DNA from: a virus | Taxonomy: Duplodnaviria; Caudoviricetes | Direction: 5' to 3' (one strand) | Length of the DNA: 64,000 nucleotides | Virus record (IMG/VR): IMGVR_UViG_2791355419_000001 | Coordinates: 1,323 to 65,322 of that record | Shown here: positions 1 to 64,000 of the stretch, in pieces | How positions within the stretch are numbered: position 1 is the stretch's first letter | Layout of the letters: each line of letters opens with the position of its first letter | Notes under the pieces: generated by a model | Seen by the model: only the letters and a program-made list of their open reading frames with translations | What the model was told of the DNA's origin: nothing | Database searches by the model: none | Made by a program: the position numbers and the translations under genes

Positions 1-71
1 GCGCCATCTGTCACCTCACGCACTGATCGTTCGAACAGTAGAACCTTGGCATGGTGTGGGGGAGTTGACCA

Positions 72-287
72 TCAGCCGGTTACTGCCCTGAGCGTGCGGT
101 AGACGGTGTCGTTGTCGATGCGGCGCCAGCCGGTGGCTGTCGTGCGCAGTATCTGCTGCAACGCGACCGCGCCAGGCTTGGTGATCAGCTTCTTGTCGAT
201 GTAGATCGTGAAGCAGTCCGGCTCATCGACTACCCAGACTTGCGTGTTGAACGGCATGGCCGAAACACGCAGAACCCGCAGGTACAT
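72..287 (-). CDS. Hypothetical protein downstream of repressor
   Basis: ORF from ATG 287 with GGGGGA RBS, co-oriented with repressor. Confidence 0.6.
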   Translation of the reverse strand: MYLRVLRVSAMPFNTQVWVVDEPDCFTIYIDKKLITKPGAVALQQILRTTATGWRRIDNDTVYRTLRAVTG

Positions 288-393
288 AGGTCCCCCAAGA
301 CCACTGCGGGCGCCCCCCATTGTGGTGTCCCGGTATGAGACCACACTTACGGGCGGTTACAGCAGGGGATGTGAGCAATATGTGTGCGTGATG

Positions 394-936
394 TTACGAA
401 CCGTTCGCAGCCTGCTGTTCATCGTCATCGTCGTCGTCGGGCAGGCGGTGCAGCTGCTCCTCGGTCTTCCGCCACGCGAGCAGGGCCTCCTGGATCTGCT
501 CTGGGGTGGCGTCCGGGTTGCCGTGCACGACGACGGTCATGCGCGCGCCGTCAGTGCCGGGAAGACGGATGACGGCGCTGTCGAGCAGGGGATCGTCGCT
601 CTCCAGTTCATCGACAATCCGCAAGGGGAGCTTCCGGCGCAACCTGTCAGAATCCTGGCGGCTGCCACTGTCGGCTGAAGCGCTAATTGCGATGGGCTCT
701 CCGCCGTCGAGGATGAGACGGCCGGACCCGGCGACCCATCCGAGGTGAGGCTCGATCTTGGCCAAGGTCTGAGGCATACGACTGCGCGGCTTGCCGCTTT
801 CGAGGTTCTGGACGCTCCCCTCGGCGACGCCGGCGAGCTCGGCGAGGGCTTCCTGCGAAAGGCCGCGCGCTTCGCGGGCTGCCCGGATGGCGGTTGCGAG
901 CGCGGCCCAGTGCAGTTTGGTCCGGTCCTCTGTCAT
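394..936 (-). CDS. XRE-family HTH prophage repressor
   Basis: IRAAREARGLSQEALAELAGVAEGSVQNLESG is a classic HTH_3; divergent from cro-like gene; start uncertain. Confidence 0.88.
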   Translation of the reverse strand: MTEDRTKLHWAALATAIRAAREARGLSQEALAELAGVAEGSVQNLESGKPRSRMPQTLAKIEPHLGWVAGSGRLILDGGEPIAISASADSGSRQDSDRLRRKLPLRIVDELESDDPLLDSAVIRLPGTDGARMTVVVHGNPDATPEQIQEALLAWRKTEEQLHRLPDDDDDDEQQAANGS

Positions 937-1019
937 GGCTTTCATCATGCCGCACCGTTTGGCAACACGCACCTATCGAATCCCCTAATTGACCAGGATT
1001 GATCGGGCTTGGGGGAGCG

Positions 1020-1205
1020 TTTTTGTTGCCTCGTTGGCGCCTCGTTGCGCATGCGCCCCGTATGTGCGCCCTCGCGCGCCGTGCATCTCTGGCCACAGAT
1101 TCACGGGTTCGGCCCTACGAAGCACCCAAGTAGACCCAAGGAACACCCAACGAATCCCGCGCAACCCCTTGCGTGTGCCGCTTCATTGCGTCTACGTTGT
1201 GCCTC
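1020..1205. promoter_or_regulatory. Divergent repressor/cro control region with short direct repeats
   Basis: GCCTCGTTG at 1028 and 1039; ACCCAA at 1124, 1134, 1145 (about one helical turn apart). Confidence 0.5.
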
Positions 1206-1424
1206 GTGAGACCCAACGGAGACGCAATGAAGGCCATCCGCACGGCACGGGGGATTGGCCTGCGGCGTCTCGCCGAAGCCATCGGCATCGACCCCGGCTA
1301 CCTCTCCCGCATCGAGAACAACAAGCAGGGAGCAGCCAGGGGGACCCTCCACCGCTACGCCGAAGTGCTCAGCGTGCCCATAGAAGCCATCACCCACGAG
1401 GAGAAGCCCCGTGACCAGGAATGA
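1206..1424 (+). CDS. Cro-like XRE HTH protein
   Basis: IRTARGIGLRRLAEAIGIDPGYLSRIEN HTH_3 motif. Confidence 0.85.
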   Translation: MRPNGDAMKAIRTARGIGLRRLAEAIGIDPGYLSRIENNKQGAARGTLHRYAEVLSVPIEAITHEEKPRDQE

Positions 1425-1734
1425 CCTGGCTCCCCCCACTGAGTCCACCGCCGAGACCACGCTGATCCTGCGCCTGACGGAAATCAAGGAAGCCGTCGAG
1501 CGCCTCGCTGCAGCCCCCACGTCCGCCGAGCTGGAGCTCATGGCGTTCACGCCGGCCAAGGCCGCGGAACTGCTCGGCAAGACCGAGAACTGGGTGATCG
1601 AGGCCTGCCAGCAGGGCCGTATCCCCTTCACCTACGTCGGGAAGTCGCCGCGTCTCACCGCCGCCCACATCCGCTGGGTGCAGGCCAACGGCGAGCGCTT
1701 GCCCAACAGGTACGCGAAGCCGATCGCCGCCTGA
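1411..1734 (+). CDS. Excisionase-like (HTH_17) DNA-binding protein
   Basis: FTPAKAAELLGKTENWVIEACQQGRIPFTYVGKSPRLT motif. Confidence 0.75.
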   Translation: MTRNDLAPPTESTAETTLILRLTEIKEAVERLAAAPTSAELELMAFTPAKAAELLGKTENWVIEACQQGRIPFTYVGKSPRLTAAHIRWVQANGERLPNRYAKPIAA

Positions 1735-1837
1735 GCGGCTTTGAGCCCCAACCGCCGTTGCGACCGGCAGCCGGGGCCCTGCGGCAAACGCCGCGCGATC
1801 CACCCACAGATCCCTGAGAGAAACAGGAGTGGACCCA

Positions 1838-2692
1838 GTGACCATGGTCCCAGATCAGCACGGTGAGTTGATCCTCACCGAGTCCCGCACGATGCGGGCT
1901 CAGACCGCCGGCCGTGTCGATGTCCTCGACAAGGTGAAGGCGCTGGCGCTGCTGCCAGACGGCGTGCACGCCACCACAGACATCGTCTCTTCGTACTACG
2001 AGGTCGACGTCGAAGCCATCCACAGTCTTGTGCGGCGCAACCGCGACGAGTTGACCGAGAACGGGATGCGCACGCTCAAGGGCGACGACCTGCGTGCGTT
2101 TGAGGCGGTCAACCTGACCACCTCAAAGCGGCAGGCCCTTCGCGTCTTCTCTCGCCGCACGATCCTGAACGTCGGCCAGCTGCTGACCGAGTCGGACGTC
2201 GCCCGTCAGGTGCGCACCTACCTGCTGGACGTCGAGGAGATCGCAACGCCGGCGCAGCGCATCGAGGGCGTGGAGCGGGCGCAGCTGGCCCGTGAGCGGC
2301 TGACCGCGATGGGTGTGGCGAAGCAGTTCGGCCTCGTCAACTCCTCTTACGTCGAGGCGATGGCCCGCACGGAGTTGGCGCGGATGAACGGCGAGGAGCC
2401 CGACATCGACCCCGCCGACATGACCATCACCTGCGACGAGTACCTCGACGGCCGCGTCGCGCGAGCTGATCTCGGATCGGCTCGTACCCGCCTGGGGAAG
2501 ACCGTCGCGGCCCTTTACCGGGCCCGCTACGACGGCAAGGACCCGCAGAAGATCAAGCGCCCGATCCACGGCGTGCACCGCGAGGTGGCCGTGTACACGC
2601 ACCGGGACATCGACCTGTTCGACACCGCCTGGGTTGAGGTCTCGAAGCACTACGACGTCCAGGACCGCTTCGAGCTGGGCGGTGCGGCATGA
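1838..2692 (+). CDS. Antirepressor-like DNA-binding protein (ORF6N-like N-terminus)
   Basis: TTDIVSSYYEVDVEAIHSLVRRNRDEL...FSRRTILNVGQLLTESDVARQVRTYLL pattern; position after cro. Confidence 0.55.
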   Translation: MTMVPDQHGELILTESRTMRAQTAGRVDVLDKVKALALLPDGVHATTDIVSSYYEVDVEAIHSLVRRNRDELTENGMRTLKGDDLRAFEAVNLTTSKRQALRVFSRRTILNVGQLLTESDVARQVRTYLLDVEEIATPAQRIEGVERAQLARERLTAMGVAKQFGLVNSSYVEAMARTELARMNGEEPDIDPADMTITCDEYLDGRVARADLGSARTRLGKTVAALYRARYDGKDPQKIKRPIHGVHREVAVYTHRDIDLFDTAWVEVSKHYDVQDRFELGGAA

Positions 2693-2958
2693 CCGACCTG
2701 ACCCCGTTCGACGTGATCACCGCGAAGCTGCCGCAACTGTCCGCGTGGCAGGCCGTGTGGAACGAGGCGGAGGAACTGCTGGCCGAGGCGCACCCGGAGG
2801 GCTACGACGTCCTCGACATCGGCCGCATCGCCTTCGACTGCCTGCCCGAGGACGAGAAGCCGGCCGCGTTGGACGCGCTCTTCTACTGCTGGTGGACGGC
2901 ACTCCAGTCCGACCGCGAAGCCCGCGCCCGCTACGAGGCGATCGGCGGTGCGCTGTGA
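2689..2958 (+). CDS. Hypothetical phage protein
   Basis: ATGA-coupled ORF. Confidence 0.7.
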   Translation: MTDLTPFDVITAKLPQLSAWQAVWNEAEELLAEAHPEGYDVLDIGRIAFDCLPEDEKPAALDALFYCWWTALQSDREARARYEAIGGAL

Positions 2959-3137
2959 CTGTCGACGCCGCTGTCTCGAAGCTCCGCTGGCTGCTGGCCC
3001 ACCCCGAGGCCGTGGCTGCCGCGAAGCCCGCTTCGGACGGTGAGGCCGCCGAGCTGCGGCATCTGCTGTACGACGCCGACCCGGACGCCACCACCACACC
3101 CCTGCCCTACCCGAACCCGCTGGAGGCGTCGTCGTGA
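2955..3137 (+). CDS. Hypothetical phage protein
   Basis: GTGA-coupled ORF. Confidence 0.6.
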   Translation: MTVDAAVSKLRWLLAHPEAVAAAKPASDGEAAELRHLLYDADPDATTTPLPYPNPLEASS

Positions 3138-3349
3138 CTGCGATCTCTCTGCTGGCCATCAAGGTCGACAGCCCGCCCGAGCAGATCCGCCTCGACACCG
3201 AGCACGGGCTCGTTCTGCGCCTGGAGGCCGGGGTGCACCTCAACCTCACCGACACATCCGAAGAGACCTGCACGGCGCTGGCCAAGCTTCTGATGGACGC
3301 CGCGTCCCTGAAGCGGCTTAAGGCCCTGCGCCTGCGGGAGGTGGCGTGA
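3134..3349 (+). CDS. Hypothetical phage protein
   Basis: GTGA-coupled ORF. Confidence 0.65.
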   Translation: MTAISLLAIKVDSPPEQIRLDTEHGLVLRLEAGVHLNLTDTSEETCTALAKLLMDAASLKRLKALRLREVA

Positions 3350-3519
3350 TGGCGACGCCGACCCGCCTCGCCGACGTCGTTGAGGAAGCTCTCATCCGCG
3401 TGTGGACCGCAGCTCACCGCGAGTTCGGCCCCGACGAGCGCACGTGGACGCCGGGCCAGATCCGCGAGTACGAGCTGCGTCTCGACGCCGCACGCCTCGA
3501 CCCTGCGGTGGTGGCGTGA
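3349..3519 (+). CDS. Hypothetical phage protein (56 aa, not in ORF track)
   Basis: TGATG coupling at both ends; MATPTRLADVVEEALIRVW... Confidence 0.6.
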   Translation: MATPTRLADVVEEALIRVWTAAHREFGPDERTWTPGQIREYELRLDAARLDPAVVA

Positions 3520-3731
3520 TGAGCATCCTCGACCTTCCGCCCACCCCGGCCGACGCCACCCCGGTGATACTGCCCGGCCTCCTCACCGGCCTCGGCATCA
3601 CAAGCCGCCTGGTGCCCGCCTGGATCACCGACCCGGACCTGATCGACGACATCCTCGCCGGTCACGCCGACATCCCCGCCGACCTCGTGGGCGACGCCGC
3701 TATCGACCGCACCGGACTGGAGACGCCGTGA
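3519..3731 (+). CDS. Hypothetical phage protein
   Basis: TGATG-coupled ORF. Confidence 0.6.
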   Translation: MSILDLPPTPADATPVILPGLLTGLGITSRLVPAWITDPDLIDDILAGHADIPADLVGDAAIDRTGLETP

Positions 3732-3832
3732 TCTGGCTGCTTAACGGCCTGCTCATCACAGGGACCGTCTTCCTCCTCCTCTTCGGCGAGTACATCGCCG
3801 ACCGCCTCACCAACCGCCGGGAGAGCCAGTGA
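3728..3832 (+). CDS. Small membrane protein
   Basis: Single hydrophobic stretch IWLLNGLLITGTVFLLLF, coupled ORF. Confidence 0.55.
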   Translation: MIWLLNGLLITGTVFLLLFGEYIADRLTNRRESQ

Positions 3833-4293
3833 GCGCCATATCCATCGGGGCCACCGGGAAGCACACCGCGGCCTACGCCGAACTCCGCACCCACGCCCAC
3901 CGAGTTGAGGCCGACAACCGTGAGTTGACCGGGGCTGTCGAGGACCGGGAGCGGGAGATCCACACCGCGCTGCTCCGTGGCTGCCAGGACGCCATGCTCA
4001 TCGCCCAACTCCAGGCCGAGCGTGACGCGCTGGTGAAGGCCAACGAGAACCTGCGGCACGCCGCAGTCCGCGCGAAGGCCGAGCAGGAGCGACTGCGCCG
4101 CGCCGTCGTCAACGCCCGGCCGAAGATCACCGTCGGCTACCAGAACCTCGACCGGCCCTACGTGTCCCACGTGCAGGTCCCGTACCCGGTGCCCGTCGGG
4201 CAGTCCACCGCCAACGACGAAACGCAGCAGCTGCCCGTCATCGAACTGCCCCAGCCCGGGCCGTGGCCGACGTACCGGATGCGCACCGCCTGA
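3829..4293 (+). CDS. Coiled-coil hypothetical protein
   Basis: Coupled ORF, heptad-rich middle. Confidence 0.7.
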   Translation: MSAISIGATGKHTAAYAELRTHAHRVEADNRELTGAVEDREREIHTALLRGCQDAMLIAQLQAERDALVKANENLRHAAVRAKAEQERLRRAVVNARPKITVGYQNLDRPYVSHVQVPYPVPVGQSTANDETQQLPVIELPQPGPWPTYRMRTA

Positions 4294-4429
4294 TCCACAA
4301 CCTCCCCATACGCGGCGTCGAGCACCGCTTCCCCCCAGCAGCTCCGCCGCAGCCGAGGCCTCGCCGCCCCACCAACCCCCCGGTCACGGGCGGCGAGGCC
4401 CGGCACCCCACACCTTGAAACGGAGAACC

Positions 4430-4774
4430 ATGAGCACCAGCAGCCCCACCATTCCCGCCGAGACCGCACGCCACGTGCTGTGGATGTTCGGCCACAAGGG
4501 CGGCTACCAGCCCGGCACCTTCAGCCAGAAGCTCCTTGAGCTCCTCGCCTACGCCCCGCCCGTCCAGATGGCGAAGCTCGCTCTCGGCTACCCCGTCGAG
4601 ACCGAAGCCGTCCGCATGGCCAAGTACGACGAGGACGGCATCGGCAAGCTCAAGAAGGCCGCCGGGCTGCTCTGCATCCGCTGTGGCGACGAAGACGGCC
4701 CGTTCGTCGGTGCCCCCAAGCAGCCGCTGTGCGAGCCCTGCGCCCGCCCCATGCCCCTGGACGGTGTTGCGTGA
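4430..4774 (+). CDS. Hypothetical protein with C-terminal zinc finger
   Basis: GGAG RBS; CIRC...CEPC. Confidence 0.7.
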   Translation: MSTSSPTIPAETARHVLWMFGHKGGYQPGTFSQKLLELLAYAPPVQMAKLALGYPVETEAVRMAKYDEDGIGKLKKAAGLLCIRCGDEDGPFVGAPKQPLCEPCARPMPLDGVA

Positions 4775-5613
4775 CCGCCGCGGTGGAGGTCGAGGGGCCG
4801 GCCGAGGTCGAGCCGGGCCTGTACGACATCCCCGCCGAGCTGTACCACGCCGATCCGATCCCCGGCGGCAGCCTCTCCTCGACCGGAGCCCGCAAGCTCG
4901 CCACCCTGTGCCCCGCCAAGTTCAAGTACTGGTCCGAGCACCCGCAGCCGCCGAAGAAGGAATTCGACCTCGGCACCGCCGCCCACACCCTCGTCCTCGG
5001 CAACGGGCCCGAACTGGTCGTCGTCAACGCGGAGAAGTGGACCACCAACGCCGTCAAGGCGGAGGTCGCCGCGATCCGCGCCGAGGGCAAGACGCCGCTC
5101 AAGCCGTCCGAGCTGGAGCAGGTCAAGGCCATGGTCGCCGCACTGCGCGCCGACGAGGAGGCGTCTGCGCTACTCCACCCCGAGTCCGGTGTCGCCGAAC
5201 AGTCCGCCTTCTGGGAGGACAACGGCATCTGGCGCCGGGCCCGCTTCGACTGGCTCCGTCACGACGGCCAACTCGTCGACTACAAGACCACCAAGTCCGC
5301 GAACCCGATCGACCTTCCCAAGGTCATCCACGACTGGGGTTACCACCAGCAGCAGGAGTACTACCTCGACGCCGGCCTCGCCCTCGACCTGGTCGACCCC
5401 GAGAAGCCGTTCCAGTTCGTGCTGCAGGAGAAGGAACCGCCCTACCTCGTCGTCGTCACGACCTGCGACCCGATGGCCCGAGAAGTCGGCCGCCACCTCA
5501 ACACGGTCGCCCTGAACGCCTACGCCATCTGCCGCGAGAACGGCGAATGGCCCGGCTACATGCCCAACCCGATGACCGCGCTGCCCTCGTGGGTCGAGCG
5601 CCAGTACGCCTAG
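4771..5613 (+). CDS. RecE-like PD-(D/E)XK exonuclease (DUF3799-type)
   Basis: YHAD..LSSTGARKL, FDLGTAAH, RARFDWL, VDYKT, YHQQQEYY motifs. Confidence 0.88.
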   Translation: MTAAVEVEGPAEVEPGLYDIPAELYHADPIPGGSLSSTGARKLATLCPAKFKYWSEHPQPPKKEFDLGTAAHTLVLGNGPELVVVNAEKWTTNAVKAEVAAIRAEGKTPLKPSELEQVKAMVAALRADEEASALLHPESGVAEQSAFWEDNGIWRRARFDWLRHDGQLVDYKTTKSANPIDLPKVIHDWGYHQQQEYYLDAGLALDLVDPEKPFQFVLQEKEPPYLVVVTTCDPMAREVGRHLNTVALNAYAICRENGEWPGYMPNPMTALPSWVERQYA

Positions 5614-5624
5614 GAGAACCATTC

Positions 5625-6407
5625 ATGTCCCAGCTTCCGCCGCCTGTCCGCACCGGACGCCCCGCCGCCGAACAGAACGGCTCCTCAGGGCAGTTCGCGT
5701 TCCGACCCGCCAGTAAGGCAGGCCGCAAAGCCCGCCTGTCCATCCAGGGGTTGTCCGGCTCCGGCAAGACCTGGACGGGCCTCGGCATCGCCCACGGCCT
5801 GTCCGAGGGGCGCCGCTTCGCCGTCATCGACACCGAGAAGGGCGCCGCCAGCCTGTACGCCGGGATCGGCGGCATCCAGTTCGACACGCTGCCCATGGAC
5901 CGCTACGACCCCCGCGACCTCGGCCGCGCCCTGGAAGCCGCCGCGCAAGCCGGCTACCCGACCGTCTTCGTCGACAGCCTGTCCCACTTCTGGAAGGGCA
6001 CCGACGGCACCCTCGACCAGGTCGAGAAGGCCAAGGCGAAGTACGGCGGCAACAAGTTCGCCGGTTGGAAAGACGGCACCCCCATGCAGAACGACATGGT
6101 CGCCGCGATCCTCGACTACCCCGGCCACGTCGTCGCCTCGATGCGCTCCTACACCGAGTGGGTGCTGGAGGGCGGCAAGCCGCAGCGGGTCGGCATGCGG
6201 CCCGAGCAGCGCAAGGGCATCGAGTACGAGTTCGACGTCGCGGTGGCCATGGACATCGACAACACGCTCGAAGTCCTCAAGTCCCGCTGCCCGGCCCTGA
6301 ACCGCAAGGTCATCCAGCGCCCGCAGGGAGCCCGCGACATCGCCGGCCCGCTCCTCGCCTGGCTGAGCGCCGAGCCGGAAGCCCAGCCCGCGCCCGAGCA
6401 GCAGTAG
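5625..6407 (+). CDS. AAA_24-type ATPase, putative phage recombination protein (Sak4-like)
   Basis: Walker A GLSGSGKT, IDTE, VDSLSHFW, EYEFD; follows exonuclease. Confidence 0.8.
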   Translation: MSQLPPPVRTGRPAAEQNGSSGQFAFRPASKAGRKARLSIQGLSGSGKTWTGLGIAHGLSEGRRFAVIDTEKGAASLYAGIGGIQFDTLPMDRYDPRDLGRALEAAAQAGYPTVFVDSLSHFWKGTDGTLDQVEKAKAKYGGNKFAGWKDGTPMQNDMVAAILDYPGHVVASMRSYTEWVLEGGKPQRVGMRPEQRKGIEYEFDVAVAMDIDNTLEVLKSRCPALNRKVIQRPQGARDIAGPLLAWLSAEPEAQPAPEQQ

Positions 6408-6472
6408 CCCACCTCGTTCGGCGGTCGGCCGCACCCGTAATGCGGCCGGCCGCCGCCTCCAAGGAGACCACG

Positions 6473-6952
6473 ATGACCCATCTCCCGTACACCGACGCCG
6501 ACCTCCGCGCCGAGGCGGCCCGCCAGTACGCCGAGGTCCTGCGCGCCCCGGATCGCCTTGAAGTGGGCGACGAGATGCGGAACACCCCCATCCCGTCCGC
6601 TGTCGGCGGTCCGAACGCCGAGGACGGCATCACCTGGGGCCACCTGCCCTACGACGACTTCCACGACGCCAGCCGCGAAGTCCACGAACTACTGGACGAC
6701 GCCCCCGACCTCTCCCGCTGGGCGGTCGACCTCGCTGCCAGCCACCTGACCCGCACCACCGAACTCACCTGGGGCCACGGCAGCAACTGGGCGCTCGCCG
6801 TGCAGCTCGCCCACCGGCCCCGCCTGAGCCCCGACCTGCACAACGAACTCGTCACCGCCATCCGCGGCGCGGTCCGCCTCGTCCTCGACAACCGCAGCAT
6901 CGACACCCCCGAGATCAGGCAGCAGGCCGCGACCGAGGAGGCGACCCGATGA
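6473..6952 (+). CDS. Hypothetical phage protein
   Basis: AAGGAG RBS, GC3-rich ORF. Confidence 0.7.
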   Translation: MTHLPYTDADLRAEAARQYAEVLRAPDRLEVGDEMRNTPIPSAVGGPNAEDGITWGHLPYDDFHDASREVHELLDDAPDLSRWAVDLAASHLTRTTELTWGHGSNWALAVQLAHRPRLSPDLHNELVTAIRGAVRLVLDNRSIDTPEIRQQAATEEATR

Positions 6953-7350
6953 CGACGCTCCCCGAGTCGACGCTGCTCGTCTGGTACTGCCGCCGCTGCG
7001 ACAAGTCGTGCAAGGTGCAGCCCCCGGACCCCGAGCAGGTCGCCTGCCGCTGCGACAACCCCGTCCCCGGCCTGCGCCCCACCCGCGTCACCGTCCTGCA
7101 CGCCCCGAAGCCGCGCCCCCTGCACGCCCTCAGCGACGAAGAAGCCCGACTCCGGGCGCTCGCCCGCAAAGGCACGAAGGTGCGGGTCACGTTCGAGGGC
7201 GAGATCGCCGACGCCTTGCAGTGGTCCAGCGCAGGCAGGCACGGCATCGACTTCGTCGTCAAGTCGCCGGACGGCCGCCGACACCCCGTCAACGGCACCC
7301 AGCCCGGCCTTCGTATCGAAGCCATCACCGACGAGGAGTCCGCCTCATGA
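6949..7350 (+). CDS. Hypothetical protein with N-terminal Cys motifs
   Basis: Coupled ORF, CRRC...CRC. Confidence 0.7.
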   Translation: MTTLPESTLLVWYCRRCDKSCKVQPPDPEQVACRCDNPVPGLRPTRVTVLHAPKPRPLHALSDEEARLRALARKGTKVRVTFEGEIADALQWSSAGRHGIDFVVKSPDGRRHPVNGTQPGLRIEAITDEESAS

Positions 7351-7676
7351 CCGCGACCGTGCAGCCTGCCCTCGACGGCAGCGTCCCCAAGCCGCGCGCT
7401 CAGCAGCGCATCGACGACTACGAGACGTGGGCCGAGCTGGTCCGCCCCACCTTCGTCGAGGTCGCCAAGACCGGGCAGCCGTTCCTGTTCTGGAAGGTCG
7501 CCCGCGAACACGAACTCCCCGACCCGCCCGACCGCGACCACGACTGGGGAAGGTTCGCCGCCACTCTCCACAAGGACGGCGTCACCCGCTGCGACGGCTT
7601 CGGCCTCACCCGCGACAAATCCTCCGTCCGCCGCTGGCGCGGAACCGTCGCCGCCATGCAGGGGAGGGCCGCATGA
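7347..7676 (+). CDS. Hypothetical phage protein
   Basis: ATGA-coupled ORF. Confidence 0.7.
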   Translation: MTATVQPALDGSVPKPRAQQRIDDYETWAELVRPTFVEVAKTGQPFLFWKVAREHELPDPPDRDHDWGRFAATLHKDGVTRCDGFGLTRDKSSVRRWRGTVAAMQGRAA

Positions 7677-7773
7677 TCGACGTCGCCCTGTTCCTCGCCT
7701 GCTTCACCCTCATGACCGGCATCGCCGCCGTCACCTGCGCGGTTCGCGTCCGCGCCCGGCAGGAGGACGGCGA

Positions 7774-7992
7774 ATGAGCCCCGAGCAGATCGACGCCGCC
7801 ACCAACGCCTGGATCTGGGCCGAAGACCAGGCCGCCATCTACGGGCCCGGCCTCGCCCTCTTCGCCGCCGGCATCGCCGTGTCGTGGGCGTGCGCCCGCG
7901 CCGGCCGGTGGCGGACCAGGCGCCGCGACATCCAACGGCTCGAAGCATTCGCCAACCACCCCGCACACCGCGCCCGGAAGGAGGACCGGTGA
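7774..7992 (+). CDS. Small membrane protein
   Basis: One TM-like segment; preceded by another small TM ORF 7673-7777. Confidence 0.6.
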   Translation: MSPEQIDAATNAWIWAEDQAAIYGPGLALFAAGIAVSWACARAGRWRTRRRDIQRLEAFANHPAHRARKEDR

Positions 7993-8864
7993 CAACCCGC
8001 ACCCTGCCCGACCACGGCACCACCGCCCGCGCCTACGGCAGCCCCGGCTACCGCCCGCCCTGCAAATGCGAGCCCTGCAACGTCGCACGCCGCCGACACC
8101 ACAAGCACGCGCGCGTCCGGCGACAGCTCGGCCGCAGCCCCTTCACCAACCCCGACACCGCCCGCGCGCACCTCCAGGAACTCCACAAGACGATGTCGTG
8201 GAAGACCCTCGAGGCCGCCACAGGAGTACCCATCGGCGGCCTCGTCCTCCTGTACAGCGGGCGCCGCACGAAGATCCGCAACGAAACCCACGCCAAGATC
8301 ATGGCGGTCACGGCGCCCACCCGAGGCGACCGCGGGCAGTACCTCGACGTCACCGGCAGCATGCGCCGCGTCCAAGCACTCTCCGCCATCGGCCACTCCT
8401 ACTCCGCCATGGCCGAAGCCACCGGCAGCGCCCGCAACCGGATCCTCTCCATCGCCAACGGACGGCAGCCCACCATCCGCCGCGACCTCGCCGAACGCAT
8501 CGACGCCGCCTACCAGCAGCTCGCCTTCATGCCGCCACCGGCCAACAAGTTCACCAACCGCACCCGCAACTTCGCCCGCGCCAACGGCTGGCGCGACCCC
8601 CAGTGGTGGGAGGACTACGGGCACATCGACGACCCCGACTTCAACCCGGCGACCGCCGACCGCGAACTCGGCCGAGACGAACTCGCCGAACTCCGCCGCG
8701 AAGAGATCGAACACCTCGCCAAGTTCGGCCACAACCCCGACCAGATCCACACCCGACTCGGCGGCGAAGTCTCCATCTCCACCGTCCGCGCCATCTACCG
8801 CGAATGGGCCACCGGCACCCGCCGCAACCGCCACCCCGACACCGAACAGGAGCTCGCCGCATGA
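7989..8864 (+). CDS. Multi-HTH DNA-binding protein with CxCxxC motif
   Basis: HGTTARAY..CKCEPC, RRVQALSAIGHS HTH-like repeats typical of actinophage early proteins. Confidence 0.7.
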   Translation: MTTRTLPDHGTTARAYGSPGYRPPCKCEPCNVARRRHHKHARVRRQLGRSPFTNPDTARAHLQELHKTMSWKTLEAATGVPIGGLVLLYSGRRTKIRNETHAKIMAVTAPTRGDRGQYLDVTGSMRRVQALSAIGHSYSAMAEATGSARNRILSIANGRQPTIRRDLAERIDAAYQQLAFMPPPANKFTNRTRNFARANGWRDPQWWEDYGHIDDPDFNPATADRELGRDELAELRREEIEHLAKFGHNPDQIHTRLGGEVSISTVRAIYREWATGTRRNRHPDTEQELAA

Positions 8865-10669
8865 CGTACCACCACGACAACGACGCCTTGACGGTCATGG
8901 ACTGGTTCTGCGGGGCCGGCGGCAGCTCGCAGGGCATGCACTCCATCCCCGGTGTCCGCATGGAGCGGGCGGCGAACCACTGGGAGCGGGCGATCGAGTC
9001 GCACGCCGCGAACTTCCCCACCGTTGACCACTACCGCGGCGACATCCGCGAAGCCCCCGTCGACACCTGGCCCGTCACCGACATCTTCTGGGCCAGCCCC
9101 GAGTGCCCGCAGTGGTCCAACGCCCGCGGCAAGAAGCGTGACTTCGACGCCTCCCTGCAGGGCGACCTCTTCGACGGCTTCGGCCCGTCCGAGGAAGTCG
9201 AACGGTCCCGGGCGCTCATGGAGGAAGTGCCGATGTACCTGCGCGGTGTCCAGGAGCGCGGCGGCCTGGTCAAGGCGGGTGTGGTCGAGAACGTCGTCGA
9301 CGTCCGCGCATGGGACCAGTGGGATCGCTGGATCGGCGAGATCAAGAAGCTCGGGTACGAGACCCGCGTCATCGCCCTGAACAGCATGCATGCCGACCCG
9401 CGCACCGTTCACAAGGCGCCGCAGAGCAGGGACCGCCTGTACGTTGCGTACTGGCACAAGAGCCTCGGCCGCACCCCGGACTGGGACAAGTGGCTCCGGC
9501 CGCGCGCCTGGTGCACCGGCTGTGACACCTGGGTGCAGGCCGTACAACGGTTCAAGCAGCCCGGCCGCGACATGGGCCGCTATCGCCAGCAGTACGTCTA
9601 CCGCTGCCCCAACACCACCTGCCGCAGCCAGATCGTCGAACCCGAGACCCTCCCGGCCGCCGTCGCCATCGACTGGAGCCTGCCGGGGCAGCGCATCGGC
9701 GACCGGACGAAGCCCCTCGCGGACAAGACCGTCGCCCGCATCCAGGCCGGCTTGGACAAGTTCGCCCGCCCGATCACCTTGGAAGCGGCGGGCAACACGT
9801 TCGAGCGCCGCCCCGGCGTCCGCACCTGGCCCGTTGACGCGCCGCTGACGACGCAGACCACGACGGCGACGAAGGCCATGGCCTACGAGCCGTTCATGGT
9901 CCCGGCGGGAGGGACGTGGCGCAATGACCCGTCCAGCGTCCTGGACCCGATGGCGTGCCGCACCACCAGGGAGAACGACGGCCTGGCCATACCGCCCCTC
10001 CTGGTCCCGGTCGAGGGCCGCGACGGAAAGGAGCCCGGCTCGGCGAACAACCCGCTGCGCACGCAGACCGCCCGAAACGAGACTGGACTGGCCTGGCTGC
10101 CGTTCATGGTGACCATGCGCGGCGGCGGCGACCAGCTGCGCGGCCGGTCCATCGGCGAACCCGTCGGCACGGTATCCGCCAACGGCAACCACCACGGCCT
10201 CGTCACCCCGAACCTGCCAGCGTTCGTGATGCGCAACAACGGCAGCGCCGGGAACGGCGGGGAGCACTGCACCACGGCCGCCGAGTACTTCCGCACCATG
10301 ACCACGGCCGGCCACCAGTCGCTCGTCACGTGGGAGCACCTGCTGGTGCCGTACTCCGGGAACGGTACGGCGAAGACGGTCCGGGAGCCCGTGGGCACGC
10401 TCTCCACTCGCGACCGGTACGCCCTGATCCAGGGCGACGTCGACATCAACGACGTCCTCTTCCGGATGTTGGAGCCGCACGAGATCGGCCGGGCCATGTC
10501 CTTCGCCGACGCCTACATCGTCATCGGCAACAAGCGGGAGAAGGTCCGCCAGTACGGCAACGCCGTCACCCCCAACTGCGCCGAAGTCATCGTCTCCGCC
10601 CTCGTCGAAGCCATCACCGGCGAGGACATCGAACGGCACGCCGAGCCGCAGTACGAGGCCGCCGCGTGA
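8861..10669 (+). CDS. DNA cytosine-5 methyltransferase
   Basis: Motif I DWFCGAGGSS, catalytic ASPEC, VENV, QSRDR, RQYGNAVTP. Confidence 0.92.
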   Translation: MTYHHDNDALTVMDWFCGAGGSSQGMHSIPGVRMERAANHWERAIESHAANFPTVDHYRGDIREAPVDTWPVTDIFWASPECPQWSNARGKKRDFDASLQGDLFDGFGPSEEVERSRALMEEVPMYLRGVQERGGLVKAGVVENVVDVRAWDQWDRWIGEIKKLGYETRVIALNSMHADPRTVHKAPQSRDRLYVAYWHKSLGRTPDWDKWLRPRAWCTGCDTWVQAVQRFKQPGRDMGRYRQQYVYRCPNTTCRSQIVEPETLPAAVAIDWSLPGQRIGDRTKPLADKTVARIQAGLDKFARPITLEAAGNTFERRPGVRTWPVDAPLTTQTTTATKAMAYEPFMVPAGGTWRNDPSSVLDPMACRTTRENDGLAIPPLLVPVEGRDGKEPGSANNPLRTQTARNETGLAWLPFMVTMRGGGDQLRGRSIGEPVGTVSANGNHHGLVTPNLPAFVMRNNGSAGNGGEHCTTAAEYFRTMTTAGHQSLVTWEHLLVPYSGNGTAKTVREPVGTLSTRDRYALIQGDVDINDVLFRMLEPHEIGRAMSFADAYIVIGNKREKVRQYGNAVTPNCAEVIVSALVEAITGEDIERHAEPQYEAAA

Positions 10670-10720
10670 CCGCCGCCCACCGGCCGCGCGCCGCACCCTA
10701 ACCCACCCGCACACGACAAA

Positions 10721-10740
10721 GCCCCGCCGAAAGGCGGGGC
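10721..10740 (-). terminator. Intrinsic terminator hairpin
   Basis: GCCCCGCC-GAAA-GGCGGGGC preceded by AAA, between convergent genes. Confidence 0.65.
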
Positions 10741-10767
10741 CCGGAGGAGAAGGAGGAGGACGTGGGA

Positions 10768-10965
10768 TCAGGACTCGGAGTCGTTGAGACGCTCGAGCCG
10801 GCGCAGGGCGGCCTGCTTCTTGCGCCAGGCCTCGACGCGGGCGTGCGCGTGCCGGCGCAGGTCGTCCGCGCGGGACGTCCCCTCCGCTGCGCACAGCTCC
10901 CCGTATTCGCGCCACGTCTCGTCATCGATGCGGACTACGCGGCCAGGGGTTCCCTTCGTCGTCAT
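10768..10965 (-). CDS. Small ribbon-helix-helix-like protein
   Basis: RVVRIDDETWREYGELCAAEGTSRADDLR pattern. Confidence 0.6.
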   Translation of the reverse strand: MTTKGTPGRVVRIDDETWREYGELCAAEGTSRADDLRRHAHARVEAWRKKQAALRRLERLNDSES

Positions 10966-11166
10966 GAGCACAGCGTAGCTGACCGTGCGATGGCTGGTCA
11001 CCCACCTGCTACGGAATGGCTCTCTATTGACCTACTGGTGACCGGTCACCCTGAGGTAGGCTGGCCCTGCACCGAGGGCATCGAATCCGCCCTCGCGAAG
11101 CCTCCATGAGGGCTGTCCCGAAACAGCGACTGACCAGCGAAGACACCCTCCCGAAGGAAGTAACCC

Positions 11167-12126
11167 GTGAGTACTGAGGCCGTCACCTGGGCCATGGACC
11201 ACGCGCCCATGCCACGCACCGAGAAGGGCAAGCCGGACACCACCGCCCGGCACGTCCTCCAGGTGCTCGCTGAGCACGCGAGTCCAACCGGCACCAACGC
11301 GTGCCCCTCGGTGCTCCGCATGCAGTACCGCAGCGGCTACGACCGGACCACCGTCCAGCGCGCCCTGCGCCGGCTCGAGAAGGCCGGACTGATCGTCAAG
11401 GACGGAACCGTCGACGGTCGCACCCGCTACAAGCTCGCGCTCGAGTTGCGCCGTCCGGCGACGGACTGGAGCGATCTCGAGAGGGAGGAGGACGAGTTCC
11501 GGGCCGCAGCCGCCGAGCGGAAGCGCCGGTCTCGCTCCAAGGGTGTCACGCACGCAGAGTCCGTGACGGTCACGGATTCAGAAGGCGTGACTGTCACGGA
11601 CGCAGAGTCCGTGACAGCCGATGTCACGGACGGAACGCCTAGCCGTCACGCACTTAAAGTCCGTCCGTCACGCACGGAACGCCGCCCTAACCACCAACAA
11701 CCGTCAGACAACCAACTACTAAAAGACTCTTCTCCCGCAGCCGCCTCGAACGAGCAGCAGGCCGCAGCCGCCCCGGTCCAGACCAAGAGCGGCAGCGAGA
11801 AGACTGACCACCACCTCAAGGCCTTCGGTGCCTTCTGGAGCAACTACCCGAAGAAGCGCGACCGCGAGGCAGCCAAGAAGGCGTGGATCGCCGCCATCGA
11901 ACGCGGCGTAGAGCCCAAGCACATGGTCGACGCCGCCCAGGCCTACGCCCGCGAGCGCTTCGGCGAAGACCCCAAGTACACGAAGTTCCCGGCCAAGTGG
12001 CTCGACAACGGCTGCTACGACGACGAGCCCGACCCGCAGCCCGGCCCCCAGCTCCGCGCCGTGTCCGGCGGCTATCAGCCGTACCGCAACCCCACAGACC
12101 AATCCGTCTACGACGAGGACTTCTGA
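11167..12126 (+). CDS. Phage replication initiator (N-terminal HTH, lambda O-like architecture)
   Basis: MSTEAVTWA..., PSVLRM..DRTTVQRALRRLE wHTH; C-terminal FWSNYPKK..AKKAW..PAKWL; internal iterons. Confidence 0.85.
   Translation: MSTEAVTWAMDHAPMPRTEKGKPDTTARHVLQVLAEHASPTGTNACPSVLRMQYRSGYDRTTVQRALRRLEKAGLIVKDGTVDGRTRYKLALELRRPATDWSDLEREEDEFRAAAAERKRRSRSKGVTHAESVTVTDSEGVTVTDAESVTADVTDGTPSRHALKVRPSRTERRPNHQQPSDNQLLKDSSPAAASNEQQAAAAPVQTKSGSEKTDHHLKAFGAFWSNYPKKRDREAAKKAWIAAIERGVEPKHMVDAAQAYARERFGEDPKYTKFPAKWLDNGCYDDEPDPQPGPQLRAVSGGYQPYRNPTDQSVYDEDF
11545..11683. repeat. Iteron array, probable phage replication origin
   Basis: GTCACG-N11-CGTGAC at 11545, 11569, 11593 (24-bp period) plus GTCACG half sites at 11623, 11645, 11667. 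Confidence 0.75.
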
Positions 12127-12836
12127 TGCAGTACATCCCGCCCAGCAACCTGCGCGGCCACGACGTCGAACCGCTGCTCGCGAACCGCGGCCTCACCGCC
12201 GACTGGTTCAACACCCACGACTTCGACCCGCACAGCGCCGCCAACGTCGCCCGGCACAGCTACACCGAGGCTGCCGCGAAGATCCCCTTCCACTACCGGA
12301 CCGCCGTGTCGTCGCTTCCGCAGCTGCGGACCTGGATCGACACCCTCGTCGCCGACGCCAAGGCGGTGCAGACCGAGCGGGGGGCGCCGATCGCCTCGGT
12401 CAACACCGGCCCGTCGCTGCTGCTGCTTGGCAGTACAGGCGTCGGAAAGACCCACGAGGCCTACGGGGCAATGAGGGAGCTGGCCGTCACCGGCGTGTCT
12501 GCCCGCTGGGCCGTCACCACGGCCGCTGACCTGTACGCCGCGCTCCGACCCCGCCACGGTGTCGACTCGGAGGCCGAGTTCGCCCGCTACCGAAAGGCCG
12601 CCCTGCTCCTGGTCGACGACCTGGGCGCGGAACGGAAGCCGACCGAGTTCACGGAAGAGGTCAACTTCCGGCTGATCAACTACCGGTACGAGCACCACCT
12701 CCCGACGTTGCTCACCTCCAATGTCGAGCCGAAGGAGCTTGCTGGCCGCCTCGGTGATCGCGTCACCTCTCGGCTCGCCGAGATGTGCGAGCGCGTGGCG
12801 ATGAAGGGCAACGACCGCCGCCGGAGGGCCGCGTGA
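12126..12836 (+). CDS. DnaC/IstB-like ATPase (helicase loader)
   Basis: GSTGVGKT, LLVDDLGAE, LTSN, RVTSRL motifs. Confidence 0.88.
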   Translation: MQYIPPSNLRGHDVEPLLANRGLTADWFNTHDFDPHSAANVARHSYTEAAAKIPFHYRTAVSSLPQLRTWIDTLVADAKAVQTERGAPIASVNTGPSLLLLGSTGVGKTHEAYGAMRELAVTGVSARWAVTTAADLYAALRPRHGVDSEAEFARYRKAALLLVDDLGAERKPTEFTEEVNFRLINYRYEHHLPTLLTSNVEPKELAGRLGDRVTSRLAEMCERVAMKGNDRRRRAA

Positions 12837-14215
12837 CCACCGAGACCGAGATGTGGGCCCCCGACGAGGCCGTCGCCGATGCCGGCCCGCGCCCACCGGA
12901 GCGGCCCCGCGACGTCGAAGCCGAACGCGTCCTCGTCGCCACCGCCATGCAGCAACCCAACGTCGTCGACGAACTCGGCGCCGAAGGCTTCGACCCCGCC
13001 GACATCACCACCGACGCCTACCGGTGGATCTGGTGGGCCGTCGAAGAACTCCGCTCCGACCTCCGCGACGGCGAAATCCGCTGGGTCCCCATCGCCCGCC
13101 AACTCGAAACCTGGCACGCCGACGGCCGCATGCCCACACGCCCCCTCGCCGAATCGCAACTCTCCGAGCTCTACAGCCAAGCCCACCCCGGAGCCGCCGC
13201 CTGGTACGCGGCCCGCGTCACCAAAAAGGCCGTCGCCGCCCGCGTCGTCGCACTCGGCTACGACGCCATCCTCAAAGGCGCCTCGCCGGCCTTCGACGAA
13301 GACGCCGACGTCGCCGCCATCCAGGCCGACCTCGACGGGGCAGTCCGCGCCCCCGACGACGCCAGCCTGGCCGCGATCGGCGACCTCCTCGGCGACAGCC
13401 TCATCCGCGCCGTCACCCCGCCCACCAACGAACAGCGCATCCTCACCGGGTTCATGGACCTCGACAGCCTGTTCTGCGGCGGCTGGGCGCCCGGGCAGCT
13501 CGTCGTCATCGGCGCCCGACCCGCCATGGGCAAGTCCACGCTCGCCGCGGACTTCGCCCGAGGCGCCGCCATCCGCAACAAGATCCCCACCCTGTTCGAG
13601 TCGCTCGAGATGGGCAAAGACGAACTGTCCGACCGGATCCTGTGCGCCGAAGCCCGCATCCCGCACCACCACTTGAAGCAGGGCGTCGTCTCCGACGCCG
13701 ACATGGCCAAAGCCGCCCGCCGCGCCCCCGACATTGCCGCCGCACCCCTGTGGATCAACGACGGGGCGCTGCTGTCCCTGCCGATGCTCCGCGGCCGGAT
13801 CCGCAACCTTGTTCGCACCCAGGGCCTTCGGCTCGTCATCGTCGACTACCTGCAGCTCATGCAAGCACCCAAGGCCGAGTCCCGGCAGCAGGCCGTCGCC
13901 GAGATCTCCCGGAACCTGAAGCTGATCGCCAAGGACTTCCAGATCACCGTGATCGTGCTGTGCCAGCTCAACCGCGGGCCGGAGCAGCGGCAGGAGAAGA
14001 AGCCGATGGTGTCCGACCTCCGCGAGTCGGGGGCGATCGAGCAGGACGCCGACATCGTCATCCTTCTGCACCGCGAAGACGCCTACGACAAGGAATCCCC
14101 ACGAGCGGGCGAAGCCGACCTGATCGTCGGCAAGCACCGTGGGGGCCCCACCGCAACGATCACGTGCGCTTTCCAGGGCCACTTTGCCCGCTTCTGTGAC
14201 ATGGCGGTGGCCTGA
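12833..14215 (+). CDS. dnaB: Replicative DNA helicase DnaB-like
   Basis: GARPAMGKS, SLEM, IVDYLQLM, QLNR, SDLRESGAIEQDAD, KHRGG. Confidence 0.95.
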   Translation: MTTETEMWAPDEAVADAGPRPPERPRDVEAERVLVATAMQQPNVVDELGAEGFDPADITTDAYRWIWWAVEELRSDLRDGEIRWVPIARQLETWHADGRMPTRPLAESQLSELYSQAHPGAAAWYAARVTKKAVAARVVALGYDAILKGASPAFDEDADVAAIQADLDGAVRAPDDASLAAIGDLLGDSLIRAVTPPTNEQRILTGFMDLDSLFCGGWAPGQLVVIGARPAMGKSTLAADFARGAAIRNKIPTLFESLEMGKDELSDRILCAEARIPHHHLKQGVVSDADMAKAARRAPDIAAAPLWINDGALLSLPMLRGRIRNLVRTQGLRLVIVDYLQLMQAPKAESRQQAVAEISRNLKLIAKDFQITVIVLCQLNRGPEQRQEKKPMVSDLRESGAIEQDADIVILLHREDAYDKESPRAGEADLIVGKHRGGPTATITCAFQGHFARFCDMAVA

Positions 14216-14490
14216 TGAACGATCTCAGCGCCGAAGACATCGCCGCCCTCCGAGCCGACGGCGACCTCGAGGGCTACCTCCGCAGCCTCATCGGCCGGCC
14301 CGCCAAGGCAGCCCCCAAGCCCGCCCTGGCCGCGGTCCCCGATCCCGGCTACCGGATCGCCCACGTCGGCGGCTGGCCGTTGGGCACCGCCGCGACCGGC
14401 CCGACTCCGCCGCCTGACGTGTGCACGTGCGCGAAGTGTGGCGGCAACGCGGCCAGCCCGACGCCGCACCGGAACCCGGAGGCCGCCTGA
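14215..14490 (+). CDS. Hypothetical phage protein
   Basis: Coupled ORF. Confidence 0.65.
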   Translation: MNDLSAEDIAALRADGDLEGYLRSLIGRPAKAAPKPALAAVPDPGYRIAHVGGWPLGTAATGPTPPPDVCTCAKCGGNAASPTPHRNPEAA

Positions 14491-14711
14491 TGTCCGCCGA
14501 CCGTCCGAAGTGCCTGGGTCGTTGCGGGCGCCGTCTGACGAACCCCGTCTCGATCGCCCGCGGCTATGGCAAGACCTGTGCCGAACGCCTCGGCATCGAC
14601 ACCAGCCCCCCACCGACAGCCCGCACCCCGACCGCCGCCCCGGTCGCGCTCCACCCCGGCCAGACCGAACTGCCCCTCCAACCCTTCCAACCCACTTTGG
14701 AGAGCCTCTGA
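14490..14711 (+). CDS. DUF6011-like small zinc-binding protein
   Basis: CLGRCGRRLTNPVSIARGYGKTCA motif. Confidence 0.7.
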   Translation: MSADRPKCLGRCGRRLTNPVSIARGYGKTCAERLGIDTSPPPTARTPTAAPVALHPGQTELPLQPFQPTLESL

Positions 14712-15115
14712 TGCCGATCCGACTCCAGCGCAAGCGCACCGCTGGCTGGCGTGCAGCCGACGCCTGCACCAACCCGAACGGCTACGTGTTCGTCGGCCGT
14801 GGCTCCGGCTACGGCAACACCTGGAAGGTCGGCGACACCGCCTGGACCGTGCTGCCCGGCGGGTGGATCGACAAGCGCCCGCACGAGCCGCTCACCCGCG
14901 AGCAGGCCATCGCCTCCTTCCGTAACGCGCGCACCCACGATGTGGAGTTCCTGCGGCAGATCCGCAAGGACCTGGCCGGACGGGACCTCATGTGCTGGTG
15001 CCGACTCGACCAGCCCTGCCACGCCGACTGGCTGCTGGAAGTCGCCAACAGCCCGTTGCCCGTCGAGGCGTTCGTCGACCGCAGCCCGAAGCCCGGCTTC
15101 CTCGCCGCCGCCTAA
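14711..15115 (+). CDS. DUF4326-like protein
   Basis: PIRLQRKRTAGW, VGRGSGYGN, LAGRDLMCWC...CHADWLL. Confidence 0.8.
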   Translation: MPIRLQRKRTAGWRAADACTNPNGYVFVGRGSGYGNTWKVGDTAWTVLPGGWIDKRPHEPLTREQAIASFRNARTHDVEFLRQIRKDLAGRDLMCWCRLDQPCHADWLLEVANSPLPVEAFVDRSPKPGFLAAA

Positions 15116-15189
15116 GCCCCGCCCGGGCGCGCGTTGACCTGCGCCCGCACAACCCCACGAAGCATCCCCGCCAACCAGACAGGACCGAC

Positions 15190-15792
15190 ATGACCCGGCA
15201 GCAGCCACTCACCGACGAACAGCTCAACGCCATCGACGCCCGCTCCAACGCCGCCACCAAGGGGCCGTGGACGGCCTGGGCCGAGACCTACCCGCACCTC
15301 GTGCTCCAAGGGCCCAAGGGCGTGCACCCGTCCGACGCTGAGGGGATCGTCTCGACGAACCTGGCCGTCAACGAGGGCGTCGACGCTGAGTTCATCGCTC
15401 ACGCCCGGGAGGACGTGCCCGCGCTGCTCGACGAAGTCCGCCGCCTCCGCGCCGAGCTGGCCCGCCGCGTGCAGTGCAACGACTGCGGCGCGGTCGGCGA
15501 GATCTTCACTGGCGACGACGGACACGCCTACCTCGACCCGAGCGGCCAGATTGGTCACCGCTCCGCCTCTGCCGTGGGGGGCCAGGCGCTCACGGCGTTC
15601 TTCGCCGCCCAGCAGGACGGGGGCGAGATGGCCGAGAGGCTCACCGGCACCCGACCGTGCGGGCACGACGACTACCACGACCCGCACGAGTGGGCTGAGC
15701 GTCCGGGCGTCTGGTGCCCCGGCCACAGCTGCGACGAGCCCGCCACCGCGTCCGGTCCGCAGGTCGCCGCCAGCGAGGAGACGAACCGATGA
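15190..15792 (+). CDS. Hypothetical phage protein (Ead/Ea22-like motif)
   Basis: AATKGPW...DAEFIAHAREDVPALLDEVRRLR. Confidence 0.7.
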   Translation: MTRQQPLTDEQLNAIDARSNAATKGPWTAWAETYPHLVLQGPKGVHPSDAEGIVSTNLAVNEGVDAEFIAHAREDVPALLDEVRRLRAELARRVQCNDCGAVGEIFTGDDGHAYLDPSGQIGHRSASAVGGQALTAFFAAQQDGGEMAERLTGTRPCGHDDYHDPHEWAERPGVWCPGHSCDEPATASGPQVAASEETNR

Positions 15793-16174
15793 CGGTTGCC
15801 GTGTACCGCCGCCTCTGGTGCGACCACAAGCCCTGCGGGTCGTGGCACGGCCCCGCCGACCTCCCCGGCGAGACAGCCGCCGAGCTCCGCCGGACCGCCC
15901 GTTCCGCTGGCTGGCGCCGGAAGAACGGCAAGGACCTCTGCCCCGACCACGCCGCCGGGGGGACGCGATGACCGCCGCCACACCGTGCCCGTCCTGCCGC
16001 ACCCGCACCAAAGGCCCCGGCAAGTACCTCTGCGGCACATGCTGGTACGCCCTCAACCCCGCCGCCCGCCGCGCCCTGTCCCGCAGCGACTCTCGCGCGT
16101 TCGCCCGCCTGCGGGAGCTGCACGCGCAACTCGACGCAGGGACGCCTCTGCTCGACGTCCGCATCACAGCCTGA
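15789..16174 (+). CDS. Two coupled small Cys-rich ORFs (15789-15971, 15968-16174)
   Basis: ATGA overlaps; CD..C/GW...DLCPDH and CPSC...CGTC motifs. Confidence 0.6.
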
Positions 16175-16203
16175 GCCCGCGCTCACCCCGTGACCAGCAC
16201 CCG

Positions 16204-16226
16204 CTGTCAGTGCCACCCCCTACCGT
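16204..16226 (+). promoter_or_regulatory. RecA-NDp/PafBC-type DNA-damage promoter motif
   Basis: CTGTCAGTG-N8-TACCGT upstream of ORF 16259. Confidence 0.55.
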
Positions 16227-16258
16227 CCCAACACACCACAAACCAGGAAAGAATAACC

Positions 16259-16633
16259 ATGACCAAGCCCCGCTGGAAGTCCCGCATCCGCTGGAACGAC
16301 GGCCGCGCCACCCACGACGGCCGCAACTACCTGCTCTGGTCCCACGGCTACGAAAACGGCTACAGCAGCAGCGGCGAACAGCTCTACTCCCGGCACGACG
16401 CCTGGCACCTGCACGAGGTCCTCAACAACAACCAGCCCGACCCGCGGCCGATGAGCAACGCACTCAGCCGCAACCAGCGGCAGGCGGCGCGGCTGGCGGA
16501 GCTGTGGATCCTCGGCTGGCGGCCGGCGCCCGGCTACCGGTTCGCGGAGTACGGCTACCGGGAGATGTGGCGTGCCCCGGACGAGGCGCTGCACCCGATC
16601 GCGGATGTGCTGTCCGGTGCCATCCCGCACTGA
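16259..16633 (+). CDS. Hypothetical protein
   Basis: AGGA RBS, 124 aa ORF. Confidence 0.7.
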   Translation: MTKPRWKSRIRWNDGRATHDGRNYLLWSHGYENGYSSSGEQLYSRHDAWHLHEVLNNNQPDPRPMSNALSRNQRQAARLAELWILGWRPAPGYRFAEYGYREMWRAPDEALHPIADVLSGAIPH

Positions 16634-16702
16634 CCCGCCCCTGGACCGGCCGCCGCGCTCGAACCGCGGCGGCCGGCGCCCCGACCCTCTCAGGAGCAGA
16701 CC

Positions 16703-17599
16703 ATGACCAACAACCCGCCCCGCCCCGAAGTCGACGACCCCCGCGTCGTCGCCCTCGCCAAAGCCCGCCAGCAGCGCGCCCGGATCGTTGCCGCGATCAA
16801 GACGTCGCCGTTCGAGGAACTCCGCACCGTCGACTATTCGCCGAACGGCCCACTTCAGATCACCATCGAGGTCGAGGCGCTCGCGGACGCGCTGCTGCCT
16901 GTGGTGTCGCCCCCGCCCGCCACACGAGCCGACGACCAGACCGCACTCCGCGACCGCATCGCCGAGTTGGAGCACAGCCTGGCCACTGCCGAGCGCATCC
17001 GTGAGAACGCGGACTTCCACCTCGGGCAGGAGATGGCACGCCGCCAGCTCGCCGAGAAGGAGGCCGCCCGCCTTTCCGCCGACCGGGCCGCCGTCCTCAA
17101 CGCTGCCGCGCAGCACCTGTACACGGCGCTGTTCCCGGCGGTCTACGACGACATGGGCCAGAAGGCTGCGGAGGGCGTCAACCGCGCCGTGTCTGAGCTG
17201 CGCCGTATGGCCGACGAGGCGCAGCCCGAGTGCCCCGCGTCGATCTCCGGCAACTGCCTGCGCGAGTCCCAGTCCGAGACCGCGTGCGACACCGAGGCGG
17301 GCGAGTGCGTACACGGCGGACAGCCCGCCGCCGAGGCGCAGCCCACCACCAAGCCCGAGGACGAGCCCACCGAGTCGGTGATCTACGAAGTCGTCGGCGA
17401 CTGGGGCGTCGACAGCGCAGACAGCGCCGCAGGCGCGCGAGCTGCCGTCACCAAGTGGCTACGGGCGTATCCGAAGTGCGGGGCGTATGCGCAGCAGCGG
17501 ATCGTCCGCGAGTGGCCGGACGGGTCGGAGTTCTACGGCCCGTGGACCGACCTGCCCGTCGAGCCCGCTGCTGGGGCGCGGCACGACGAGGAGGCCTGA
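16703..17599 (+). CDS. Mosaic hypothetical phage protein
   Basis: AGGAG RBS, GC3-rich ORF. Confidence 0.7.
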   Translation: MTNNPPRPEVDDPRVVALAKARQQRARIVAAIKTSPFEELRTVDYSPNGPLQITIEVEALADALLPVVSPPPATRADDQTALRDRIAELEHSLATAERIRENADFHLGQEMARRQLAEKEAARLSADRAAVLNAAAQHLYTALFPAVYDDMGQKAAEGVNRAVSELRRMADEAQPECPASISGNCLRESQSETACDTEAGECVHGGQPAAEAQPTTKPEDEPTESVIYEVVGDWGVDSADSAAGARAAVTKWLRAYPKCGAYAQQRIVREWPDGSEFYGPWTDLPVEPAAGARHDEEA

Positions 17600-17601
17600 C
17601 C

Positions 17602-17958
17602 GTGGCCGACGACTCCACCCCGCTCCGCGACCAGATCCGCGCCACGATCAAAGCGGCTGGCCTCAAGCAGATCTGGATCGCCCAGCAACTCGGCATCAGC
17701 CAGAAGCACCTCAGCCAGATGCTCACCGGCCGCGTCGCGCTCACCCTCGACTGGGCGCAGCGCATCGCAGGCCTGTGTGGCTACAAGGTCACCGTCGTGG
17801 TCGAGCCTGTGGCCGCATGGGAGCGAGAGCGTCAGCGGGCCGAGACGGCTGAGGCGGCGCTGCGGGATGTCCTTGGGGTGGCCGAGGTGATCGAGGCGAA
17901 CGGCATCGGCTGGGCCGCCGACTCGGTACGCCGCGCTGTGAAGGGCGAGATCTCGTGA
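17602..17958 (+). CDS. XRE-family HTH protein
   Basis: GLKQIWIAQQLGISQKHLSQMLTG. Confidence 0.8.
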   Translation: MADDSTPLRDQIRATIKAAGLKQIWIAQQLGISQKHLSQMLTGRVALTLDWAQRIAGLCGYKVTVVVEPVAAWERERQRAETAEAALRDVLGVAEVIEANGIGWAADSVRRAVKGEIS

Positions 17959-18194
17959 TCGGGATGCTCGCGTATCTCGCGCTCGTGGTCGCGATCCCCG
18001 CGCTGCTGTGCGGGCATCAGGGGCAGGACTTCCCGCCCGCACGGTGGCTCCGGGCGGGGAGGGGCCGTGAGCGCGGCTGTGCGCCCGCTGGGGCGCCTCA
18101 GAGCCCATCTCAGGACTCGCGTCCTCGCGCACGCTCCTGGGGCCTCACAGACGCCGTCACGCCCCTCGTGGGCCCGAACCGACAAGGAAGCCGC

Positions 18195-19172
18195 ATGACC
18201 CGCATCGCCATCGAGATCACCGTCGACATCAGCGACCTCGCCACCGAGGACGAAGCCGACGAGATCCGCGCCCGCATCGAAGAAGCCACCGCCGAGTGGA
18301 AACCCACCGTCACCGCCACCACCCGCGAGTACGGGAGCCACGCCTAATGCCCCTCACCCCGGTCACCGTGCACGCCCTCACCTGCGACGCCTGCAACACC
18401 GTGTTCGACGACGAGGAAGGCGGCACCCTCTTCGCCACCCCCGCCGACGCCAACACCGCCGCCCGAGCCTCCGGCTGGACTGTCCTCGGCGACGAGTACC
18501 TGTGCCACATCCGCGACGAGACACACCAGGCGCTCATCGACGAGCACCTGCCGCCCGAGCCCGTCATGCAGGCGCCCGGCCAACTCGCCCTCGACGGCAG
18601 CGAAGAACCCGCCTGACCGTCCCTCGTGCCGGGCCCACACCAGGCCCGGCACCCCACCAGCCACGACCACCGGAGACACACGTGACCGACCAGCCCCGCG
18701 AACGACACACCCGCCGCCACGCCCAGGGATTTCGCCCGACTACCCCGCCTACGGACAACCGCCCTTACCGCCGCGCATCGGAAAGCGGCGGCAGCACCAT
18801 GCGCACCCACACCCTCGACGCCACGCAGACCTGGCGGCAGATCGGCTGGCACGGCCAGACCGGCGCCTTCTACGCCCTCGACGAGAAGCCCTCCAACCAC
18901 GAACCCGGCAGCTGGAGCCCGCTGTGGCTGCTCGTCGACAACGAGCCGCCGATCCTCCCCGACGAAGACGACTCGGAGGCGCAGCGATGACCACGGCCGC
19001 CGACAACCACCCCGACTGCGAACCCGCCTGGACCGACGACTACCAACCCAGCGACCACACCCCCACCCGGTTCGACCTCCGCCAGCACGAGATGCGCGAC
19101 CTCCGCGACCAAGGCCCCGGCCCCGTCGCCCTCTGGACCGCCGACACCCTGCCCACCGGGGAGTACCTGTGA
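18195..19172 (+). CDS. Cluster of small hypothetical ORFs (18195-18347, 18347-18616, ~18682-18990, 18987-19172)
   Basis: RBS and coupled start/stop codons; individual starts uncertain. Confidence 0.5.
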
Positions 19173-19304
19173 CCGGCCGCCCGTCCCTGCCGCACGTGCA
19201 GCCCACCGCCCGCATGTGGACGATCCTGCGCCGCTGCTACGCCAGCCAGAGCCGGCCGCCGTCCTCGGCCGCGCACTCCACACCACCCAGACCCAGGAGT
19301 AGCC

Positions 19305-19580
19305 GTGCACTACCAACTCCGCGCCGTAGACATCGCCCGCACCCTCACCGCCCGAGGCCACACCAACTCCCTGACCGGACCCACCTGGCGGCCCGGCCAC
19401 CGCTCCACCCAAGCCAGCCCCAAAACCGTCCGCCTCTGGCACGACGGCCTCGACGAAGCCGCCCACCTCGACCGATACGCCGCCGCGCTCCAGGCCGCGG
19501 GGTACACCGTCGCCGCCGAACGCCCGGCCGGGAAACGGCCATGCCTCCGGGTCACCAAGCAGACCAAGGAGCCGTCGTGA
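19305..19580 (+). CDS. Hypothetical phage protein
   Basis: AGGAG RBS; followed by coupled ORF 19577-19762. Confidence 0.6.
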   Translation: MHYQLRAVDIARTLTARGHTNSLTGPTWRPGHRSTQASPKTVRLWHDGLDEAAHLDRYAAALQAAGYTVAAERPAGKRPCLRVTKQTKEPS

Positions 19581-19758
19581 GCCGAACCCCGCTCCGCTGG
19601 ATCCCGGACGACGGAAGCGCCGCCATCCTCGCCGCCTACGCCCGCCGCCGGGAGCCGCTGCGGTCCGTCCTCCGCCGCGCCCTGATCCTCCTTGCCCAAG
19701 CCGACGGCATCCTCGATGGGCGTGGGCGCGTCCGCCAGCCCGGACCCGGGCGGACACC

Positions 19759-20025
19759 GTGAGAGGCCTGCCCGCCGACCGCCCGCTGGTCACGGCCCGT
19801 CGGCTCGAGGTCCTCCGCCTGGCCGCGAACGGCCACACCAACGCCGAGATCGCTCGGAAGCTGTTCATAGCCGAGGACTCGGTGAAGTCCCACATGCGGC
19901 TGGCCTACGAGCAGTTGGGCGCCCGCGACCGCACCCACGCCATCGCTGTCTGCCTAGTCCGCGGGCTCATCCACCCGCACGAGATCCAGCTCTGCCCGCC
20001 ACGCACGAAGGAGACCACCGCATGA
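19759..20025 (+). CDS. Stand-alone LuxR/GerE-type HTH regulator
   Basis: TARRLEVLRLAANGHTNAEIARKLFIAEDSVKSHM..LGARDRTHAIA. Confidence 0.85.
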   Translation: MRGLPADRPLVTARRLEVLRLAANGHTNAEIARKLFIAEDSVKSHMRLAYEQLGARDRTHAIAVCLVRGLIHPHEIQLCPPRTKETTA

Positions 20026-20582
20026 CCGCGCCGCCGACCACGGCCCGCAAGGACGCCGCCCTCCGCGACCTGCACGCCGCCCTCACCCGGATCCGCAACC
20101 TTGACCGCGTCCCGCCACAGGCCGACCCGGACAGCGACACCGGGCGGGCCTACGCGCAGGGCTGGCAGGCCGCACTCGCAGCCGTCGACACGGCGCTCCT
20201 CGACGTGCCCACGTGCCCGCAGGAGGCGCCAGACGGCCCCAGGAGCGGCCCGCAGGTCCCGAACCGGCATCCGGCGGCCCCGGAGGGGCGGAACGGCGCC
20301 CAGACGCACGCTCAGCGCTTCGGCGACGTCCAAGGCCGCTGCCCCGCCTGCGGAGGATCCAGCCTGTTCCTCGCCGAGGGTGGCTACATCACCTGCGCCC
20401 GCCTCGACTGCCCCAACCCCGACGTCGCCAGCCAGCTACTCGAACGGCAGCCGCTCGCCACCGGGGAGTGGCTGCGCACCGGCACCCGCGACCTGGCCAT
20501 CCCCGCCCACGACACCGGGCCCACCGTCCGCGAGTGCGCCGCCGATGATCGGCGGTGGCCGCTACAGAAGGAGGGCTCATGA
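20022..20582 (+). CDS. Hypothetical protein with zinc-binding motif
   Basis: VQGRCPACGGSSLFL..GYITCARLDCPNP; followed by small ORFs 20579-20767 and 20764-20880. Confidence 0.65.
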   Translation: MTAPPTTARKDAALRDLHAALTRIRNLDRVPPQADPDSDTGRAYAQGWQAALAAVDTALLDVPTCPQEAPDGPRSGPQVPNRHPAAPEGRNGAQTHAQRFGDVQGRCPACGGSSLFLAEGGYITCARLDCPNPDVASQLLERQPLATGEWLRTGTRDLAIPAHDTGPTVRECAADDRRWPLQKEGS

Positions 20583-20911
20583 GCAGCGAGGAACTCCCAC
20601 GGTTCGTCTACCTGCACTGCAGCCGCTGCAACGCATGGCTCACCATGTTCGGCCTGCCCAGCCAAACCGAACCCAAGCTCGAAGCAGCCGCACCCAACCA
20701 GGGATGGGTGCGGCGCGGCGACGGCAGCTGGCTGTGCGACGAACACGCACCGAAAGCCCAGCCATGACCTGGCGGCTCCTCGCCGCCACGCCCGCCGCCG
20801 GCCTGGCCGCCAACGCCGCGCTCGCCTGGCACGACTGGCGGGCACGGAAACGGCGGCGAAGACGCAGGCCAGCGCCATGACGACTCCGATTCGGCCGAGT
20901 GGGGCCCTTCG

Positions 20912-21382
20912 CTACGTGTTCCTCAGCGTGGAGGGATAGACCTCATGCCTCGGATCCCACCACACCACGTGGAAGACGTTCCCTTCCAGGAAGCCGTACA
21001 GACGCTGTAAGCCCGTGAACTCAAGGCGTTGGATCTTCGTCATGTCGTCCCGGCGTATCGCCGTCAAGCGATCCAGAGCGTCCTTGCACAGGCCGCCCGG
21101 GAGGTCGTACTCCTTGAACAGTCTGCGAGTGCCTCGAAGCTCTGACACCGTCATCGACTCGCAGTCCGCCAGCTTCCGCAGCACCTCGCACAGCACAGCC
21201 GGCTCCATGCCCTCGAAGCCCCACCGGCCGTCGTGATCGACGTGCGTAAAGCGCCAACACAGGCGATCCCCTGAGCTGTCCGAGCCAGGCAGCAGCGATG
21301 ATGGATTACCAGTCCGCTTACCGACCGCGACACCGCCAGGCGGCAGAGCCAGTTTCTTCTGCGCCTTCCCCCGCTTGCTCAC
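20912..21382 (-). CDS. Putative toxin (RelE-like) of Panacea TA pair
   Basis: RLYGFLEGNVFHVVWWDPRHEVYP C-terminus; directly downstream of DUF4065 gene; one in-frame TTA codon. Confidence 0.65.
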   Translation of the reverse strand: MSKRGKAQKKLALPPGGVAVGKRTGNPSSLLPGSDSSGDRLCWRFTHVDHDGRWGFEGMEPAVLCEVLRKLADCESMTVSELRGTRRLFKEYDLPGGLCKDALDRLTAIRRDDMTKIQRLEFTGLQRLYGFLEGNVFHVVWWDPRHEVYPSTLRNT

Positions 21383-21835
21383 TCAGTCCTCGCGGCCCAC
21401 AAGCGCGCCGAAGAAGTCGGCGATCTCCTCGTCCCGCAGTTCCTCGTTGCTGCGCTGCAGATCCGTCACGCCGGCCCGCTGCCGGGCATCCAGCCACGGC
21501 CCCGGCTGATGCGTCATCGCCGACAGTTCGTGGGCGTCGTAGGCGCGGAAGTTCTCGAGAACCACGTTCACCGAGTCGCGCTCGTCATCATCAAGCGCCG
21601 CCGGATCCCCAGCGATGTCGCCCTTGTCGAGGTTGAAGCGGCCCCGATGCTGGTCGTACAGCTCGTACACGACTGGCCCGTTCGCCCACGCCTCGAAGCG
21701 CTCCGGGAACAGCTGTCGGTCCTCCCACGCCAGGTGGTACCCGTAGGCGAAGTAGCACAGCTTCTGCAGCTTCATGGCGGACATCGGCGCTTCCTTGGCC
21801 AGTATGTAAGCCGCCACATCCCGCACGGTTGCCAT
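21383..21835 (-). CDS. Panacea (DUF4065/SocA-GepA) antitoxin
   Basis: MKLQKLCYF...FEAWANGPVVYELY...LSAMTHQPGPW signature. Confidence 0.9.
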   Translation of the reverse strand: MATVRDVAAYILAKEAPMSAMKLQKLCYFAYGYHLAWEDRQLFPERFEAWANGPVVYELYDQHRGRFNLDKGDIAGDPAALDDDERDSVNVVLENFRAYDAHELSAMTHQPGPWLDARQRAGVTDLQRSNEELRDEEIADFFGALVGRED

Positions 21836-22059
21836 GATCAGTGTCCCCTCTTGCGCCTGCCCTCACCGTAGATGAGTCGCCCCCAGCTGCAACTCGTCGG
21901 GTCCACGGGCATGCAGGCGCATCCCCCAGAAAGACCAGCGTAACGGTGGTCTGCGACAGCCCGGAAGTGGGCGGGTGAAGGTCTGGACAGCGCGTGACTA
22001 ATCGAACGAACGTGTGGACGAGTGGGGAGTTTGACCAGCCAGACGGGCCGACCGTCCAG

Positions 22060-22446
22060 CTACCCCACGTCCGGCAGCTCGACCTCCGCCAGCACCGGCG
22101 CAGTCTCCCCAGCCGCGTGCCGCTGCGCCTTACGGGCGTTCTCCTCCCGCATCGCCGTCAACCACGGCCACAAGTCTGGTAGCTGCTGCCCCGCACACGC
22201 CAACCGATGCTCGATCCGGCAACGCTGCTGTGGGTCCGGCGGGCACACCGCGTACACCGTCACCCGACCGTCGGACAGTTCGATCCACCGGTACTCGGCC
22301 GGCACCACGTGCGCCGGCGGGTTCACGTCCGGCTCCAGCAGCACCCAGTCATGCTCCAACGTCGGCACCCGGTCCTGCGGCAACCCGCAAAACGGGCACG
22401 CGTACTGTCCGCCACCAAGCCGCGGCACTTTCCCATTTGCCCCCAT
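22060..22446 (-). CDS. DUF6083-like zinc-binding protein
   Basis: CPFCGLPQDRVPT..WVLLEP...RW...CRIEHRLAC. Confidence 0.7.
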   Translation of the reverse strand: MGANGKVPRLGGGQYACPFCGLPQDRVPTLEHDWVLLEPDVNPPAHVVPAEYRWIELSDGRVTVYAVCPPDPQQRCRIEHRLACAGQQLPDLWPWLTAMREENARKAQRHAAGETAPVLAEVELPDVG

Positions 22447-22646
22447 ACCGTGAGCGTGAGGCCCGACCAGGCCCGGCACACCCCAGCATCCGGACGGGAA
22501 CCCTGCGCCACCAAAGGCACGCGACGGCAGCCGAGACGACACGGAGACTCCGCAGCCCCAGACGCCACAGTGGCAGCGGCCAGACAGGCGCTGTAGACAG
22601 AGCAGCGCCCCCACCCCATCTGGGGCGGGGGCGTTTTGCTGTACGA

Positions 22647-22820
22647 CTACTCGTTCGGCACGCCCGGCTCCGGCAAGTCCGCCCACAACCGCGCCGCGAT
22701 CAGTTCCGCCTCCTCCTGCGACGTGCCCGCCTTCACCAAAATGAACCCGTGGGAACCGTCCGGGAAGGCGACCTCCCGCATCTCTGTACCCAACGGGCCA
22801 GGCGACGGCTCCTCCGACAT
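22647..22820 (-). CDS. Small hypothetical protein
   Basis: GAGAGGGG RBS; flanked by hairpins at ~22604-22637 and ~22859-22890. Confidence 0.5.
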   Translation of the reverse strand: MSEEPSPGPLGTEMREVAFPDGSHGFILVKAGTSQEEAELIAARLWADLPEPGVPNE

Positions 22821-22903
22821 GACGGCCCCTCTCATCGACGAAACCGTCACGCTAACGAGCAGCGCCCCCGCACGGAAGCGGGGGCGCTGCGGCGTTCGGG
22901 TGA

Positions 22904-23200
22904 TCAGAGCTCCGTCAACTGGTACGGCTCCGGCAGCGGCGGCATCGGAACCCGCAACGCCGCACCCAGCATCGCGCGGGCGATCATCTCCCGCTCCGCA
23001 GCCGGCTGGCCCCGCCGCATCGCGAACAGCATGGTTCCGTCCCTCCGCACATACGTGCCGCCCGTGAAGCCGGGGTCCTCGATCGGCAGCTCCGACACGT
23101 CGACACGGAACTCGGCGAGAAGACTGTTGAGCGGGGCGTCCATCAGATGGTCGACGGTCGGGACGGGACGCGGGGGCGCGGGGCATGTACTCTGCTGCAT
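22904..23200 (-). CDS. Hypothetical protein
   Basis: AAAGGA RBS, 98 aa. Confidence 0.65.
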   Translation of the reverse strand: MQQSTCPAPPRPVPTVDHLMDAPLNSLLAEFRVDVSELPIEDPGFTGGTYVRRDGTMLFAMRRGQPAAEREMIARAMLGAALRVPMPPLPEPYQLTEL

Positions 23201-23294
23201 GAGCAGTCCTTTCGTGATGGTTGGGATTCGCTGATCAGCGGCTGGCACCGCTGGTGATGAACAGGCCCGGTGTTAGCGCACCGGGCCGTTCGCG

Positions 23295-23792
23295 TTACTG
23301 GGCTAGGGACGGGCTCTTCGGTGCGGCGATGTATCGGTAGTTCCCCCGCTTGCAGACCGTTCCCGGCGGGAGGGCGTCCAGCGCCATCGCCACGCTCATC
23401 GCAGAAACGCCGTATCGGCGGCCAAGGTGGGTGATGCGGATCATTTCGCCCGGCTGCAAGGTTCCGTTGTCGAGATCGCGGCGCAGCTCCTCGGCAGCAT
23501 GGCCCCTTTCCGTCGTGTCGTCGTACTTGCCCTGCGTGTAGCTCCCGTCGGGATGCCATACGCCGTTGTACAGAGGCGACTCGTTCTCCATGGCGGCTAG
23601 CTCGGCGGCGCGCGCTTCCGGCCGGGATGGAAACCACTCGACGCGGTTACCTGAGACAAGGTGCCACCAGGTTTTTTCCCACTCGTGCATCCGCCAGCGC
23701 TTGTGTACATCCTTGGCTATCCCGACGTAAAGCAGCACCCCGTCGGCGTCGAAGAGGCGGTAAAACGCGGTGCGCTCGGGTGATTCGGGCAT
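23295..23792 (-). CDS. GIY-YIG nuclease-like domain fused to GntR-like winged HTH
   Basis: FYRLFD..LLYVGIA..KRW..H...AE...PLYN then AEELRRDL..G..QPGE...LGRRYGVSAMSV. Confidence 0.7.
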   Translation of the reverse strand: MPESPERTAFYRLFDADGVLLYVGIAKDVHKRWRMHEWEKTWWHLVSGNRVEWFPSRPEARAAELAAMENESPLYNGVWHPDGSYTQGKYDDTTERGHAAEELRRDLDNGTLQPGEMIRITHLGRRYGVSAMSVAMALDALPPGTVCKRGNYRYIAAPKSPSLAQ

Positions 23793-23892
23793 GCCGCTCC
23801 TAACTGAGCGTGTGGCGTGAGCCACTCTCGGAAGCGACTGTAAGAGGTTTATTGAGAGGTTCGCAACCCTCTCGTTCGCCAGCAGACGCAAC

Positions 23893-23921
23893 AAAGCCCC
23901 GACGTCCGTCGCGTCGGGGCT
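23893..23921 (-). terminator. Terminator hairpin after GntR regulator
   Basis: AGCCCCGACG...CGTCGGGGCT with T-tract on minus strand. Confidence 0.55.
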
Positions 23922-23935
23922 AGCGGGCCCGCTGG

Positions 23936-24697
23936 TCAGAACTCGTATTCGAGCTCGTAGAGATGGCCCGCCTTGGCCATGATCTCCGCCTGGATCGGCC
24001 TATCGTCCACGCTGTACGTCACGCGGAACTGGCGGAGGACCGGCAGCTTCGTCGGCATCCTCAACGCCTTCGCCTGCTCCGGCGTCGGCCACCGCGCTGC
24101 CACCTTGTCAACGCAACGCAACGGCGGCAGGCCGGCCTCCAACAGGACTCGACCCACGCCACCCCGGATCTTCCGATTCTCGGCGATAGGCGTCCCTCGG
24201 GCCAGGTCGAGCGGAATGTACACCTCGACCAACTCGCAAGGCTGATCGTCCAGGTAGAGCACCTGGCGGCGCATCTGCGCCTTCTCGTCCTCGGCGAGGC
24301 CGAAGGCGTCCCGGATAGCGGCGGGCGGCACGACCTCTTCGACCGCGAGTAGATCGCTCTTGCCTGCCAGCCCCTTCTGCTCGGCGGCAGCGATCCACTG
24401 GTACTTCCCGCCGTCGCCAGGAGGGTTCTTGTAGCTCGCCGGCTCCATCGTGCGCTGCCGATGCTGCCGGGCGTACACGCCAGCACCCCGCCTTGTGTAG
24501 GCGAGTCCCTCCTTCTCGAGCATGGTGACCGCGTTGCGGATCGTCTGTGCGGCGGCACCGAAAAGATCGGTCAGCTGACGGCTGGACGGAAGTTTCTCGC
24601 CAGGAGGGAAGTCGCCGTTGAGGATGCCGTCTCTGAGGTATGCGGCGATCTGGTCCTGAACGGGCCAGACGCTCTCTTCCTCGAACTCTTCTGTCAC
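23936..24697 (-). CDS. GntR/HutC-family repressor (KorA/TraR/KorSA-like)
   Basis: N-terminal QIAAYLRDGILNGDFPPGEKLPS wHTH and C-terminal UTRA; divergent from transfer operon. Confidence 0.88.
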   Translation of the reverse strand: MTEEFEEESVWPVQDQIAAYLRDGILNGDFPPGEKLPSSRQLTDLFGAAAQTIRNAVTMLEKEGLAYTRRGAGVYARQHRQRTMEPASYKNPPGDGGKYQWIAAAEQKGLAGKSDLLAVEEVVPPAAIRDAFGLAEDEKAQMRRQVLYLDDQPCELVEVYIPLDLARGTPIAENRKIRGGVGRVLLEAGLPPLRCVDKVAARWPTPEQAKALRMPTKLPVLRQFRVTYSVDDRPIQAEIMAKAGHLYELEYEF

Positions 24698-24698
24698 G

Positions 24699-25232
24699 TC
24701 AGTGGGCCTTCATTGAGTAGTGGAGCCGTCCAATGCGGCCGGGGCTGACCATGACGGACACCTCGTATGGGTGGCCGCCGCTGGAGATGACGCGAGTGAG
24801 GCAGAGGATCCACTCGTGGTTGTCGGCGAGTTGCAGAGCCTCGGCTTCCTCTCGCGTCGGCGGCCTCGTCGTGACGTACTCCTGGACCGACTCGGGCTTG
24901 TAGCCCAGCGAGGCGAGCAGGGATACGGCGCCGCCGCGTATCCGCCCCTTCTGTGCCAGTGCTGTCTGCGCGGCGAAGCTGGCTGGCCAGTAGGAGTTGG
25001 CCAACTCGATGGGGCGGCTGTCCAGCGAGATTAGGCGCTGCCTCAGGATGACGGGTGTGCCGGGAGTCAGGCCGAGGTGGGCCGCCACTTCCTGCGGGGC
25101 GCTGGCTTGCTCTGCTCGCAGGATCCGCTGGGTGCCAGTGCGCCCCTGAGCTGCTGCCTCTTTACCCCACACGTCACCCTGGCCGCTTTCTAGGTAGGGC
25201 GCTGACGACCCAGTCCAGTGCGTTTCTGTCAC
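24699..25232 (-). CDS. UTRA-only protein (no HTH)
   Basis: GGAGGAG RBS; VILRQRLISLDSRPIELANSYWP...RIRGG...RPPTREEAEALQL aligns with UTRA of neighbour. Confidence 0.8.
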   Translation of the reverse strand: MTETHWTGSSAPYLESGQGDVWGKEAAAQGRTGTQRILRAEQASAPQEVAAHLGLTPGTPVILRQRLISLDSRPIELANSYWPASFAAQTALAQKGRIRGGAVSLLASLGYKPESVQEYVTTRPPTREEAEALQLADNHEWILCLTRVISSGGHPYEVSVMVSPGRIGRLHYSMKAH

Positions 25233-25352
25233 TCGCGACTCCTCCAGTTCACAAGGTCTCTTGAGCCATCCATCAGTTTCTCCACCATAAGGCCAGTTCA
25301 CGAGGGGCGGCGGAGCATACGAGAGCGGTTCGGGCGGGCGAGACGATTGCAG

Positions 25353-25382
25353 CTTCTCAAGAATGCACCTACAGTTGAGAAG
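25353..25382. promoter_or_regulatory. Candidate operator in divergent kor/tra intergenic region
   Basis: Inverted repeat CTTCTCAA-N14-TTGAGAAG. Confidence 0.45.
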
Positions 25383-25417
25383 TCAGCTCAACCCCAACTC
25401 CTGGATTGGAGAGCCCG

Positions 25418-25648
25418 ATGCTGCCTGCGGATCAGGAGCTGCTCACCGTGCGAGAGGCCGCAGTGCTGCTGCGGATCTCCAAGCCGACGGTCTACCGCTG
25501 GATCGACAACGGCGACCTGCCGGCCATCCGCTACGGACAGCCGCGAGCCGAAGGCGACCCGAGGCGCGGGGGAGCGATCCGAATCCCGAGGGACGTCGTC
25601 ATGGCGCTCCGCGAGACCACAAACCCGTCCACCGAGGAGGCGGCATGA
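25418..25648 (+). CDS. Excisionase-like (HTH_17) protein
   Basis: LLTVREAAVLLRISKPTVYRWIDNGDLPAIR...IRIP. Confidence 0.85.
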   Translation: MLPADQELLTVREAAVLLRISKPTVYRWIDNGDLPAIRYGQPRAEGDPRRGGAIRIPRDVVMALRETTNPSTEEAA

Positions 25649-25842
25649 CCACCGCGACCCCTACCTACCCCGTCCTCACCTTCGCCGACGCTGTGGCCGA
25701 CTGCCCCGAGCACCGCGCGCAGCACGAGGAGGCCGAGGCGCGCTACGCCAAGGACCTCGCCGAGTACGGTGCCTCCATTCAGATCCGCGACCGCCGCCAG
25801 CTCGGACTGCACATCGCGCCCGTCAAGGCGGTGACGGCATGA
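25645..25842 (+). CDS. Hypothetical protein
   Basis: ATGA-coupled, GAGGAGG RBS. Confidence 0.65.
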   Translation: MTTATPTYPVLTFADAVADCPEHRAQHEEAEARYAKDLAEYGASIQIRDRRQLGLHIAPVKAVTA

Positions 25843-26315
25843 CCACCGCAACCCCTCCCCCCACCCCCACTGCCCCGCTTCCGCCGGCTGCTGTGTCGGT
25901 GCTGCACCGTCTGGAGCGCGCGTTCCTGCCGCTGGACCTGGTCCGTGCAGTGACCCGCTACGAGGTGGCGACGGCTCGTAAGGCGGAGCTGGAGGCGAAG
26001 CCGACGCGTGAGTGGTCGGGTACCGACTTCGACTCTTGGGTCGACTGTGAGCGCACGATCCTCGATTCGGTGATGGTGCTCGTCGCGGCTGGGCGTATGG
26101 ACCTGCTTGAGACCCCTGTCGACCCGGTGATTCGTGCGGCAGCGGACTTCCGTAAGGCCGCTCTTCGTGCGGCGGCCCTTTCGAACGAGGCGCTGAGCCC
26201 CAACATGGCGGACCTGGACGCGGACTCCCTGGCTGCCGCCGAGGATCTGATGGCCGGCGCCCGCGCGACGCTCGCTGCTGCCGGAATGCTGCACCTGATC
26301 GGCGGTGGCGTCTGA
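25839..26315 (+). CDS. Hypothetical protein with internal duplicated helical domain
   Basis: Two repeats ending LVAAGRMDLL and LAAAGMLHLI. Confidence 0.7.
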   Translation: MTTATPPPTPTAPLPPAAVSVLHRLERAFLPLDLVRAVTRYEVATARKAELEAKPTREWSGTDFDSWVDCERTILDSVMVLVAAGRMDLLETPVDPVIRAAADFRKAALRAAALSNEALSPNMADLDADSLAAAEDLMAGARATLAAAGMLHLIGGGV

Positions 26316-26599
26316 TGGCCCGCCGGTTCAAGGACATGCAGACGGAGGAGCAGCGGTACGCGGCTCGTCAGGCGCCGGCGCTTCGGCATATGGCCTACCA
26401 GGCCGAGCAGGAATCCGAGCGGCAGCAGATGACCGCTGACGTGTACGGCCGTCAGGGCCGGGACTACTCGGATCCGGCGAAGGCGTCCCGTGCACAGCGT
26501 GAGGCGGACCGGCTGCGCGACCGAGGCAAGGGCCTGCGGGAGACCGCGAACCGCGCCGAGGCCGAGGCGACGCCGAAGAAGAAGCGGCGGTGGTTCTGA
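26315..26599 (+). CDS. Small coiled-coil protein with basic/aromatic tail
   Basis: Coupled ORF ending KKKRRWF. Confidence 0.7.
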   Translation: MARRFKDMQTEEQRYAARQAPALRHMAYQAEQESERQQMTADVYGRQGRDYSDPAKASRAQREADRLRDRGKGLRETANRAEAEATPKKKRRWF

Positions 26600-26760
26600 T
26601 GGCCCGCGAGGTGTACGACAGCTTCCCGGCCGGCGCCCCGCGTGGTTCGTGGCCGGCGGAGGAGAAGGCGCAGCAGCTCCGCGAGTCCGGAACCCCCGCC
26701 ACGGTCGTGATGGACCTGGACGGCGACCGGTTCCTCGTCGTCGAGGAGGTGGCCCGGTGA
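26599..26760 (+). CDS. Hypothetical protein (53 aa, not in ORF track)
   Basis: TGATG-coupled; MAREVYDSFPAG... Confidence 0.6.
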   Translation: MAREVYDSFPAGAPRGSWPAEEKAQQLRESGTPATVVMDLDGDRFLVVEEVAR

Positions 26761-27098
26761 GCACCTCTGAGATCTACAAGCTGCGTTGGCAGCGTGACGC
26801 GCATCGTGCGCTCGGCGAGTTCCTTCAGGTCAACGGGATGCCCGTGATCTCGTGGACGATCGCTATCTCGGGCGCGCTGGTCGGGGATGTCGATTCGCTG
26901 ACGTCGACGCCGGGCGAGATGCGGGCCGCGTTCGAGGCGTGGGTCCGGCAGCTCAACGCGGCTGTGTGGCCGGAGCGGATCGACTCGGACGGCACGGTCC
27001 ATCTGCACGCCAAGTTCGCGTGGGTGCAGAACCCGGATGTTCGCGGTGCGATCCGCGCCACGATCGCCCCGCCGACGTGCGAGGACGGCGCGTCGTGA
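26757..27098 (+). CDS. Hypothetical protein
   Basis: GAGGAGG RBS, GTGA-coupled. Confidence 0.65.
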   Translation: MSTSEIYKLRWQRDAHRALGEFLQVNGMPVISWTIAISGALVGDVDSLTSTPGEMRAAFEAWVRQLNAAVWPERIDSDGTVHLHAKFAWVQNPDVRGAIRATIAPPTCEDGAS

Positions 27099-27279
27099 CC
27101 GACTCCGAGCGTGCCGAGCTGTCCCGGAAGGTCGCCGAGGCCAACCGGCGGTCCGAGTCCCGGCCGAAGCCCTAACCCCCTAGACCGCCGCGGGCGGGTC
27201 GACCCCCTGTCCCCGCCCGCGGTGCCCGCCCCGTACCACCCCACTGTTCCTGTGACCTTGAAAGGGTCTGTGATCCCCC

Positions 27280-27510
27280 ATGTCTCCGTACCTGTTCTCC
27301 GCCGACTTCGGCGTCACCGTGTTCGGCCGGAAGGCCCGCGCCGCTACGACGGTGGCCGAGGCGACCGTGCTGTCCATCAGCGACCTGTTCGGCGAGTACG
27401 CCAAGGCCCGCGCTGCCGGCGACCTGGCCCGGATGCGGCAGATCCGTGAGATCGCCGACGCGGAGCTGCTGGCCGAGCTCGACGGTTTCGACTACCCGGC
27501 CGCCGCCTGA
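27280..27510 (+). CDS. Hypothetical protein
   Basis: GC3-rich ORF after hairpin. Confidence 0.7.
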   Translation: MSPYLFSADFGVTVFGRKARAATTVAEATVLSISDLFGEYAKARAAGDLARMRQIREIADAELLAELDGFDYPAAA

Positions 27511-27595
27511 CCGGCTGCCCGATCCGCCCGTCTCGCACGGGCGGTGAGGGGAACCGCTCAGCGTTCCACCACCCAACCCCGAGAGGAGCCCGACC

Positions 27596-27799
27596 GTGGG
27601 CCTGTTCAAGAAGACCGCCGAGGAGAAGGCCGCCGTCGCCGAGATGAAGGCGGCCGACCGTCGGCTGAACGACAACAGCGACCGTGAGTTCAAGGCCGGG
27701 ATCCGTCACGAGACGCCCAAGTATCAGGAGCTCAACGCCAAGGCCAACGAGGCCGCCGCGAAGGTGTCGTTCTGGCACGGCGGCACCAAGCGCCGCTGA
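27596..27799 (+). CDS. Small helical protein
   Basis: GAGGAG RBS; MGLFKKT...; flanked by 21-bp direct repeats. Confidence 0.7.
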   Translation: MGLFKKTAEEKAAVAEMKAADRRLNDNSDREFKAGIRHETPKYQELNAKANEAAAKVSFWHGGTKRR

Positions 27800-27847
27800 C
27801 CGGCTGCCCGATCCGCTGGCTCCACGCCGGCAACGAGAGGAGGAATC

Positions 27848-28945
27848 ATGAAGCGCATCAGTAAGGTCCAGGCGGCGGCCCGCCGGCTGGACGTGTTCGC
27901 TGTCGTTGAGAAGCTGCTCACTCTTGCCGCCCTGGTCCTGGTCGCCGTGACCGTTGGCGGGCAGCTGGGGCAGATCCTCGGCCTGCACGGCACGCTCGGC
28001 ATGCTCGTCGGCTGGTCGATCGCGATCGTGTATGACGCGCTGTGGATCGGTGCTCTGCGCATGTCGGAGGTGGCGATCCGGCAGCGGTCCGCGGTCGGCA
28101 TCGCTGTGATGATCGGTCTGTCGGTTGTGGCGGTTGGTACGTCGACGGCGACGCTGCTGGTCCTCGGGCACGCCCAGGTGTTCGCGTTTGTCCCGGTGGC
28201 CGCAGCTTTGTTCATGGGTCTGCGGCTGTTCGCGGGGAACGTCCTCGCGGACGCGGAGACTGCAGCGGTCATCGCCGAGCAGTCGGCGGCCGACCGCAAC
28301 GCCCGCGCCCTGGCTGCAGCCGACGCCCGGCATCTGCGGTCCGAGGCCACCACGGACGTCCTCACCGAAACCGCCGGCCACCTGGCGGAGATGGAACGGC
28401 AGATCGCCCGCGCCGATGTGCTGACCCGGGCGCAGGCTCAGATCAACGAGGCCCGCGCGAAGGCGGAGGGCCGCCTGGCGAAGTCCGAGAAGGAGCACGG
28501 TGTCGCCGCCCTGGCGTACACAGAGCGCGACTTGAGTCTGGCCGTCTCCCGGCCGGCGGTCACGGCTGGCGGAGACACCCGGGCCGAGCTGGATGGTCAC
28601 ACGGTGGTCACACAGGCCACCCCGGAAATCGAGCCCGTGACCATTCCGCCCGTGACTGCGGACGAAACGGACATGGTCGAGGGGTGCGACCAGACCCCCA
28701 TAGAGGACGGCATGGACCTTGCCGAACTCGCGGCGGTCGCCGGTGTCGAGCTGCCCCAGCCGGGCGCCCGACTGTCCGACGAGCAGCTCGCCGTCGTCCT
28801 TCGCTGGCTCCGCTACGGCATGGAGCCGCCCCGCTCCTACCGGCAGGCGCAGAAGGATTTCCGCGCCGCCGGTTTCACCGCCCGCGAAGAGCGCGTCCGC
28901 CGCGTCTGGGGTGAGATCGAACGCCGCGAAACACAGGTCAGCTGA
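27848..28945 (+). CDS. spdB: SpdB-like plasmid spreading protein
   Basis: Four N-terminal TM helices (…WSIAIVYDALW…), coiled coil, low-complexity linker, C-terminal HTH-like domain. Confidence 0.7.
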   Translation: MKRISKVQAAARRLDVFAVVEKLLTLAALVLVAVTVGGQLGQILGLHGTLGMLVGWSIAIVYDALWIGALRMSEVAIRQRSAVGIAVMIGLSVVAVGTSTATLLVLGHAQVFAFVPVAAALFMGLRLFAGNVLADAETAAVIAEQSAADRNARALAAADARHLRSEATTDVLTETAGHLAEMERQIARADVLTRAQAQINEARAKAEGRLAKSEKEHGVAALAYTERDLSLAVSRPAVTAGGDTRAELDGHTVVTQATPEIEPVTIPPVTADETDMVEGCDQTPIEDGMDLAELAAVAGVELPQPGARLSDEQLAVVLRWLRYGMEPPRSYRQAQKDFRAAGFTAREERVRRVWGEIERRETQVS

Positions 28946-29042
28946 CGCACGCCGGCACCGCCAGTGAGGCCCAGCACCCCCCGCGGTTCTGGTCCTTGCT
29001 GAGACTGCCGGAAGCAGTCGAACAGGCAAAACCCCAGTTCAA

Positions 29043-29098
29043 GTCCGGTGAGTGACCCGGTGAGCGGAACGATCGCAGACCCGGCGAGCAGACCCGGA
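29043..29098 (+). repeat. Candidate clt locus (TraB recognition repeats)
   Basis: GACCCGGT 29054, GACCCGGC 29078, GACCCGGA 29091 in non-coding gap. Confidence 0.4.
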
Positions 29099-29138
29099 CC
29101 ACCGCACAAGCAGATCCCCGACCAGACAGGAGGACGAG

Positions 29139-29372
29139 ATGGCCACCCGCACCCGGCGCCCCAGGCAGGCCGATAGACAGGCCCGCTCAGCCCAGCACTT
29201 GGGCGACCGGCGCCGGGCCGCGGAAGCCCAAGGACCCCTCACCGTCCTCCCGGTCGCCGTGGACCAGCTGCGTGCGGCGATCACCCGGCTCCCCGAATCA
29301 CGGCGAGCCGAAGCTGCCGCCAAGGCGACGCAGCTGCTCGACCAGCTCCGCCAGTCCATCGCCGAAAGCTAA
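29139..29372 (+). CDS. Hypothetical protein
   Basis: AGGAGG RBS. Confidence 0.65.
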   Translation: MATRTRRPRQADRQARSAQHLGDRRRAAEAQGPLTVLPVAVDQLRAAITRLPESRRAEAAAKATQLLDQLRQSIAES

Positions 29373-29501
29373 CCGAACGTAATGGCTCAACGGATGGCTC
29401 AAGCCGTCCCAGGCCGAGCCCAAGGATCCCGACGCGCCTGCGCGCGCCCGCGCGCGCGAGGAAACCACTAACTCACCGTAACCTCAAGGGGGTACCCCGA
29501 A

Positions 29502-29969
29502 ATGCCCGTCATCGACGCAGGGATCTCCGCCGCAACCGGCGGAACCTGCCTGGGAGCGGCCGGCGTGCTGTACGTCGCCGACCGGCTCCCCTGGATCAAC
29601 CGGCTCGCCGCGAAGATCAAGAGCCCGCAGATTCAGGTGCTGCTCGTCCTCACCGCATCCATCGGCCTCGTCTCCACCCCGGTCGGCCAGCTCATCAACC
29701 GGGCAACCACCGCTGTCGACGGCTTCGTCGACGGCCTGGCGGGGGAGTGGACCGGCTTCGGAATCATGTTCGCTCTTGCGCTGGCCGCCCTGCTGTGGCT
29801 GATCAGCGACTTCATGAGCGGTGTGCAGACTCGCACGCTCCTGCTGGCCGCCTTCGTTCCGCCGCTGACCGTGATGATCCCTGGATCGCTGGGCGACGGC
29901 GCAGCCTCCGCGCTCGGCTTCATCGCCACCCAGGTCGGATCCCTCGTCATGTGGCTGATGGGGGGCTGA
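29502..29969 (+). CDS. Multi-pass membrane protein (Spd/transfer-associated)
   Basis: About four hydrophobic segments; upstream of traB. Confidence 0.7.
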   Translation: MPVIDAGISAATGGTCLGAAGVLYVADRLPWINRLAAKIKSPQIQVLLVLTASIGLVSTPVGQLINRATTAVDGFVDGLAGEWTGFGIMFALALAALLWLISDFMSGVQTRTLLLAAFVPPLTVMIPGSLGDGAASALGFIATQVGSLVMWLMGG

Positions 29970-29970
29970 C

Positions 29971-30792
29971 ATGCTCGGCCTCATCCTGCTGCTGGCGATC
30001 GCCTACTGCTGCGCCCGCGGCCTGGAAAACGCCATCGGCGACGTGTCCGCCAAGCACAAGAAGCGGATCAAAAAGGCTTCGGCGAAGAAGGGCCGCCGCA
30101 CCGGCGCCAAGCTCGCCGCCTGGGCCGCCACCGCCGTGACCGCCGCCGGACCGTTCTGTAAGGGCTTCGTCCGCGCATGGAAGCGCGAGTGGCCCAAGGC
30201 GAAAGAGCGGGCCGCCGAGAAGCTGCGCCGCCGCAACCCCGACCCCGTCGAATCCGCCGAGCCGACCCGGCAGCGCGCCGACGACGGCGCCCGCGAGCAC
30301 ACCGAGCCCGCCACCACGGCCCCGGCGGGGACCGACAGCCGCAAGCTCGTCCTGATCAAGAACGACGACACCCACACCACGGAAGGAAAGCCCATGGCAC
30401 TCGCCACCATCCCCGAGATCACCGGCGTCAACACCCTCAAGCAGGCCGTCGCCCGATTCGCCTCCGAGGCCGGCGTCACGGCCGAAGAGGCCGGCGCCAT
30501 CGCCCAGCGTGCCGCCGACCAGCTCGCCGCGATCGAGGCCGCCATCGAGCAGGCCTCCGCGCTGGAGTTCGGCGACGACGGCGGCACTCTCGAGGAGCTC
30601 TCCGCCCTGCGCGACCAGTACGCCGCGGCGCTTGCCTCCGCCCAGGCCCTGCAGAAGGCCGCCGTCGACAACGCGGCGATCGCCGCCCAGTCCTCGCAGA
30701 ACATCCACTCCCGGCACGGCGGCATTCAGGAAGCCGTCGCCGCGACCGGCGGGCGCATGGCCTCCAAGCAGGCCTACACCGCCGACGCCTGA
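29971..30792 (+). CDS. Membrane-anchored protein with C-terminal helical hairpin (TraA-like position)
   Basis: N-terminal TM; Ala-rich coiled coil ending HSRHGGIQEAV; immediately upstream of traB. Confidence 0.65.
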   Translation: MLGLILLLAIAYCCARGLENAIGDVSAKHKKRIKKASAKKGRRTGAKLAAWAATAVTAAGPFCKGFVRAWKREWPKAKERAAEKLRRRNPDPVESAEPTRQRADDGAREHTEPATTAPAGTDSRKLVLIKNDDTHTTEGKPMALATIPEITGVNTLKQAVARFASEAGVTAEEAGAIAQRAADQLAAIEAAIEQASALEFGDDGGTLEELSALRDQYAAALASAQALQKAAVDNAAIAAQSSQNIHSRHGGIQEAVAATGGRMASKQAYTADA

Positions 30793-30793
30793 C

Positions 30794-30865
30794 CCACCGT
30801 GCGGCCCCGGCACGGTGGCCGGGGCCGCACGGTGGCCGGGGCCCCGGCCACCGTGCCGGGGCCGC
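30794..30865. repeat. Nested direct/inverted repeat upstream of traB
   Basis: Perfect 26-bp IR 30801-30826/30840-30865 overlapping 17-bp IR 30794-30810/30819-30835. Confidence 0.85.
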
Positions 30866-30909
30866 CCAATCCCCGCAGACTTCACGAACCCGCAGGAGTA
30901 GCAGCCGCC

Positions 30910-32937
30910 ATGCCGAAGACCATCACCGTCGAAAAGACGACCGCCGACGAGCAGACCCTCCCGGCGCCGGGCAAGCGCGGCTCCTCCCGTAAGACCAGCA
31001 GTAAGGCCGCCCGGCGTGCGATGCGTGTCGCCTACCGCACCCGCCGAGGCATGGCCCCCGTCTACGCCACCGCCGCCCAGGCCATAGCAGGCAGCGTCCT
31101 CGCCGTGCCCGACGACGGATGGAAGACCGCGCTCGCCGCCACCGCGGCTGGAGCTGCCGCCACCGTCGCCTGGGGTCGCTGGGATGCCCGCCTCGGCAAG
31201 AAGCGCCTGCGTAAGCGGCTCCCCGTCCGTGCCGACTTCATCGCCGCCGCGTCCGCCGTGACCACCGGTGGCAGCCTCGTCACCGCCATGGCCGCAACCG
31301 GCGGCCTCCAGCTCGGCGACAGCCCCTACCCGGCCCTCGTCGGCGCATGGGGCATCGGGCACGGCATCTACTGGTGGCGGCGCGGAAAGCGGACAGCGGC
31401 GCCCGCGCCCGCCCTCAGCAAGCAGTTGCAGCTTTGGCAGGACAATGTGTCCTGCTCCGACGGCCCCCTGCCCGGATCCGGCCTCGCCGATGTCGTCACC
31501 ACCGACTACGGCTGGACTGCCGTCATCGTCCTAGACAAGGGCACCTGGCGGAGGGCCGTCACAGCGGCGGGAGACATCGCGGGCGCCCTCGACCTGCCCG
31601 AAGAGATGATCCAGATCGAGAAGGCTATCGGGCAGTCCGCCCGCCGGGCGATCATCGCCGTCTTCGACCGCAACCCTCTCCAGGACGGCACCACCTACCC
31701 CGGCCCGCACATCCTCGACAAGACGACCGGGCAGGCCGAGGTCGGCATCTTCTACGACGGTAAGGGTGCCCGCTACGCCTTCTGGAAGCCGTCCGGTCCC
31801 GTTCACAGCGTCATCTACGGCGCCACCGACGGCGGCAAGTCCCGCTTCCTGGACATGCTGCTGTCCACCGAGCGCCACAACGGGATCGTGTCCTGGGTGT
31901 GCGACCCGCAGGGCGGCCAGTCCCTGCCCCGCTGGCGTGAGGCCGTCGACTGGTACGAAGACACCGCCCAGGGCGGCCTCGCCATGCTGTACGCCCTGCG
32001 CAACGTCATGTACGAGCGCTCCGCCCGCTACTCCCTCATGGAATGGACCGACCCCAAGGGCCGTGTCCTGCGGGGCCGGGACCACTTCGTCGTCAACGAC
32101 CCCGACCCGCTGATCGTCATGACGATCGACGAAGCGCATCGGGTCCTCGCCCTCCCGGGTGCCGTCGCCCTCGTGCTGGAAATCGTCCTGATGGCCCGCA
32201 AGTGCGGCATCAAGCTCCGCCTCGTCTTCCAGGGCCCCAAGGCCAACATGTTCGGCGCCGGCCCCGAGTCCACCGACATCCGCGAGCAGCTTCAGTCCGG
32301 CAACACCGTCATGTTCCGCACCGCGTCCGCGCTCACCGACTCCATCGGCCTGCCCGGCTGGGAGGTCAACCCCAGCCAGCTGCCCATGTACTGGCCTGAC
32401 GGCACCTCCACCGCTGGCCTCGGTTTCATCAAGGGCCCCGACAACCGGCAGGCCCAGTTCCGAGCCCACTTCGACCGTGACCCCGCCCACTGGGCCACCA
32501 CCGGCACCACGCCCACTGTTGAGCCCTCGGCGGCGGCCGTGACTGGCAAGGCCTACGCCGAGCGCCTTGACCGCCTTGCTGCCCGCTTGCGCGGTGAGAC
32601 GCCCGTGCTTCCTGACGACGCCTTCCAGGATGGGCCCACCGATCCCGCGAGGCTCACGCCGTCCAACGACCCCATCGCCCAAGCCTCGGCCGCAATCGCA
32701 GCCGAAGCCCCGGCCGGCACCGACGAGAAGGTCGCAGCGTTCCTCGCCGAGCGTGGCCGACCCGTCGGCCGTAACACCATCGCCCAAGAAACCAAGCTCA
32801 CGATCAGCGCCGTCAAGAACGCCCTCACCCGCCTCAAGAGTAAGGGGCTCGCGGTCGCCGTCGACCGCGGCATCTGGGCCCACCCCGACCACGCCAAAAC
32901 CCCAGCAGACGCCACCGAATACGCCGACGCCGCCTAG
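30910..32937 (+). CDS. traB: FtsK/SpoIIIE-family conjugative DNA translocase (TraB-like)
   Basis: N-terminal TMs, Walker A GATDGGKS, WVCDPQGG, Walker B MTIDEAH, ARKCGI, C-terminal winged HTH. Confidence 0.85.
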   Translation: MPKTITVEKTTADEQTLPAPGKRGSSRKTSSKAARRAMRVAYRTRRGMAPVYATAAQAIAGSVLAVPDDGWKTALAATAAGAAATVAWGRWDARLGKKRLRKRLPVRADFIAAASAVTTGGSLVTAMAATGGLQLGDSPYPALVGAWGIGHGIYWWRRGKRTAAPAPALSKQLQLWQDNVSCSDGPLPGSGLADVVTTDYGWTAVIVLDKGTWRRAVTAAGDIAGALDLPEEMIQIEKAIGQSARRAIIAVFDRNPLQDGTTYPGPHILDKTTGQAEVGIFYDGKGARYAFWKPSGPVHSVIYGATDGGKSRFLDMLLSTERHNGIVSWVCDPQGGQSLPRWREAVDWYEDTAQGGLAMLYALRNVMYERSARYSLMEWTDPKGRVLRGRDHFVVNDPDPLIVMTIDEAHRVLALPGAVALVLEIVLMARKCGIKLRLVFQGPKANMFGAGPESTDIREQLQSGNTVMFRTASALTDSIGLPGWEVNPSQLPMYWPDGTSTAGLGFIKGPDNRQAQFRAHFDRDPAHWATTGTTPTVEPSAAAVTGKAYAERLDRLAARLRGETPVLPDDAFQDGPTDPARLTPSNDPIAQASAAIAAEAPAGTDEKVAAFLAERGRPVGRNTIAQETKLTISAVKNALTRLKSKGLAVAVDRGIWAHPDHAKTPADATEYADAA

Positions 32938-32957
32938 GCCCGGAAGGAGACCAGATC

Positions 32958-33425
32958 ATGCCCACACAGCCTGAGCCCACCGACCGGGCAGAAGTCACCA
33001 AGCTCGCCATCGCCGTCGAGGAGGCACTGGCCGAGGCCATGCCGACTCGCTACCGCGATGAGAGCCCGCTTCCCGCCTACGGCAGCGCCCCTCCCGCCGC
33101 GCAAGACGGCATCCCCCCGATGTCCGCGCGTACCACCGAGGTCACTCGGGCGGTCATGTACTGCAGCCTCGCCACCGTGCCGCCCGGGCTCGTCGCCACC
33201 GCGATCCTCGTCGCCTCTGAGCACGCCAACCCGACCGTCATCGGCATGATCTGCGCCGCTCCCGCGGCGATCGCCGTGCCGATCCTCGCCATCGCCCGGC
33301 TCATCCGGCGTGCCGGGGAGGCCGCACCCGCCGAGATCCACCAGCACTACAGCGGGCCTGTCTACCAGCGCCACACCCACAGCAGCACCCGCGGCGTGTG
33401 GGCCAAAACCACCAACCAGCAGTAG
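32958..33425 (+). CDS. Two-TM membrane protein downstream of traB
   Basis: AAGGAG RBS; two hydrophobic helices; HQHYSGPVYQ tail. Confidence 0.7.
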   Translation: MPTQPEPTDRAEVTKLAIAVEEALAEAMPTRYRDESPLPAYGSAPPAAQDGIPPMSARTTEVTRAVMYCSLATVPPGLVATAILVASEHANPTVIGMICAAPAAIAVPILAIARLIRRAGEAAPAEIHQHYSGPVYQRHTHSSTRGVWAKTTNQQ

Positions 33426-33434
33426 GAGAACCCG

Positions 33435-33623
33435 ATGGAGCGCTACCACTCCCTGTACTGGATGTACACGATCCTCGCGCCGCTCATCCTGGGCCTGATC
33501 GCCCTCGTTCTGATCGCCCTGCCCGGAGATCCCAGCACCGGCCGCATGCTCATCGGGCTGGGGGTCTACCTCGTGATCGCCATCGTCGGCGGCGCTGTCG
33601 TGACCCGGCATCTCGACCGCTGA
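33435..33623 (+). CDS. Small two-TM membrane protein
   Basis: AGGAG RBS; two hydrophobic helices. Confidence 0.7.
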   Translation: MERYHSLYWMYTILAPLILGLIALVLIALPGDPSTGRMLIGLGVYLVIAIVGGAVVTRHLDR

Positions 33624-34030
33624 TGGGAGAACCCGTGAACGAGTGCATCCTGTGCGGTGCCCCGGGCGGCTACCCGTACTGCAACGCCGCCTGCCGCGAA
33701 GCCGACAACCCCGAAGGCGAAACACCCTCCATCAGCGCCGCCGACTTCGGACCCCTCACCGACATCACCGACCCGTGGGCGACCGACGCCCGCAACTACC
33801 TGTAGGAGAACCCCGCCATGTGCCGTACCGAACCGACGATCTACGGCATGACGCCGCGCATCGCCGATGAGATCGGCCGCGACGACGCACCCACCTGCTG
33901 TAGCGACGAAATGGGGAGGAAGGACACCAGCCGCGACCACATCGAGTACACGTGCGGCTGCTGTGGCACCGTCCTCGAAGTCGACGACCTCGGCCTCGTC
34001 TGGGACATCCGCGAGAAGGCTGCCGCCTGA
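33623..34030 (+). CDS. Two small Cys-rich ORFs (33623-33805, 33818-34030)
   Basis: CILC/CNAAC and CC/CGCC motifs with RBS. Confidence 0.55.
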
Positions 34031-34270
34031 TCAGCCGGACACGCCAGGGCCCCGACCGTCACCGTCCTCGGTCCGGGCCTTCGTCGCGGGTACGGCCCGT
34101 GCCATCCATCGGTTGTCGGACAGCAGCCTCGGCAGCATGGCGGGTTGCAGTCCGAGCTGTTCGAGGAGCCGGAGTCCGGCCGCGCATTCCTGCTCGGTGT
34201 CCGCCTGGACTGCGACATGCATGCGCGGCGCCAGTGCCATCGGCCCGGCGTTGTCAACCCTCTGGTGCAC
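34031..34270 (-). CDS. Small hypothetical protein
   Basis: ORF convergent with upstream genes; start uncertain. Confidence 0.45.
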   Translation of the reverse strand: MHQRVDNAGPMALAPRMHVAVQADTEQECAAGLRLLEQLGLQPAMLPRLLSDNRWMARAVPATKARTEDGDGRGPGVSG

Positions 34271-34316
34271 AATTAACCCAGCGTCACCAGCAGCCCCGCC
34301 GCACCGAGGAGCCGCC

Positions 34317-34961
34317 GTGCACGACCAGCCCCCGCTCGCCGACTACCAGTGGCCCACCTGCGGCTGCGGCCGGCAACTCCGGCAGGACGAACTCGGGCGC
34401 GTCGCCTGCCGCCCCTGCCAGGAGCGAGCCGACCAGGCCCTCCGGCAACTCCTCGGACTCGACGGCCTGTACGCCCGCCTCGCCACCGTCCTCACGCCCG
34501 GCCGGGGCGGCGACGGGACGATCGTGTCGACCTCCCGCACCGCACCCCTCCCGCTCCGCCTCGAACCGTTGTCGCTGATGTCCCGCGGTGGCGTCGTCAC
34601 CGTGCTGCAGACGTGGCTCGTCGACTGGCACGAGTTGCTGGGCTGGCGGTATCCGCGCTGGAACGGCGGTCTGCAGCAGCAGTTGGACGACGCGGTGCGG
34701 GCGCTGCGGATGAACCTTGAATGGGCGGCCAGCAACCACCCGGCGTTCTGGGAGTTCTCCGTCGAAGTCGTCGCCCTGGTCCGGCAGTGCGAGCGGCAGG
34801 TCACCGGGGAACGCAAGGAGCGGCCTATCGCCGTCGCCTGCCCCTGCGGAGCGACACTCCGCGTCACCGTCTCCACCCCCGGCGCCCGCTGCTACGGCTG
34901 CGACACCCAGTACGCGCGAACCCAGATCCTCGACCTGCCCCTCGCATCCAGGGCTGCCTGA
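34317..34961 (+). CDS. Zinc-finger protein, putative late-gene regulator
   Basis: CGC..CRPC and CPC..CYGC; sits directly before late promoter. Confidence 0.6.
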   Translation: MHDQPPLADYQWPTCGCGRQLRQDELGRVACRPCQERADQALRQLLGLDGLYARLATVLTPGRGGDGTIVSTSRTAPLPLRLEPLSLMSRGGVVTVLQTWLVDWHELLGWRYPRWNGGLQQQLDDAVRALRMNLEWAASNHPAFWEFSVEVVALVRQCERQVTGERKERPIAVACPCGATLRVTVSTPGARCYGCDTQYARTQILDLPLASRAA

Positions 34962-34983
34962 GCCCAAAACCCTTAACCACAAC

Positions 34984-35013
34984 TTGACAGTTCACCTGCA
35001 CCGAAGTCATGAT
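34984..35013 (+). promoter_or_regulatory. Putative late promoter
   Basis: TTGACA-N18-CATGAT, followed by 11-bp stem hairpin 35039-35066. Confidence 0.55.
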
Positions 35014-35088
35014 CTGCTCAACTAGCCTTCGTGCGCCTTGAGGCCCACCCCAACCGGTGGGCCTCAGTCATACCCCAGGGGGTGAACG

Positions 35089-35301
35089 ATGCCCCTCGCC
35101 CTCATCTCAGCCCAAGACGCCGCCTGGTACACCGGCCGCCGCGTCGGAACCATCTGGCGCTGGGCATCCGAAGGACGCATCACCAGCCACAACGGCCGCT
35201 ACGACGTGCGCGAACTGCCGGGCAAGACAGTTGACGAGTTCGGCGAAGTCCATCTCGGCGACCCGCCACCACTGCCGCAACGCGCACCCAAGGCCGCCTG
35301 A
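35089..35301 (+). CDS. Small HTH protein
   Basis: SAQDAAWYTGRRVGTIWRWASEGRI. Confidence 0.7.
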   Translation: MPLALISAQDAAWYTGRRVGTIWRWASEGRITSHNGRYDVRELPGKTVDEFGEVHLGDPPPLPQRAPKAA

Positions 35302-35413
35302 ACGCCCTGCCGCCCGACCGGCTCCGGACGTCACAACACGGCCACACAGCCCCCATGCGGCCTCCACGCAGCGCATGATGCCCCCTCAGCTCCACCGCGT
35401 CCTTGGGGGGACC

Positions 35414-35890
35414 ATGCGCACCCGTACAGCCCTGCCCGCCGTCCTGCTTGCCCTCGCCGCCTTCACGGCCGGCTGTTCCGGCGGCGACGACGGCGCCTTC
35501 GCCGACGAACCAGCCTGCAAGAAGGCCCTCGCCACGCAGCTCGAAGACGCCATCGCTAAGGGCGACGACGCACCCGAAGGCAAGCAGCCCATCACTTGCG
35601 TCGGGATCAGCACCAAGAAACTGGAGCAGATCACCGGCGAGCTCATGACCGAGCAGCTCGGCAAGAGCATCGAGAGCGCCCTACCCAGCCCCACCGAGGC
35701 CACCGAGCCCGCCGGGCTCACAGACGAATGCCGGGCCTGGATCGAGAGCGAACTCCTCGACGCCTCCGAAAGCATCGACGCCACCCCCGGCTACAACGCC
35801 TGCGGCCACATGTCCGACGCCGAACTCGACGCCGCCATCGACACCGTCACCGACGAGCTGATCGACCAGGGCGCTACCCCCGCATCCTGA
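35414..35890 (+). CDS. Lipoprotein
   Basis: Signal peptide with lipobox TAGC; two Cys-pair repeats. Confidence 0.75.
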   Translation: MRTRTALPAVLLALAAFTAGCSGGDDGAFADEPACKKALATQLEDAIAKGDDAPEGKQPITCVGISTKKLEQITGELMTEQLGKSIESALPSPTEATEPAGLTDECRAWIESELLDASESIDATPGYNACGHMSDAELDAAIDTVTDELIDQGATPAS

Positions 35891-35913
35891 CCGCAGTACA
35901 GGAGGTGGCGCCC

Positions 35914-36204
35914 GTGGTCGGCAACCCGCGCAACGGGCGCCCCTACCGCCGCCTCTGCGAGCAGCAGCGCGCCCTTGGCCTCCCCTGCTGGTGGTGCGGC
36001 GAACCCATCCGCTACGACATCACCGGCCCCCTCGCAGGCCGTCACCGCGACGCCTTCACCCTCGACCACGCCGTCCCCCTCTCACGCGGCGGCAACCTCC
36101 TCAACCCGGCCAACGCCCGCAGCGCGCACCGCCGCTGCAACAGCGCCCGCGGCAACCGCACCGACGCCAAGCGCCAGCCAGTCCGCGCCTCACGGAAGTG
36201 GTGA
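35914..36204 (+). CDS. HNH endonuclease (packaging-associated)
   Basis: CWWC...LDHAVPLSRGG...N..SAHRRCNSARG. Confidence 0.88.
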   Translation: MVGNPRNGRPYRRLCEQQRALGLPCWWCGEPIRYDITGPLAGRHRDAFTLDHAVPLSRGGNLLNPANARSAHRRCNSARGNRTDAKRQPVRASRKW

Positions 36205-36206
36205 CC

Positions 36207-36613
36207 ATGGCCGTGCCCGCCCGCGCCGTTCCGTTCATCCTGCGCCTGGCCGACGGCCGCACATGGGGAGGCGCTGAGTTCCCCGGCGGCTTCCTCTGCC
36301 TGCACCACCCTGATGAACTGAACGTGTGCACGATCGCCGTGTCGCTCGGCGCCCTGCTTGTCGATCAGCAGCCCGGTGACCCGCTGCACGGCGCCGAGGT
36401 GATCGAACGAGAGTGGTGGTGACCATGGCATCAGGCGACACCACGGGAACGGCTCAGTGCCCCGAGTGCCACGAGTCCGTGGAGTTCCCTGTGCGTGCCC
36501 GACACCGCAGCAGGACCGAGGTTGAGGTCTCCGTGGATCTCGACCCCGTGCGCGAGCACGTTGCCAGCCACGCGGCGCGCTACGTGACGGAGCTGCCCCC
36601 GACGGCGAGGTGA
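36207..36613 (+). CDS. Two small hypothetical ORFs (36207-36422, 36425-36613)
   Basis: Tandem ORFs in late operon. Confidence 0.5.
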
Positions 36614-36619
36614 CGCACC

Positions 36620-37063
36620 GTGCTGTACGTCGTCACCGGCCCGCCGGCCGCAGGCAAGTCCAGCTGGATCGATGCGCGCGCCCGGCCCTCGGACATCGTC
36701 ATCGACCTGGACCGCATCACCCAGGCCCTGATGGGCCCCGGCGCCCCCGCCTGGTCCCAGCACCCCATCGCCATGAAGGTCGCTCACCGCGCCCGGTACG
36801 CCGCCATCGACGAGGCCGTGAAGCACCTCGACGAGGTCGACGTGTACCTGATCCACACCATGCCCAGCGCCAAGTGGCTGGCCCGCTACCGGAGTCACGG
36901 TGCCGAGGTGGTGGCGGTGGACCCGGGCAAGGACATCGTGATGCAGCGGGTCAGGGACATGCGCGCGCCAGGACTACAGGCTGTGGCGACGCGCTGGTAC
37001 GCACGGCAGGCCAAGCAGCGCAGCGAACACCGAGTCACACGGCAGGCGTCGCGAAGCTGGTGA
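36620..37063 (+). CDS. AAA_33-like P-loop protein
   Basis: VVTGPPAAGKSSW, VIDLDRI. Confidence 0.8.
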   Translation: MLYVVTGPPAAGKSSWIDARARPSDIVIDLDRITQALMGPGAPAWSQHPIAMKVAHRARYAAIDEAVKHLDEVDVYLIHTMPSAKWLARYRSHGAEVVAVDPGKDIVMQRVRDMRAPGLQAVATRWYARQAKQRSEHRVTRQASRSW

Positions 37064-37384
37064 CCGACTCGCCCAGGGCGACGCCGGCCATGTGCCCTTG
37101 CGACGCCGCCGCACCGTCTCCCCCGGCAGAGCAGCCAGAGGGAGTGCATACGGTGACTGGCCAGGGCTCGGCCGGGGGACGGGCCCGGTCGGCGGGCGAT
37201 CGGACCGCGTGGGAGGGGGGCCCGAGTCCATCGTGAAATTCGGAGGACCGGGCGACCCAAACGCCCTTCTCGCCCGATTTTTTGCGCGGCGATTTTGAAA
37301 GATCAATTCGCGTGAACCCGGTTCTACTGTTTTAGCGGCCGTCACTCAGCGTGATGTGACGTTCCGTCACCGTCGGGGGTGATC

Positions 37385-37660
37385 ATGGACGTCGCTGACA
37401 AGATCGCCGCCGAACTTGAAGATCTCCACGCCGATGAGACATCGCCCGGCATGGCGGCCGTCGCCCGCGATCTCGCTCAGGCGATCGACGACTCTGACGC
37501 CCCCACCGCCAAGGCCGTCGTCGCCGACAAGCTCCGCTCGATCATGGCCGACCTGCGCAAGCTGGCGCCCGTTGAGGTGAAGGGGGATGCCGTCGATGAC
37601 GTTGGTCGCAAGCGAGCAGAGCGTCGAGCCGCCCTCCAGCAGCAGACAGCCGGTGAGTGA
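37385..37660 (+). CDS. Terminase small subunit
   Basis: Small helical ORF overlapping TerL start; LAQAID...VDDVGRKRAERR pattern. Confidence 0.7.
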   Translation: MDVADKIAAELEDLHADETSPGMAAVARDLAQAIDDSDAPTAKAVVADKLRSIMADLRKLAPVEVKGDAVDDVGRKRAERRAALQQQTAGE

Positions 37661-39134
37661 CGGCACCGTCTACGGCAATCAGCGGCCCCGCATCTTCACG
37701 GTGCCCGGCCTCGCCCTGTCGAGCGCGGGCGAGGAGGCCGTCGAGTTGGCGGCCCGCGCGGGGCTGAGGCTGGATCCGTGGCAGCAGTTCGTTCTCGACC
37801 AGGGGATGGGGGAGCGAGCCGACGGCAACTGGGCGGCCCCCGAGGTGGCGGTGAACGTCCCACGCCAGAACGGCAAGGGCGGCATCATCGAGGCCCGCGA
37901 GTTGTGGGGCCTGTTCGTCGGCGGCGAGCAGCTGATCCTGCACTCGGCGCACGAGTTCAAGACGGCGAAGAACGCGTTCAAGCGCATCGAACGCCTCATC
38001 CGGTCCTGCCCTGATCTGCATAAACGGGTCAAGCGGTATTGGCAGACTGTCGGCGAGGAAGGCATCGAGCTGCACAACGGGCAGCTACTCCGTTTCATCG
38101 CCAGGAGCGGTGGCTCGGGCCGCGGCTTCACGGCGGACTGCATCATCCTCGACGAGGACATGATCCTCGGCGATGACGCGATGGGGGCGCTGGCGCCGAC
38201 GCTGGCCGCAGTGGCCAACCCGCAAACCTGGTACCTGGGCAGCGCAGGGATCGGCCACCAGTCCGTGCAGCTTGGCCGGCTGCGGCGGCGCACGCTTGAG
38301 GCACTGGAGGCGGGCATACCGGATCCGACGCTCGCCTACTTTGAGTGGTCGATCAACGAGCATCGTGACGAGTGCCCGCGTGACTGCACGGAGCACGACG
38401 ATGTGGCCGCGGCGGAGTCGGTATTGAAATCGAACCCTGCGGTCGGGTACCGGCTGACGTTGGAGAAGTGCAAGAACGAGCGCCTGACCCTAGGGGATGC
38501 GCTGTTCGCTCGTGAGCGGCTGGGTGCGGGCACGTATCCGTCGGATGGTTCGGACACGTGGCAGGTGATCGGTGAGGACGCCTGGCGGGCCCTGGCTGAC
38601 GGCGACAGCCAGCCGGCCGATCCGGTGTGCTTCGCGATCGATGTGACGCCGGACCGGTCGCATGCCTCGATTTGCGTGGCCGCCGCGAACGGATCGGCCG
38701 TGCACGTTGAGGTCGTCGACAACCGGCCTGGGACGGGCTGGGTGGTGGAGCGGGCGAAGGATCTGCACGAGCGCTGGTCTCCCCGCTGCTGGGTGGTGGA
38801 TGCGGGCAGCCCGGCAGGGTCGCTCATCGACAATCTGGAGGCCGCGCTCGGGGTTGAGGTGGTGAAGCCGAAGGTTCGCGAGATCGCGCAGGCTACGGGC
38901 CAGTTCTACGACGCGGTAGCGGCTGGCGAGATCGTTCACCTGGACCAGGCACCGCTTGCGACGGCGCTGGCGGGCGCGCGGAAGCGAGATCTGGGTGAGG
39001 CGTGGGCGTGGGCCCGCCGCGGTGAGGGCGTGGATATCAGCCCGCTGGTGGCGGTGACGCTGGCCCGCTGGGGTCTGTCGGTCGAGTTGCAGGAGTCGGA
39101 GAGTCCGGCGGCGCCACTTGTGGCCTGGGGCTAG
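37653..39134 (+). CDS. Terminase large subunit
   Basis: LDPWQ, VPRQNGKG, GRGFTAD.IILDE, FARERLG, AIDV, DISPLVA. Confidence 0.92.
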   Translation: MSDGTVYGNQRPRIFTVPGLALSSAGEEAVELAARAGLRLDPWQQFVLDQGMGERADGNWAAPEVAVNVPRQNGKGGIIEARELWGLFVGGEQLILHSAHEFKTAKNAFKRIERLIRSCPDLHKRVKRYWQTVGEEGIELHNGQLLRFIARSGGSGRGFTADCIILDEDMILGDDAMGALAPTLAAVANPQTWYLGSAGIGHQSVQLGRLRRRTLEALEAGIPDPTLAYFEWSINEHRDECPRDCTEHDDVAAAESVLKSNPAVGYRLTLEKCKNERLTLGDALFARERLGAGTYPSDGSDTWQVIGEDAWRALADGDSQPADPVCFAIDVTPDRSHASICVAAANGSAVHVEVVDNRPGTGWVVERAKDLHERWSPRCWVVDAGSPAGSLIDNLEAALGVEVVKPKVREIAQATGQFYDAVAAGEIVHLDQAPLATALAGARKRDLGEAWAWARRGEGVDISPLVAVTLARWGLSVELQESESPAAPLVAWG

Positions 39135-39145
39135 GGAGGGTTGCG

Positions 39146-39633
39146 GTGGCTGTTCTTGAGCGGGTGCCGGTGGCGCGGATTTCGGCGGATGCGCGGGAGA
39201 TCCGGTTCGGTCCGGTGGTGTTGACGCTGCTGGCCGGGGCGCTGTTCGGGCTGGGCTGGGTGGCGGCGAAGGTGTGCACGGTGGCGTGGGCGGTGCTGAC
39301 GTGGACGTTCGCTGCGGTGCGAATCGGCTGGCAAGAGGGCATGGCCCGGCGTCCAGCGGGTGAGGAGCCGGTGCGGTGAGCGAATTCCTGGACGCCGAAG
39401 ACTTCGACCGGCTCGGCGCGGTGAAGCGCGTAGGGGCCTTCGTGCCCATCACGGCGCAGCAGCTGCTTGACGCTGGGCTGCCGTTGCCCGAGGGCATGGA
39501 GCCGCCCCCGACCCCTCCGCGACCTTCGCTGTACCGGCGTTGGCGCTGGGGCTTCCTGGACGCTGTCCGCCGTATGCGTGAGCGCGTCGGTTTCTGGATC
39601 GCCGGTTACGAGCCCGACGACGGCGATTGGTAG
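39146..39633 (+). CDS. Two small ORFs between TerL and portal (39146-39379 membrane; 39376-39633)
   Basis: RBS and coupling; first has TM segments. Confidence 0.55.
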
Positions 39634-39642
39634 GCGAACGCG

Positions 39643-41070
39643 ATGGCGAAGCTGCTGGAGAAGATCGCCGCCGCTCGGGCTCCGGCGCGTGGCCAGAAGG
39701 CGTTCTCGCAGCCGTTGGTCTGGTCGTTGGACAATCTGCGTTCGGCTCTGCTGCCGTCGGTGCTGCCGGACCGTGAGCGGATTGAGAACGAATTCGAGGG
39801 CTACGTCGAGGGAGCCTACAAGCGCAACGGCCCGGTGTTCGCGTGCATGCTGGCCCGCCAGATGGTGTTCTCCGAAGCCCGGCTGACGTGGAGGCAGGTC
39901 AGGAACGGCCGCCCGGGGGACCTGTTCGGGACGCAGGATCTTGCGCTGCTGGAGCAGCCGTGGCCGGGCGGCACGACGGGAGAACTCCTCGTCCGCATGG
40001 TGCAGGACGCGGATCTGGCGGGGAACTTCTACGCTACGACCGCCGACGATGAGGGCCGGTTCGGGAAGCAGGCGACGGGTCCTGGGCGGCGTGTGGTGCG
40101 TATGCGCCCGGATTGGGTGACACTCGTCCTGGCCTCGCATTCAGGCGATCCTTACGCGCTGGATACGAAGGTTGTCGGCTACCTCTACGAGCCGAGGCCG
40201 CTGTCGATGGCTGGCGCCGGCCCGCCGACGGGGGCCAGTAGTGCGGTGCTGCTGCTGCCGGATGAGGTGGCGCACTTCTCGCCGATCCCTGACCCGGCTG
40301 CCCGATTCCGTGGGATGTCGTGGTTGACGCCGGTCCTGCGGGAGATCCAGTCGGACAACTCGGCGACGTCGCACAAGGATGCGGTGTTCCGGAATGCGGC
40401 GACGCCGTCGATGGTGGTGAAGTTCGCGCGGGAGACGACACCGGAGCTGTTCGACCAGTTCGTCACCCGGTTCAAGGCCTCCCATCAGGGCGTGGACAAC
40501 GCTTTCAAGACCTTGTTCTTGGGGGGCGGGGCGGACGTCACACCGCTGACGTTCGACTTCCGGCAGTTGGAGTTTTCGCAGACGCAGGGCAAGGGCGAGT
40601 CCCGGATTGCCTCGGCAGCCGGTGTGCCGCCGTCGTGGGTGGGCTTCTCTGAGGGCTTGCAGGGCAGCGCGCTGAACGCGGGCAACTTCGGTGCGGCCAG
40701 GCGCCGTTTCGCGGACGGCACGATCCGCCCATTGTGGAGGCAGGCCTCTGCGGCGCTGCAGGTGCTCGTGCCGGCGCCGACGGGGGCGCAGCTCTGGTAC
40801 GACGGCCGCGACATCGCGTTCCTGCGTGAGGACCGCAAGGACGCGGCGGAGATCCAGCGGGAGCAGGCCTCTACGATCCGGCAGCTCACCGATGCGGGCT
40901 ACACCCCGGCGAGCGTTGTCGCCGCTGTGCAGGCGGAGGACTGGAGCCTCCTTGCTCATACCGGTCTTTACAGCGTGCAGCTCCAGCGGCCCGGCGTTGA
41001 CCAGTTCGGAAGACCTACCGCTTCAGGCGGTTCACCAGATGACTCGGATGACGCCGAGGAGGGGCAGTGA
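39643..41070 (+). CDS. Phage portal protein
   Basis: NGPVFAC, LAGNFY, EVAHF, RGMSWL, FRNAATP, IASAAGVPP (HK97-type). Confidence 0.9.
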   Translation: MAKLLEKIAAARAPARGQKAFSQPLVWSLDNLRSALLPSVLPDRERIENEFEGYVEGAYKRNGPVFACMLARQMVFSEARLTWRQVRNGRPGDLFGTQDLALLEQPWPGGTTGELLVRMVQDADLAGNFYATTADDEGRFGKQATGPGRRVVRMRPDWVTLVLASHSGDPYALDTKVVGYLYEPRPLSMAGAGPPTGASSAVLLLPDEVAHFSPIPDPAARFRGMSWLTPVLREIQSDNSATSHKDAVFRNAATPSMVVKFARETTPELFDQFVTRFKASHQGVDNAFKTLFLGGGADVTPLTFDFRQLEFSQTQGKGESRIASAAGVPPSWVGFSEGLQGSALNAGNFGAARRRFADGTIRPLWRQASAALQVLVPAPTGAQLWYDGRDIAFLREDRKDAAEIQREQASTIRQLTDAGYTPASVVAAVQAEDWSLLAHTGLYSVQLQRPGVDQFGRPTASGGSPDDSDDAEEGQ

Positions 41071-42275
41071 TGGACACCAAGACCCTGCGCGGGGTCGAGA
41101 TCAAGGACGAATCGAAGGGGGAGGTTACCGCAGTGTTCGCGACGCTCGGCGTCCGCGACCACGACGGGGACTTCACCCGCGATGGTGCCTTCACTGACGG
41201 GGCCCCTGTGCGGATCAGCGCCTACGGTCACAAGTCGTGGGACGGCCTGCTTCCGGTTGGCAAGGGAGTCATCCGGATCAAGGGCAAGAAGGCCATCCTT
41301 GAGGGCCAGTTCTTCATGAACACCACCCATGGTCGTGACACGTTCGAGACCGTCAGGGAGCTGTCGGAGGCCGGGCTCCAGGAGTGGTCATACGGCTTCG
41401 ACATCAACGAGTTCAGCTTCGGCGAGGAGAAGGGGCAGCAGGTCCGCTACCTGGACCGTGTCACGGTGCACGAAGTCTCGCCGGTGCTGCTCGGTGCCGG
41501 GATCGGTACGCGCACGCTGTCGGCGAAGGGCCGCGACCTGGCGGATGCCGGATACACGCCTGAGTCGGTCAAGGCTGCCGTGCAGGCCCAGGACTGGAAC
41601 CTTCTGGAGTCGGCGACGCCCGGAACGGCGCCAGCGCCCGCGGTGAAGCGGGGCATTCCGCGCCATGAGGCCGAGGTGGTTTCCCGGGCGTGGGATGCGC
41701 CCGGCATGGTTGCCGCACTGCCCGAGGACGCCCGCCCGTCCCAACTGCGATCGGTGTTCGCATGGATCGACCCGGACGGCGATCCGGAAGTGAAGTCGTC
41801 CTACAAGTTTCCGCACCACCACGGCGTGGGTGGCCCGGCTAACGCTCGGGCATGCCTGGCCGGCATTGCGGCTCTGAACGGGGCGCGCGGTGGCGCGGAC
41901 ATTCCCGAGGCGGACCGTAAGGCCGTCTACAACCACCTGGCGGCGCACCTGCGTGACGCCGACCGGGAACCCCCGGCGCTGCGGGACCGCAGCGCCGGGC
42001 TTGCGAAAGGCCAGACCCTCAACGAGGAACTGGTCGAAGCCCTCACCTATGTGTCGGGGGCGATCGAAAGCGCGTCCAGGGTGGCCGCCCTGCGTGCAGA
42101 GAAGGGCAAGACGCTCTCCCGAGGCAACACCGAAGTCCTGGACTGGATCGGTGACGACCTCAAGCGCCTGAACGCCCTGCTTACCACCCCACCTGCGGGC
42201 ACGGTCAGTGACGAGGAACTCGCTTCTGTCTTCCTGGCCGGACTCGCTCGTCTGCACGAAGGAGCAGAACGATGA
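41070..42275 (+). CDS. HK97-family prohead protease with C-terminal extension
   Basis: DHDGD..GAF, YGH, EWSYGF, HEVSPVLLGA. Confidence 0.88.
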   Translation: MDTKTLRGVEIKDESKGEVTAVFATLGVRDHDGDFTRDGAFTDGAPVRISAYGHKSWDGLLPVGKGVIRIKGKKAILEGQFFMNTTHGRDTFETVRELSEAGLQEWSYGFDINEFSFGEEKGQQVRYLDRVTVHEVSPVLLGAGIGTRTLSAKGRDLADAGYTPESVKAAVQAQDWNLLESATPGTAPAPAVKRGIPRHEAEVVSRAWDAPGMVAALPEDARPSQLRSVFAWIDPDGDPEVKSSYKFPHHHGVGGPANARACLAGIAALNGARGGADIPEADRKAVYNHLAAHLRDADREPPALRDRSAGLAKGQTLNEELVEALTYVSGAIESASRVAALRAEKGKTLSRGNTEVLDWIGDDLKRLNALLTTPPAGTVSDEELASVFLAGLARLHEGAER

Positions 42276-43546
42276 CGGCGACACTGGACGCCGAAAGGAT
42301 CGTCGAGTTTCCCGCGCTGGTCGAGGCGAAGAAGGGCCTCGACGCGAAGCGGGACGAACTTGCGAAGATCTTCGACGAGGCCGGGCCCGACTACGACATG
42401 ACCCGGGTGAAGTCCATCGCGGGCGACACCCACGCCAAGGTCGACCACATCCGCACCCTCAACGCGGAGATCGACCAGCGTAAGAGCAAAGTCGACGAAC
42501 TTCTGGTCGTCGCCCGCGCCGCTGCGGTCGCCAAGCGCGGGGAGGGGGGTGAGCCGGGCTCGGAGCCGAACGACCGCAAGGGCACCGGGAAGTCCGCGGA
42601 GAAGAAGGCGGGCGGGGAGTCCTTCGGGCGCCTGTTCGTCGAGTCGCCTGCATTCAAGCAGTTTGCGCGCGGGGCGGGCGGCGGCCCGCAGGCGAGCATC
42701 GACATCGAGCTCAAGAGCCTGTTCTCCACCGGCTCATGGGATCCCGAGACGACCCGCACGGGCCGGATCGAGATGTTCCCGACCCGGCCGGCGCCGCGCG
42801 TCGCGGACCTGGTCCCGCAGACCACCACCATGCAGGCCGCGGTGGTCTACATGGAGGAGACGACGTTCACGAACACGGCGGCGGAGACCGCCGAGGGGGA
42901 CCAGTTCCCTGAGGCGGCCCTCGGCCTGGAGGAGAAGTCCGTCCAGGTTCGGAAGATCCCGGTGTTTCTGCCGGTGACGGACGAGACGTTCGAGGATGAG
43001 CCGCGGGCGGAGTCCTACGTGCAGAACCGTCTGCCGTTCATGATCCGGCAGCGGCTCGATCTGCAGATCCTGCGCGGTTCCGGCACTGCGCCGAATCTAC
43101 TCGGCACGGAGAACGTGTCGGGCATCCTGTCACAGGCGAAGGGTGCCGATCCGGTGCCGGATGCCCTGTACAAGGGCATGCGCCGCATCCGAGACACCGG
43201 CTTCGCGGAGCCGAGCGTCGTGTTCATCACCCCGGAGAAGTGGGAGCCGGTGCGGCTGCTGCGCACCGCCGACGGCATCTACATCTGGGGCCACCCCAGC
43301 ACGCCGGGCCCGGCCACTATCTGGGGCGTGCCTGTCGTGGAGACCACCGCAGCGCCGTCGACGAAGGCGCTGCTGGGCGACTACACCAACTTCTCCGAGC
43401 TGGCTGTCCGGCGCGGCATCGACGTGCAGGTCAGCAACTCGCACGGCGACTTCTTCGTCCGCGGCAAGCTCGCCGTGCGCGCTGACATCCGTTGTGCCGT
43501 CATCCACTACCGCCCGTCCGCGTTCTGCGAGGTCACCGGTCTGTGA
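42272..43546 (+). CDS. Major capsid protein (HK97 fold)
   Basis: N-terminal coiled scaffold, AETAEG, ILRGSG, ADGIYIW, IWGVPVV, LLGDY, AVRADIR. Confidence 0.92.
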   Translation: MTATLDAERIVEFPALVEAKKGLDAKRDELAKIFDEAGPDYDMTRVKSIAGDTHAKVDHIRTLNAEIDQRKSKVDELLVVARAAAVAKRGEGGEPGSEPNDRKGTGKSAEKKAGGESFGRLFVESPAFKQFARGAGGGPQASIDIELKSLFSTGSWDPETTRTGRIEMFPTRPAPRVADLVPQTTTMQAAVVYMEETTFTNTAAETAEGDQFPEAALGLEEKSVQVRKIPVFLPVTDETFEDEPRAESYVQNRLPFMIRQRLDLQILRGSGTAPNLLGTENVSGILSQAKGADPVPDALYKGMRRIRDTGFAEPSVVFITPEKWEPVRLLRTADGIYIWGHPSTPGPATIWGVPVVETTAAPSTKALLGDYTNFSELAVRRGIDVQVSNSHGDFFVRGKLAVRADIRCAVIHYRPSAFCEVTGL

Positions 43547-43600
43547 CCGCCGTGAGGGGGGAGCGCCCAGCTCTCCCCTCCTGCATCCAAGGAGGAAGTA

Positions 43601-44014
43601 ATGCCCTACACGGGTGGATACCCGCGCGCCACGGACCTGAAGGCGGTGCGCGGCCGGTACGACTTCGCGGTGGACGGTGGTGCGGCCGGTGACATCGACC
43701 TCACCAGCAGCGCCCAGCTCCCCAACAAGGCGGTCATCCTCGGCGGCTTCGTCGAGGTGGACACGGCCGTGACGTCGGGCGGCGCGGCAACGGTGGCGGT
43801 CAAGGTGGAGGGCGCTGGGGACATCGTCGCCGCCGCCGCAGTCTCCGGCGCACCATGGTCGACGACCGGTCGCAAGAGCGTGGTTCCCGTCTTCACCGGT
43901 GCGACCACGGTCAAGACGACGGCCGCACGGAAGATCCAAGCGACCGTAGCGACGGCGGCGCTGACGGCGGGCGCCTTCGACGTCGTCCTGTTCTACGTCG
44001 AGCTGCCCGACTAA
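43601..44014 (+). CDS. Putative head decoration protein
   Basis: Beta-rich, directly after capsid, GGAGGA RBS. Confidence 0.6.
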   Translation: MPYTGGYPRATDLKAVRGRYDFAVDGGAAGDIDLTSSAQLPNKAVILGGFVEVDTAVTSGGAATVAVKVEGAGDIVAAAAVSGAPWSTTGRKSVVPVFTGATTVKTTAARKIQATVATAALTAGAFDVVLFYVELPD

Positions 44015-44024
44015 GGAGGCCGGT

Positions 44025-44605
44025 ATGGCGATCATTGAGGGAGCCATCCCGCGTGACGCGTTCACTCAGGCGGTCGTGGCTGGTGCTGCGGCCGGGAACG
44101 TTACGGTCACCGGCGTCAAGACGCGGGATCAGTTGGTGAGCGTGCTGCGCGCAGTCGGCGGTGGCGTGGATGTCACCGATGTCACCGACCTGACCGCTGA
44201 GTTCACGATCTCTGCGGCGAACACGGTCAACAACACGGGTGGTACGGCGACGACCGGCAGCAAGCTGATCGTCACGTACCTGTCGACGGGGTGATGGCGG
44301 TGGCAGACACTGGCGGCCCTGTGGTGGCCGACCGTCGGCTGTATCTCACCCGGGATGCGACGCGTGTGGTGCCGGAAGGGGATCCGGATGCTTGGCGGCT
44401 GTTCTGCACGCCAGGGATGAGGATTCCCCGTGACCAGGCGGCCCGTTATGGCCTGCTCGACGAGCCGAAGGTGGAGCCTGAGGCGGAGCAGGCCGAGGAA
44501 GCGGAGCTGGCCGAGAATGAGCCTGAGGCGGAGCCGAAGCAGCGGACGCCGCGTTCCAACAAGGCCCGACGGCCTGCCGCAGACAAGGGCGGCGCCAACT
44601 CCTGA
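44025..44605 (+). CDS. Two small virion-region ORFs (44025-44294, 44294-44605)
   Basis: AAGGAGG RBS and coupling. Confidence 0.6.
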
Positions 44606-44617
44606 GTGGAGGCGCTG

Positions 44618-45268
44618 ATGCCCGCATTCGGGATGCTGACGGACGATTTCAACGACGGTGTGCTCGACCCCGTGAAGTGGTCGCAGTCCTACGGGGATCC
44701 GTCGGAGGCTGGCGGCCGGGCCAGGGTGCCGTGTACGACCGGGTATGCGGGATGCCGGTCGGCGAGCAGCTACTCCCTGGCCTGGTCGCAGATCGCCCTG
44801 AAAGTGTTCCCGCCTGCGGCGGGTGGGGGTGCGACGTCGGCGGCTATGTCGGTGCTGGTGCTGTCCGATGTGGGCGGCACCGACGCCGGCTTCATTGTCG
44901 ATCCGGCACAGGCCGCCATTGGGTTGTATCTGCGGGTCGGGTACGCGGACGGGGCTGCCGTGTTTCTCACCTACAGCGCCATCGACCACGCCTGGCTGCG
45001 GTTGCGTGAGGACGCCGGGACGATGCGCTGGGAGACCAGCGTGGACGGTCTCACGTGGACGGTGCGCCGTACCGCGGCCTCGCCAGCGTGGGTGTCGCAG
45101 TCCAACCTGTCGTTCCTGGTGGAAGCGCACCGTGACGCGGGTCCCTCTGACTTCGCCGAGTTCGACCAGTTCAACATCGTGCGCCCGGCGCGGATCGGCG
45201 CCCCGTCGCGAACGGGTGCCGGCCTGTCGCCACTGGCCCGGACCACATCGACGCTGAGCGGAGGGTGA
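44618..45268 (+). CDS. Beta-sandwich (lectin/ConA-like) virion protein, paralogous to tail-tip domain
   Basis: Aligns with ~aa 100-285 of 52417-54849. Confidence 0.7.
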   Translation: MPAFGMLTDDFNDGVLDPVKWSQSYGDPSEAGGRARVPCTTGYAGCRSASSYSLAWSQIALKVFPPAAGGGATSAAMSVLVLSDVGGTDAGFIVDPAQAAIGLYLRVGYADGAAVFLTYSAIDHAWLRLREDAGTMRWETSVDGLTWTVRRTAASPAWVSQSNLSFLVEAHRDAGPSDFAEFDQFNIVRPARIGAPSRTGAGLSPLARTTSTLSGG

Positions 45269-45269
45269 C

Positions 45270-46112
45270 ATGCCGTTCGATCTCGGGGCTGTCGTGCCGC
45301 TCGGCACTACGGTGAAGGACTCCACCGGTACGCTGGCGAACGCCGGATCGATGGCGGTGACCATCACCCTGCCGGACGCGACCACGGTCAGCGTCAGCCC
45401 AGTGACCCCGGCGTCGACCGGCACCTACACCTACGACTACACGACGGTGCAGGCTGGCCGGCACGTCGTGCGGTGGGTCGCGACCGGTGTCAACGCTGGC
45501 GCTTACACGGACAGTTTCGACGTCCGTGAGGCGGCACCACCGGGGATCATTTCGCTCGCCGACACCAAGGCCCATCTCAACATCCCCTCATCGACGACGA
45601 CGCACGATGATGAGCTGCGGGGATGGATCGAGTCGGTGACGGCAGGCATTGAGCACCTCACCGGGGCATGCGTGCGCCGCACGGTCGTTGAGGTCCACGA
45701 CTACCTGCCGGTGTCTGGGGCGCGTGTCATCGCCCTGCGGAAGACTCCAGTGATCTCACTGACATCAATGCTGGCTGTGCTGGACGGGGGCACCGGCTAC
45801 ACGGTCGCCGACCTTGACGTCGACGGAAGCACGGGCGTCGTGCGCCGCAAGGATGGCGGGCGCCTGTACGGGCCACTGCGGGCCACGTATGTGCCTGGCC
45901 GGATAGTGATCCCTGCGAACCTAACTCACGCCGGGAAGCTGATCCTTCAGCATTTGTGGCGTACCCAGTACGGGGCCAGTCGCGCTCTTCCGGGCATCGG
46001 TGGCGGCGAGGACTACGCGGTCACCGAGCCGGTCCCCGGCTTCGGGTACGCGATTCCGAACCGGGCGCTGCAGTTGCTGGAGCCGCACCGCCTGCCTCCG
46101 GGGGTGGCGTAG
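45270..46112 (+). CDS. Head-tail connector with N-terminal Ig-like domain
   Basis: STGTYTYDY..AGRHVVRW then IISLADTKAHLNI...DDEL. Confidence 0.8.
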   Translation: MPFDLGAVVPLGTTVKDSTGTLANAGSMAVTITLPDATTVSVSPVTPASTGTYTYDYTTVQAGRHVVRWVATGVNAGAYTDSFDVREAAPPGIISLADTKAHLNIPSSTTTHDDELRGWIESVTAGIEHLTGACVRRTVVEVHDYLPVSGARVIALRKTPVISLTSMLAVLDGGTGYTVADLDVDGSTGVVRRKDGGRLYGPLRATYVPGRIVIPANLTHAGKLILQHLWRTQYGASRALPGIGGGEDYAVTEPVPGFGYAIPNRALQLLEPHRLPPGVA

Positions 46113-46577
46113 ATGGCGACCTCTCGGGTGCCAGCTGCCGTCGATGCTCTGCTGTCGATCCTGCGGGCGGCTTCCGCCCTGTCCGCAGTAGACGTTGTGG
46201 ATGGTCCGCCGACGACAGATCTGTCCAACCTGAAGCGGATCCATGTCGGCTGGCAGCCGGGCGCCGAGGCGGCGGTCGGCCTGCGGCAGGAGTTCGCCTA
46301 TGCCGGGGCGCGGCGCCGTGACGAGGAGTTCGACATCGTCTGCTATGCGGAAGCCCGCTCGGGCGACACGGACATGGCCGCGCGCCGCACGGAGGTGTTC
46401 GCCCTGGTGGCCGCCGTCGAGGACGCGCTCAGGGCTACCGATGCCGCGCCGACCGCGCCGACGCTGAATGGCGCGGTGCTGTGGGCGGAGCTGACGACTG
46501 GCAGCCTGCAGCAGGTTCAGGCTGACGGCAGCCTTGCCGGGCTGGCGTTCACTGTGGCCTGCCGAGCTCGTATCTGA
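46113..46577 (+). CDS. Tail terminator/completion protein
   Basis: Size, position, RDEEFDIVC...VEDALR. Confidence 0.65.
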   Translation: MATSRVPAAVDALLSILRAASALSAVDVVDGPPTTDLSNLKRIHVGWQPGAEAAVGLRQEFAYAGARRRDEEFDIVCYAEARSGDTDMAARRTEVFALVAAVEDALRATDAAPTAPTLNGAVLWAELTTGSLQQVQADGSLAGLAFTVACRARI

Positions 46578-46602
46578 CCAACCACATCACGAGGAGTTAC
46601 CC

Positions 46603-46830
46603 ATGGCGCGTGTGCGCTTTCTGGGCTCGGAACCGGTGACCGTGCCCGAGCTCGGCCCCGAGCGGGTCGTCGAGCCGGACGAGGTCGTCGAGGTGCCGGA
46701 TGAGCGGTTCGACGGCTACGTCTGCCAGACCAGCAACTGGGAGCCGGTCGAAGAGCCGAAGGACGAGAAGGCGGCGTCGGCGCCGCTCAAGAAGACCGCG
46801 GCCAAGTCGGCGCAGAAGACGGAGGGCTGA
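46603..46830 (+). CDS. Small hypothetical virion-region protein
   Basis: GAGGAG RBS. Confidence 0.65.
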   Translation: MARVRFLGSEPVTVPELGPERVVEPDEVVEVPDERFDGYVCQTSNWEPVEEPKDEKAASAPLKKTAAKSAQKTEG

Positions 46831-46833
46831 TCC

Positions 46834-47820
46834 ATGGCGATCGGATCTGGCCTCGGCGCCCAGCTGGGCATCGCGGCCGAGTCGACTTACGGCACGTTCG
46901 TGGCGCCGAGCAAGTTCATGGAGTTCACCAAGGAGTCACTGCAGCTGAAGAAGACGACGGCACAGTCGGCAGGCATCGCGGCCGGGCGCCTGCTGGCGCT
47001 GTCGTCGCGGCGGGTGCTCACCCGTAAGGAAGTCCAGGGCTCCATCGACCTCGAGGTCACCAACAAGGGCATGGGTCTGCTGCTGCAGGCCCTCATGGGC
47101 ACGTCGGTGACGCCGGTGCAGCAGGGCGCGACGACGGCCCACCTGCAGACGCACACGCTGGCCGACACGGCGGGCAAGTCGTTGACGATCCAGAAGGGCG
47201 TGCCGCTCACCACCGGGACGGTCACGGACAAGACGTTCGTCGGCTGCAAGATCACGTCGGGTGAGTTCTCGTGCGGCGTGGGCGAGATGCTCACCAGCAC
47301 GATCGAGATCGACGGCAAGGACTGCGACGAGAGCCAGGCCCTGGCGGTCGCGTCGTACTCCAACATGAGCCCGTTCCACTTCGGGCAGATGGCGCTGAAG
47401 ACCGGCACCTTCGGCGCGGAGGCTGCTCTCGACGGCATCCGCAAGGTGACCTGCAAGATTGAGAGGCCGCAGGACGTCGAGCGGTTCTACGCGAACCAGT
47501 CGTCGCTGAAAAAGGAACCCATCAGCAACGACCTCGTCAAGATCACGGGCAGCCTTGAGTCGGACTACGTCGCGACGACGCTGGACGACCTGCACACCTC
47601 CGATGGCGCGACCAGCCTGGTGTGGGAGTTCGTCGGCCCGCTCATCGCCGCGACCTTCTTCGAGACGTTCCGGATCACCCTTCCCGCGGTCAAGCTCGAC
47701 GAGGGCCCGCCGGTCGTCGACGGCTTCGGCGTCGTCAAGCCCACCTTCAACTACACCGGCCTGTACGACGGCACGAACATGCCGCGCATCGAGTACATCT
47801 CGACCGACGTCTCCCTGTGA
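46834..47820 (+). CDS. Major tail tube protein
   Basis: GLGAQLGIAAESTYGT, SLTIQKG, FVGCKI; position. Confidence 0.85.
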   Translation: MAIGSGLGAQLGIAAESTYGTFVAPSKFMEFTKESLQLKKTTAQSAGIAAGRLLALSSRRVLTRKEVQGSIDLEVTNKGMGLLLQALMGTSVTPVQQGATTAHLQTHTLADTAGKSLTIQKGVPLTTGTVTDKTFVGCKITSGEFSCGVGEMLTSTIEIDGKDCDESQALAVASYSNMSPFHFGQMALKTGTFGAEAALDGIRKVTCKIERPQDVERFYANQSSLKKEPISNDLVKITGSLESDYVATTLDDLHTSDGATSLVWEFVGPLIAATFFETFRITLPAVKLDEGPPVVDGFGVVKPTFNYTGLYDGTNMPRIEYISTDVSL

Positions 47821-47827
47821 GCCTGGC

Positions 47828-48337
47828 ATGACCCGCGATGTGCGGATCCTCAACACCGGCAGCCTGCTCGAACTCCAGCGGAGACTGCGGGCTGCCGGCG
47901 GGGAGAACATCCGCTCCAGCATGCAGCGCCGCATCCGCCGCGCCGCCGAACCGCTGCGCGACGATCTGCAGTCCACGATGCGCGGCCTGAACATCCGCAG
48001 CCAGGGGCGTGGTACCGGCAAGCGCGGCGGGCCGTCTCCGACCACGCGCCCGCTGCGGGCGACGATCGCCGACGCGATCCGGATCAGCGTCCGCACCGGC
48101 GGCAACCCGGGCGCCACCGTCTGGGTCGACAAGGGCCGCCTGCCGCCCGACCTGAAGAACATGCCCAAGGTCATCAACGAGGGCCGCATCCGCCACCCCG
48201 TCTTCGGCAACCGCCGCCGCTGGACCAACCAGTACGCCTCACCCCCGTGGTGGGACACGACCGTCCGCCGCCACACACCCCGCATGGAACGTGAGGTGGC
48301 CCGTGTCCTCGACGACGTCCGGCGCCGCCTCGAATAG
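47828..48337 (+). CDS. Neck/tail component (HK97 gp10-like)
   Basis: Basic protein with RHPVFGNR..W..Q...WW. Confidence 0.65.
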   Translation: MTRDVRILNTGSLLELQRRLRAAGGENIRSSMQRRIRRAAEPLRDDLQSTMRGLNIRSQGRGTGKRGGPSPTTRPLRATIADAIRISVRTGGNPGATVWVDKGRLPPDLKNMPKVINEGRIRHPVFGNRRRWTNQYASPPWWDTTVRRHTPRMEREVARVLDDVRRRLE

Positions 48338-48345
48338 GAGCATCC

Positions 48346-48795
48346 GTGATCATCATTTACGCGCCGGAGGGCGAGACCGAGCAGCACTTCGATGCGGGCA
48401 AGCTGCGCGCCTCCGAGATCCAGATCGTCGAACGGACCTTGCCCGGCCGCTGGTCCGAGATCAAGGATGCGGTCAGCGAGGGCGAGATCAACGCCCTGCG
48501 TACCGTCGCCTGGGTCATCAGGAAGCGGACCGAACCCGGCTTGCGCTACGGCGACTTCGACCCGTGGGAGGGCGAGCTGCGGGCGCGCCTCGACGCCCGT
48601 GAGGTCAAGGGGTACGCCGAGGCCCTCCTCGAGAAGTACCGCGCCAACCCTGACGATCTCGCCGACGCGTGGGACGAACTGCGTGACAGCGCCTTCAACC
48701 GCGAGGACGCAGACGCCGCCATCGCCGACGTGACGGCCCCAAAAGACCCGGCCCCCGCCCCGGAGCAGGAGAGCCCAGCTTCACCGAGCGAGTAG
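48346..48795 (+). CDS. Tail assembly chaperone (short form)
   Basis: Position before tape measure; slippery C CCA AAA at 48738-48744. Confidence 0.8.
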   Translation: MIIIYAPEGETEQHFDAGKLRASEIQIVERTLPGRWSEIKDAVSEGEINALRTVAWVIRKRTEPGLRYGDFDPWEGELRARLDAREVKGYAEALLEKYRANPDDLADAWDELRDSAFNREDADAAIADVTAPKDPAPAPEQESPASPSE

Positions 48796-48941
48796 AGACC
48801 TACCTGCCCTTGTTCGGGCTCTACCTGCACTACAGCCCGGACGACGTCGACGCCCTCACCGAGGAACGCTTCGACAACCTCACCGCCTGGATCGACAACC
48901 ACGAGGCTCGGCTCCGGGCCGCCCAGTCAGGGGGTGAGTGA
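48744..48941 (+). CDS. Tail assembly chaperone -1 frameshift extension
   Basis: -1 frame open to TGA 48939-48941 overlapping tape measure ATG. Confidence 0.75.
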   Translation, partial: RPGPRPGAGEPSFTERVETYLPLFGLYLHYSPDDVDALTEERFDNLTAWIDNHEARLRAAQSGGE

Positions 48942-51900
48942 TGGCCGACCGGATGCGGTTCGTCCTCGACGGCGACGACCGGCTGACCCGCGTTCTGAAC
49001 TCGGCCGGCGACTCGGCGGCCCGCCTGCACCGTCGCCTGGCCGACGCCAGCGAGGGCGGCGCCCGGGCAATGCGCCAGTTCACCGGCGACACCAACACCC
49101 GGCTTCGGGATCTGCAGAGCCGGTTCACGTCGGCGGGAGACTCCGCGGACGGTATGGGCACCCGCATGGTGGCGGCGGCCCGGCGGCTTCTCGGCGTCGC
49201 CGACGCCAGCGTCCAGGCGCAGCGCGGTGTCGCCACGTTCACCACTGACGCGAACGGCCGGCTGCACGATCTGCGCGGCCGGTTCGTCTCGGCGTCGAAT
49301 GCCGCTCAGGCCATGGCGGGGGGAATGCCCGTGGTGGCGCGCCGCCTCGGCGATGTGGCTTCGGCGGGCGGGAATGCTGCCGGAGCCCTGGGCAGTTCCG
49401 GCGGCGGGCTCAGTGGCGTCATGCTGGGCGTGGCTGCTGCGGCCGGTGTGTCGCTGCTGCCTGCGCTCGGCGCGCTGGTGCCGATGATGGCCGGCGGTGC
49501 CCTTGCCGCTGTCACCCTCAAGTTGGGCTTCGCCGGTGTGGGCGATGCGATGGAGGCGGCGGGCAAGGGCAAGGAGGAGTACGCCGAGGCTCTCAAGAAG
49601 CTGTCTCCCGAGGCGCGTTCCTTCACCGAGGAACTCGTCGGGATGAAGAAGGAGTTCGCCGGCGTCGGCAAGGACGTCCAGAAGGCGATGCTCCCCGGCT
49701 TTACCCGGGCGTTGAAGGACGCCGCCCCGGCGGTGAAGATCCTCGGCAAGAATGCGACCGAGATGGGCGCGATGTTCGGTGAGGCAGCCGAAGGCGTCGG
49801 CCGCCTGCTCAAAGACAGCGGCTTTCAGGATGACCTGCAGACGAACCTGAAACTCGGCACCCAGTTCATGCGGGACATGACCTCCGCCATGGGCCCGTTC
49901 ACCCGAAGCCTCCTCGACTTCGGCGCCGCCTCCGGGCCGACCCTGAAGTCTTTCAGCGACGGCATCGGCGGCCTGCTCAGCAAGGGGCTGCCCGACATGT
50001 TCGACGGGCTGAAGACCGGAATCCCTGGTACGGCCCAGATGCTCGACGGGCTGTTCGACTCGGTCAACAGCCTGCTCGGCGGGATCGGCCGGCTGGGCGG
50101 CGAGGCGGGCCGCACCCTCGGCCCGCTCTTCGGCGAGACCTTCAAGGTGGGCGGCGACCTGGCGGCGGGTGCCATGGATGGCCTGCGCGGTGTCCTCGTA
50201 GTGCTGCGCCCGGTGATCAAGGATGTTGGCTTCGGGCTGAAGACAATCCGCGACGTCGGAGCGATCGTCGGGCCGACGCTGAAGGACGCCGGCCTGGGGA
50301 TCGCCTCGGCGTTCCTGCCGATCGGCGAGTCCGTAGACAGGGCGGTCGGCCCGCTGCAGAGGTTGAACCTCTGGGTCGCCGACAACAAGGTCGCCGTCCT
50401 GGAAGCGGCCCGGGTGTTCGGCGTCGCGATGATCGACATGACCAGCGCCGCGATTACTGCCGCCCCTACGATCATCGGCGGGTTCCGGCTGGCGGCGACC
50501 GGCGTGCTGACTGCGCTCGACGCCATCGTGTCCGGCGGGGCCAAGGCGTTCGGCTGGGTCCCCGGCATCGGCGACAAACTGAAGGCTGCGAACCGGGACT
50601 TCGACCGGTTCAAGGAAGGCTTCCTCAACGGCTTGTCTACGGCCGAGAAGAAGGCCAGCGACTTCGCGGCTTCGTCCGCGCCGAAGCTGGCTGCGGGCAA
50701 GCTGAAGCTGAACATCAACAACTGGCAGTCCCAGATCGAGGCTGCCAAGGCGAAGATGAAGAGCCTGCCGCCGGAGAAGCAGGCCGCGCTCAAGGCCACC
50801 ATCAGGGACCTCCAGGCCAAGGTCGACGCGGCGAAGCGGAAGCTCGGCGAGCTGAAGGACAAGACCGTCACGGGGTCGCTGCGGGACCGGGCGAGCGCGC
50901 AGGCGCGGGCGATTCAGCGGGCGATCGACGCGATCCGCGGCAAGAGCGTGGACATCTACACCGTCCGCCACACCATCAACGTCGGGGCCACTGCGGGGAG
51001 GAACAACCGCAACTACGGTGCCACGGGCGGCCTCTACACCGGGTCGGCCTCCGGCTTCAAGTACCGCGGCTACGCGCGCGGCGGCCTCGTCGACGGACCC
51101 GGTACCGAGACGTCCGACGACGTGTATGCGCCGTGGCTGTCGAAGAACGAGTTCGTCGTCAACGCCCGCCGAACCCGAGAGCACCTGCCGCTGCTCAAGG
51201 CGATCAACTCCGGCGGCCTCGCGAGCGGCTCCACGGGGTCCGGCGGGACGGCGGGCGCCGGCATGGACGCCGGGCGGGGGCTGGCCGCAGGGCTGAAGGG
51301 CTCCACCTCCCTGGTGCAGGGCGCCGCCCGCATCATGGCGGCCTCGGTCACGGCCGGTATCAGCGAGGAGTTGCAGATCTCGTCTCCGTCGAAGAAGACG
51401 AAGGCGTTGATGGCCGACGTCGGCAAGGGCATGATCGTCGGCCTGACCGGATCGCAGGCCAAGATCAAGGCCACGGCCAAGGATCTCGCTGCCGACATCT
51501 GGAAGGCGTTCGACGGCAGCAAGGACAACCGCCTGGTCGCGATGGTCAACCGGGAGACGAAGAAGCTCCTCGCCCTGGCGGCGAAGCGGGACAAGGTTGC
51601 GGCGACGATCGCCACGGCGAAGAAGTACGCCGGTGAACTCACCTCGTCGGCGCGCGAGAGCGCCGGTCTCGGCAACTTGGGGATGGAGCCCGAGCAGGTC
51701 ACTGCGGGTGGCATCAAGGCCGGGCTTGCGTCGAAGTTGTCGCAGATCCGGACGTTCACCCGGTACATCGACATCCTCGCCAAGAAGGGCCTCAACAAGG
51801 GACTGCTACGGCAGATCCTCAACATGGGCCCCGAGGCGGGATACGCCTACGCCTCGGCGCTCGTCGGCGCCGACAAGGCCACGTTCAACCAGATCAACTC

Positions 51901-52399
51901 CCTGCAGACACAGCTCGACAAGAGCACCACGAACCTCGGCAGAGTCGGCGCCGACCGCATGTACGACAGCGGCAAGAACGCCAGCAAGGGATTCCTCACA
52001 GGCCTCCTCTCCCAGGAGAAGGAGCTGGAAAAGGCCATGGAGAAGATCGCCAAGGCCATGCAGAAGAGCCTGCGCAACGCCCTGGGGATCAAGAGCCCGG
52101 CGACCAAGATGATGCCCGACGGCGAGAACACCACGAAGGGCGTGGCGGTCGGCGTCATCAAGGGGATGCCGTTCATCGACCAGGCGATGGACACCGTCGC
52201 GGGCCGGATCGCCGGGCGAACTGTCGCTGCCCCGGTCGCCAGCCGGGCGGCGGTTGTCGCTGGGCGTCGTGGCGGCGGCGATATCCACATCCACGTCGAC
52301 GGCGCGGTCGTCGACGCGCTCGGCTTCGCGCGCGCTGCCCGCGAGGCCCTGCTCGAGCTGAAGCGGACCAACGGCGGCGGCGACCTCGGTCTCGCCTGA
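48941..52399 (+). CDS. Tape measure protein
   Basis: 1152 aa Ala/Gly-rich helical protein; GGLVDGPGTETSD, ISSPSK motifs. Confidence 0.92.
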   Translation: MADRMRFVLDGDDRLTRVLNSAGDSAARLHRRLADASEGGARAMRQFTGDTNTRLRDLQSRFTSAGDSADGMGTRMVAAARRLLGVADASVQAQRGVATFTTDANGRLHDLRGRFVSASNAAQAMAGGMPVVARRLGDVASAGGNAAGALGSSGGGLSGVMLGVAAAAGVSLLPALGALVPMMAGGALAAVTLKLGFAGVGDAMEAAGKGKEEYAEALKKLSPEARSFTEELVGMKKEFAGVGKDVQKAMLPGFTRALKDAAPAVKILGKNATEMGAMFGEAAEGVGRLLKDSGFQDDLQTNLKLGTQFMRDMTSAMGPFTRSLLDFGAASGPTLKSFSDGIGGLLSKGLPDMFDGLKTGIPGTAQMLDGLFDSVNSLLGGIGRLGGEAGRTLGPLFGETFKVGGDLAAGAMDGLRGVLVVLRPVIKDVGFGLKTIRDVGAIVGPTLKDAGLGIASAFLPIGESVDRAVGPLQRLNLWVADNKVAVLEAARVFGVAMIDMTSAAITAAPTIIGGFRLAATGVLTALDAIVSGGAKAFGWVPGIGDKLKAANRDFDRFKEGFLNGLSTAEKKASDFAASSAPKLAAGKLKLNINNWQSQIEAAKAKMKSLPPEKQAALKATIRDLQAKVDAAKRKLGELKDKTVTGSLRDRASAQARAIQRAIDAIRGKSVDIYTVRHTINVGATAGRNNRNYGATGGLYTGSASGFKYRGYARGGLVDGPGTETSDDVYAPWLSKNEFVVNARRTREHLPLLKAINSGGLASGSTGSGGTAGAGMDAGRGLAAGLKGSTSLVQGAARIMAASVTAGISEELQISSPSKKTKALMADVGKGMIVGLTGSQAKIKATAKDLAADIWKAFDGSKDNRLVAMVNRETKKLLALAAKRDKVAATIATAKKYAGELTSSARESAGLGNLGMEPEQVTAGGIKAGLASKLSQIRTFTRYIDILAKKGLNKGLLRQILNMGPEAGYAYASALVGADKATFNQINSLQTQLDKSTTNLGRVGADRMYDSGKNASKGFLTGLLSQEKELEKAMEKIAKAMQKSLRNALGIKSPATKMMPDGENTTKGVAVGVIKGMPFIDQAMDTVAGRIAGRTVAAPVASRAAVVAGRRGGGDIHIHVDGAVVDALGFARAAREALLELKRTNGGGDLGLA

Positions 52400-52416
52400 A
52401 CCTGAAAGGGGGAGCC

Positions 52417-54849
52417 GTGACCACGCGCCCGATCGTCGAGGTCGCCTTCGGGCACACCCTGACCTCGCTGTCTCCCGTGCTGACGGACATCACCCAGTAC
52501 GTCGACCTGGCGCGCGGGATCGAGATCACGCGCGGTGCGGAGAACGAGCTGAGCGAGATTCAGCCCGGGACAGCCACCTTGACGCTCGACAACTCGGACG
52601 GGCGGTTCACCCCGGACCGCCCGGGCGCCAACTACCCGAACGTCAAGCAGGCCGTCCCGATCCGGATCAGCGTCGCGACGTTCACACCCCAGTCCGGCAG
52701 CAGCCCGTACCCGATCGACCAGCTGTCCGACGACTTCGACGACAACCAGGTGAACACCGCGCTGTGGCCGACCGTTTACGGTGGCGCCAGCGAGACCGGC
52801 GGCCGGTGCCGGGTGCGGCTTGACCCCGGGGTCTTCTCCGGATTCCGCACCGTCCGTCAGTGGACCCTCACTGGGTCGAAGGTCACGGCCCGGCTCATCG
52901 CAGTCCCGGCGGCGGGTGGCTCGTCGACAGCCACGGCGAGCATGTGGGTGCACTCCACTACCGCCGGGACCAGGGTCGGCTGGTCGTACAACCCGGTCAC
53001 CAACGTCCTCAGCTGTCAGAACCAGGTGTCGTTCAGTGACGGCAGCGCGGTGTCCCTCACCTACAGCGCCTACGACCACATGTGGCTACGCGTCCGCGAA
53101 GCCAGCGGCACGGTCTACTGGGAGTCCTCCCGCGATGGCGCCACCTGGACCGTGCGCCGCAGCCTCGCCACCCCCGCCTGGGTCACCAGCGAGACCTTGG
53201 ACTTCGAGTTCACCGGCACCCGCACCGGCGGCACCGGCGACTATGTCGAGTGGGACTGGCTCGGCGCGACCGTCCACCCCCGGTTCTTCGGCCTGGTCAA
53301 TCAGTGGCCGGTGGAGTGGAAGGGCCTGATGTCCACGGCCACCATCACCTGTAGCGATCTGTTCACGTGGGCCAGCCTCAACAAGCAGCTGAAGCCGATG
53401 CTTGTGCAGGAGGTCCTCGCCGACACGCCCACCGTGTACTACCCGCTGGACGAGCCGGACGGCAGCACGAGCGCCGGCGACCTGTCCGGCACCCAGAGTG
53501 TGGCGTCCCTCGCCGTGGTGCAGTCGGGGTCTGGAGGCACTCTCGCCTTCGGGGCGGGCACCGGTCCTGCTGGCGCGGGCGGGGCACCGGCGCCGGTGTT
53601 CACGCCGGCCTCGTCGACGGCAGGCAAGTATCTGTCGGCTGATCTGGGGCCCGCCTTCGTCGACGCCAACGTCTCGTTCCGGGTCCGGGCTGAGGCCTGG
53701 TTCTCCACCAGCACGAACGGCAGGGTGCTGATGGCGCTGGCGTCGGCAGACGCCTCCGTCAAGCTGATCATTCTGCTGGAGTCGGGCACCGGAAAGGTCG
53801 CGCTCGAGAAGGACCAGCTGGGCAACGGTGTGACGACGACCGTTTTCAACACCCCCAACCTCGCCGACGGCGCGCTGCATTACCTGCTGTACAACGAGTT
53901 CGCCAACGAACTCGTTGTGGACGGCACCACCTACACGGCGACGTCGTTCCAGGGCACAGATCTTCAGTTCCTGACCGTGGGCGGCTACGCCAACGCCCGG
54001 CTGTGGAACGGGACGATCGCGCACGTCGCCCTGTACGTGCGGTCGGTGACGTCTGCGGAGCTCAGCCCGCACTACACCACCGGCAGTACCGAGCACATCG
54101 GCGAGGCCGCCAACACCAGACTCTCCCGCCTCGCCACCTACGCCGGCATCACCGTGAACTTCCAGGGCAGCCGCTTCGACGCCATGGCGTCGCAGTCCGC
54201 GCTCGGCCGCAGCGCCCTGGAACACATGAAGGAGATCGAGGCCACCGAGTCGGGCAAGCTCCTGACGACCCGGAACTCGGGTCCGTTGCTGTTCCAGAGC
54301 CGCGACGTCCGCTACAACCCAGTAGCGGCGATCACGCTCGCCTACTCGGATCTCGAAACCGGCGACGTGAAGTACGCCTACGACAACCAGAAGCTGATCA
54401 ACACCGTCACGGCGAGCCGGCCGGGCGGCGCCACCCAGCGCGTGATCAACCAGGCGTCGATCAACAGCTATGGCGAGAAAGAGAAGCCGCTCGAGCTGCT
54501 GAAGAACACGGACAACGCGGCCACGGATGCGGCGAACTGGCTCGTCAGCCGGTATGCGGAGCCGGTGGCCGAAGTCCGCCAGGTCCCCGTCGAAGCGTCC
54601 AGCCTGCCGGTCGCCACCTACCGCGCCCTCCTGGACGCCGACGTGTCCACCGTGCTCGGCCTGACCGACCTGCCCGCCGAGGCACCGGCCGCCACAACGA
54701 CGGTGTTCGTCGAGGGCTATTCCGAACGGATCAGCCTCGGCCGGCACTTGCTCGACTTCCACACCTCCCGTGCCACGACCGACAACGTGTGGGTGCTCGA
54801 CGACCCCACGCACTCCGTGCTCGACTCCACCACCCGCCTCGCCTACTAG
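52417..54849 (+). CDS. Tail tip/baseplate hub protein with lectin/LamG-like inserts
   Basis: TLTLDNSDGRFTP, YYPLDE, WNGTIAHVALY, SINSYG; follows tape measure. Confidence 0.8.
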   Translation: MTTRPIVEVAFGHTLTSLSPVLTDITQYVDLARGIEITRGAENELSEIQPGTATLTLDNSDGRFTPDRPGANYPNVKQAVPIRISVATFTPQSGSSPYPIDQLSDDFDDNQVNTALWPTVYGGASETGGRCRVRLDPGVFSGFRTVRQWTLTGSKVTARLIAVPAAGGSSTATASMWVHSTTAGTRVGWSYNPVTNVLSCQNQVSFSDGSAVSLTYSAYDHMWLRVREASGTVYWESSRDGATWTVRRSLATPAWVTSETLDFEFTGTRTGGTGDYVEWDWLGATVHPRFFGLVNQWPVEWKGLMSTATITCSDLFTWASLNKQLKPMLVQEVLADTPTVYYPLDEPDGSTSAGDLSGTQSVASLAVVQSGSGGTLAFGAGTGPAGAGGAPAPVFTPASSTAGKYLSADLGPAFVDANVSFRVRAEAWFSTSTNGRVLMALASADASVKLIILLESGTGKVALEKDQLGNGVTTTVFNTPNLADGALHYLLYNEFANELVVDGTTYTATSFQGTDLQFLTVGGYANARLWNGTIAHVALYVRSVTSAELSPHYTTGSTEHIGEAANTRLSRLATYAGITVNFQGSRFDAMASQSALGRSALEHMKEIEATESGKLLTTRNSGPLLFQSRDVRYNPVAAITLAYSDLETGDVKYAYDNQKLINTVTASRPGGATQRVINQASINSYGEKEKPLELLKNTDNAATDAANWLVSRYAEPVAEVRQVPVEASSLPVATYRALLDADVSTVLGLTDLPAEAPAATTTVFVEGYSERISLGRHLLDFHTSRATTDNVWVLDDPTHSVLDSTTRLAY

Positions 54850-54858
54850 GAGCCCCGG

Positions 54859-55293
54859 ATGCCCATCGCCGTCGTGCGCGCCGAGACGTTCTACACGCCC
54901 CCGCCCTCCATGCCTCCCGACGCGTGGGCCGACGTGCCCGCCGCCGAGCTGGTGTGGCGCTGGTACGAGACCCGCATGGGACGCCGCGTCACCCCGCCGG
55001 CCGAGACGGTCGACGAGTCGTACTACGCGCGCATCAACCAGAACCGGTGGATCGCCGACTGCTCATCCTGCGGCTCGGCGGCCGTCGTCTCCCCGACCGA
55101 CCCCCGCTACGCCTGCACTGAATGCCAGTGGGGATGGTGCGCGCTGATCTTCCCCGAGGACGTCGCCGCGGTGGAGGCGGCACTGCTGCCGCTGAAGCCA
55201 GCGCTGCGGAACTGGTGGAACGACGACGACCCGAACAACCCGAACCGGCCGCAGGACCCGGTACCGGATCCCGGACCGATGGGGGAGATGTGA
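54859..55293 (+). CDS. Cys-containing tail-region protein
   Basis: ARINQNRWIADCSSC...CTEC. Confidence 0.7.
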   Translation: MPIAVVRAETFYTPPPSMPPDAWADVPAAELVWRWYETRMGRRVTPPAETVDESYYARINQNRWIADCSSCGSAAVVSPTDPRYACTECQWGWCALIFPEDVAAVEAALLPLKPALRNWWNDDDPNNPNRPQDPVPDPGPMGEM

Positions 55294-55787
55294 CGTTCGC
55301 CCCGAGGACCTTCGTCGTCGGCGAGGTCGTGTCCGCCGCGGTCATGAATCAGGAGATCCGCGACCAGTTCAACTCGATGTTCGCCGCATGGACCTCGTAC
55401 ACCCCTGTGTGGACGGCGTCCACGACGAACCCCGTCCTGGACAACGGGACCTTGATCGGCCGGTACATGAAGATCGGCCGGACCGTCTACTTCCACATCA
55501 ACCTGACCACCGGTTCGCTCACGACCTACGGCAGCGGCGTGTACTCCTTCAGCCTGCCCGTCGCGTCGGCGAACGCTGGAGCCACCATGATCGGCAACGC
55601 GCATCTGCTGGCAGGCTCCCGCTGGAACGGTCAGCTCGTCATCTCCGCCAACGCGACCACGACCAGCCCGTTCTTCCCTACGAACTCGACGACGACGTCG
55701 ACGCAGCAGCAGACCGCCACGATCCCGGCAACGCTGGCCGCCGGGCACCAGCTGCGCATGACCGGCATGTACGAAGCCGCAGCCTGA
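55290..55787 (+). CDS. Minor tail/receptor-binding protein
   Basis: PRTFVVGEVVSAAVMNQEIRDQ, WTSYTPVW, GRYMKIGRTV, FSLPV. Confidence 0.7.
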   Translation: MTFAPRTFVVGEVVSAAVMNQEIRDQFNSMFAAWTSYTPVWTASTTNPVLDNGTLIGRYMKIGRTVYFHINLTTGSLTTYGSGVYSFSLPVASANAGATMIGNAHLLAGSRWNGQLVISANATTTSPFFPTNSTTTSTQQQTATIPATLAAGHQLRMTGMYEAAA

Positions 55788-55802
55788 CCCGCCCACCCAA
55801 TT

Positions 55803-55832
55803 CGCCCCGCGCCGACGGCTGGGGCTTCTCTC
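55803..55832 (+). terminator. Hairpin between tail and lysis genes
   Basis: GCCCC...GGGGC followed by TTCTCT. Confidence 0.4.
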
Positions 55833-55847
55833 ATCTCTGGAGATGTC

Positions 55848-56783
55848 TTGGCTACTCCACTGTCCGCGGCCGTGTTCCTGGCCCGACTGCGCGCCGAGGG
55901 CGTGAAGGTCCAGGAACACGGCGACTGGCCGCACCACAACCGCAACAGCAAGGGCGCCTGGGGCCCGGTGCACGGCGTGATGATCCACCACACCGTCACC
56001 AAGGGATCCGCCCGCACGGTCGACATCTGCCGCAAGGGATACGCGGACCTGCCGGGCCCGCTGTGCCACGGCGTCATCACCAAGGACGGCACCGTCCACC
56101 TCATCGGCTACGGCCGCGCCAACCACGCCGGCCTCGGCGACGACGACGTCCTGCGCGCCGTCATCGGCGACAAGGTGGTGCCCGGCGACAACGAGGCGAA
56201 CACCGACGGCAACCGGCACTTCTACGGCTTCGAGTGCGAAAACCTCGGCGACGGCGAAGACCCGTGGCCGGCAGCCCAGATGGAGGCGATCGAGAAGGCG
56301 GCGGCGGCGATCTGCCGTCACCACGGGTGGACGGAGCGGTCGGTCATCGGCCATCTGGAGTGGCAGCCGGGGAAGGTAGACCCGCGCGGCTTCACCATGG
56401 CGTCGATGCGCGCCCGGATCCAGGAGCGCCTCGACACGAAGACCTCCGACACGCCCGCGAAGCCCGCCGCGCCGAAGCCGCTCCCCAAGCCGCAGAAGCC
56501 GACCGTGGACCTGTCCAAGCTGGTCGCCGCCGCCCGCTCCAACCCCAAGGCGTCGGGCACACCGGTCACCTACTCCGGTGTCCGCATCGTCGAGACGGCA
56601 CTGGTGAACGCCGGGCTGCTCGCGAAGGTGTACAGCGACGGCCACTTCGGCAGCGCCACCGTCGACGCCTACGCGCGCTGGCAGCGCCGCCTCGGCTACT
56701 CGGGGAGCGCGGCGGACGGCATCCCCGGCAAGACCAGCCTCACCAAGCTCGGCGCCAAGTACGGCTTCCAGGTGATCGCGTGA
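55848..56783 (+). CDS. Endolysin, N-acetylmuramoyl-L-alanine amidase with peptidoglycan-binding domain
   Basis: IHHT, ANHAG, GFECEN, IGHLEW, KVDP; C-terminal DGHFG..T...ADGIPG. Confidence 0.92.
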   Translation: MATPLSAAVFLARLRAEGVKVQEHGDWPHHNRNSKGAWGPVHGVMIHHTVTKGSARTVDICRKGYADLPGPLCHGVITKDGTVHLIGYGRANHAGLGDDDVLRAVIGDKVVPGDNEANTDGNRHFYGFECENLGDGEDPWPAAQMEAIEKAAAAICRHHGWTERSVIGHLEWQPGKVDPRGFTMASMRARIQERLDTKTSDTPAKPAAPKPLPKPQKPTVDLSKLVAAARSNPKASGTPVTYSGVRIVETALVNAGLLAKVYSDGHFGSATVDAYARWQRRLGYSGSAADGIPGKTSLTKLGAKYGFQVIA

Positions 56784-57331
56784 CTGCCATCGACTACGAC
56801 CTGGAGTTCCTGGAAGACGGCCGCACCATCGAGCTGATCTCCATCGGCATGGTGTGCGACGACGGACGCGAGTACTACGCGGTGAACCGGGACATGCCGG
56901 TGCGCCGGATCCGCAAGCATAAGTGGCTGATGGAGAACGTGGTCCCGCATCTCCCCAAGGGCCACGGAGACCAGCGGATCCACATGCCGAAGCGCTGGCT
57001 CTTTCACTACGCCGACCACCGGGTGAAGCACCGGAAGACCATCGCCAACGAGGTCGCCGAGTTCATTCGCGCAGCCGGGCCAGACGTCGAATTGTGGGCG
57101 AACTACGGAGCCTACGACCACGTCGCCCTCGCCCAACTGTGGGGCCCGATGATCGCGCTCCCTGACGGCGTACCGATGTTCACCCACGACATCCAGCAGG
57201 AGCGGGCACGTCTCGGTCTCGCCTGGAACGACCTCCCGCAACAGGAATCCGGCGAACACAACGCACTCGCCGACGCCCGCCACAACCAGACCGTCCGGCG
57301 CTGGCTCGCCGAACGTGCGCAGTCCGCCTAG
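56780..57331 (+). CDS. DEDD 3'-5' exoribonuclease-like (Rv2179c/DUF5051 type)
   Basis: YDLEF, LISIGMV, LWANYGAYDHV, HNALADA. Confidence 0.85.
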   Translation: MTAIDYDLEFLEDGRTIELISIGMVCDDGREYYAVNRDMPVRRIRKHKWLMENVVPHLPKGHGDQRIHMPKRWLFHYADHRVKHRKTIANEVAEFIRAAGPDVELWANYGAYDHVALAQLWGPMIALPDGVPMFTHDIQQERARLGLAWNDLPQQESGEHNALADARHNQTVRRWLAERAQSA

Positions 57332-57348
57332 AAGAAACGAGAACCCCC

Positions 57349-57711
57349 ATGCTCCTCGGAAGAGAACCCGCCTTGCTCCTCGGCTTCATCGCCGCCGGCG
57401 TCAAGCTCCTCGGCTACGAGCTCAACGTGTCCGACGGTGTCCAGACCGCCATCAACGCGATCGCCGCTGGCGTCGTGGCCGTCATCATCGCGTTCGTCGC
57501 GAAGAACGGCGCCTGGGCGGCCGCGATCCTCCAGACCGCACAGGCGGTCATGTCGCTGTTCATCGGCCTCGGCCTCGACTGGTCCGCCGACCGCCAAGCC
57601 CTGTGGATGGGATCCATCGCCGCGCTCCTGGCCGTCGTCGAGCGGTTCATCGTCACCCCGCCGGTGCCGTCGACGCGGCTGGAGGAGTTCAGCCCTGTCA
57701 AGGCGGCTTAG
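57349..57711 (+). CDS. Holin
   Basis: GREPA N-terminus, four TM segments, VTP C-terminal motif. Confidence 0.8.
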   Translation: MLLGREPALLLGFIAAGVKLLGYELNVSDGVQTAINAIAAGVVAVIIAFVAKNGAWAAAILQTAQAVMSLFIGLGLDWSADRQALWMGSIAALLAVVERFIVTPPVPSTRLEEFSPVKAA

Positions 57712-57745
57712 CTCTGCCCCATGAGCGCGTCGGGGAGGTGGTGGC

Positions 57746-58012
57746 GTGGACGCGGCCATGGTCACGGCGATCGCAGCGCTGATCGGCGGGCCCATGGCCG
57801 CGGCAGGCGTCATGTACGGAAGCCGCGGCGCAACCAGGGCGGCCCGGGAGGGCAACGCGGTGACGGGTTTCAACAGCCTGACGGATCAGCTTCAGGAGGA
57901 GCGGGCGGAGCTTCGAAAGGAGCTCGCCACCGTGCGGCAGGAACTGGCGACGGAGCGGCTGGAGTCGGCCCGGCTGCGGCTGATGGTGGAGCGGCTCGGA
58001 GGTTCGCCATGA
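57746..58012 (+). CDS. TM plus coiled-coil lysis-cassette protein
   Basis: N-terminal [11 protein letters not shown] coiled coil. Confidence 0.7.
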
Positions 58013-58734
58013 CGCGGGCCGAGTTCGTGCTGTATCGCAACCGACGTCTGCTTCTACTGGTGGCGATTCTGCTGACGCTGGGTGGCGGGGTGGCGCTATC
58101 GCTGATCCTCATCGGCCGTGAAGCGGACGCGCGCCAGGACCTCGCGCGTGAAGCGGACTTGCGAGGCACCGCAGTGTCGACGCTCGCGGGCGATGTGCGA
58201 GCCCTGCGGGCGCAGATCAAGGCGGAGGGCGAAACGCCAGTGGCGCCGGATCCGTCACGGGCGGTGGAGGATCTCCCGGACCGGGCCGAGGTGCCGGTCC
58301 CGATCCCGGGGCCCCGCGGACCCGAGGGGGATCCCGGCGCGCCAGGGTCTCCCGGCCCGTCCGGATCGCGAGGCAGCGACGGCGCCGACGGCCAGGACGG
58401 CGGCCCGGGCACGCCCGGCCCATCCGGGGAGCCCGGATCCGACGGAGCCCCCGGTGCCGACGGAGCAGCCGGCGAGCCCGGTCCACCAGGCCCCCAGGGC
58501 GAACCCGGACCGGCCGGACCCCCAGGGCCGGCGGGCGAGCCCGGCGAGCAAGGGCCCGCGGGTCCGCCGCCGTCGGGCTGGACGTTCGAGTATCGGGGTG
58601 CCACCTACGAGTGCACCCCGGACGGGGACGGCTCCGGCCACTACACCTGCCGCAACACCAGTGGCGGCGAGGACGGAGACCTGCCGGGGCCTCTCGCCGC
58701 AGGCCTCGACCCCACCCGCCGCCAGTACCCGTAG
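58009..58734 (+). CDS. Membrane-anchored collagen-like protein
   Basis: TM, coiled coil, Gly-X-Y repeats, C-terminal Cys pair. Confidence 0.85.
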
Positions 58735-58839
58735 GAGGCCCGCATGACTGACGACGACACCGCCGACCCGCCGTTCTGGCTGTCGCCCCGCCCGTTCCTC
58801 GAACCGGACTGGCCGCCCGACGACGAACCCGCGTGACAG

Positions 58840-58881
58840 ACGCCCCCGTTCCTCTGCCTCGGCAGGGGAACGGGGGCGTTC
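58840..58881. terminator. Bidirectional hairpin ending late operon
   Basis: ACGCCCCCGTTCC...GGAACGGGGGCGT between convergent genes. Confidence 0.65.
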
Positions 58882-58888
58882 TGGTGTG

Positions 58889-59176
58889 TCAGAAGGGGGC
58901 GTCGCCGTTGCCCTCGACACGGATCCGGAACAGGCCCGCGGGGGAGTCCAGCCAGTCGGAGATGTCCGTCCGGTTAAATGCTCCCTCTGCCCCACCGATG
59001 CGGACGATGCCCTGCTGCAGGTTCATCAGCTCGATCGGCTTGCTCTGGTCGGGGACGCTCAGGGTGCCGCCCCAGATGGTCCGCCCGTTGAGGATCGTCT
59101 TCGTAAGGTCAGCGGCGACATCGAACTCGCGGCCATCTTCCAGGAGGAGGACCGCGGTCCCTCGGTGTGTGCTCAT
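58889..59176 (-). CDS. DUF4873-like hypothetical protein
   Basis: HRGTAVL...V.ADL...WGGTL...GNGDAPF. Confidence 0.6.
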   Translation of the reverse strand: MSTHRGTAVLLLEDGREFDVAADLTKTILNGRTIWGGTLSVPDQSKPIELMNLQQGIVRIGGAEGAFNRTDISDWLDSPAGLFRIRVEGNGDAPF

Positions 59177-59294
59177 GCTCGGAGGCTAGCCAGTGCGTCA
59201 AGCGAGGGCTGCCTAACTCCCCCTTGAAGCGCGCCCGGTTGGGCCGAAGCACTCTCGATAACATGCCATACCCAAGGTCGCGACGTGCGCTGTT

Positions 59295-59314
59295 ACATCT
59301 ATGCCCATAGATGT
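59295..59314. promoter_or_regulatory. Palindromic candidate recombinase site
   Basis: ACATCTATG-CC-CATAGATGT directly upstream of recombinase. Confidence 0.55.
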
Positions 59315-59322
59315 GTATAGTG

Positions 59323-60159
59323 ATGGCCATGGCGACCCCTCGGAACCCTGTCCTCCAACTCGTGTTGGTCCGCCGCGTCTCCACCGCCGGCCAGGCCGTG
59401 GACGGTTACGGCCTCCCTGCACAGGAAGCCGACTGTCGGAGGTGGGCCAAGGCCCAGACAGCCCCGCGCATCCGGATCGTCCACATGGTCACGGACGGGG
59501 ATGGCAAGGGCGGGAAGAGCGGCACGACGCTGCTCGACGAACGCCCGGGCCTGATGGAGGCCGTGGAGTGGATCGCCGAGGGCCAGGCCGACGGCATTCT
59601 GGCCCCGAACCTCGACCGGCTCGCCCGCGAGCTCACCGTGCAAGAGGCCGTGCTCTCCTACGTGTGGGCCCTGGGCGGCCGGGTGTTCACTGCGGACCAC
59701 GGCGAGCACCTGGAGGACGACGCTTCCGACCCGATGCGCACGGCCATGCGGCAGATGCGCGGCGTGTTCCACCAACTCGACCGCGGGCTCATCATCAAGC
59801 GGCTTACTGAGGGCCGCTCGGCCAAGGGTGAGCGCGGCGGCTACGCCTACGGCGCGCCCCGGTTCGGCCAGCGCGTCGAAGAGGGCGAGCTCACCGATGA
59901 CGAGCGCGAGAACGCCATCGCCGAACAGATGGAACGCTGGCGCGACGAGGAAGGGCTCAGCATCCGCGCCATCTGCGCCCGGGCGAACGAGAAGGGCCTC
60001 CGCAGCAAGCGGGGAGGGAAGTGGCATCCGACCACCGTGCAGCGGCTGCTCTCCCCGGAGGCTCGAGAGAGGGCTCGCCGGCAGTCCGCTAGGGCCCGCG
60101 CCGAGCGCAAGGAACAGCAGCGCCGTGAGCGCGCGGCTCGCCTGCTCGCCCAGCGCTGA
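59323..60159 (+). CDS. Serine recombinase (resolvase domain plus short recombinase domain)
   Basis: RVST catalytic motif, RPGL, LDRLAR, YGAPRFG, KWHPTTVQRLL. Confidence 0.9.
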   Translation: MAMATPRNPVLQLVLVRRVSTAGQAVDGYGLPAQEADCRRWAKAQTAPRIRIVHMVTDGDGKGGKSGTTLLDERPGLMEAVEWIAEGQADGILAPNLDRLARELTVQEAVLSYVWALGGRVFTADHGEHLEDDASDPMRTAMRQMRGVFHQLDRGLIIKRLTEGRSAKGERGGYAYGAPRFGQRVEEGELTDDERENAIAEQMERWRDEEGLSIRAICARANEKGLRSKRGGKWHPTTVQRLLSPEARERARRQSARARAERKEQQRRERAARLLAQR

Positions 60160-60223
60160 CACCCCCGTGCCACACTGGCAGCAGGCCCGCCTCGCCACCC
60201 CCGTCGAGGCGGGCCCTTGCGTG

Positions 60224-60391
60224 TCAGCGGCTGGTGCGTCTCCAGCAGGCCACGGCTCCGGCGCCGAGGAGTGCGCTGATAACGAGGTCGCCGACGATGG
60301 AAGCCCCATCGGCGCCCTTGGTGGCGCTCATGAGGCCGCCGATAGTGAGCGCGGTGAGCAGGATGGCGAGCAGCAGCCAGATGAGTTTCAC
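60224..60391 (-). CDS. Small two-TM protein
   Basis: Two hydrophobic helices, GGGGA RBS. Confidence 0.55.
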   Translation of the reverse strand: MKLIWLLLAILLTALTIGGLMSATKGADGASIVGDLVISALLGAGAVACWRRTSR

Positions 60392-60528
60392 GGTCCCCCA
60401 GGGTGTGTGCAGTGAGGGCGACAACCTAGCGCGCTGGTGGTGGGCCGTGAGGCAGTTCCATTCCCGGATGTTGCATGTCGACAGTCGGACGCCCGCCCCT
60501 TGGTCCAGAGGCGGGCGCGCTCGCGTTC

Positions 60529-60825
60529 TCAGGCAGTCGGGCGTTCCTGTTCCTTCTTCTCGACCCAGAGGTCGCGGACGCTCGTGGTGAGGGTGCCCTC
60601 TTGCTGCTCGTAGTGGGAGAGAGCGAGGCCGAGGCCGAAGAACGTGGGCGCCCATTCGCCGACGAAGATGCCCCACCGGTCGGCGCGGGCGAGGTCTGCC
60701 TGGGGGCCGGGTTCGGCTTTGAGGCTGGTGACCCAGGTGAAGACGGAGAGGCCGATGGAAGCTATGCCTGCCATGTAGGCGTGTTCGCTGCGGATGCCCA
60801 TTTCATGCATTCTCTTGATGATCAT
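60529..60825 (-). CDS. Actinobacterial small membrane protein
   Basis: RADRWGIFVGEWAPTFFGLGLAL. Confidence 0.7.
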   Translation of the reverse strand: MIIKRMHEMGIRSEHAYMAGIASIGLSVFTWVTSLKAEPGPQADLARADRWGIFVGEWAPTFFGLGLALSHYEQQEGTLTTSVRDLWVEKKEQERPTA

Positions 60826-60967
60826 TGCGGCTCCGGTGAGGGGTGAGGGGTTGTTTGTCGCCGTGTTCCTCATCCCGCCCCACCTATTCGCACCATTCGC
60901 CCCGATATGAGCGGTGTGGCGTCGCGTCGTAGGCTGATGCTGCTCGGGGCTATCGCGGAGGTCAGCC

Positions 60968-61840
60968 ATGCCCCGAACCATCTGGTCAGGCGCCATCAGC
61001 TTCGGTCTCGTGACCGTTCCCATCCGCGTGGCGAGCGCCACGGAGAACCGCAGCATCCAGTTCCACCAGTACCACCTCGCGGACATGGGCCGCGTGCGGG
61101 TGCGGAAGGTGTGCGAACTGGAGGACCGCGAAGTGTCGCAGGGGGAGATCGGCAAGGGCTACGAGTGGTCGAAGGACCAGGTCGTCCCCATCAGTGACGC
61201 CGAGTTGCGGGAGCTTCCGCTGCCGACAGCGAAGGCGATCGAGATCCAGGCGTTCGTGCCGCTCGACTCAATCGACCCGATCCAGATCGCCGAGGGCTAC
61301 TACCTGGTGCCGGACGGGCAGGTGGCGGCGAAGCCGTACAAGCTGCTCACGCAGGCGCTGGGCAGGTCGTCGAAGGTCGCCGTGGCGAAGTACGCGTGGA
61401 GCGGGCGCGAGCGGCTCGGCCTGCTGCGGGTGCGTGACGACGTCATCGTCCTGCATGCGATGCGCTGGCCCGACGAAATCCGCGACCCCGCCGAGCTCCT
61501 GCCGCCCCCGGTCGAGCTGTCCGACGACGAGATCGAGGGGGCGCTCGCCCTCATGGACAGCATGAGCCGTGACGACCTCGACGACCCGGAGTTCCGCGAC
61601 ACCTACACCGAGGCCCTCGCGAAGGTCATCGAAGCGAAACGCGAAGACCGCGAACTGCCCGAGGTGCCCGAGCCGGCCAAACAGCCGGGCCAGCTGGTCG
61701 ACCTGATGTCCGCCCTGCAGGAGTCGGTAAAAGAAGCCAAGGCGTCCCGCGGCGAGGACACCGAAGTGCAGGTGCCGAAGAAGACGGCCGCCAAGAAGAC
61801 CGCGGCGAAGAAGGCGGTCCGGAAGTTTCGCAGCTCCTAG
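60968..61840 (+). CDS. ku: Ku (NHEJ DNA end-binding) protein
   Basis: IWSGAISFGLVTVPI, IGKGYE, YYLVP, VDLMSALQESV, basic AKK tail. Confidence 0.95.
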   Translation: MPRTIWSGAISFGLVTVPIRVASATENRSIQFHQYHLADMGRVRVRKVCELEDREVSQGEIGKGYEWSKDQVVPISDAELRELPLPTAKAIEIQAFVPLDSIDPIQIAEGYYLVPDGQVAAKPYKLLTQALGRSSKVAVAKYAWSGRERLGLLRVRDDVIVLHAMRWPDEIRDPAELLPPPVELSDDEIEGALALMDSMSRDDLDDPEFRDTYTEALAKVIEAKREDRELPEVPEPAKQPGQLVDLMSALQESVKEAKASRGEDTEVQVPKKTAAKKTAAKKAVRKFRSS

Positions 61841-62160
61841 CCGTCGATCCCCAGCGCCTTGCCTGGCGCGCAGAATTCGCAGGCAGCGATGTGCTCTGGG
61901 TCCTTCGTGAGGCCGATGCGGGCGGCGTCTGCCTCGACGGGGCTGGTTTTGCGGTCTGCCATGGTGCAGCCGGCGAGGTGGATGAGGGCTGGCGCCGGGT
62001 GCTTGGGGTGTTGTTTGGGTTCGATGACGTAGCTGGCGGGCGGGGTGGCTGCGGTTTCGAGGTCGCGGATTTTCCGTCGGGTGTCGTGTAGCTGCCAGTC
62101 GAGCCATTCCTCGAGGGCGCGGAGTTTGGCGAGGCGCTCGGCGCGAGGCAGGTCGGACAT
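61837..62160 (-). CDS. DUF6233-like protein
   Basis: IHLAGC...ACEFCAP motif. Confidence 0.7.
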   Translation of the reverse strand: MSDLPRAERLAKLRALEEWLDWQLHDTRRKIRDLETAATPPASYVIEPKQHPKHPAPALIHLAGCTMADRKTSPVEADAARIGLTKDPEHIAACEFCAPGKALGIDG

Positions 62161-62168
62161 GCGTTCGA
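62153..62168. promoter_or_regulatory. LexA SOS box
   Basis: TCGGAC-ATGC-GTTCGA, one mismatch to TCGAAC-N4-GTTCGA, overlapping start codon. Confidence 0.65.
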
Positions 62169-62205
62169 TTGTAGGCGGGACGCGGCCGCCTGCCATCCTG
62201 GGGGC

Positions 62206-62403
62206 GTGACCGACTCGGAGCGCTTCCACCTCACCCTGACCGCCGCCGGCCGTCCGGTGGCGCACGGCTGGTGGGGGAGTGAAGCCGTGGCGCGCGACAA
62301 GTTCACCACCTGGGTCGGCGACTGGGGCAAGCCGGGCGCCCGCATCACCCTCGTCGACGAGGAGACCGGCGAGACGTTGACGACCTGGCCGGACGAGAGC
62401 TGA
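62206..62403 (+). CDS. Small hypothetical protein
   Basis: RFHLTL...HGWW..E..AR.KF..WV...LVDEETG..L.TWP. Confidence 0.7.
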   Translation: MTDSERFHLTLTAAGRPVAHGWWGSEAVARDKFTTWVGDWGKPGARITLVDEETGETLTTWPDES

Positions 62404-62577
62404 TCTCTGCCATGCTGGGGATCATGGCCCACCGCACGTACCCGGATCGTGTCCGCGCGCTGCGGCAGATCATGCGCAGGCACCGCAACGAGCTGCCGCC
62501 CGAGCTGCTGCCGGCCGCGCGCACGCCGGACTCGGCGTTCGTCGTCGAGAAGGTCCTGTCCACGCGGCGCCCCGGCG

Positions 62578-62600
62578 TTGTCGGTGGCGACTCGTAGCAT
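62578..62600 (+). promoter_or_regulatory. RecA-NDp/PafBC-type DNA-damage promoter
   Basis: TTGTCGGTG-N8-TAGCAT. Confidence 0.65.
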
Positions 62601-62705
62601 GGTCAGATCCGATGCAGGCAGCATGAGTCGCCAAGTCGGGTTTGCTGTTGCTGGCGCCTCGCCCGAGCGTGGAACCCCGGGCGAGGCCGCAACCTGGGAG
62701 GCGCC

Positions 62706-62801
62706 GTGAGGTACTTCGTGGGCGGCGCTGTGGCGGGTCTTGCGCTTGGCGGGGCGCTGATGTTCGCCTTCGGTTACTGGGCGGGACAGTTGTTCCTCTA
62801 G
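62706..62801 (+). CDS. 31-aa hydrophobic peptide (not in ORF track)
   Basis: GGGAGG RBS; MRYFVGGAVAGLALGGALMFAFGYWAGQLFL. Confidence 0.5.
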   Translation: MRYFVGGAVAGLALGGALMFAFGYWAGQLFL

Positions 62802-63022
62802 CCCTCCGCGTGCCTGACGGCCTTCTTCACGGCCATCTCGACGTCCACGCGCGGCTTCCCCTCGGCTTCTGCGTGCTTGGTGACGGCCGTCTGAAAGATG
62901 CCAGCCGCCTCCCGCCACGCCTCCCACTGCTCGTCGTAGTCGACGTCGGGGTGGGCGAGGCGGGCGCGTGCGTCCTCGGCTGCCTGTTCCAGCTTCACGA
63001 GATCTTCGAAGGTGTGTGCCAC
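62798..63022 (-). CDS. Small helical hypothetical protein
   Basis: GC3-rich ORF. Confidence 0.7.
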   Translation of the reverse strand: MAHTFEDLVKLEQAAEDARARLAHPDVDYDEQWEAWREAAGIFQTAVTKHAEAEGKPRVDVEMAVKKAVRHAEG

Positions 63023-63197
63023 GGCGGGATCTTACGTGGCGGCCGTATCCTCACCTGTAGGGGCGTCCCGTGCGTGACTGGCCAGTGCGCGCCCTCAAGA
63101 GCAGGGGACTGGGGTCCCGGCGGCGGCCAGGCTTGAACGATCAGAGCTGTACTGCGCCCACCCCTTGTAGCCGTCCGACGGCGGGACCCGGACGGCA

Positions 63198-63377
63198 CTA
63201 CGCCGCTGTGGTGACGTCCCCGCGTTCCACCCGGTCCAGCTCCGCCAGTAGCCGGTGATACTCCTCCCGCTGCTCATCCGTCAGCCGCGCATCCCGATGC
63301 GGGAACAGGGCGCGGATGGCATCGTTTAGCTCCGCAGCAGACCGCGCGGAACCACGGTGAGACGGAGTCGGAGGCAT
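63198..63377 (-). CDS. Small hypothetical protein (59 aa)
   Basis: RSAAELNDAIRAL...LTDEQREEYHRLLAE. Confidence 0.55.
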   Translation of the reverse strand: MPPTPSHRGSARSAAELNDAIRALFPHRDARLTDEQREEYHRLLAELDRVERGDVTTAA

Positions 63378-63410
63378 GCCCCGATCCTAGTCGCGGGGTC
63401 GGACAGCGGG

Positions 63411-63656
63411 CTACGAGCTGGGCGGCTGGGGCAGTTCCGTGACGAACGTGCCGATGCCCGGCTGCATGTAGGCGAGCCCCGCCTTGCGTAGTTCCGTCAA
63501 CACGCGTTTCGCGGTCACCTGGCTGATCCCGAACTCGCCGCAGATGCCCATGGCGGAGGGGAGCCTTCCCCCAGGTGCGTAGGTGCCGTCGAGGATGCGC
63601 TCCGACATCACGGCGTAGACCTGCTTCCAGCGCGGTACCTCCGGCTCCCACTTCAT
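63411..63656 (-). CDS. Small GntR-family wHTH regulator
   Basis: PRWKQVYAVMSERILDGTYAPGGRLPS...GIGTFV. Confidence 0.85.
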   Translation of the reverse strand: MKWEPEVPRWKQVYAVMSERILDGTYAPGGRLPSAMGICGEFGISQVTAKRVLTELRKAGLAYMQPGIGTFVTELPQPPSS

Positions 63657-63787
63657 GATCGAGAAGCTAGGTGGACCTACCCCGCCAGGCGAGACGAGCC
63701 GACCTATACGGCCTATACCGCCTATCCCACAGGGGTATCGTGAAATTGCACGCAGGACCCCCGCGACCGAGGGCACGGCCCGGGGGC

Positions 63788-64000
63788 ATGGACGACACTG
63801 ACCGGAGCGCCGCCATGGACGAGCCTACGGACCCTGGCCCCGACCGCCAGACCGCACTGCCGGAACCCGCCTGCCCGTGCGGCAGCGCAGAGCATCAGCC
63901 CCTCCGCATCGGCGAGAAGCTCTCACCCAGCGGCGGAGGCATAGGCGGCGTCTACGTATGCCCCGCCGAAACCACCCTCGGCCTCCGAGGCGTCCTGTGA
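63788..64000 (+). CDS. Small hypothetical protein
   Basis: Divergent from GntR; CPCG...VYVCP. Confidence 0.5.
   Translation: MDDTDRSAAMDEPTDPGPDRQTALPEPACPCGSAEHQPLRIGEKLSPSGGGIGGVYVCPAETTLGLRGVL

What the first reader, a model, noticed from the sequence alone, without database searches (positions are those of the whole stretch)
23936..33623. Complete-looking prophage hard-wired with a Streptomyces TraB/Spd conjugation module: a candidate conjugative phage
Seen: between the early genes and the HNH/terminase block lies a divergent GntR/UTRA repressor, an xis-like HTH, an SpdB-like 4-TM protein, several small membrane proteins and a TM-anchored FtsK/SpoIIIE ATPase with C-terminal wHTH. The operon is co-oriented with the phage genes, and I find no Rep, integrase or flanking target duplication, so it does not look like an autonomous AICE that just landed. 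All head, tail, lysis and replication ORFs around it look uninterrupted. Known: Streptomyces plasmids and AICEs transfer double-stranded DNA using a single TraB translocase, Spd proteins and a GntR Kor/TraR repressor, without relaxase or T4SS; a plasmid-phage with both lifestyles (pZL12) has been described. Inference: the excised phage circle, replicated by its own initiator/DnaC/DnaB, can be pumped between hyphae by TraB, giving a receptor-independent, non-lytic route alongside virion production.
Basis: partly seen in the sequence, partly recalled or inferred. Interest (0 to 1): 0.92.

Follow-up and report, generated by a model that had tools for sequence, protein, structure and literature searches.

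The report
Prophage carrying a plasmid-type DNA-transfer cassette
An apparently intact integrated Streptomyces prophage carries, just upstream of its DNA-packaging genes, a set of plasmid-style genes that normally pump double-stranded DNA between hyphal compartments, so the phage genome may be able to spread without making virus particles, as is already known for the free plasmid-phage pZL12.

Summary
The listed genes are real. Window 23936-33623 holds a GntR/UTRA regulator, an excisionase-family HTH, an SpdB-type 4-TM protein, small membrane proteins and a 675-aa ATPase. Pfam misses the ATPase, but a family profile and an AlphaFold model both place it nearest the FtsK motor, with a C-terminal winged helix.

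The "no integrase, no att" statement is a window-edge artefact. The element is a 66,491-bp prophage with exact 31-bp direct repeats and a tyrosine integrase ending at window base 7.

The conserved core is 27848-33425. It recurs at 60-97% protein identity in 15 IMG/VR viral contigs with otherwise mosaic genomes. In 8 of the 9 contigs with a capsid hit it lies 5.5-12.4 kb upstream of, and co-oriented with, the portal or capsid genes.

A conserved non-coding stretch after the SpdB-like gene carries three direct GACCCGG repeats, matching the pSVH1 TraB recognition sequence.

The cassette is an accessory mosaic module, not hard-wired. A 43.5-kb terminal-repeat phage contig with about 60% identical head genes lacks it, and the adjacent GntR is kept in only 3 of 15 relatives.

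pZL12, a known conjugative plasmid-phage, has the same layout and distant homologues.

Verdict: a new integrative variant of a known kind. Transfer itself is untested.

The parts
1..7 (-). First codons of the prophage tyrosine integrase (gene = G000:C202:128552-129880, 442 aa). attL (31 bp) lies at window -1429..-1399 and attR at 65031..65061, both outside the window.
   Evidence: Pfam Phage_int_M 5.4e-5 and Phage_integrase 9.7e-5, both below the curated cut-offs. Synteny breaks and an empty site in relatives. Exact 31-bp repeat, element 66,491 bp.
394..948 (-). XRE/HTH_3 regulator at the left arm, a candidate prophage repressor
   Evidence: Pfam HTH_3 6.4e-9
11167..14215 (+). Phage replication genes: HTH_36 initiator-like protein, DnaC/IstB-like loader, DnaB helicase
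   Evidence: Pfam HTH_36 3e-8, IstB_IS21 4.3e-12, DnaB_C 2.1e-86
23936..24697 (-). GntR/UTRA (HutC-type) regulator, divergent from the rightward operon
   Evidence: Pfam GntR 1.2e-16, UTRA 2.9e-17; phrog_10724 1.5e-41. An adjacent divergent GntR occurs in only 3 of 15 related viral contigs.
24699..25088 (-). UTRA-only ORF without an HTH
   Evidence: Pfam UTRA 2.6e-14
25406..25648 (+). Excisionase-family HTH protein, first gene of the rightward operon. Not conserved in relatives.
   Evidence: HTH_17 3.3e-15; TIGR01764 8e-14; no tblastn match in the 15 viral loci
27848..28945 (+). SpdB-type protein: four N-terminal TM-like segments, a coiled-coil middle and a C-terminal HTH. First gene of the conserved core cassette.
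   Evidence: Four hydrophobic segments. Precomputed PF27079 on it and on all 120 listed homologues; the family is named HTH_SpdB_C, which also lists 'putative Protein spdB' clusters at score 0.95. 69-81% identical in 11 of 15 viral loci. DUF2637 not matched.
28946..29139 (+). Conserved non-coding stretch with three direct GACCCGG repeats (29054, 29078, 29091) plus a degenerate copy. Candidate clt (TraB recognition sequences).
   Evidence: Two or more copies at the same place in 9 of 13 loci. Alignment of 12 sequences is highly conserved. Only about 7 loci in the 10.4-Mb genome have 3 copies within 60 bp. The pSVH1 consensus is GACCCGGA (PMC5133688 passage).
29140..29373 (+). Small basic ORF (78 aa) of unknown role
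   Evidence: Sequence read; start region aligned in relatives; no Pfam hit
29502..29969 (+). Membrane protein with 3 TM-like segments. The start could be 29502 or 29565.
   Evidence: 35% identical (E 1e-24) to the syntenic 155-aa protein of a Streptomyces linear plasmid. 72-97% identical in 13 of 15 viral loci.
29971..30792 (+). N-terminally anchored, Ala-rich helical protein (273 aa)
   Evidence: One N-terminal hydrophobic segment. BLASTP E 5e-6 and 1e-4 to the syntenic 403-aa plasmid protein. 60-80% identical in 13 of 15 viral loci.
30794..30865 (+). GC-rich hairpin(s) between the previous stop and the ATPase start. Duplicated in this window.
   Evidence: Perfect 26-nt inverted repeat. A single hairpin with conserved stems and variable loops in all 13 aligned relatives.
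30910..32937 (+). TraB-like DNA translocase: N-terminal helical, weakly hydrophobic region, FtsK-type motor, C-terminal winged helix
   Evidence: Walker motifs; profile to FtsK 2iuu E 1.3e-7; AF2 pLDDT 78.8; Foldseek FtsK 1.8e-13, TcpA, EccC. Up to 37.6% identical to proteins on 165 actinomycete plasmids. 74-89% identical in 15 IMG/VR contigs. hhalign to pZL12.71c: probability 73%, E 3.2e-5.
32958..33425 (+). 2-TM protein, last gene of the conserved core
   Evidence: phrog_19266 4.6e-40. Its only matches in 50,697 phage records are the two database records of pZL12, at the position of gene pZL12.70c directly downstream of the pZL12 Tra: 32% identity, E 1e-4.
33435..33623 (+). 62-aa protein with 2 TM-like segments
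   Evidence: present in 3 of 15 loci
35905..39134 (+). HNH endonuclease (35905-36204), small ORFs, and terminase large subunit (37587-39134)
   Evidence: HNH 7.6e-7; TerL_ATPase 6e-4, below cut-off
39643..56783 (+). Portal, prohead protease, HK97-type capsid, tail tube, tape measure, tail proteins and amidase endolysin
   Evidence: Phage_portal 1.2e-32, Peptidase_S78 9.7e-6, Phage_capsid 7.7e-29, Phage_tube_2 4.1e-30; Amidase_2 1e-22
59311..60159 (+). Short (282 aa) serine recombinase in the right arm
   Evidence: Resolvase 1.3e-19 plus the first half of the Recombinase domain, 5.1e-7

Best explanation
Window 27848-33425 is a plasmid-type double-stranded-DNA transfer/spread cassette. In this copy it also has its own GntR/UTRA regulator and a variable leader region from 23936. 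It is carried as an accessory module by a 66.5-kb integrated temperate siphovirus-like prophage.

Shown:
- The cassette encodes an SpdB-family 4-TM protein, three further small membrane proteins and an FtsK-fold ATPase with a C-terminal winged helix.
- It contains a conserved non-coding block with direct GACCCGG repeats.
- It is homologous to gene clusters on Streptomyces linear plasmids and, more distantly, to the tra locus of the plasmid-phage pZL12.
- It always sits just upstream of the packaging and head genes, in many otherwise mosaic phage genomes.

Inferred mechanism:
- After infection or excision, the phage genome replicates as a circle using its own initiator, DnaC-like loader and DnaB.
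- The ATPase binds the GACCCGG repeats (a clt) through its winged helix.
- It assembles as a ring with the SpdB-like pore protein and the small membrane proteins at cross-walls or hyphal tips.
- It pumps unprocessed phage dsDNA into neighbouring compartments (intramycelial spread) and possibly into other mycelia (conjugation). This would give a virion-independent route alongside lytic release.
- The GC-rich hairpin before the ATPase gene, and in this copy the GntR repressor, would keep expression low.
For: - Gene identities.
- Plasmid homology and synteny: the ATPase matches 165 actinomycete plasmid records (146 Streptomyces) at up to 37.6% identity. In two plasmids examined, the context is divergent GntR, then DUF2637, small genes, a ~155-aa and a ~400-aa protein, the ~700-aa ATPase, then RRQRL zinc-binding protein; a NUDIX hydrolase was annotated in one of the two. 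Pairwise homology holds for the 3-TM protein (E 1e-24) and the 273-aa protein (E 5e-6).
- Phage lineage: 15 IMG/VR contigs carry the ATPase at 74-89% identity. The core genes are conserved and the flanks mosaic. 9 of 15 have an HK97 capsid hit and 10 of 15 a tyrosine integrase. Three contigs have direct terminal repeats.
- Position: in 8 of the 9 contigs with a capsid hit, the ATPase lies 5.5-12.4 kb upstream of, and co-oriented with, portal or capsid. The ninth fits only if its contig is circularly permuted (coordinates).
- clt-like repeats. The recognition sequence and the role of 8-bp repeats come from passages of PMC5133688 and PMC4447253.
- Precedent: pZL12 (GQ919031) has GntR / small membrane genes / .72c / FtsK-like .71c / .70c next to the terminase-side genes. 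The window's 155-aa protein matches pZL12.70c, and the ATPase profile aligns with .71c over 550 columns. Citing passages say pZL12 transfer needs a major tra gene plus adjacent genes (PMC3583192), and that plasmid-phages conjugate as episomes and also make particles (PMC4170104).
- SpdB2 homologues on actinophages were already suggested to help spread phage DNA (PMC4447253).
- No defence-system match beyond a weak ATPase hit.
Against: - No experiment or read data bear on transfer, excision or packaging of this element.
- The ATPase fails Pfam FtsK_SpoIIIE by direct search, and its N-terminal anchor is only weakly hydrophobic.
- Homology to pZL12.71c is marginal (hhalign probability 73%), and tblastn against the phage collection found nothing at 1e-5.
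- The SpdB-like protein does not match DUF2637, the plasmid DUF2637 protein or pZL12.73c.
- The GACCCGG cluster is absent or degenerate in 3-4 of 13 loci and absent from the two plasmid loci examined. The conserved block could instead be a promoter, operator or RNA element.
- The GntR partner expected of a Kil-Kor pair is adjacent in only 3 of 15 relatives.
- A terminal-repeat phage contig with related head genes has no such cassette, so the phage life cycle does not need it.
- The lineage is rare among species representatives. In 401 Streptomyces genomes, only G000 itself and one 55%-identical match exceed 41% identity (run with a stricter first look).
Confidence: 0.55

Rival explanations
1. 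The cassette serves the phage in some way other than moving its own genome. Options include superinfection exclusion or defence (expelling or blocking incoming DNA), host growth arrest of the Kil type during the lytic cycle, or membrane and cell-wall remodelling that helps release.
For: FtsK-like genes are common in actinophages, including lytic ones, without a known role (passages in bioRxiv 10.1101/2024.02.16.580700, PMC13587820 and PMC11536984). The cassette sits between early and late genes, where accessory genes accumulate, next to a Panacea antitoxin block. It is dispensable for a phage with related head genes.
Against: The full set of partners typical of plasmid transfer is kept together: SpdB family, small membrane proteins, FtsK-fold motor with winged helix, and direct 7-8-bp repeats. 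The closest relatives outside phages are on plasmids. PADLOC gives only a weak hit (mad8, E 0.0022) for the ATPase and none for the other nine proteins scanned.
Confidence: 0.17
2. The cassette is a remnant of an AICE or plasmid that recombined into an ancestral phage. It is now carried passively, or it mainly mobilises host chromosomal DNA, making lysogens 'fertile', rather than the phage itself.
For: It has no Rep, integrase or att of its own, and its upstream region is mosaic. TraB recognition clusters on the chromosome are reported to allow chromosome mobilisation (PMC5133688 passage). About 6 other GACCCGG clusters exist in this genome.
Against: All five core ORFs are intact and 32-97% identical across 15 contigs, while the flanks have diverged or been replaced. 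Two non-coding elements are conserved. The position relative to the late genes is fixed. The repeat cluster lies inside the phage genome, so the phage itself would be a substrate.
Confidence: 0.13
3. The 66.5-kb element is not a functional phage. It would be a conjugative integrative element, or a defective prophage, that merely retains phage structural genes.
For: No induction, particle or read evidence is available (one search found no usable runs). There is a short serine recombinase and some fragment-like ORFs, namely 23295-23792 and the UTRA-only ORF. The TerL Pfam hit is sub-threshold.
Against: Long uninterrupted ORFs exist for TerL, portal, protease, capsid, tube, 1153-aa tape measure and endolysin, plus replication genes. 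Exact att repeats and an integrase are present. Related contigs are rated 100% complete by CheckV, and three carry terminal repeats.
Confidence: 0.1

Closest known systems
Streptomyces plasmid-phage pZL12 (Streptomyces phage ZL12, GQ919031), tra locus pZL12.70c-.80
   Same: Same order and position: divergent GntR regulator, small membrane proteins, a large protein, an FtsK-like ~700-aa ATPase, then a small 2-TM protein, directly upstream of the terminase and structural genes. The window's 155-aa protein matches pZL12.70c (32% identity, E 1e-4). The ATPase family profile aligns collinearly with pZL12.71c (hhalign E 3.2e-5). Conjugal transfer is reported to need the tra gene plus adjacent genes; I saw this only as citing passages (PMC3583192).
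   Different: pZL12 is a 90-kb circular extrachromosomal replicon with ParA/ParB. This element is chromosomally integrated, with a tyrosine integrase and 31-bp att repeats. The ATPases are too far apart for tblastn at 1e-5. The SpdB-like protein has no detectable counterpart in pZL12.73c. The pZL12 paper itself is not held.
TraB/Spd/TraR conjugation system of Streptomyces plasmids (pSVH1 type)
   Same: A single FtsK-like motor with a C-terminal DNA-recognition domain, an SpdB-family pore-type membrane protein, further small Spd-like membrane proteins, direct GACCCGG(A)-type repeats, and a GntR regulator divergent from the operon (literature passages).
   Different: The ATPase does not reach Pfam FtsK_SpoIIIE and DUF2637 is not matched. 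The host replicon is a tailed-phage genome. The GntR is not a conserved partner. No functional data exist.
Gene clusters on Streptomyces linear plasmids (e.g. NZ_CP119148.1, NZ_CP109321.1)
   Same: They hold the nearest non-phage homologues of the ATPase (about 37% identity), the 3-TM protein (35%) and the 273-aa protein, in the same order and preceded by a divergent GntR.
   Different: The plasmids have a longer DUF2637 protein, an extra ~128-aa gene and RRQRL-type zinc-binding genes downstream, with a NUDIX hydrolase in one of the two, and no GACCCGG cluster. These plasmid clusters are annotated as hypothetical and are themselves uncharacterised.
AICEs (pSAM2, SLP1 type)
   Same: Integrated element with a tyrosine integrase, an excisionase-family HTH, a GntR regulator, TraB-like and Spd-like genes.
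   Different: No RepAM or Prim-Pol (RepSA not tested). The element is 66.5 kb with full phage replication, packaging, head, tail and lysis modules. Two classical AICE-like loci with Pfam-positive TraB and DUF2637 exist elsewhere in the same genome and serve as positive controls.
FtsK-like and SpdB2-like genes noted in cultured actinophages (phiC31, VWB, Mandalore, Naboo, Geonosis, Jaresh)
   Same: Single genes of these classes are known in Streptomyces phages, and SpdB2 homologues were proposed to help spread phage DNA.
   Different: Neither the ATPase nor the SpdB-like protein of this cassette matches any of 50,697 deposited phage records. Here the whole plasmid-type set, with clt-like repeats, is present together.

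Membership tests
Streptomyces TraB-type conjugative DNA translocase | FtsK/SpoIIIE-type motor domain with Walker A and B motifs | tested here: met
   Walker motifs; family profile to FtsK 2iuu E 1.3e-7; Foldseek top hits are FtsK motor domains at E 1.8e-13, TM 0.59-0.63 on the target. Distant homologues carry PF01580.
Streptomyces TraB-type conjugative DNA translocase | Match to Pfam FtsK_SpoIIIE (PF01580) above threshold | tested here: not met
   No Pfam hit at E<=0.01 for the protein. The genome-wide PF01580 search lists 13 places, none in this element.
Streptomyces TraB-type conjugative DNA translocase | C-terminal winged-helix domain that recognises 8-bp direct repeats (clt) on the transferred replicon | tested here: inconclusive
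   A winged-helix fold is present. Three direct GACCCGG repeats lie in a conserved non-coding block 1.8 kb upstream. Binding was not testable.
Streptomyces TraB-type conjugative DNA translocase | N-terminal membrane association | tested here: inconclusive
   AF2 predicts five N-terminal helices. Hydrophobicity peaks are only 1.43 and 1.46.
Streptomyces TraB-type conjugative DNA translocase | Hexameric ring; ATP-dependent transfer of dsDNA | not testable with these tools
   Needs biochemistry and mating assays.
SpdB (plasmid spread protein) family | Four TM helices plus the SpdB C-terminal HTH domain (PF27079; N-terminal PF27080) | tested here: met
   Four hydrophobic segments. Precomputed PF27079 on the window protein and on all 120 listed homologues. 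Atlas neighbours are 'putative Protein spdB' clusters with PF27079/PF27080 at score 0.95. PF27080 itself could not be run, as it is not in the local library.
DUF2637 (PF10935) | HMM match | tested here: not met
   No hit. The genome-wide search finds 6 places, none in this element. BLASTP to a plasmid DUF2637 protein is not significant.
Kil-Kor pair (TraR/Kor GntR repressor with traB) | GntR-family repressor genetically linked to the tra operon | tested here: inconclusive
   Present and divergent in the window. It is adjacent in only 3 of 15 related contigs; in the others the GntR genes lie far away or are absent.
AICE | Int + Tra + Rep (RepSA, RepAM or Prim-Pol) as one compact integrated element | tested here: not met
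   Int and Tra-like genes are present, but there is no RepAM or Prim-Pol on the contig (RepSA not tested). Instead the element is a 66.5-kb phage genome.
Temperate tailed phage (integrated prophage) | att repeats, integrase, and replication, terminase, portal, capsid, tail and lysis genes uninterrupted | tested here: met
   Particle production not testable.
Streptomyces plasmid-phage (pZL12 type) | Extrachromosomal maintenance (ParA/ParB, plasmid replication) together with phage structural genes and a tra locus | tested here: not met
   The element is integrated in a 273-kb contig between conserved chromosomal genes. The tra-like locus and phage genes are shared in layout with pZL12. I ran no dedicated ParA/ParB search; none appeared among the proteins I scanned.

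The most novel reading that the evidence does not exclude
Chromosomally integrated temperate phages of Streptomyces carry a complete TraB-Spd-clt system as a second, virion-independent transmission route. After excision or infection, the replicating phage circle is pumped across cross-walls and between mycelia. One infection or induction event could then lysogenise or kill a whole multicellular colony and reach receptor-less hosts. The slot directly upstream of the terminase has been filled independently by at least three very distant Tra clades: this lineage, pZL12, and the 85-kb S. californicus plasmid-phage. That would mark it as a conserved 'DNA-spread' module of phages of mycelial bacteria.
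Probability: 0.4. Interest if true: 0.75.

Novelty: new variant of a known kind. Interest (0 to 1): 0.55.

Why it matters
Phages of mycelial bacteria face a host made of many connected compartments. If this cassette works as its plasmid relatives do, a temperate phage could spread its genome inside and between mycelia without particles. That would blur the line between prophage, AICE and plasmid. It would also change how host range, lysogenisation and gene flow in antibiotic-producing Streptomyces are modelled.

The concept has a precedent in the episomal plasmid-phages pZL12 and pFP4. What is new here:
- an integrative version;
- a distinct and apparently unannotated Tra clade ('hypothetical protein' in all named hits);
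- a defined five-gene core with two conserved non-coding elements;
- a clear candidate clt, which makes the idea directly testable.

Tried and rejected
- **Direct family scans of the ATPase.** Pfam, PHROGs and NCBIfam gave nothing useful: no Pfam hit; phrog_1123 at 0.005 on the C-terminus only; TraD at 0.061. A single-sequence PDB search found nothing. I therefore moved to a family profile and a fold.
- **Deposited phages.** tblastn of the ATPase and of the SpdB-like protein against 50,697 deposited phage records gave no match.
- **tRNA integration site.** Rejected: ARAGORN finds no tRNA in the window or in either junction locus.
- **Nested AICE with its own att.** Rejected: only degenerate direct repeats occur in 19-38 kb, and there is no RepAM or Prim-Pol.
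- **Promoter/terminator consensus scan of 23.5-38 kb.** Uninformative: 1 promoter-like and 2 terminator-like sites, at or below the shuffle expectation.
- **Other GACCCGG clusters in the genome.** Seven loci have such a cluster. None of the other six lies next to the Pfam-positive TraB genes, so this gave no internal validation of the repeat as a recognition sequence.
- **Strand skew of GACCCGG.** In window genes the coding:template ratio is 18:4, against 397:246 in about 0.9 Mb of control genes. I judged this too weak to use.
- **Sequencing runs.** No RNA holder was listed. Only three soil-metagenome runs held 5-6% of the sampled words. I did not lay reads, so there is no evidence on expression, excision or packaging.
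- **PADLOC.** Only a weak mad8 hit at 0.0022.
- **S. californicus plasmid-phage Tra versus pZL12.71c.** Not significantly similar by BLASTP.
- **Supplements.** Supplementary files of papers were not consulted. The supplements of PMC4447253 and of the pZL12 paper may hold details on which adjacent genes are needed for transfer.

Full report
**What the window is.**
The window is G000:C202:129874-193873 on a 273-kb contig of a 10.4-Mb, 70% GC genome. Ordinary ORF listing is useless at this GC content, so I called genes by third-position GC. The map, from left to right:
- a leftward XRE regulator (394-948);
- a long rightward early block containing a DUF3799 exonuclease, an AAA_24 protein, a C5 methyltransferase, an HTH_36 initiator-like protein, a DnaC/IstB-like loader and DnaB;
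- a leftward accessory block at 20.9-25.1 kb, with a Panacea antitoxin, DUF6083 and GntR genes;
- a rightward operon from 25.4 kb that runs through the region in question into HNH, TerL, portal, S78 protease, HK97 capsid, tail tube, a 1153-aa tape measure and an amidase endolysin.

**Boundaries.**
Comparing both junctions with 30 relatives shows chromosomal synteny stopping at about C202:128480 and resuming at about 195065. One relative, G013, has the two flanks 65 bp apart, which is an empty site. An exact 31-bp direct repeat lies at C202:128444 and 194904, with unrelated sequence outside it, giving a 66,491-bp element.

The 442-aa gene next to the left repeat ends at window base 7. It matches Phage_int_M and Phage_integrase, each just below the curated cut-off. 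No tRNA lies at the junctions. So the element is an ordinary integrated prophage whose integrase and att sites lie just outside the window. A short serine recombinase (59311-60159) and a Ku gene sit in the right arm.

**The genes of the finding.**
All are present.
- The 365-aa protein at 27848-28945 has four hydrophobic segments and carries the precomputed domain PF27079, as do all 120 listed homologues. One search names that family HTH_SpdB_C and places the protein next to 'putative Protein spdB' clusters at score 0.95. It does not match DUF2637.
- The ATPase gives no Pfam hit directly. A profile of 21 family members hits the FtsK motor at E 1.3e-7, from Walker A through the post-Walker-B motif, and hits winged-helix domains at the C-terminus.
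- The AlphaFold model (mean pLDDT 78.8, motor mostly above 85) has FtsK motors, the FtsK-like coupling protein TcpA and EccC as its best Foldseek matches.
- The start at 30910 is supported by the 13 aligned relatives, most of which keep an aligned ATG and Shine-Dalgarno-like GGAG, and by relatives of about 657-681 aa.

**Where the cassette comes from.**
The ATPase has homologues at up to 37.6% identity on 165 actinomycete plasmid records, 146 of them Streptomyces. In two linear plasmids examined, the neighbourhood runs: divergent GntR, DUF2637 protein, small genes, a ~155-aa and a ~400-aa protein, then the ATPase, followed by an RRQRL zinc-binding protein; a NUDIX hydrolase is annotated in one of them. 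The window's 3-TM protein and 273-aa protein are homologous to the syntenic plasmid proteins (E 1e-24 and 5e-6). The SpdB-like and 155-aa proteins are not detectably so.

**Is it part of a phage lineage?**
IMG/VR holds 15 distinct viral contigs encoding the ATPase at 74-89% identity. A tblastn matrix of all 99 called window proteins against those loci gives two results:
- The five genes 27848-33425 are conserved. The SpdB-like, 3-TM and 273-aa proteins and the ATPase are 60-97% identical. The 155-aa protein is 32-77% identical.
- Almost everything else differs, including the genes at 25.4-27.8 kb, the terminase and the head genes. TerL is shared with 2 of 15.

Of the 15 records, 9 have an HK97 capsid hit, 5 a portal hit and 10 a tyrosine integrase. 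Six are classed as proviruses and three have direct terminal repeats. Most of the records without capsid hits are 21-40% fragments.

From the coordinates, the ATPase gene lies 5.5-12.4 kb upstream of, and co-oriented with, the portal or capsid genes in 8 of the 9 records with a capsid hit. The ninth fits only if its linear contig is a circular permutation. In the window the distances are 6.7 kb to portal and 9.3 kb to capsid.

Conversely, phage contigs whose portal, protease and capsid are about 60% identical to the window's lack the cassette in the 7-10 kb upstream. One of them is a 43.5-kb contig with terminal repeats. It has no match anywhere to PF01580 or to the ATPase family profile.

The cassette is therefore a conserved, position-specific but accessory mosaic module. 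It is neither a chance AICE insertion nor a hard-wired part of one phage.

It is uncommon among species representatives. 25 of 401 Streptomyces genomes match at E<=1e-20, but apart from G000 only one exceeds 41% identity, at 55% (that search used a stricter first look). Even so, the protein collection holds about 70 clusters at 73% identity or more.

**Regulator.**
A GntR gene occurs in 11 of 15 records. It is adjacent and divergent only in G035, G041 and, across the ends of a terminal-repeat contig, G043. The Kor/TraR reading of 23936-24697 is thus plausible for this copy but is not a conserved feature.

**Candidate cis sites.**
I confirmed three direct copies at 29054, 29078 and 29091.
- The motif is not enriched in the window overall: 27 seen against 30.5 expected.
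- Three copies within 60 bp occur at only about 7 loci in the whole genome.
- The roughly 190-bp non-coding block is strongly conserved in 12 aligned sequences. Two or three copies are kept in 9 of 13 loci, and single-base variants appear elsewhere.
- A review passage gives GACCCGGA as the pSVH1 TraB recognition consensus (PMC5133688). A passage of PMC4447253 states that clt regions contain direct 8-bp repeats recognised by the cognate TraB.
- Binding is untested. The plasmid homologues lack this cluster.

A second conserved element is a GC-rich hairpin between the 273-aa gene and the ATPase start. It is present in 14 of 14 sequences, with variable loops, and is duplicated in the window. It could damp ATPase expression.

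**Comparison with what is known.**
Passages in the literature state three things:
- Streptomyces plasmid-phages propagate and conjugate as episomes and also make infective particles (PMC4170104, citing pFP4).
- pZL12 transfer needs a major tra gene and adjacent genes (PMC3583192).

The pZL12 paper itself is not held. The pZL12 record (GQ919031) shows the same layout: GntR .80 divergent from small membrane genes, then .72c, the FtsK-like .71c and .70c, followed by the terminase-side and structural genes. Two links to the window's cassette stand out:
- The window's 155-aa protein has its only matches among 50,697 phage records in the two database records of pZL12, at the position of pZL12.70c.
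- The ATPase profile aligns with .71c end to end at hhalign E 3.2e-5, probability 73%.

An 85-kb S. californicus plasmid shows the same arrangement: GntR, Tra, terminase, capsid and tail. Its Tra is 24% identical to the window's and is not significantly similar to pZL12's.

FtsK-like genes are also reported in cultured Streptomyces phages without a known role. I found no paper describing this clade or an integrated prophage with a full Tra/Spd/clt cassette, using searches. Those searches cover only the held open-access library.

**Verdict.**
It is overstated on three points: 'no integrase', 'hard-wired', and the GntR link. Function is unproven.

My estimates:
- about 0.8 that this is a genuine TraB/Spd-type dsDNA translocation cassette by descent;
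- about 0.5-0.6 that it moves the phage genome between compartments or hyphae.

I class it as a new, integrative variant with a distinct Tra clade of a known kind.

Noticed in passing
window 57721-58734 (+), chiefly ~58080-58734: ORF encoding an N-terminal hydrophobic segment followed by long collagen-like Gly-X-Y repeats. It lies just after the lysis genes, and my GC3 gene caller missed it.
   Followed up: no
window 59311-60159 and 60968-61840: A 282-aa serine recombinase (Resolvase domain plus only the first half of the Recombinase domain) and a Ku protein, both inside the prophage right arm in addition to the tyrosine integrase.
   Followed up: partly
window 20912-23792 (-): Leftward accessory block: SocA/Panacea antitoxin (21383-21835), DUF6083 protein (22060-22383), and an ORF combining a GIY-YIG fragment with a partial GntR HTH (23295-23792) that looks like a decayed or chimeric gene.
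   Followed up: partly
window 30794-30865; L015-L029 at the same gap: GC-rich hairpin before the ATPase start. Stems are conserved and loops variable in 14 of 14 sequences. In the window it is tandemly expanded, giving alternative perfect hairpins.
   Followed up: partly
G000:C123:21618-31742 and G000:C172:31421-37250: Two classical AICE-like loci in the same genome. Both have a Pfam-positive TraB, DUF2637 and a tyrosine integrase. C123 also has RepAM and Prim-Pol.
   Followed up: no
L047 (NZ_CP070261.1, 85 kb, S. californicus): Annotated as a plasmid, but it carries terminase, major capsid, HK97 gp10, tape-measure-sized and tail genes next to a GntR-Tra module, plus a polyketide synthase gene. 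It looks like another plasmid-phage. Similar-sized S. chartreusis and S. anulatus plasmids also hit the ATPase but were not examined.
   Followed up: partly
homologue tables: Many homologues have a longest contig of about 60-68 kb (for example 59,743; 60,040; 60,874; 62,269; 63,192; 63,339; 63,512; 63,905; 64,558; 66,088; 68,452). This suggests the phage often assembles as its own contig, either as an episomal or induced form, or because assemblies break at its ends.
   Followed up: no
window genes overall: GACCCGG is skewed to the coding strand: 18:4 in window genes against 397:246 in about 0.9 Mb of chromosomal control genes. The skew is weak and possibly reflects codon usage.
   Followed up: partly
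window 8861-10669: 602-aa C5 cytosine methyltransferase in the early region, which could protect the phage DNA from host restriction.
   Followed up: no
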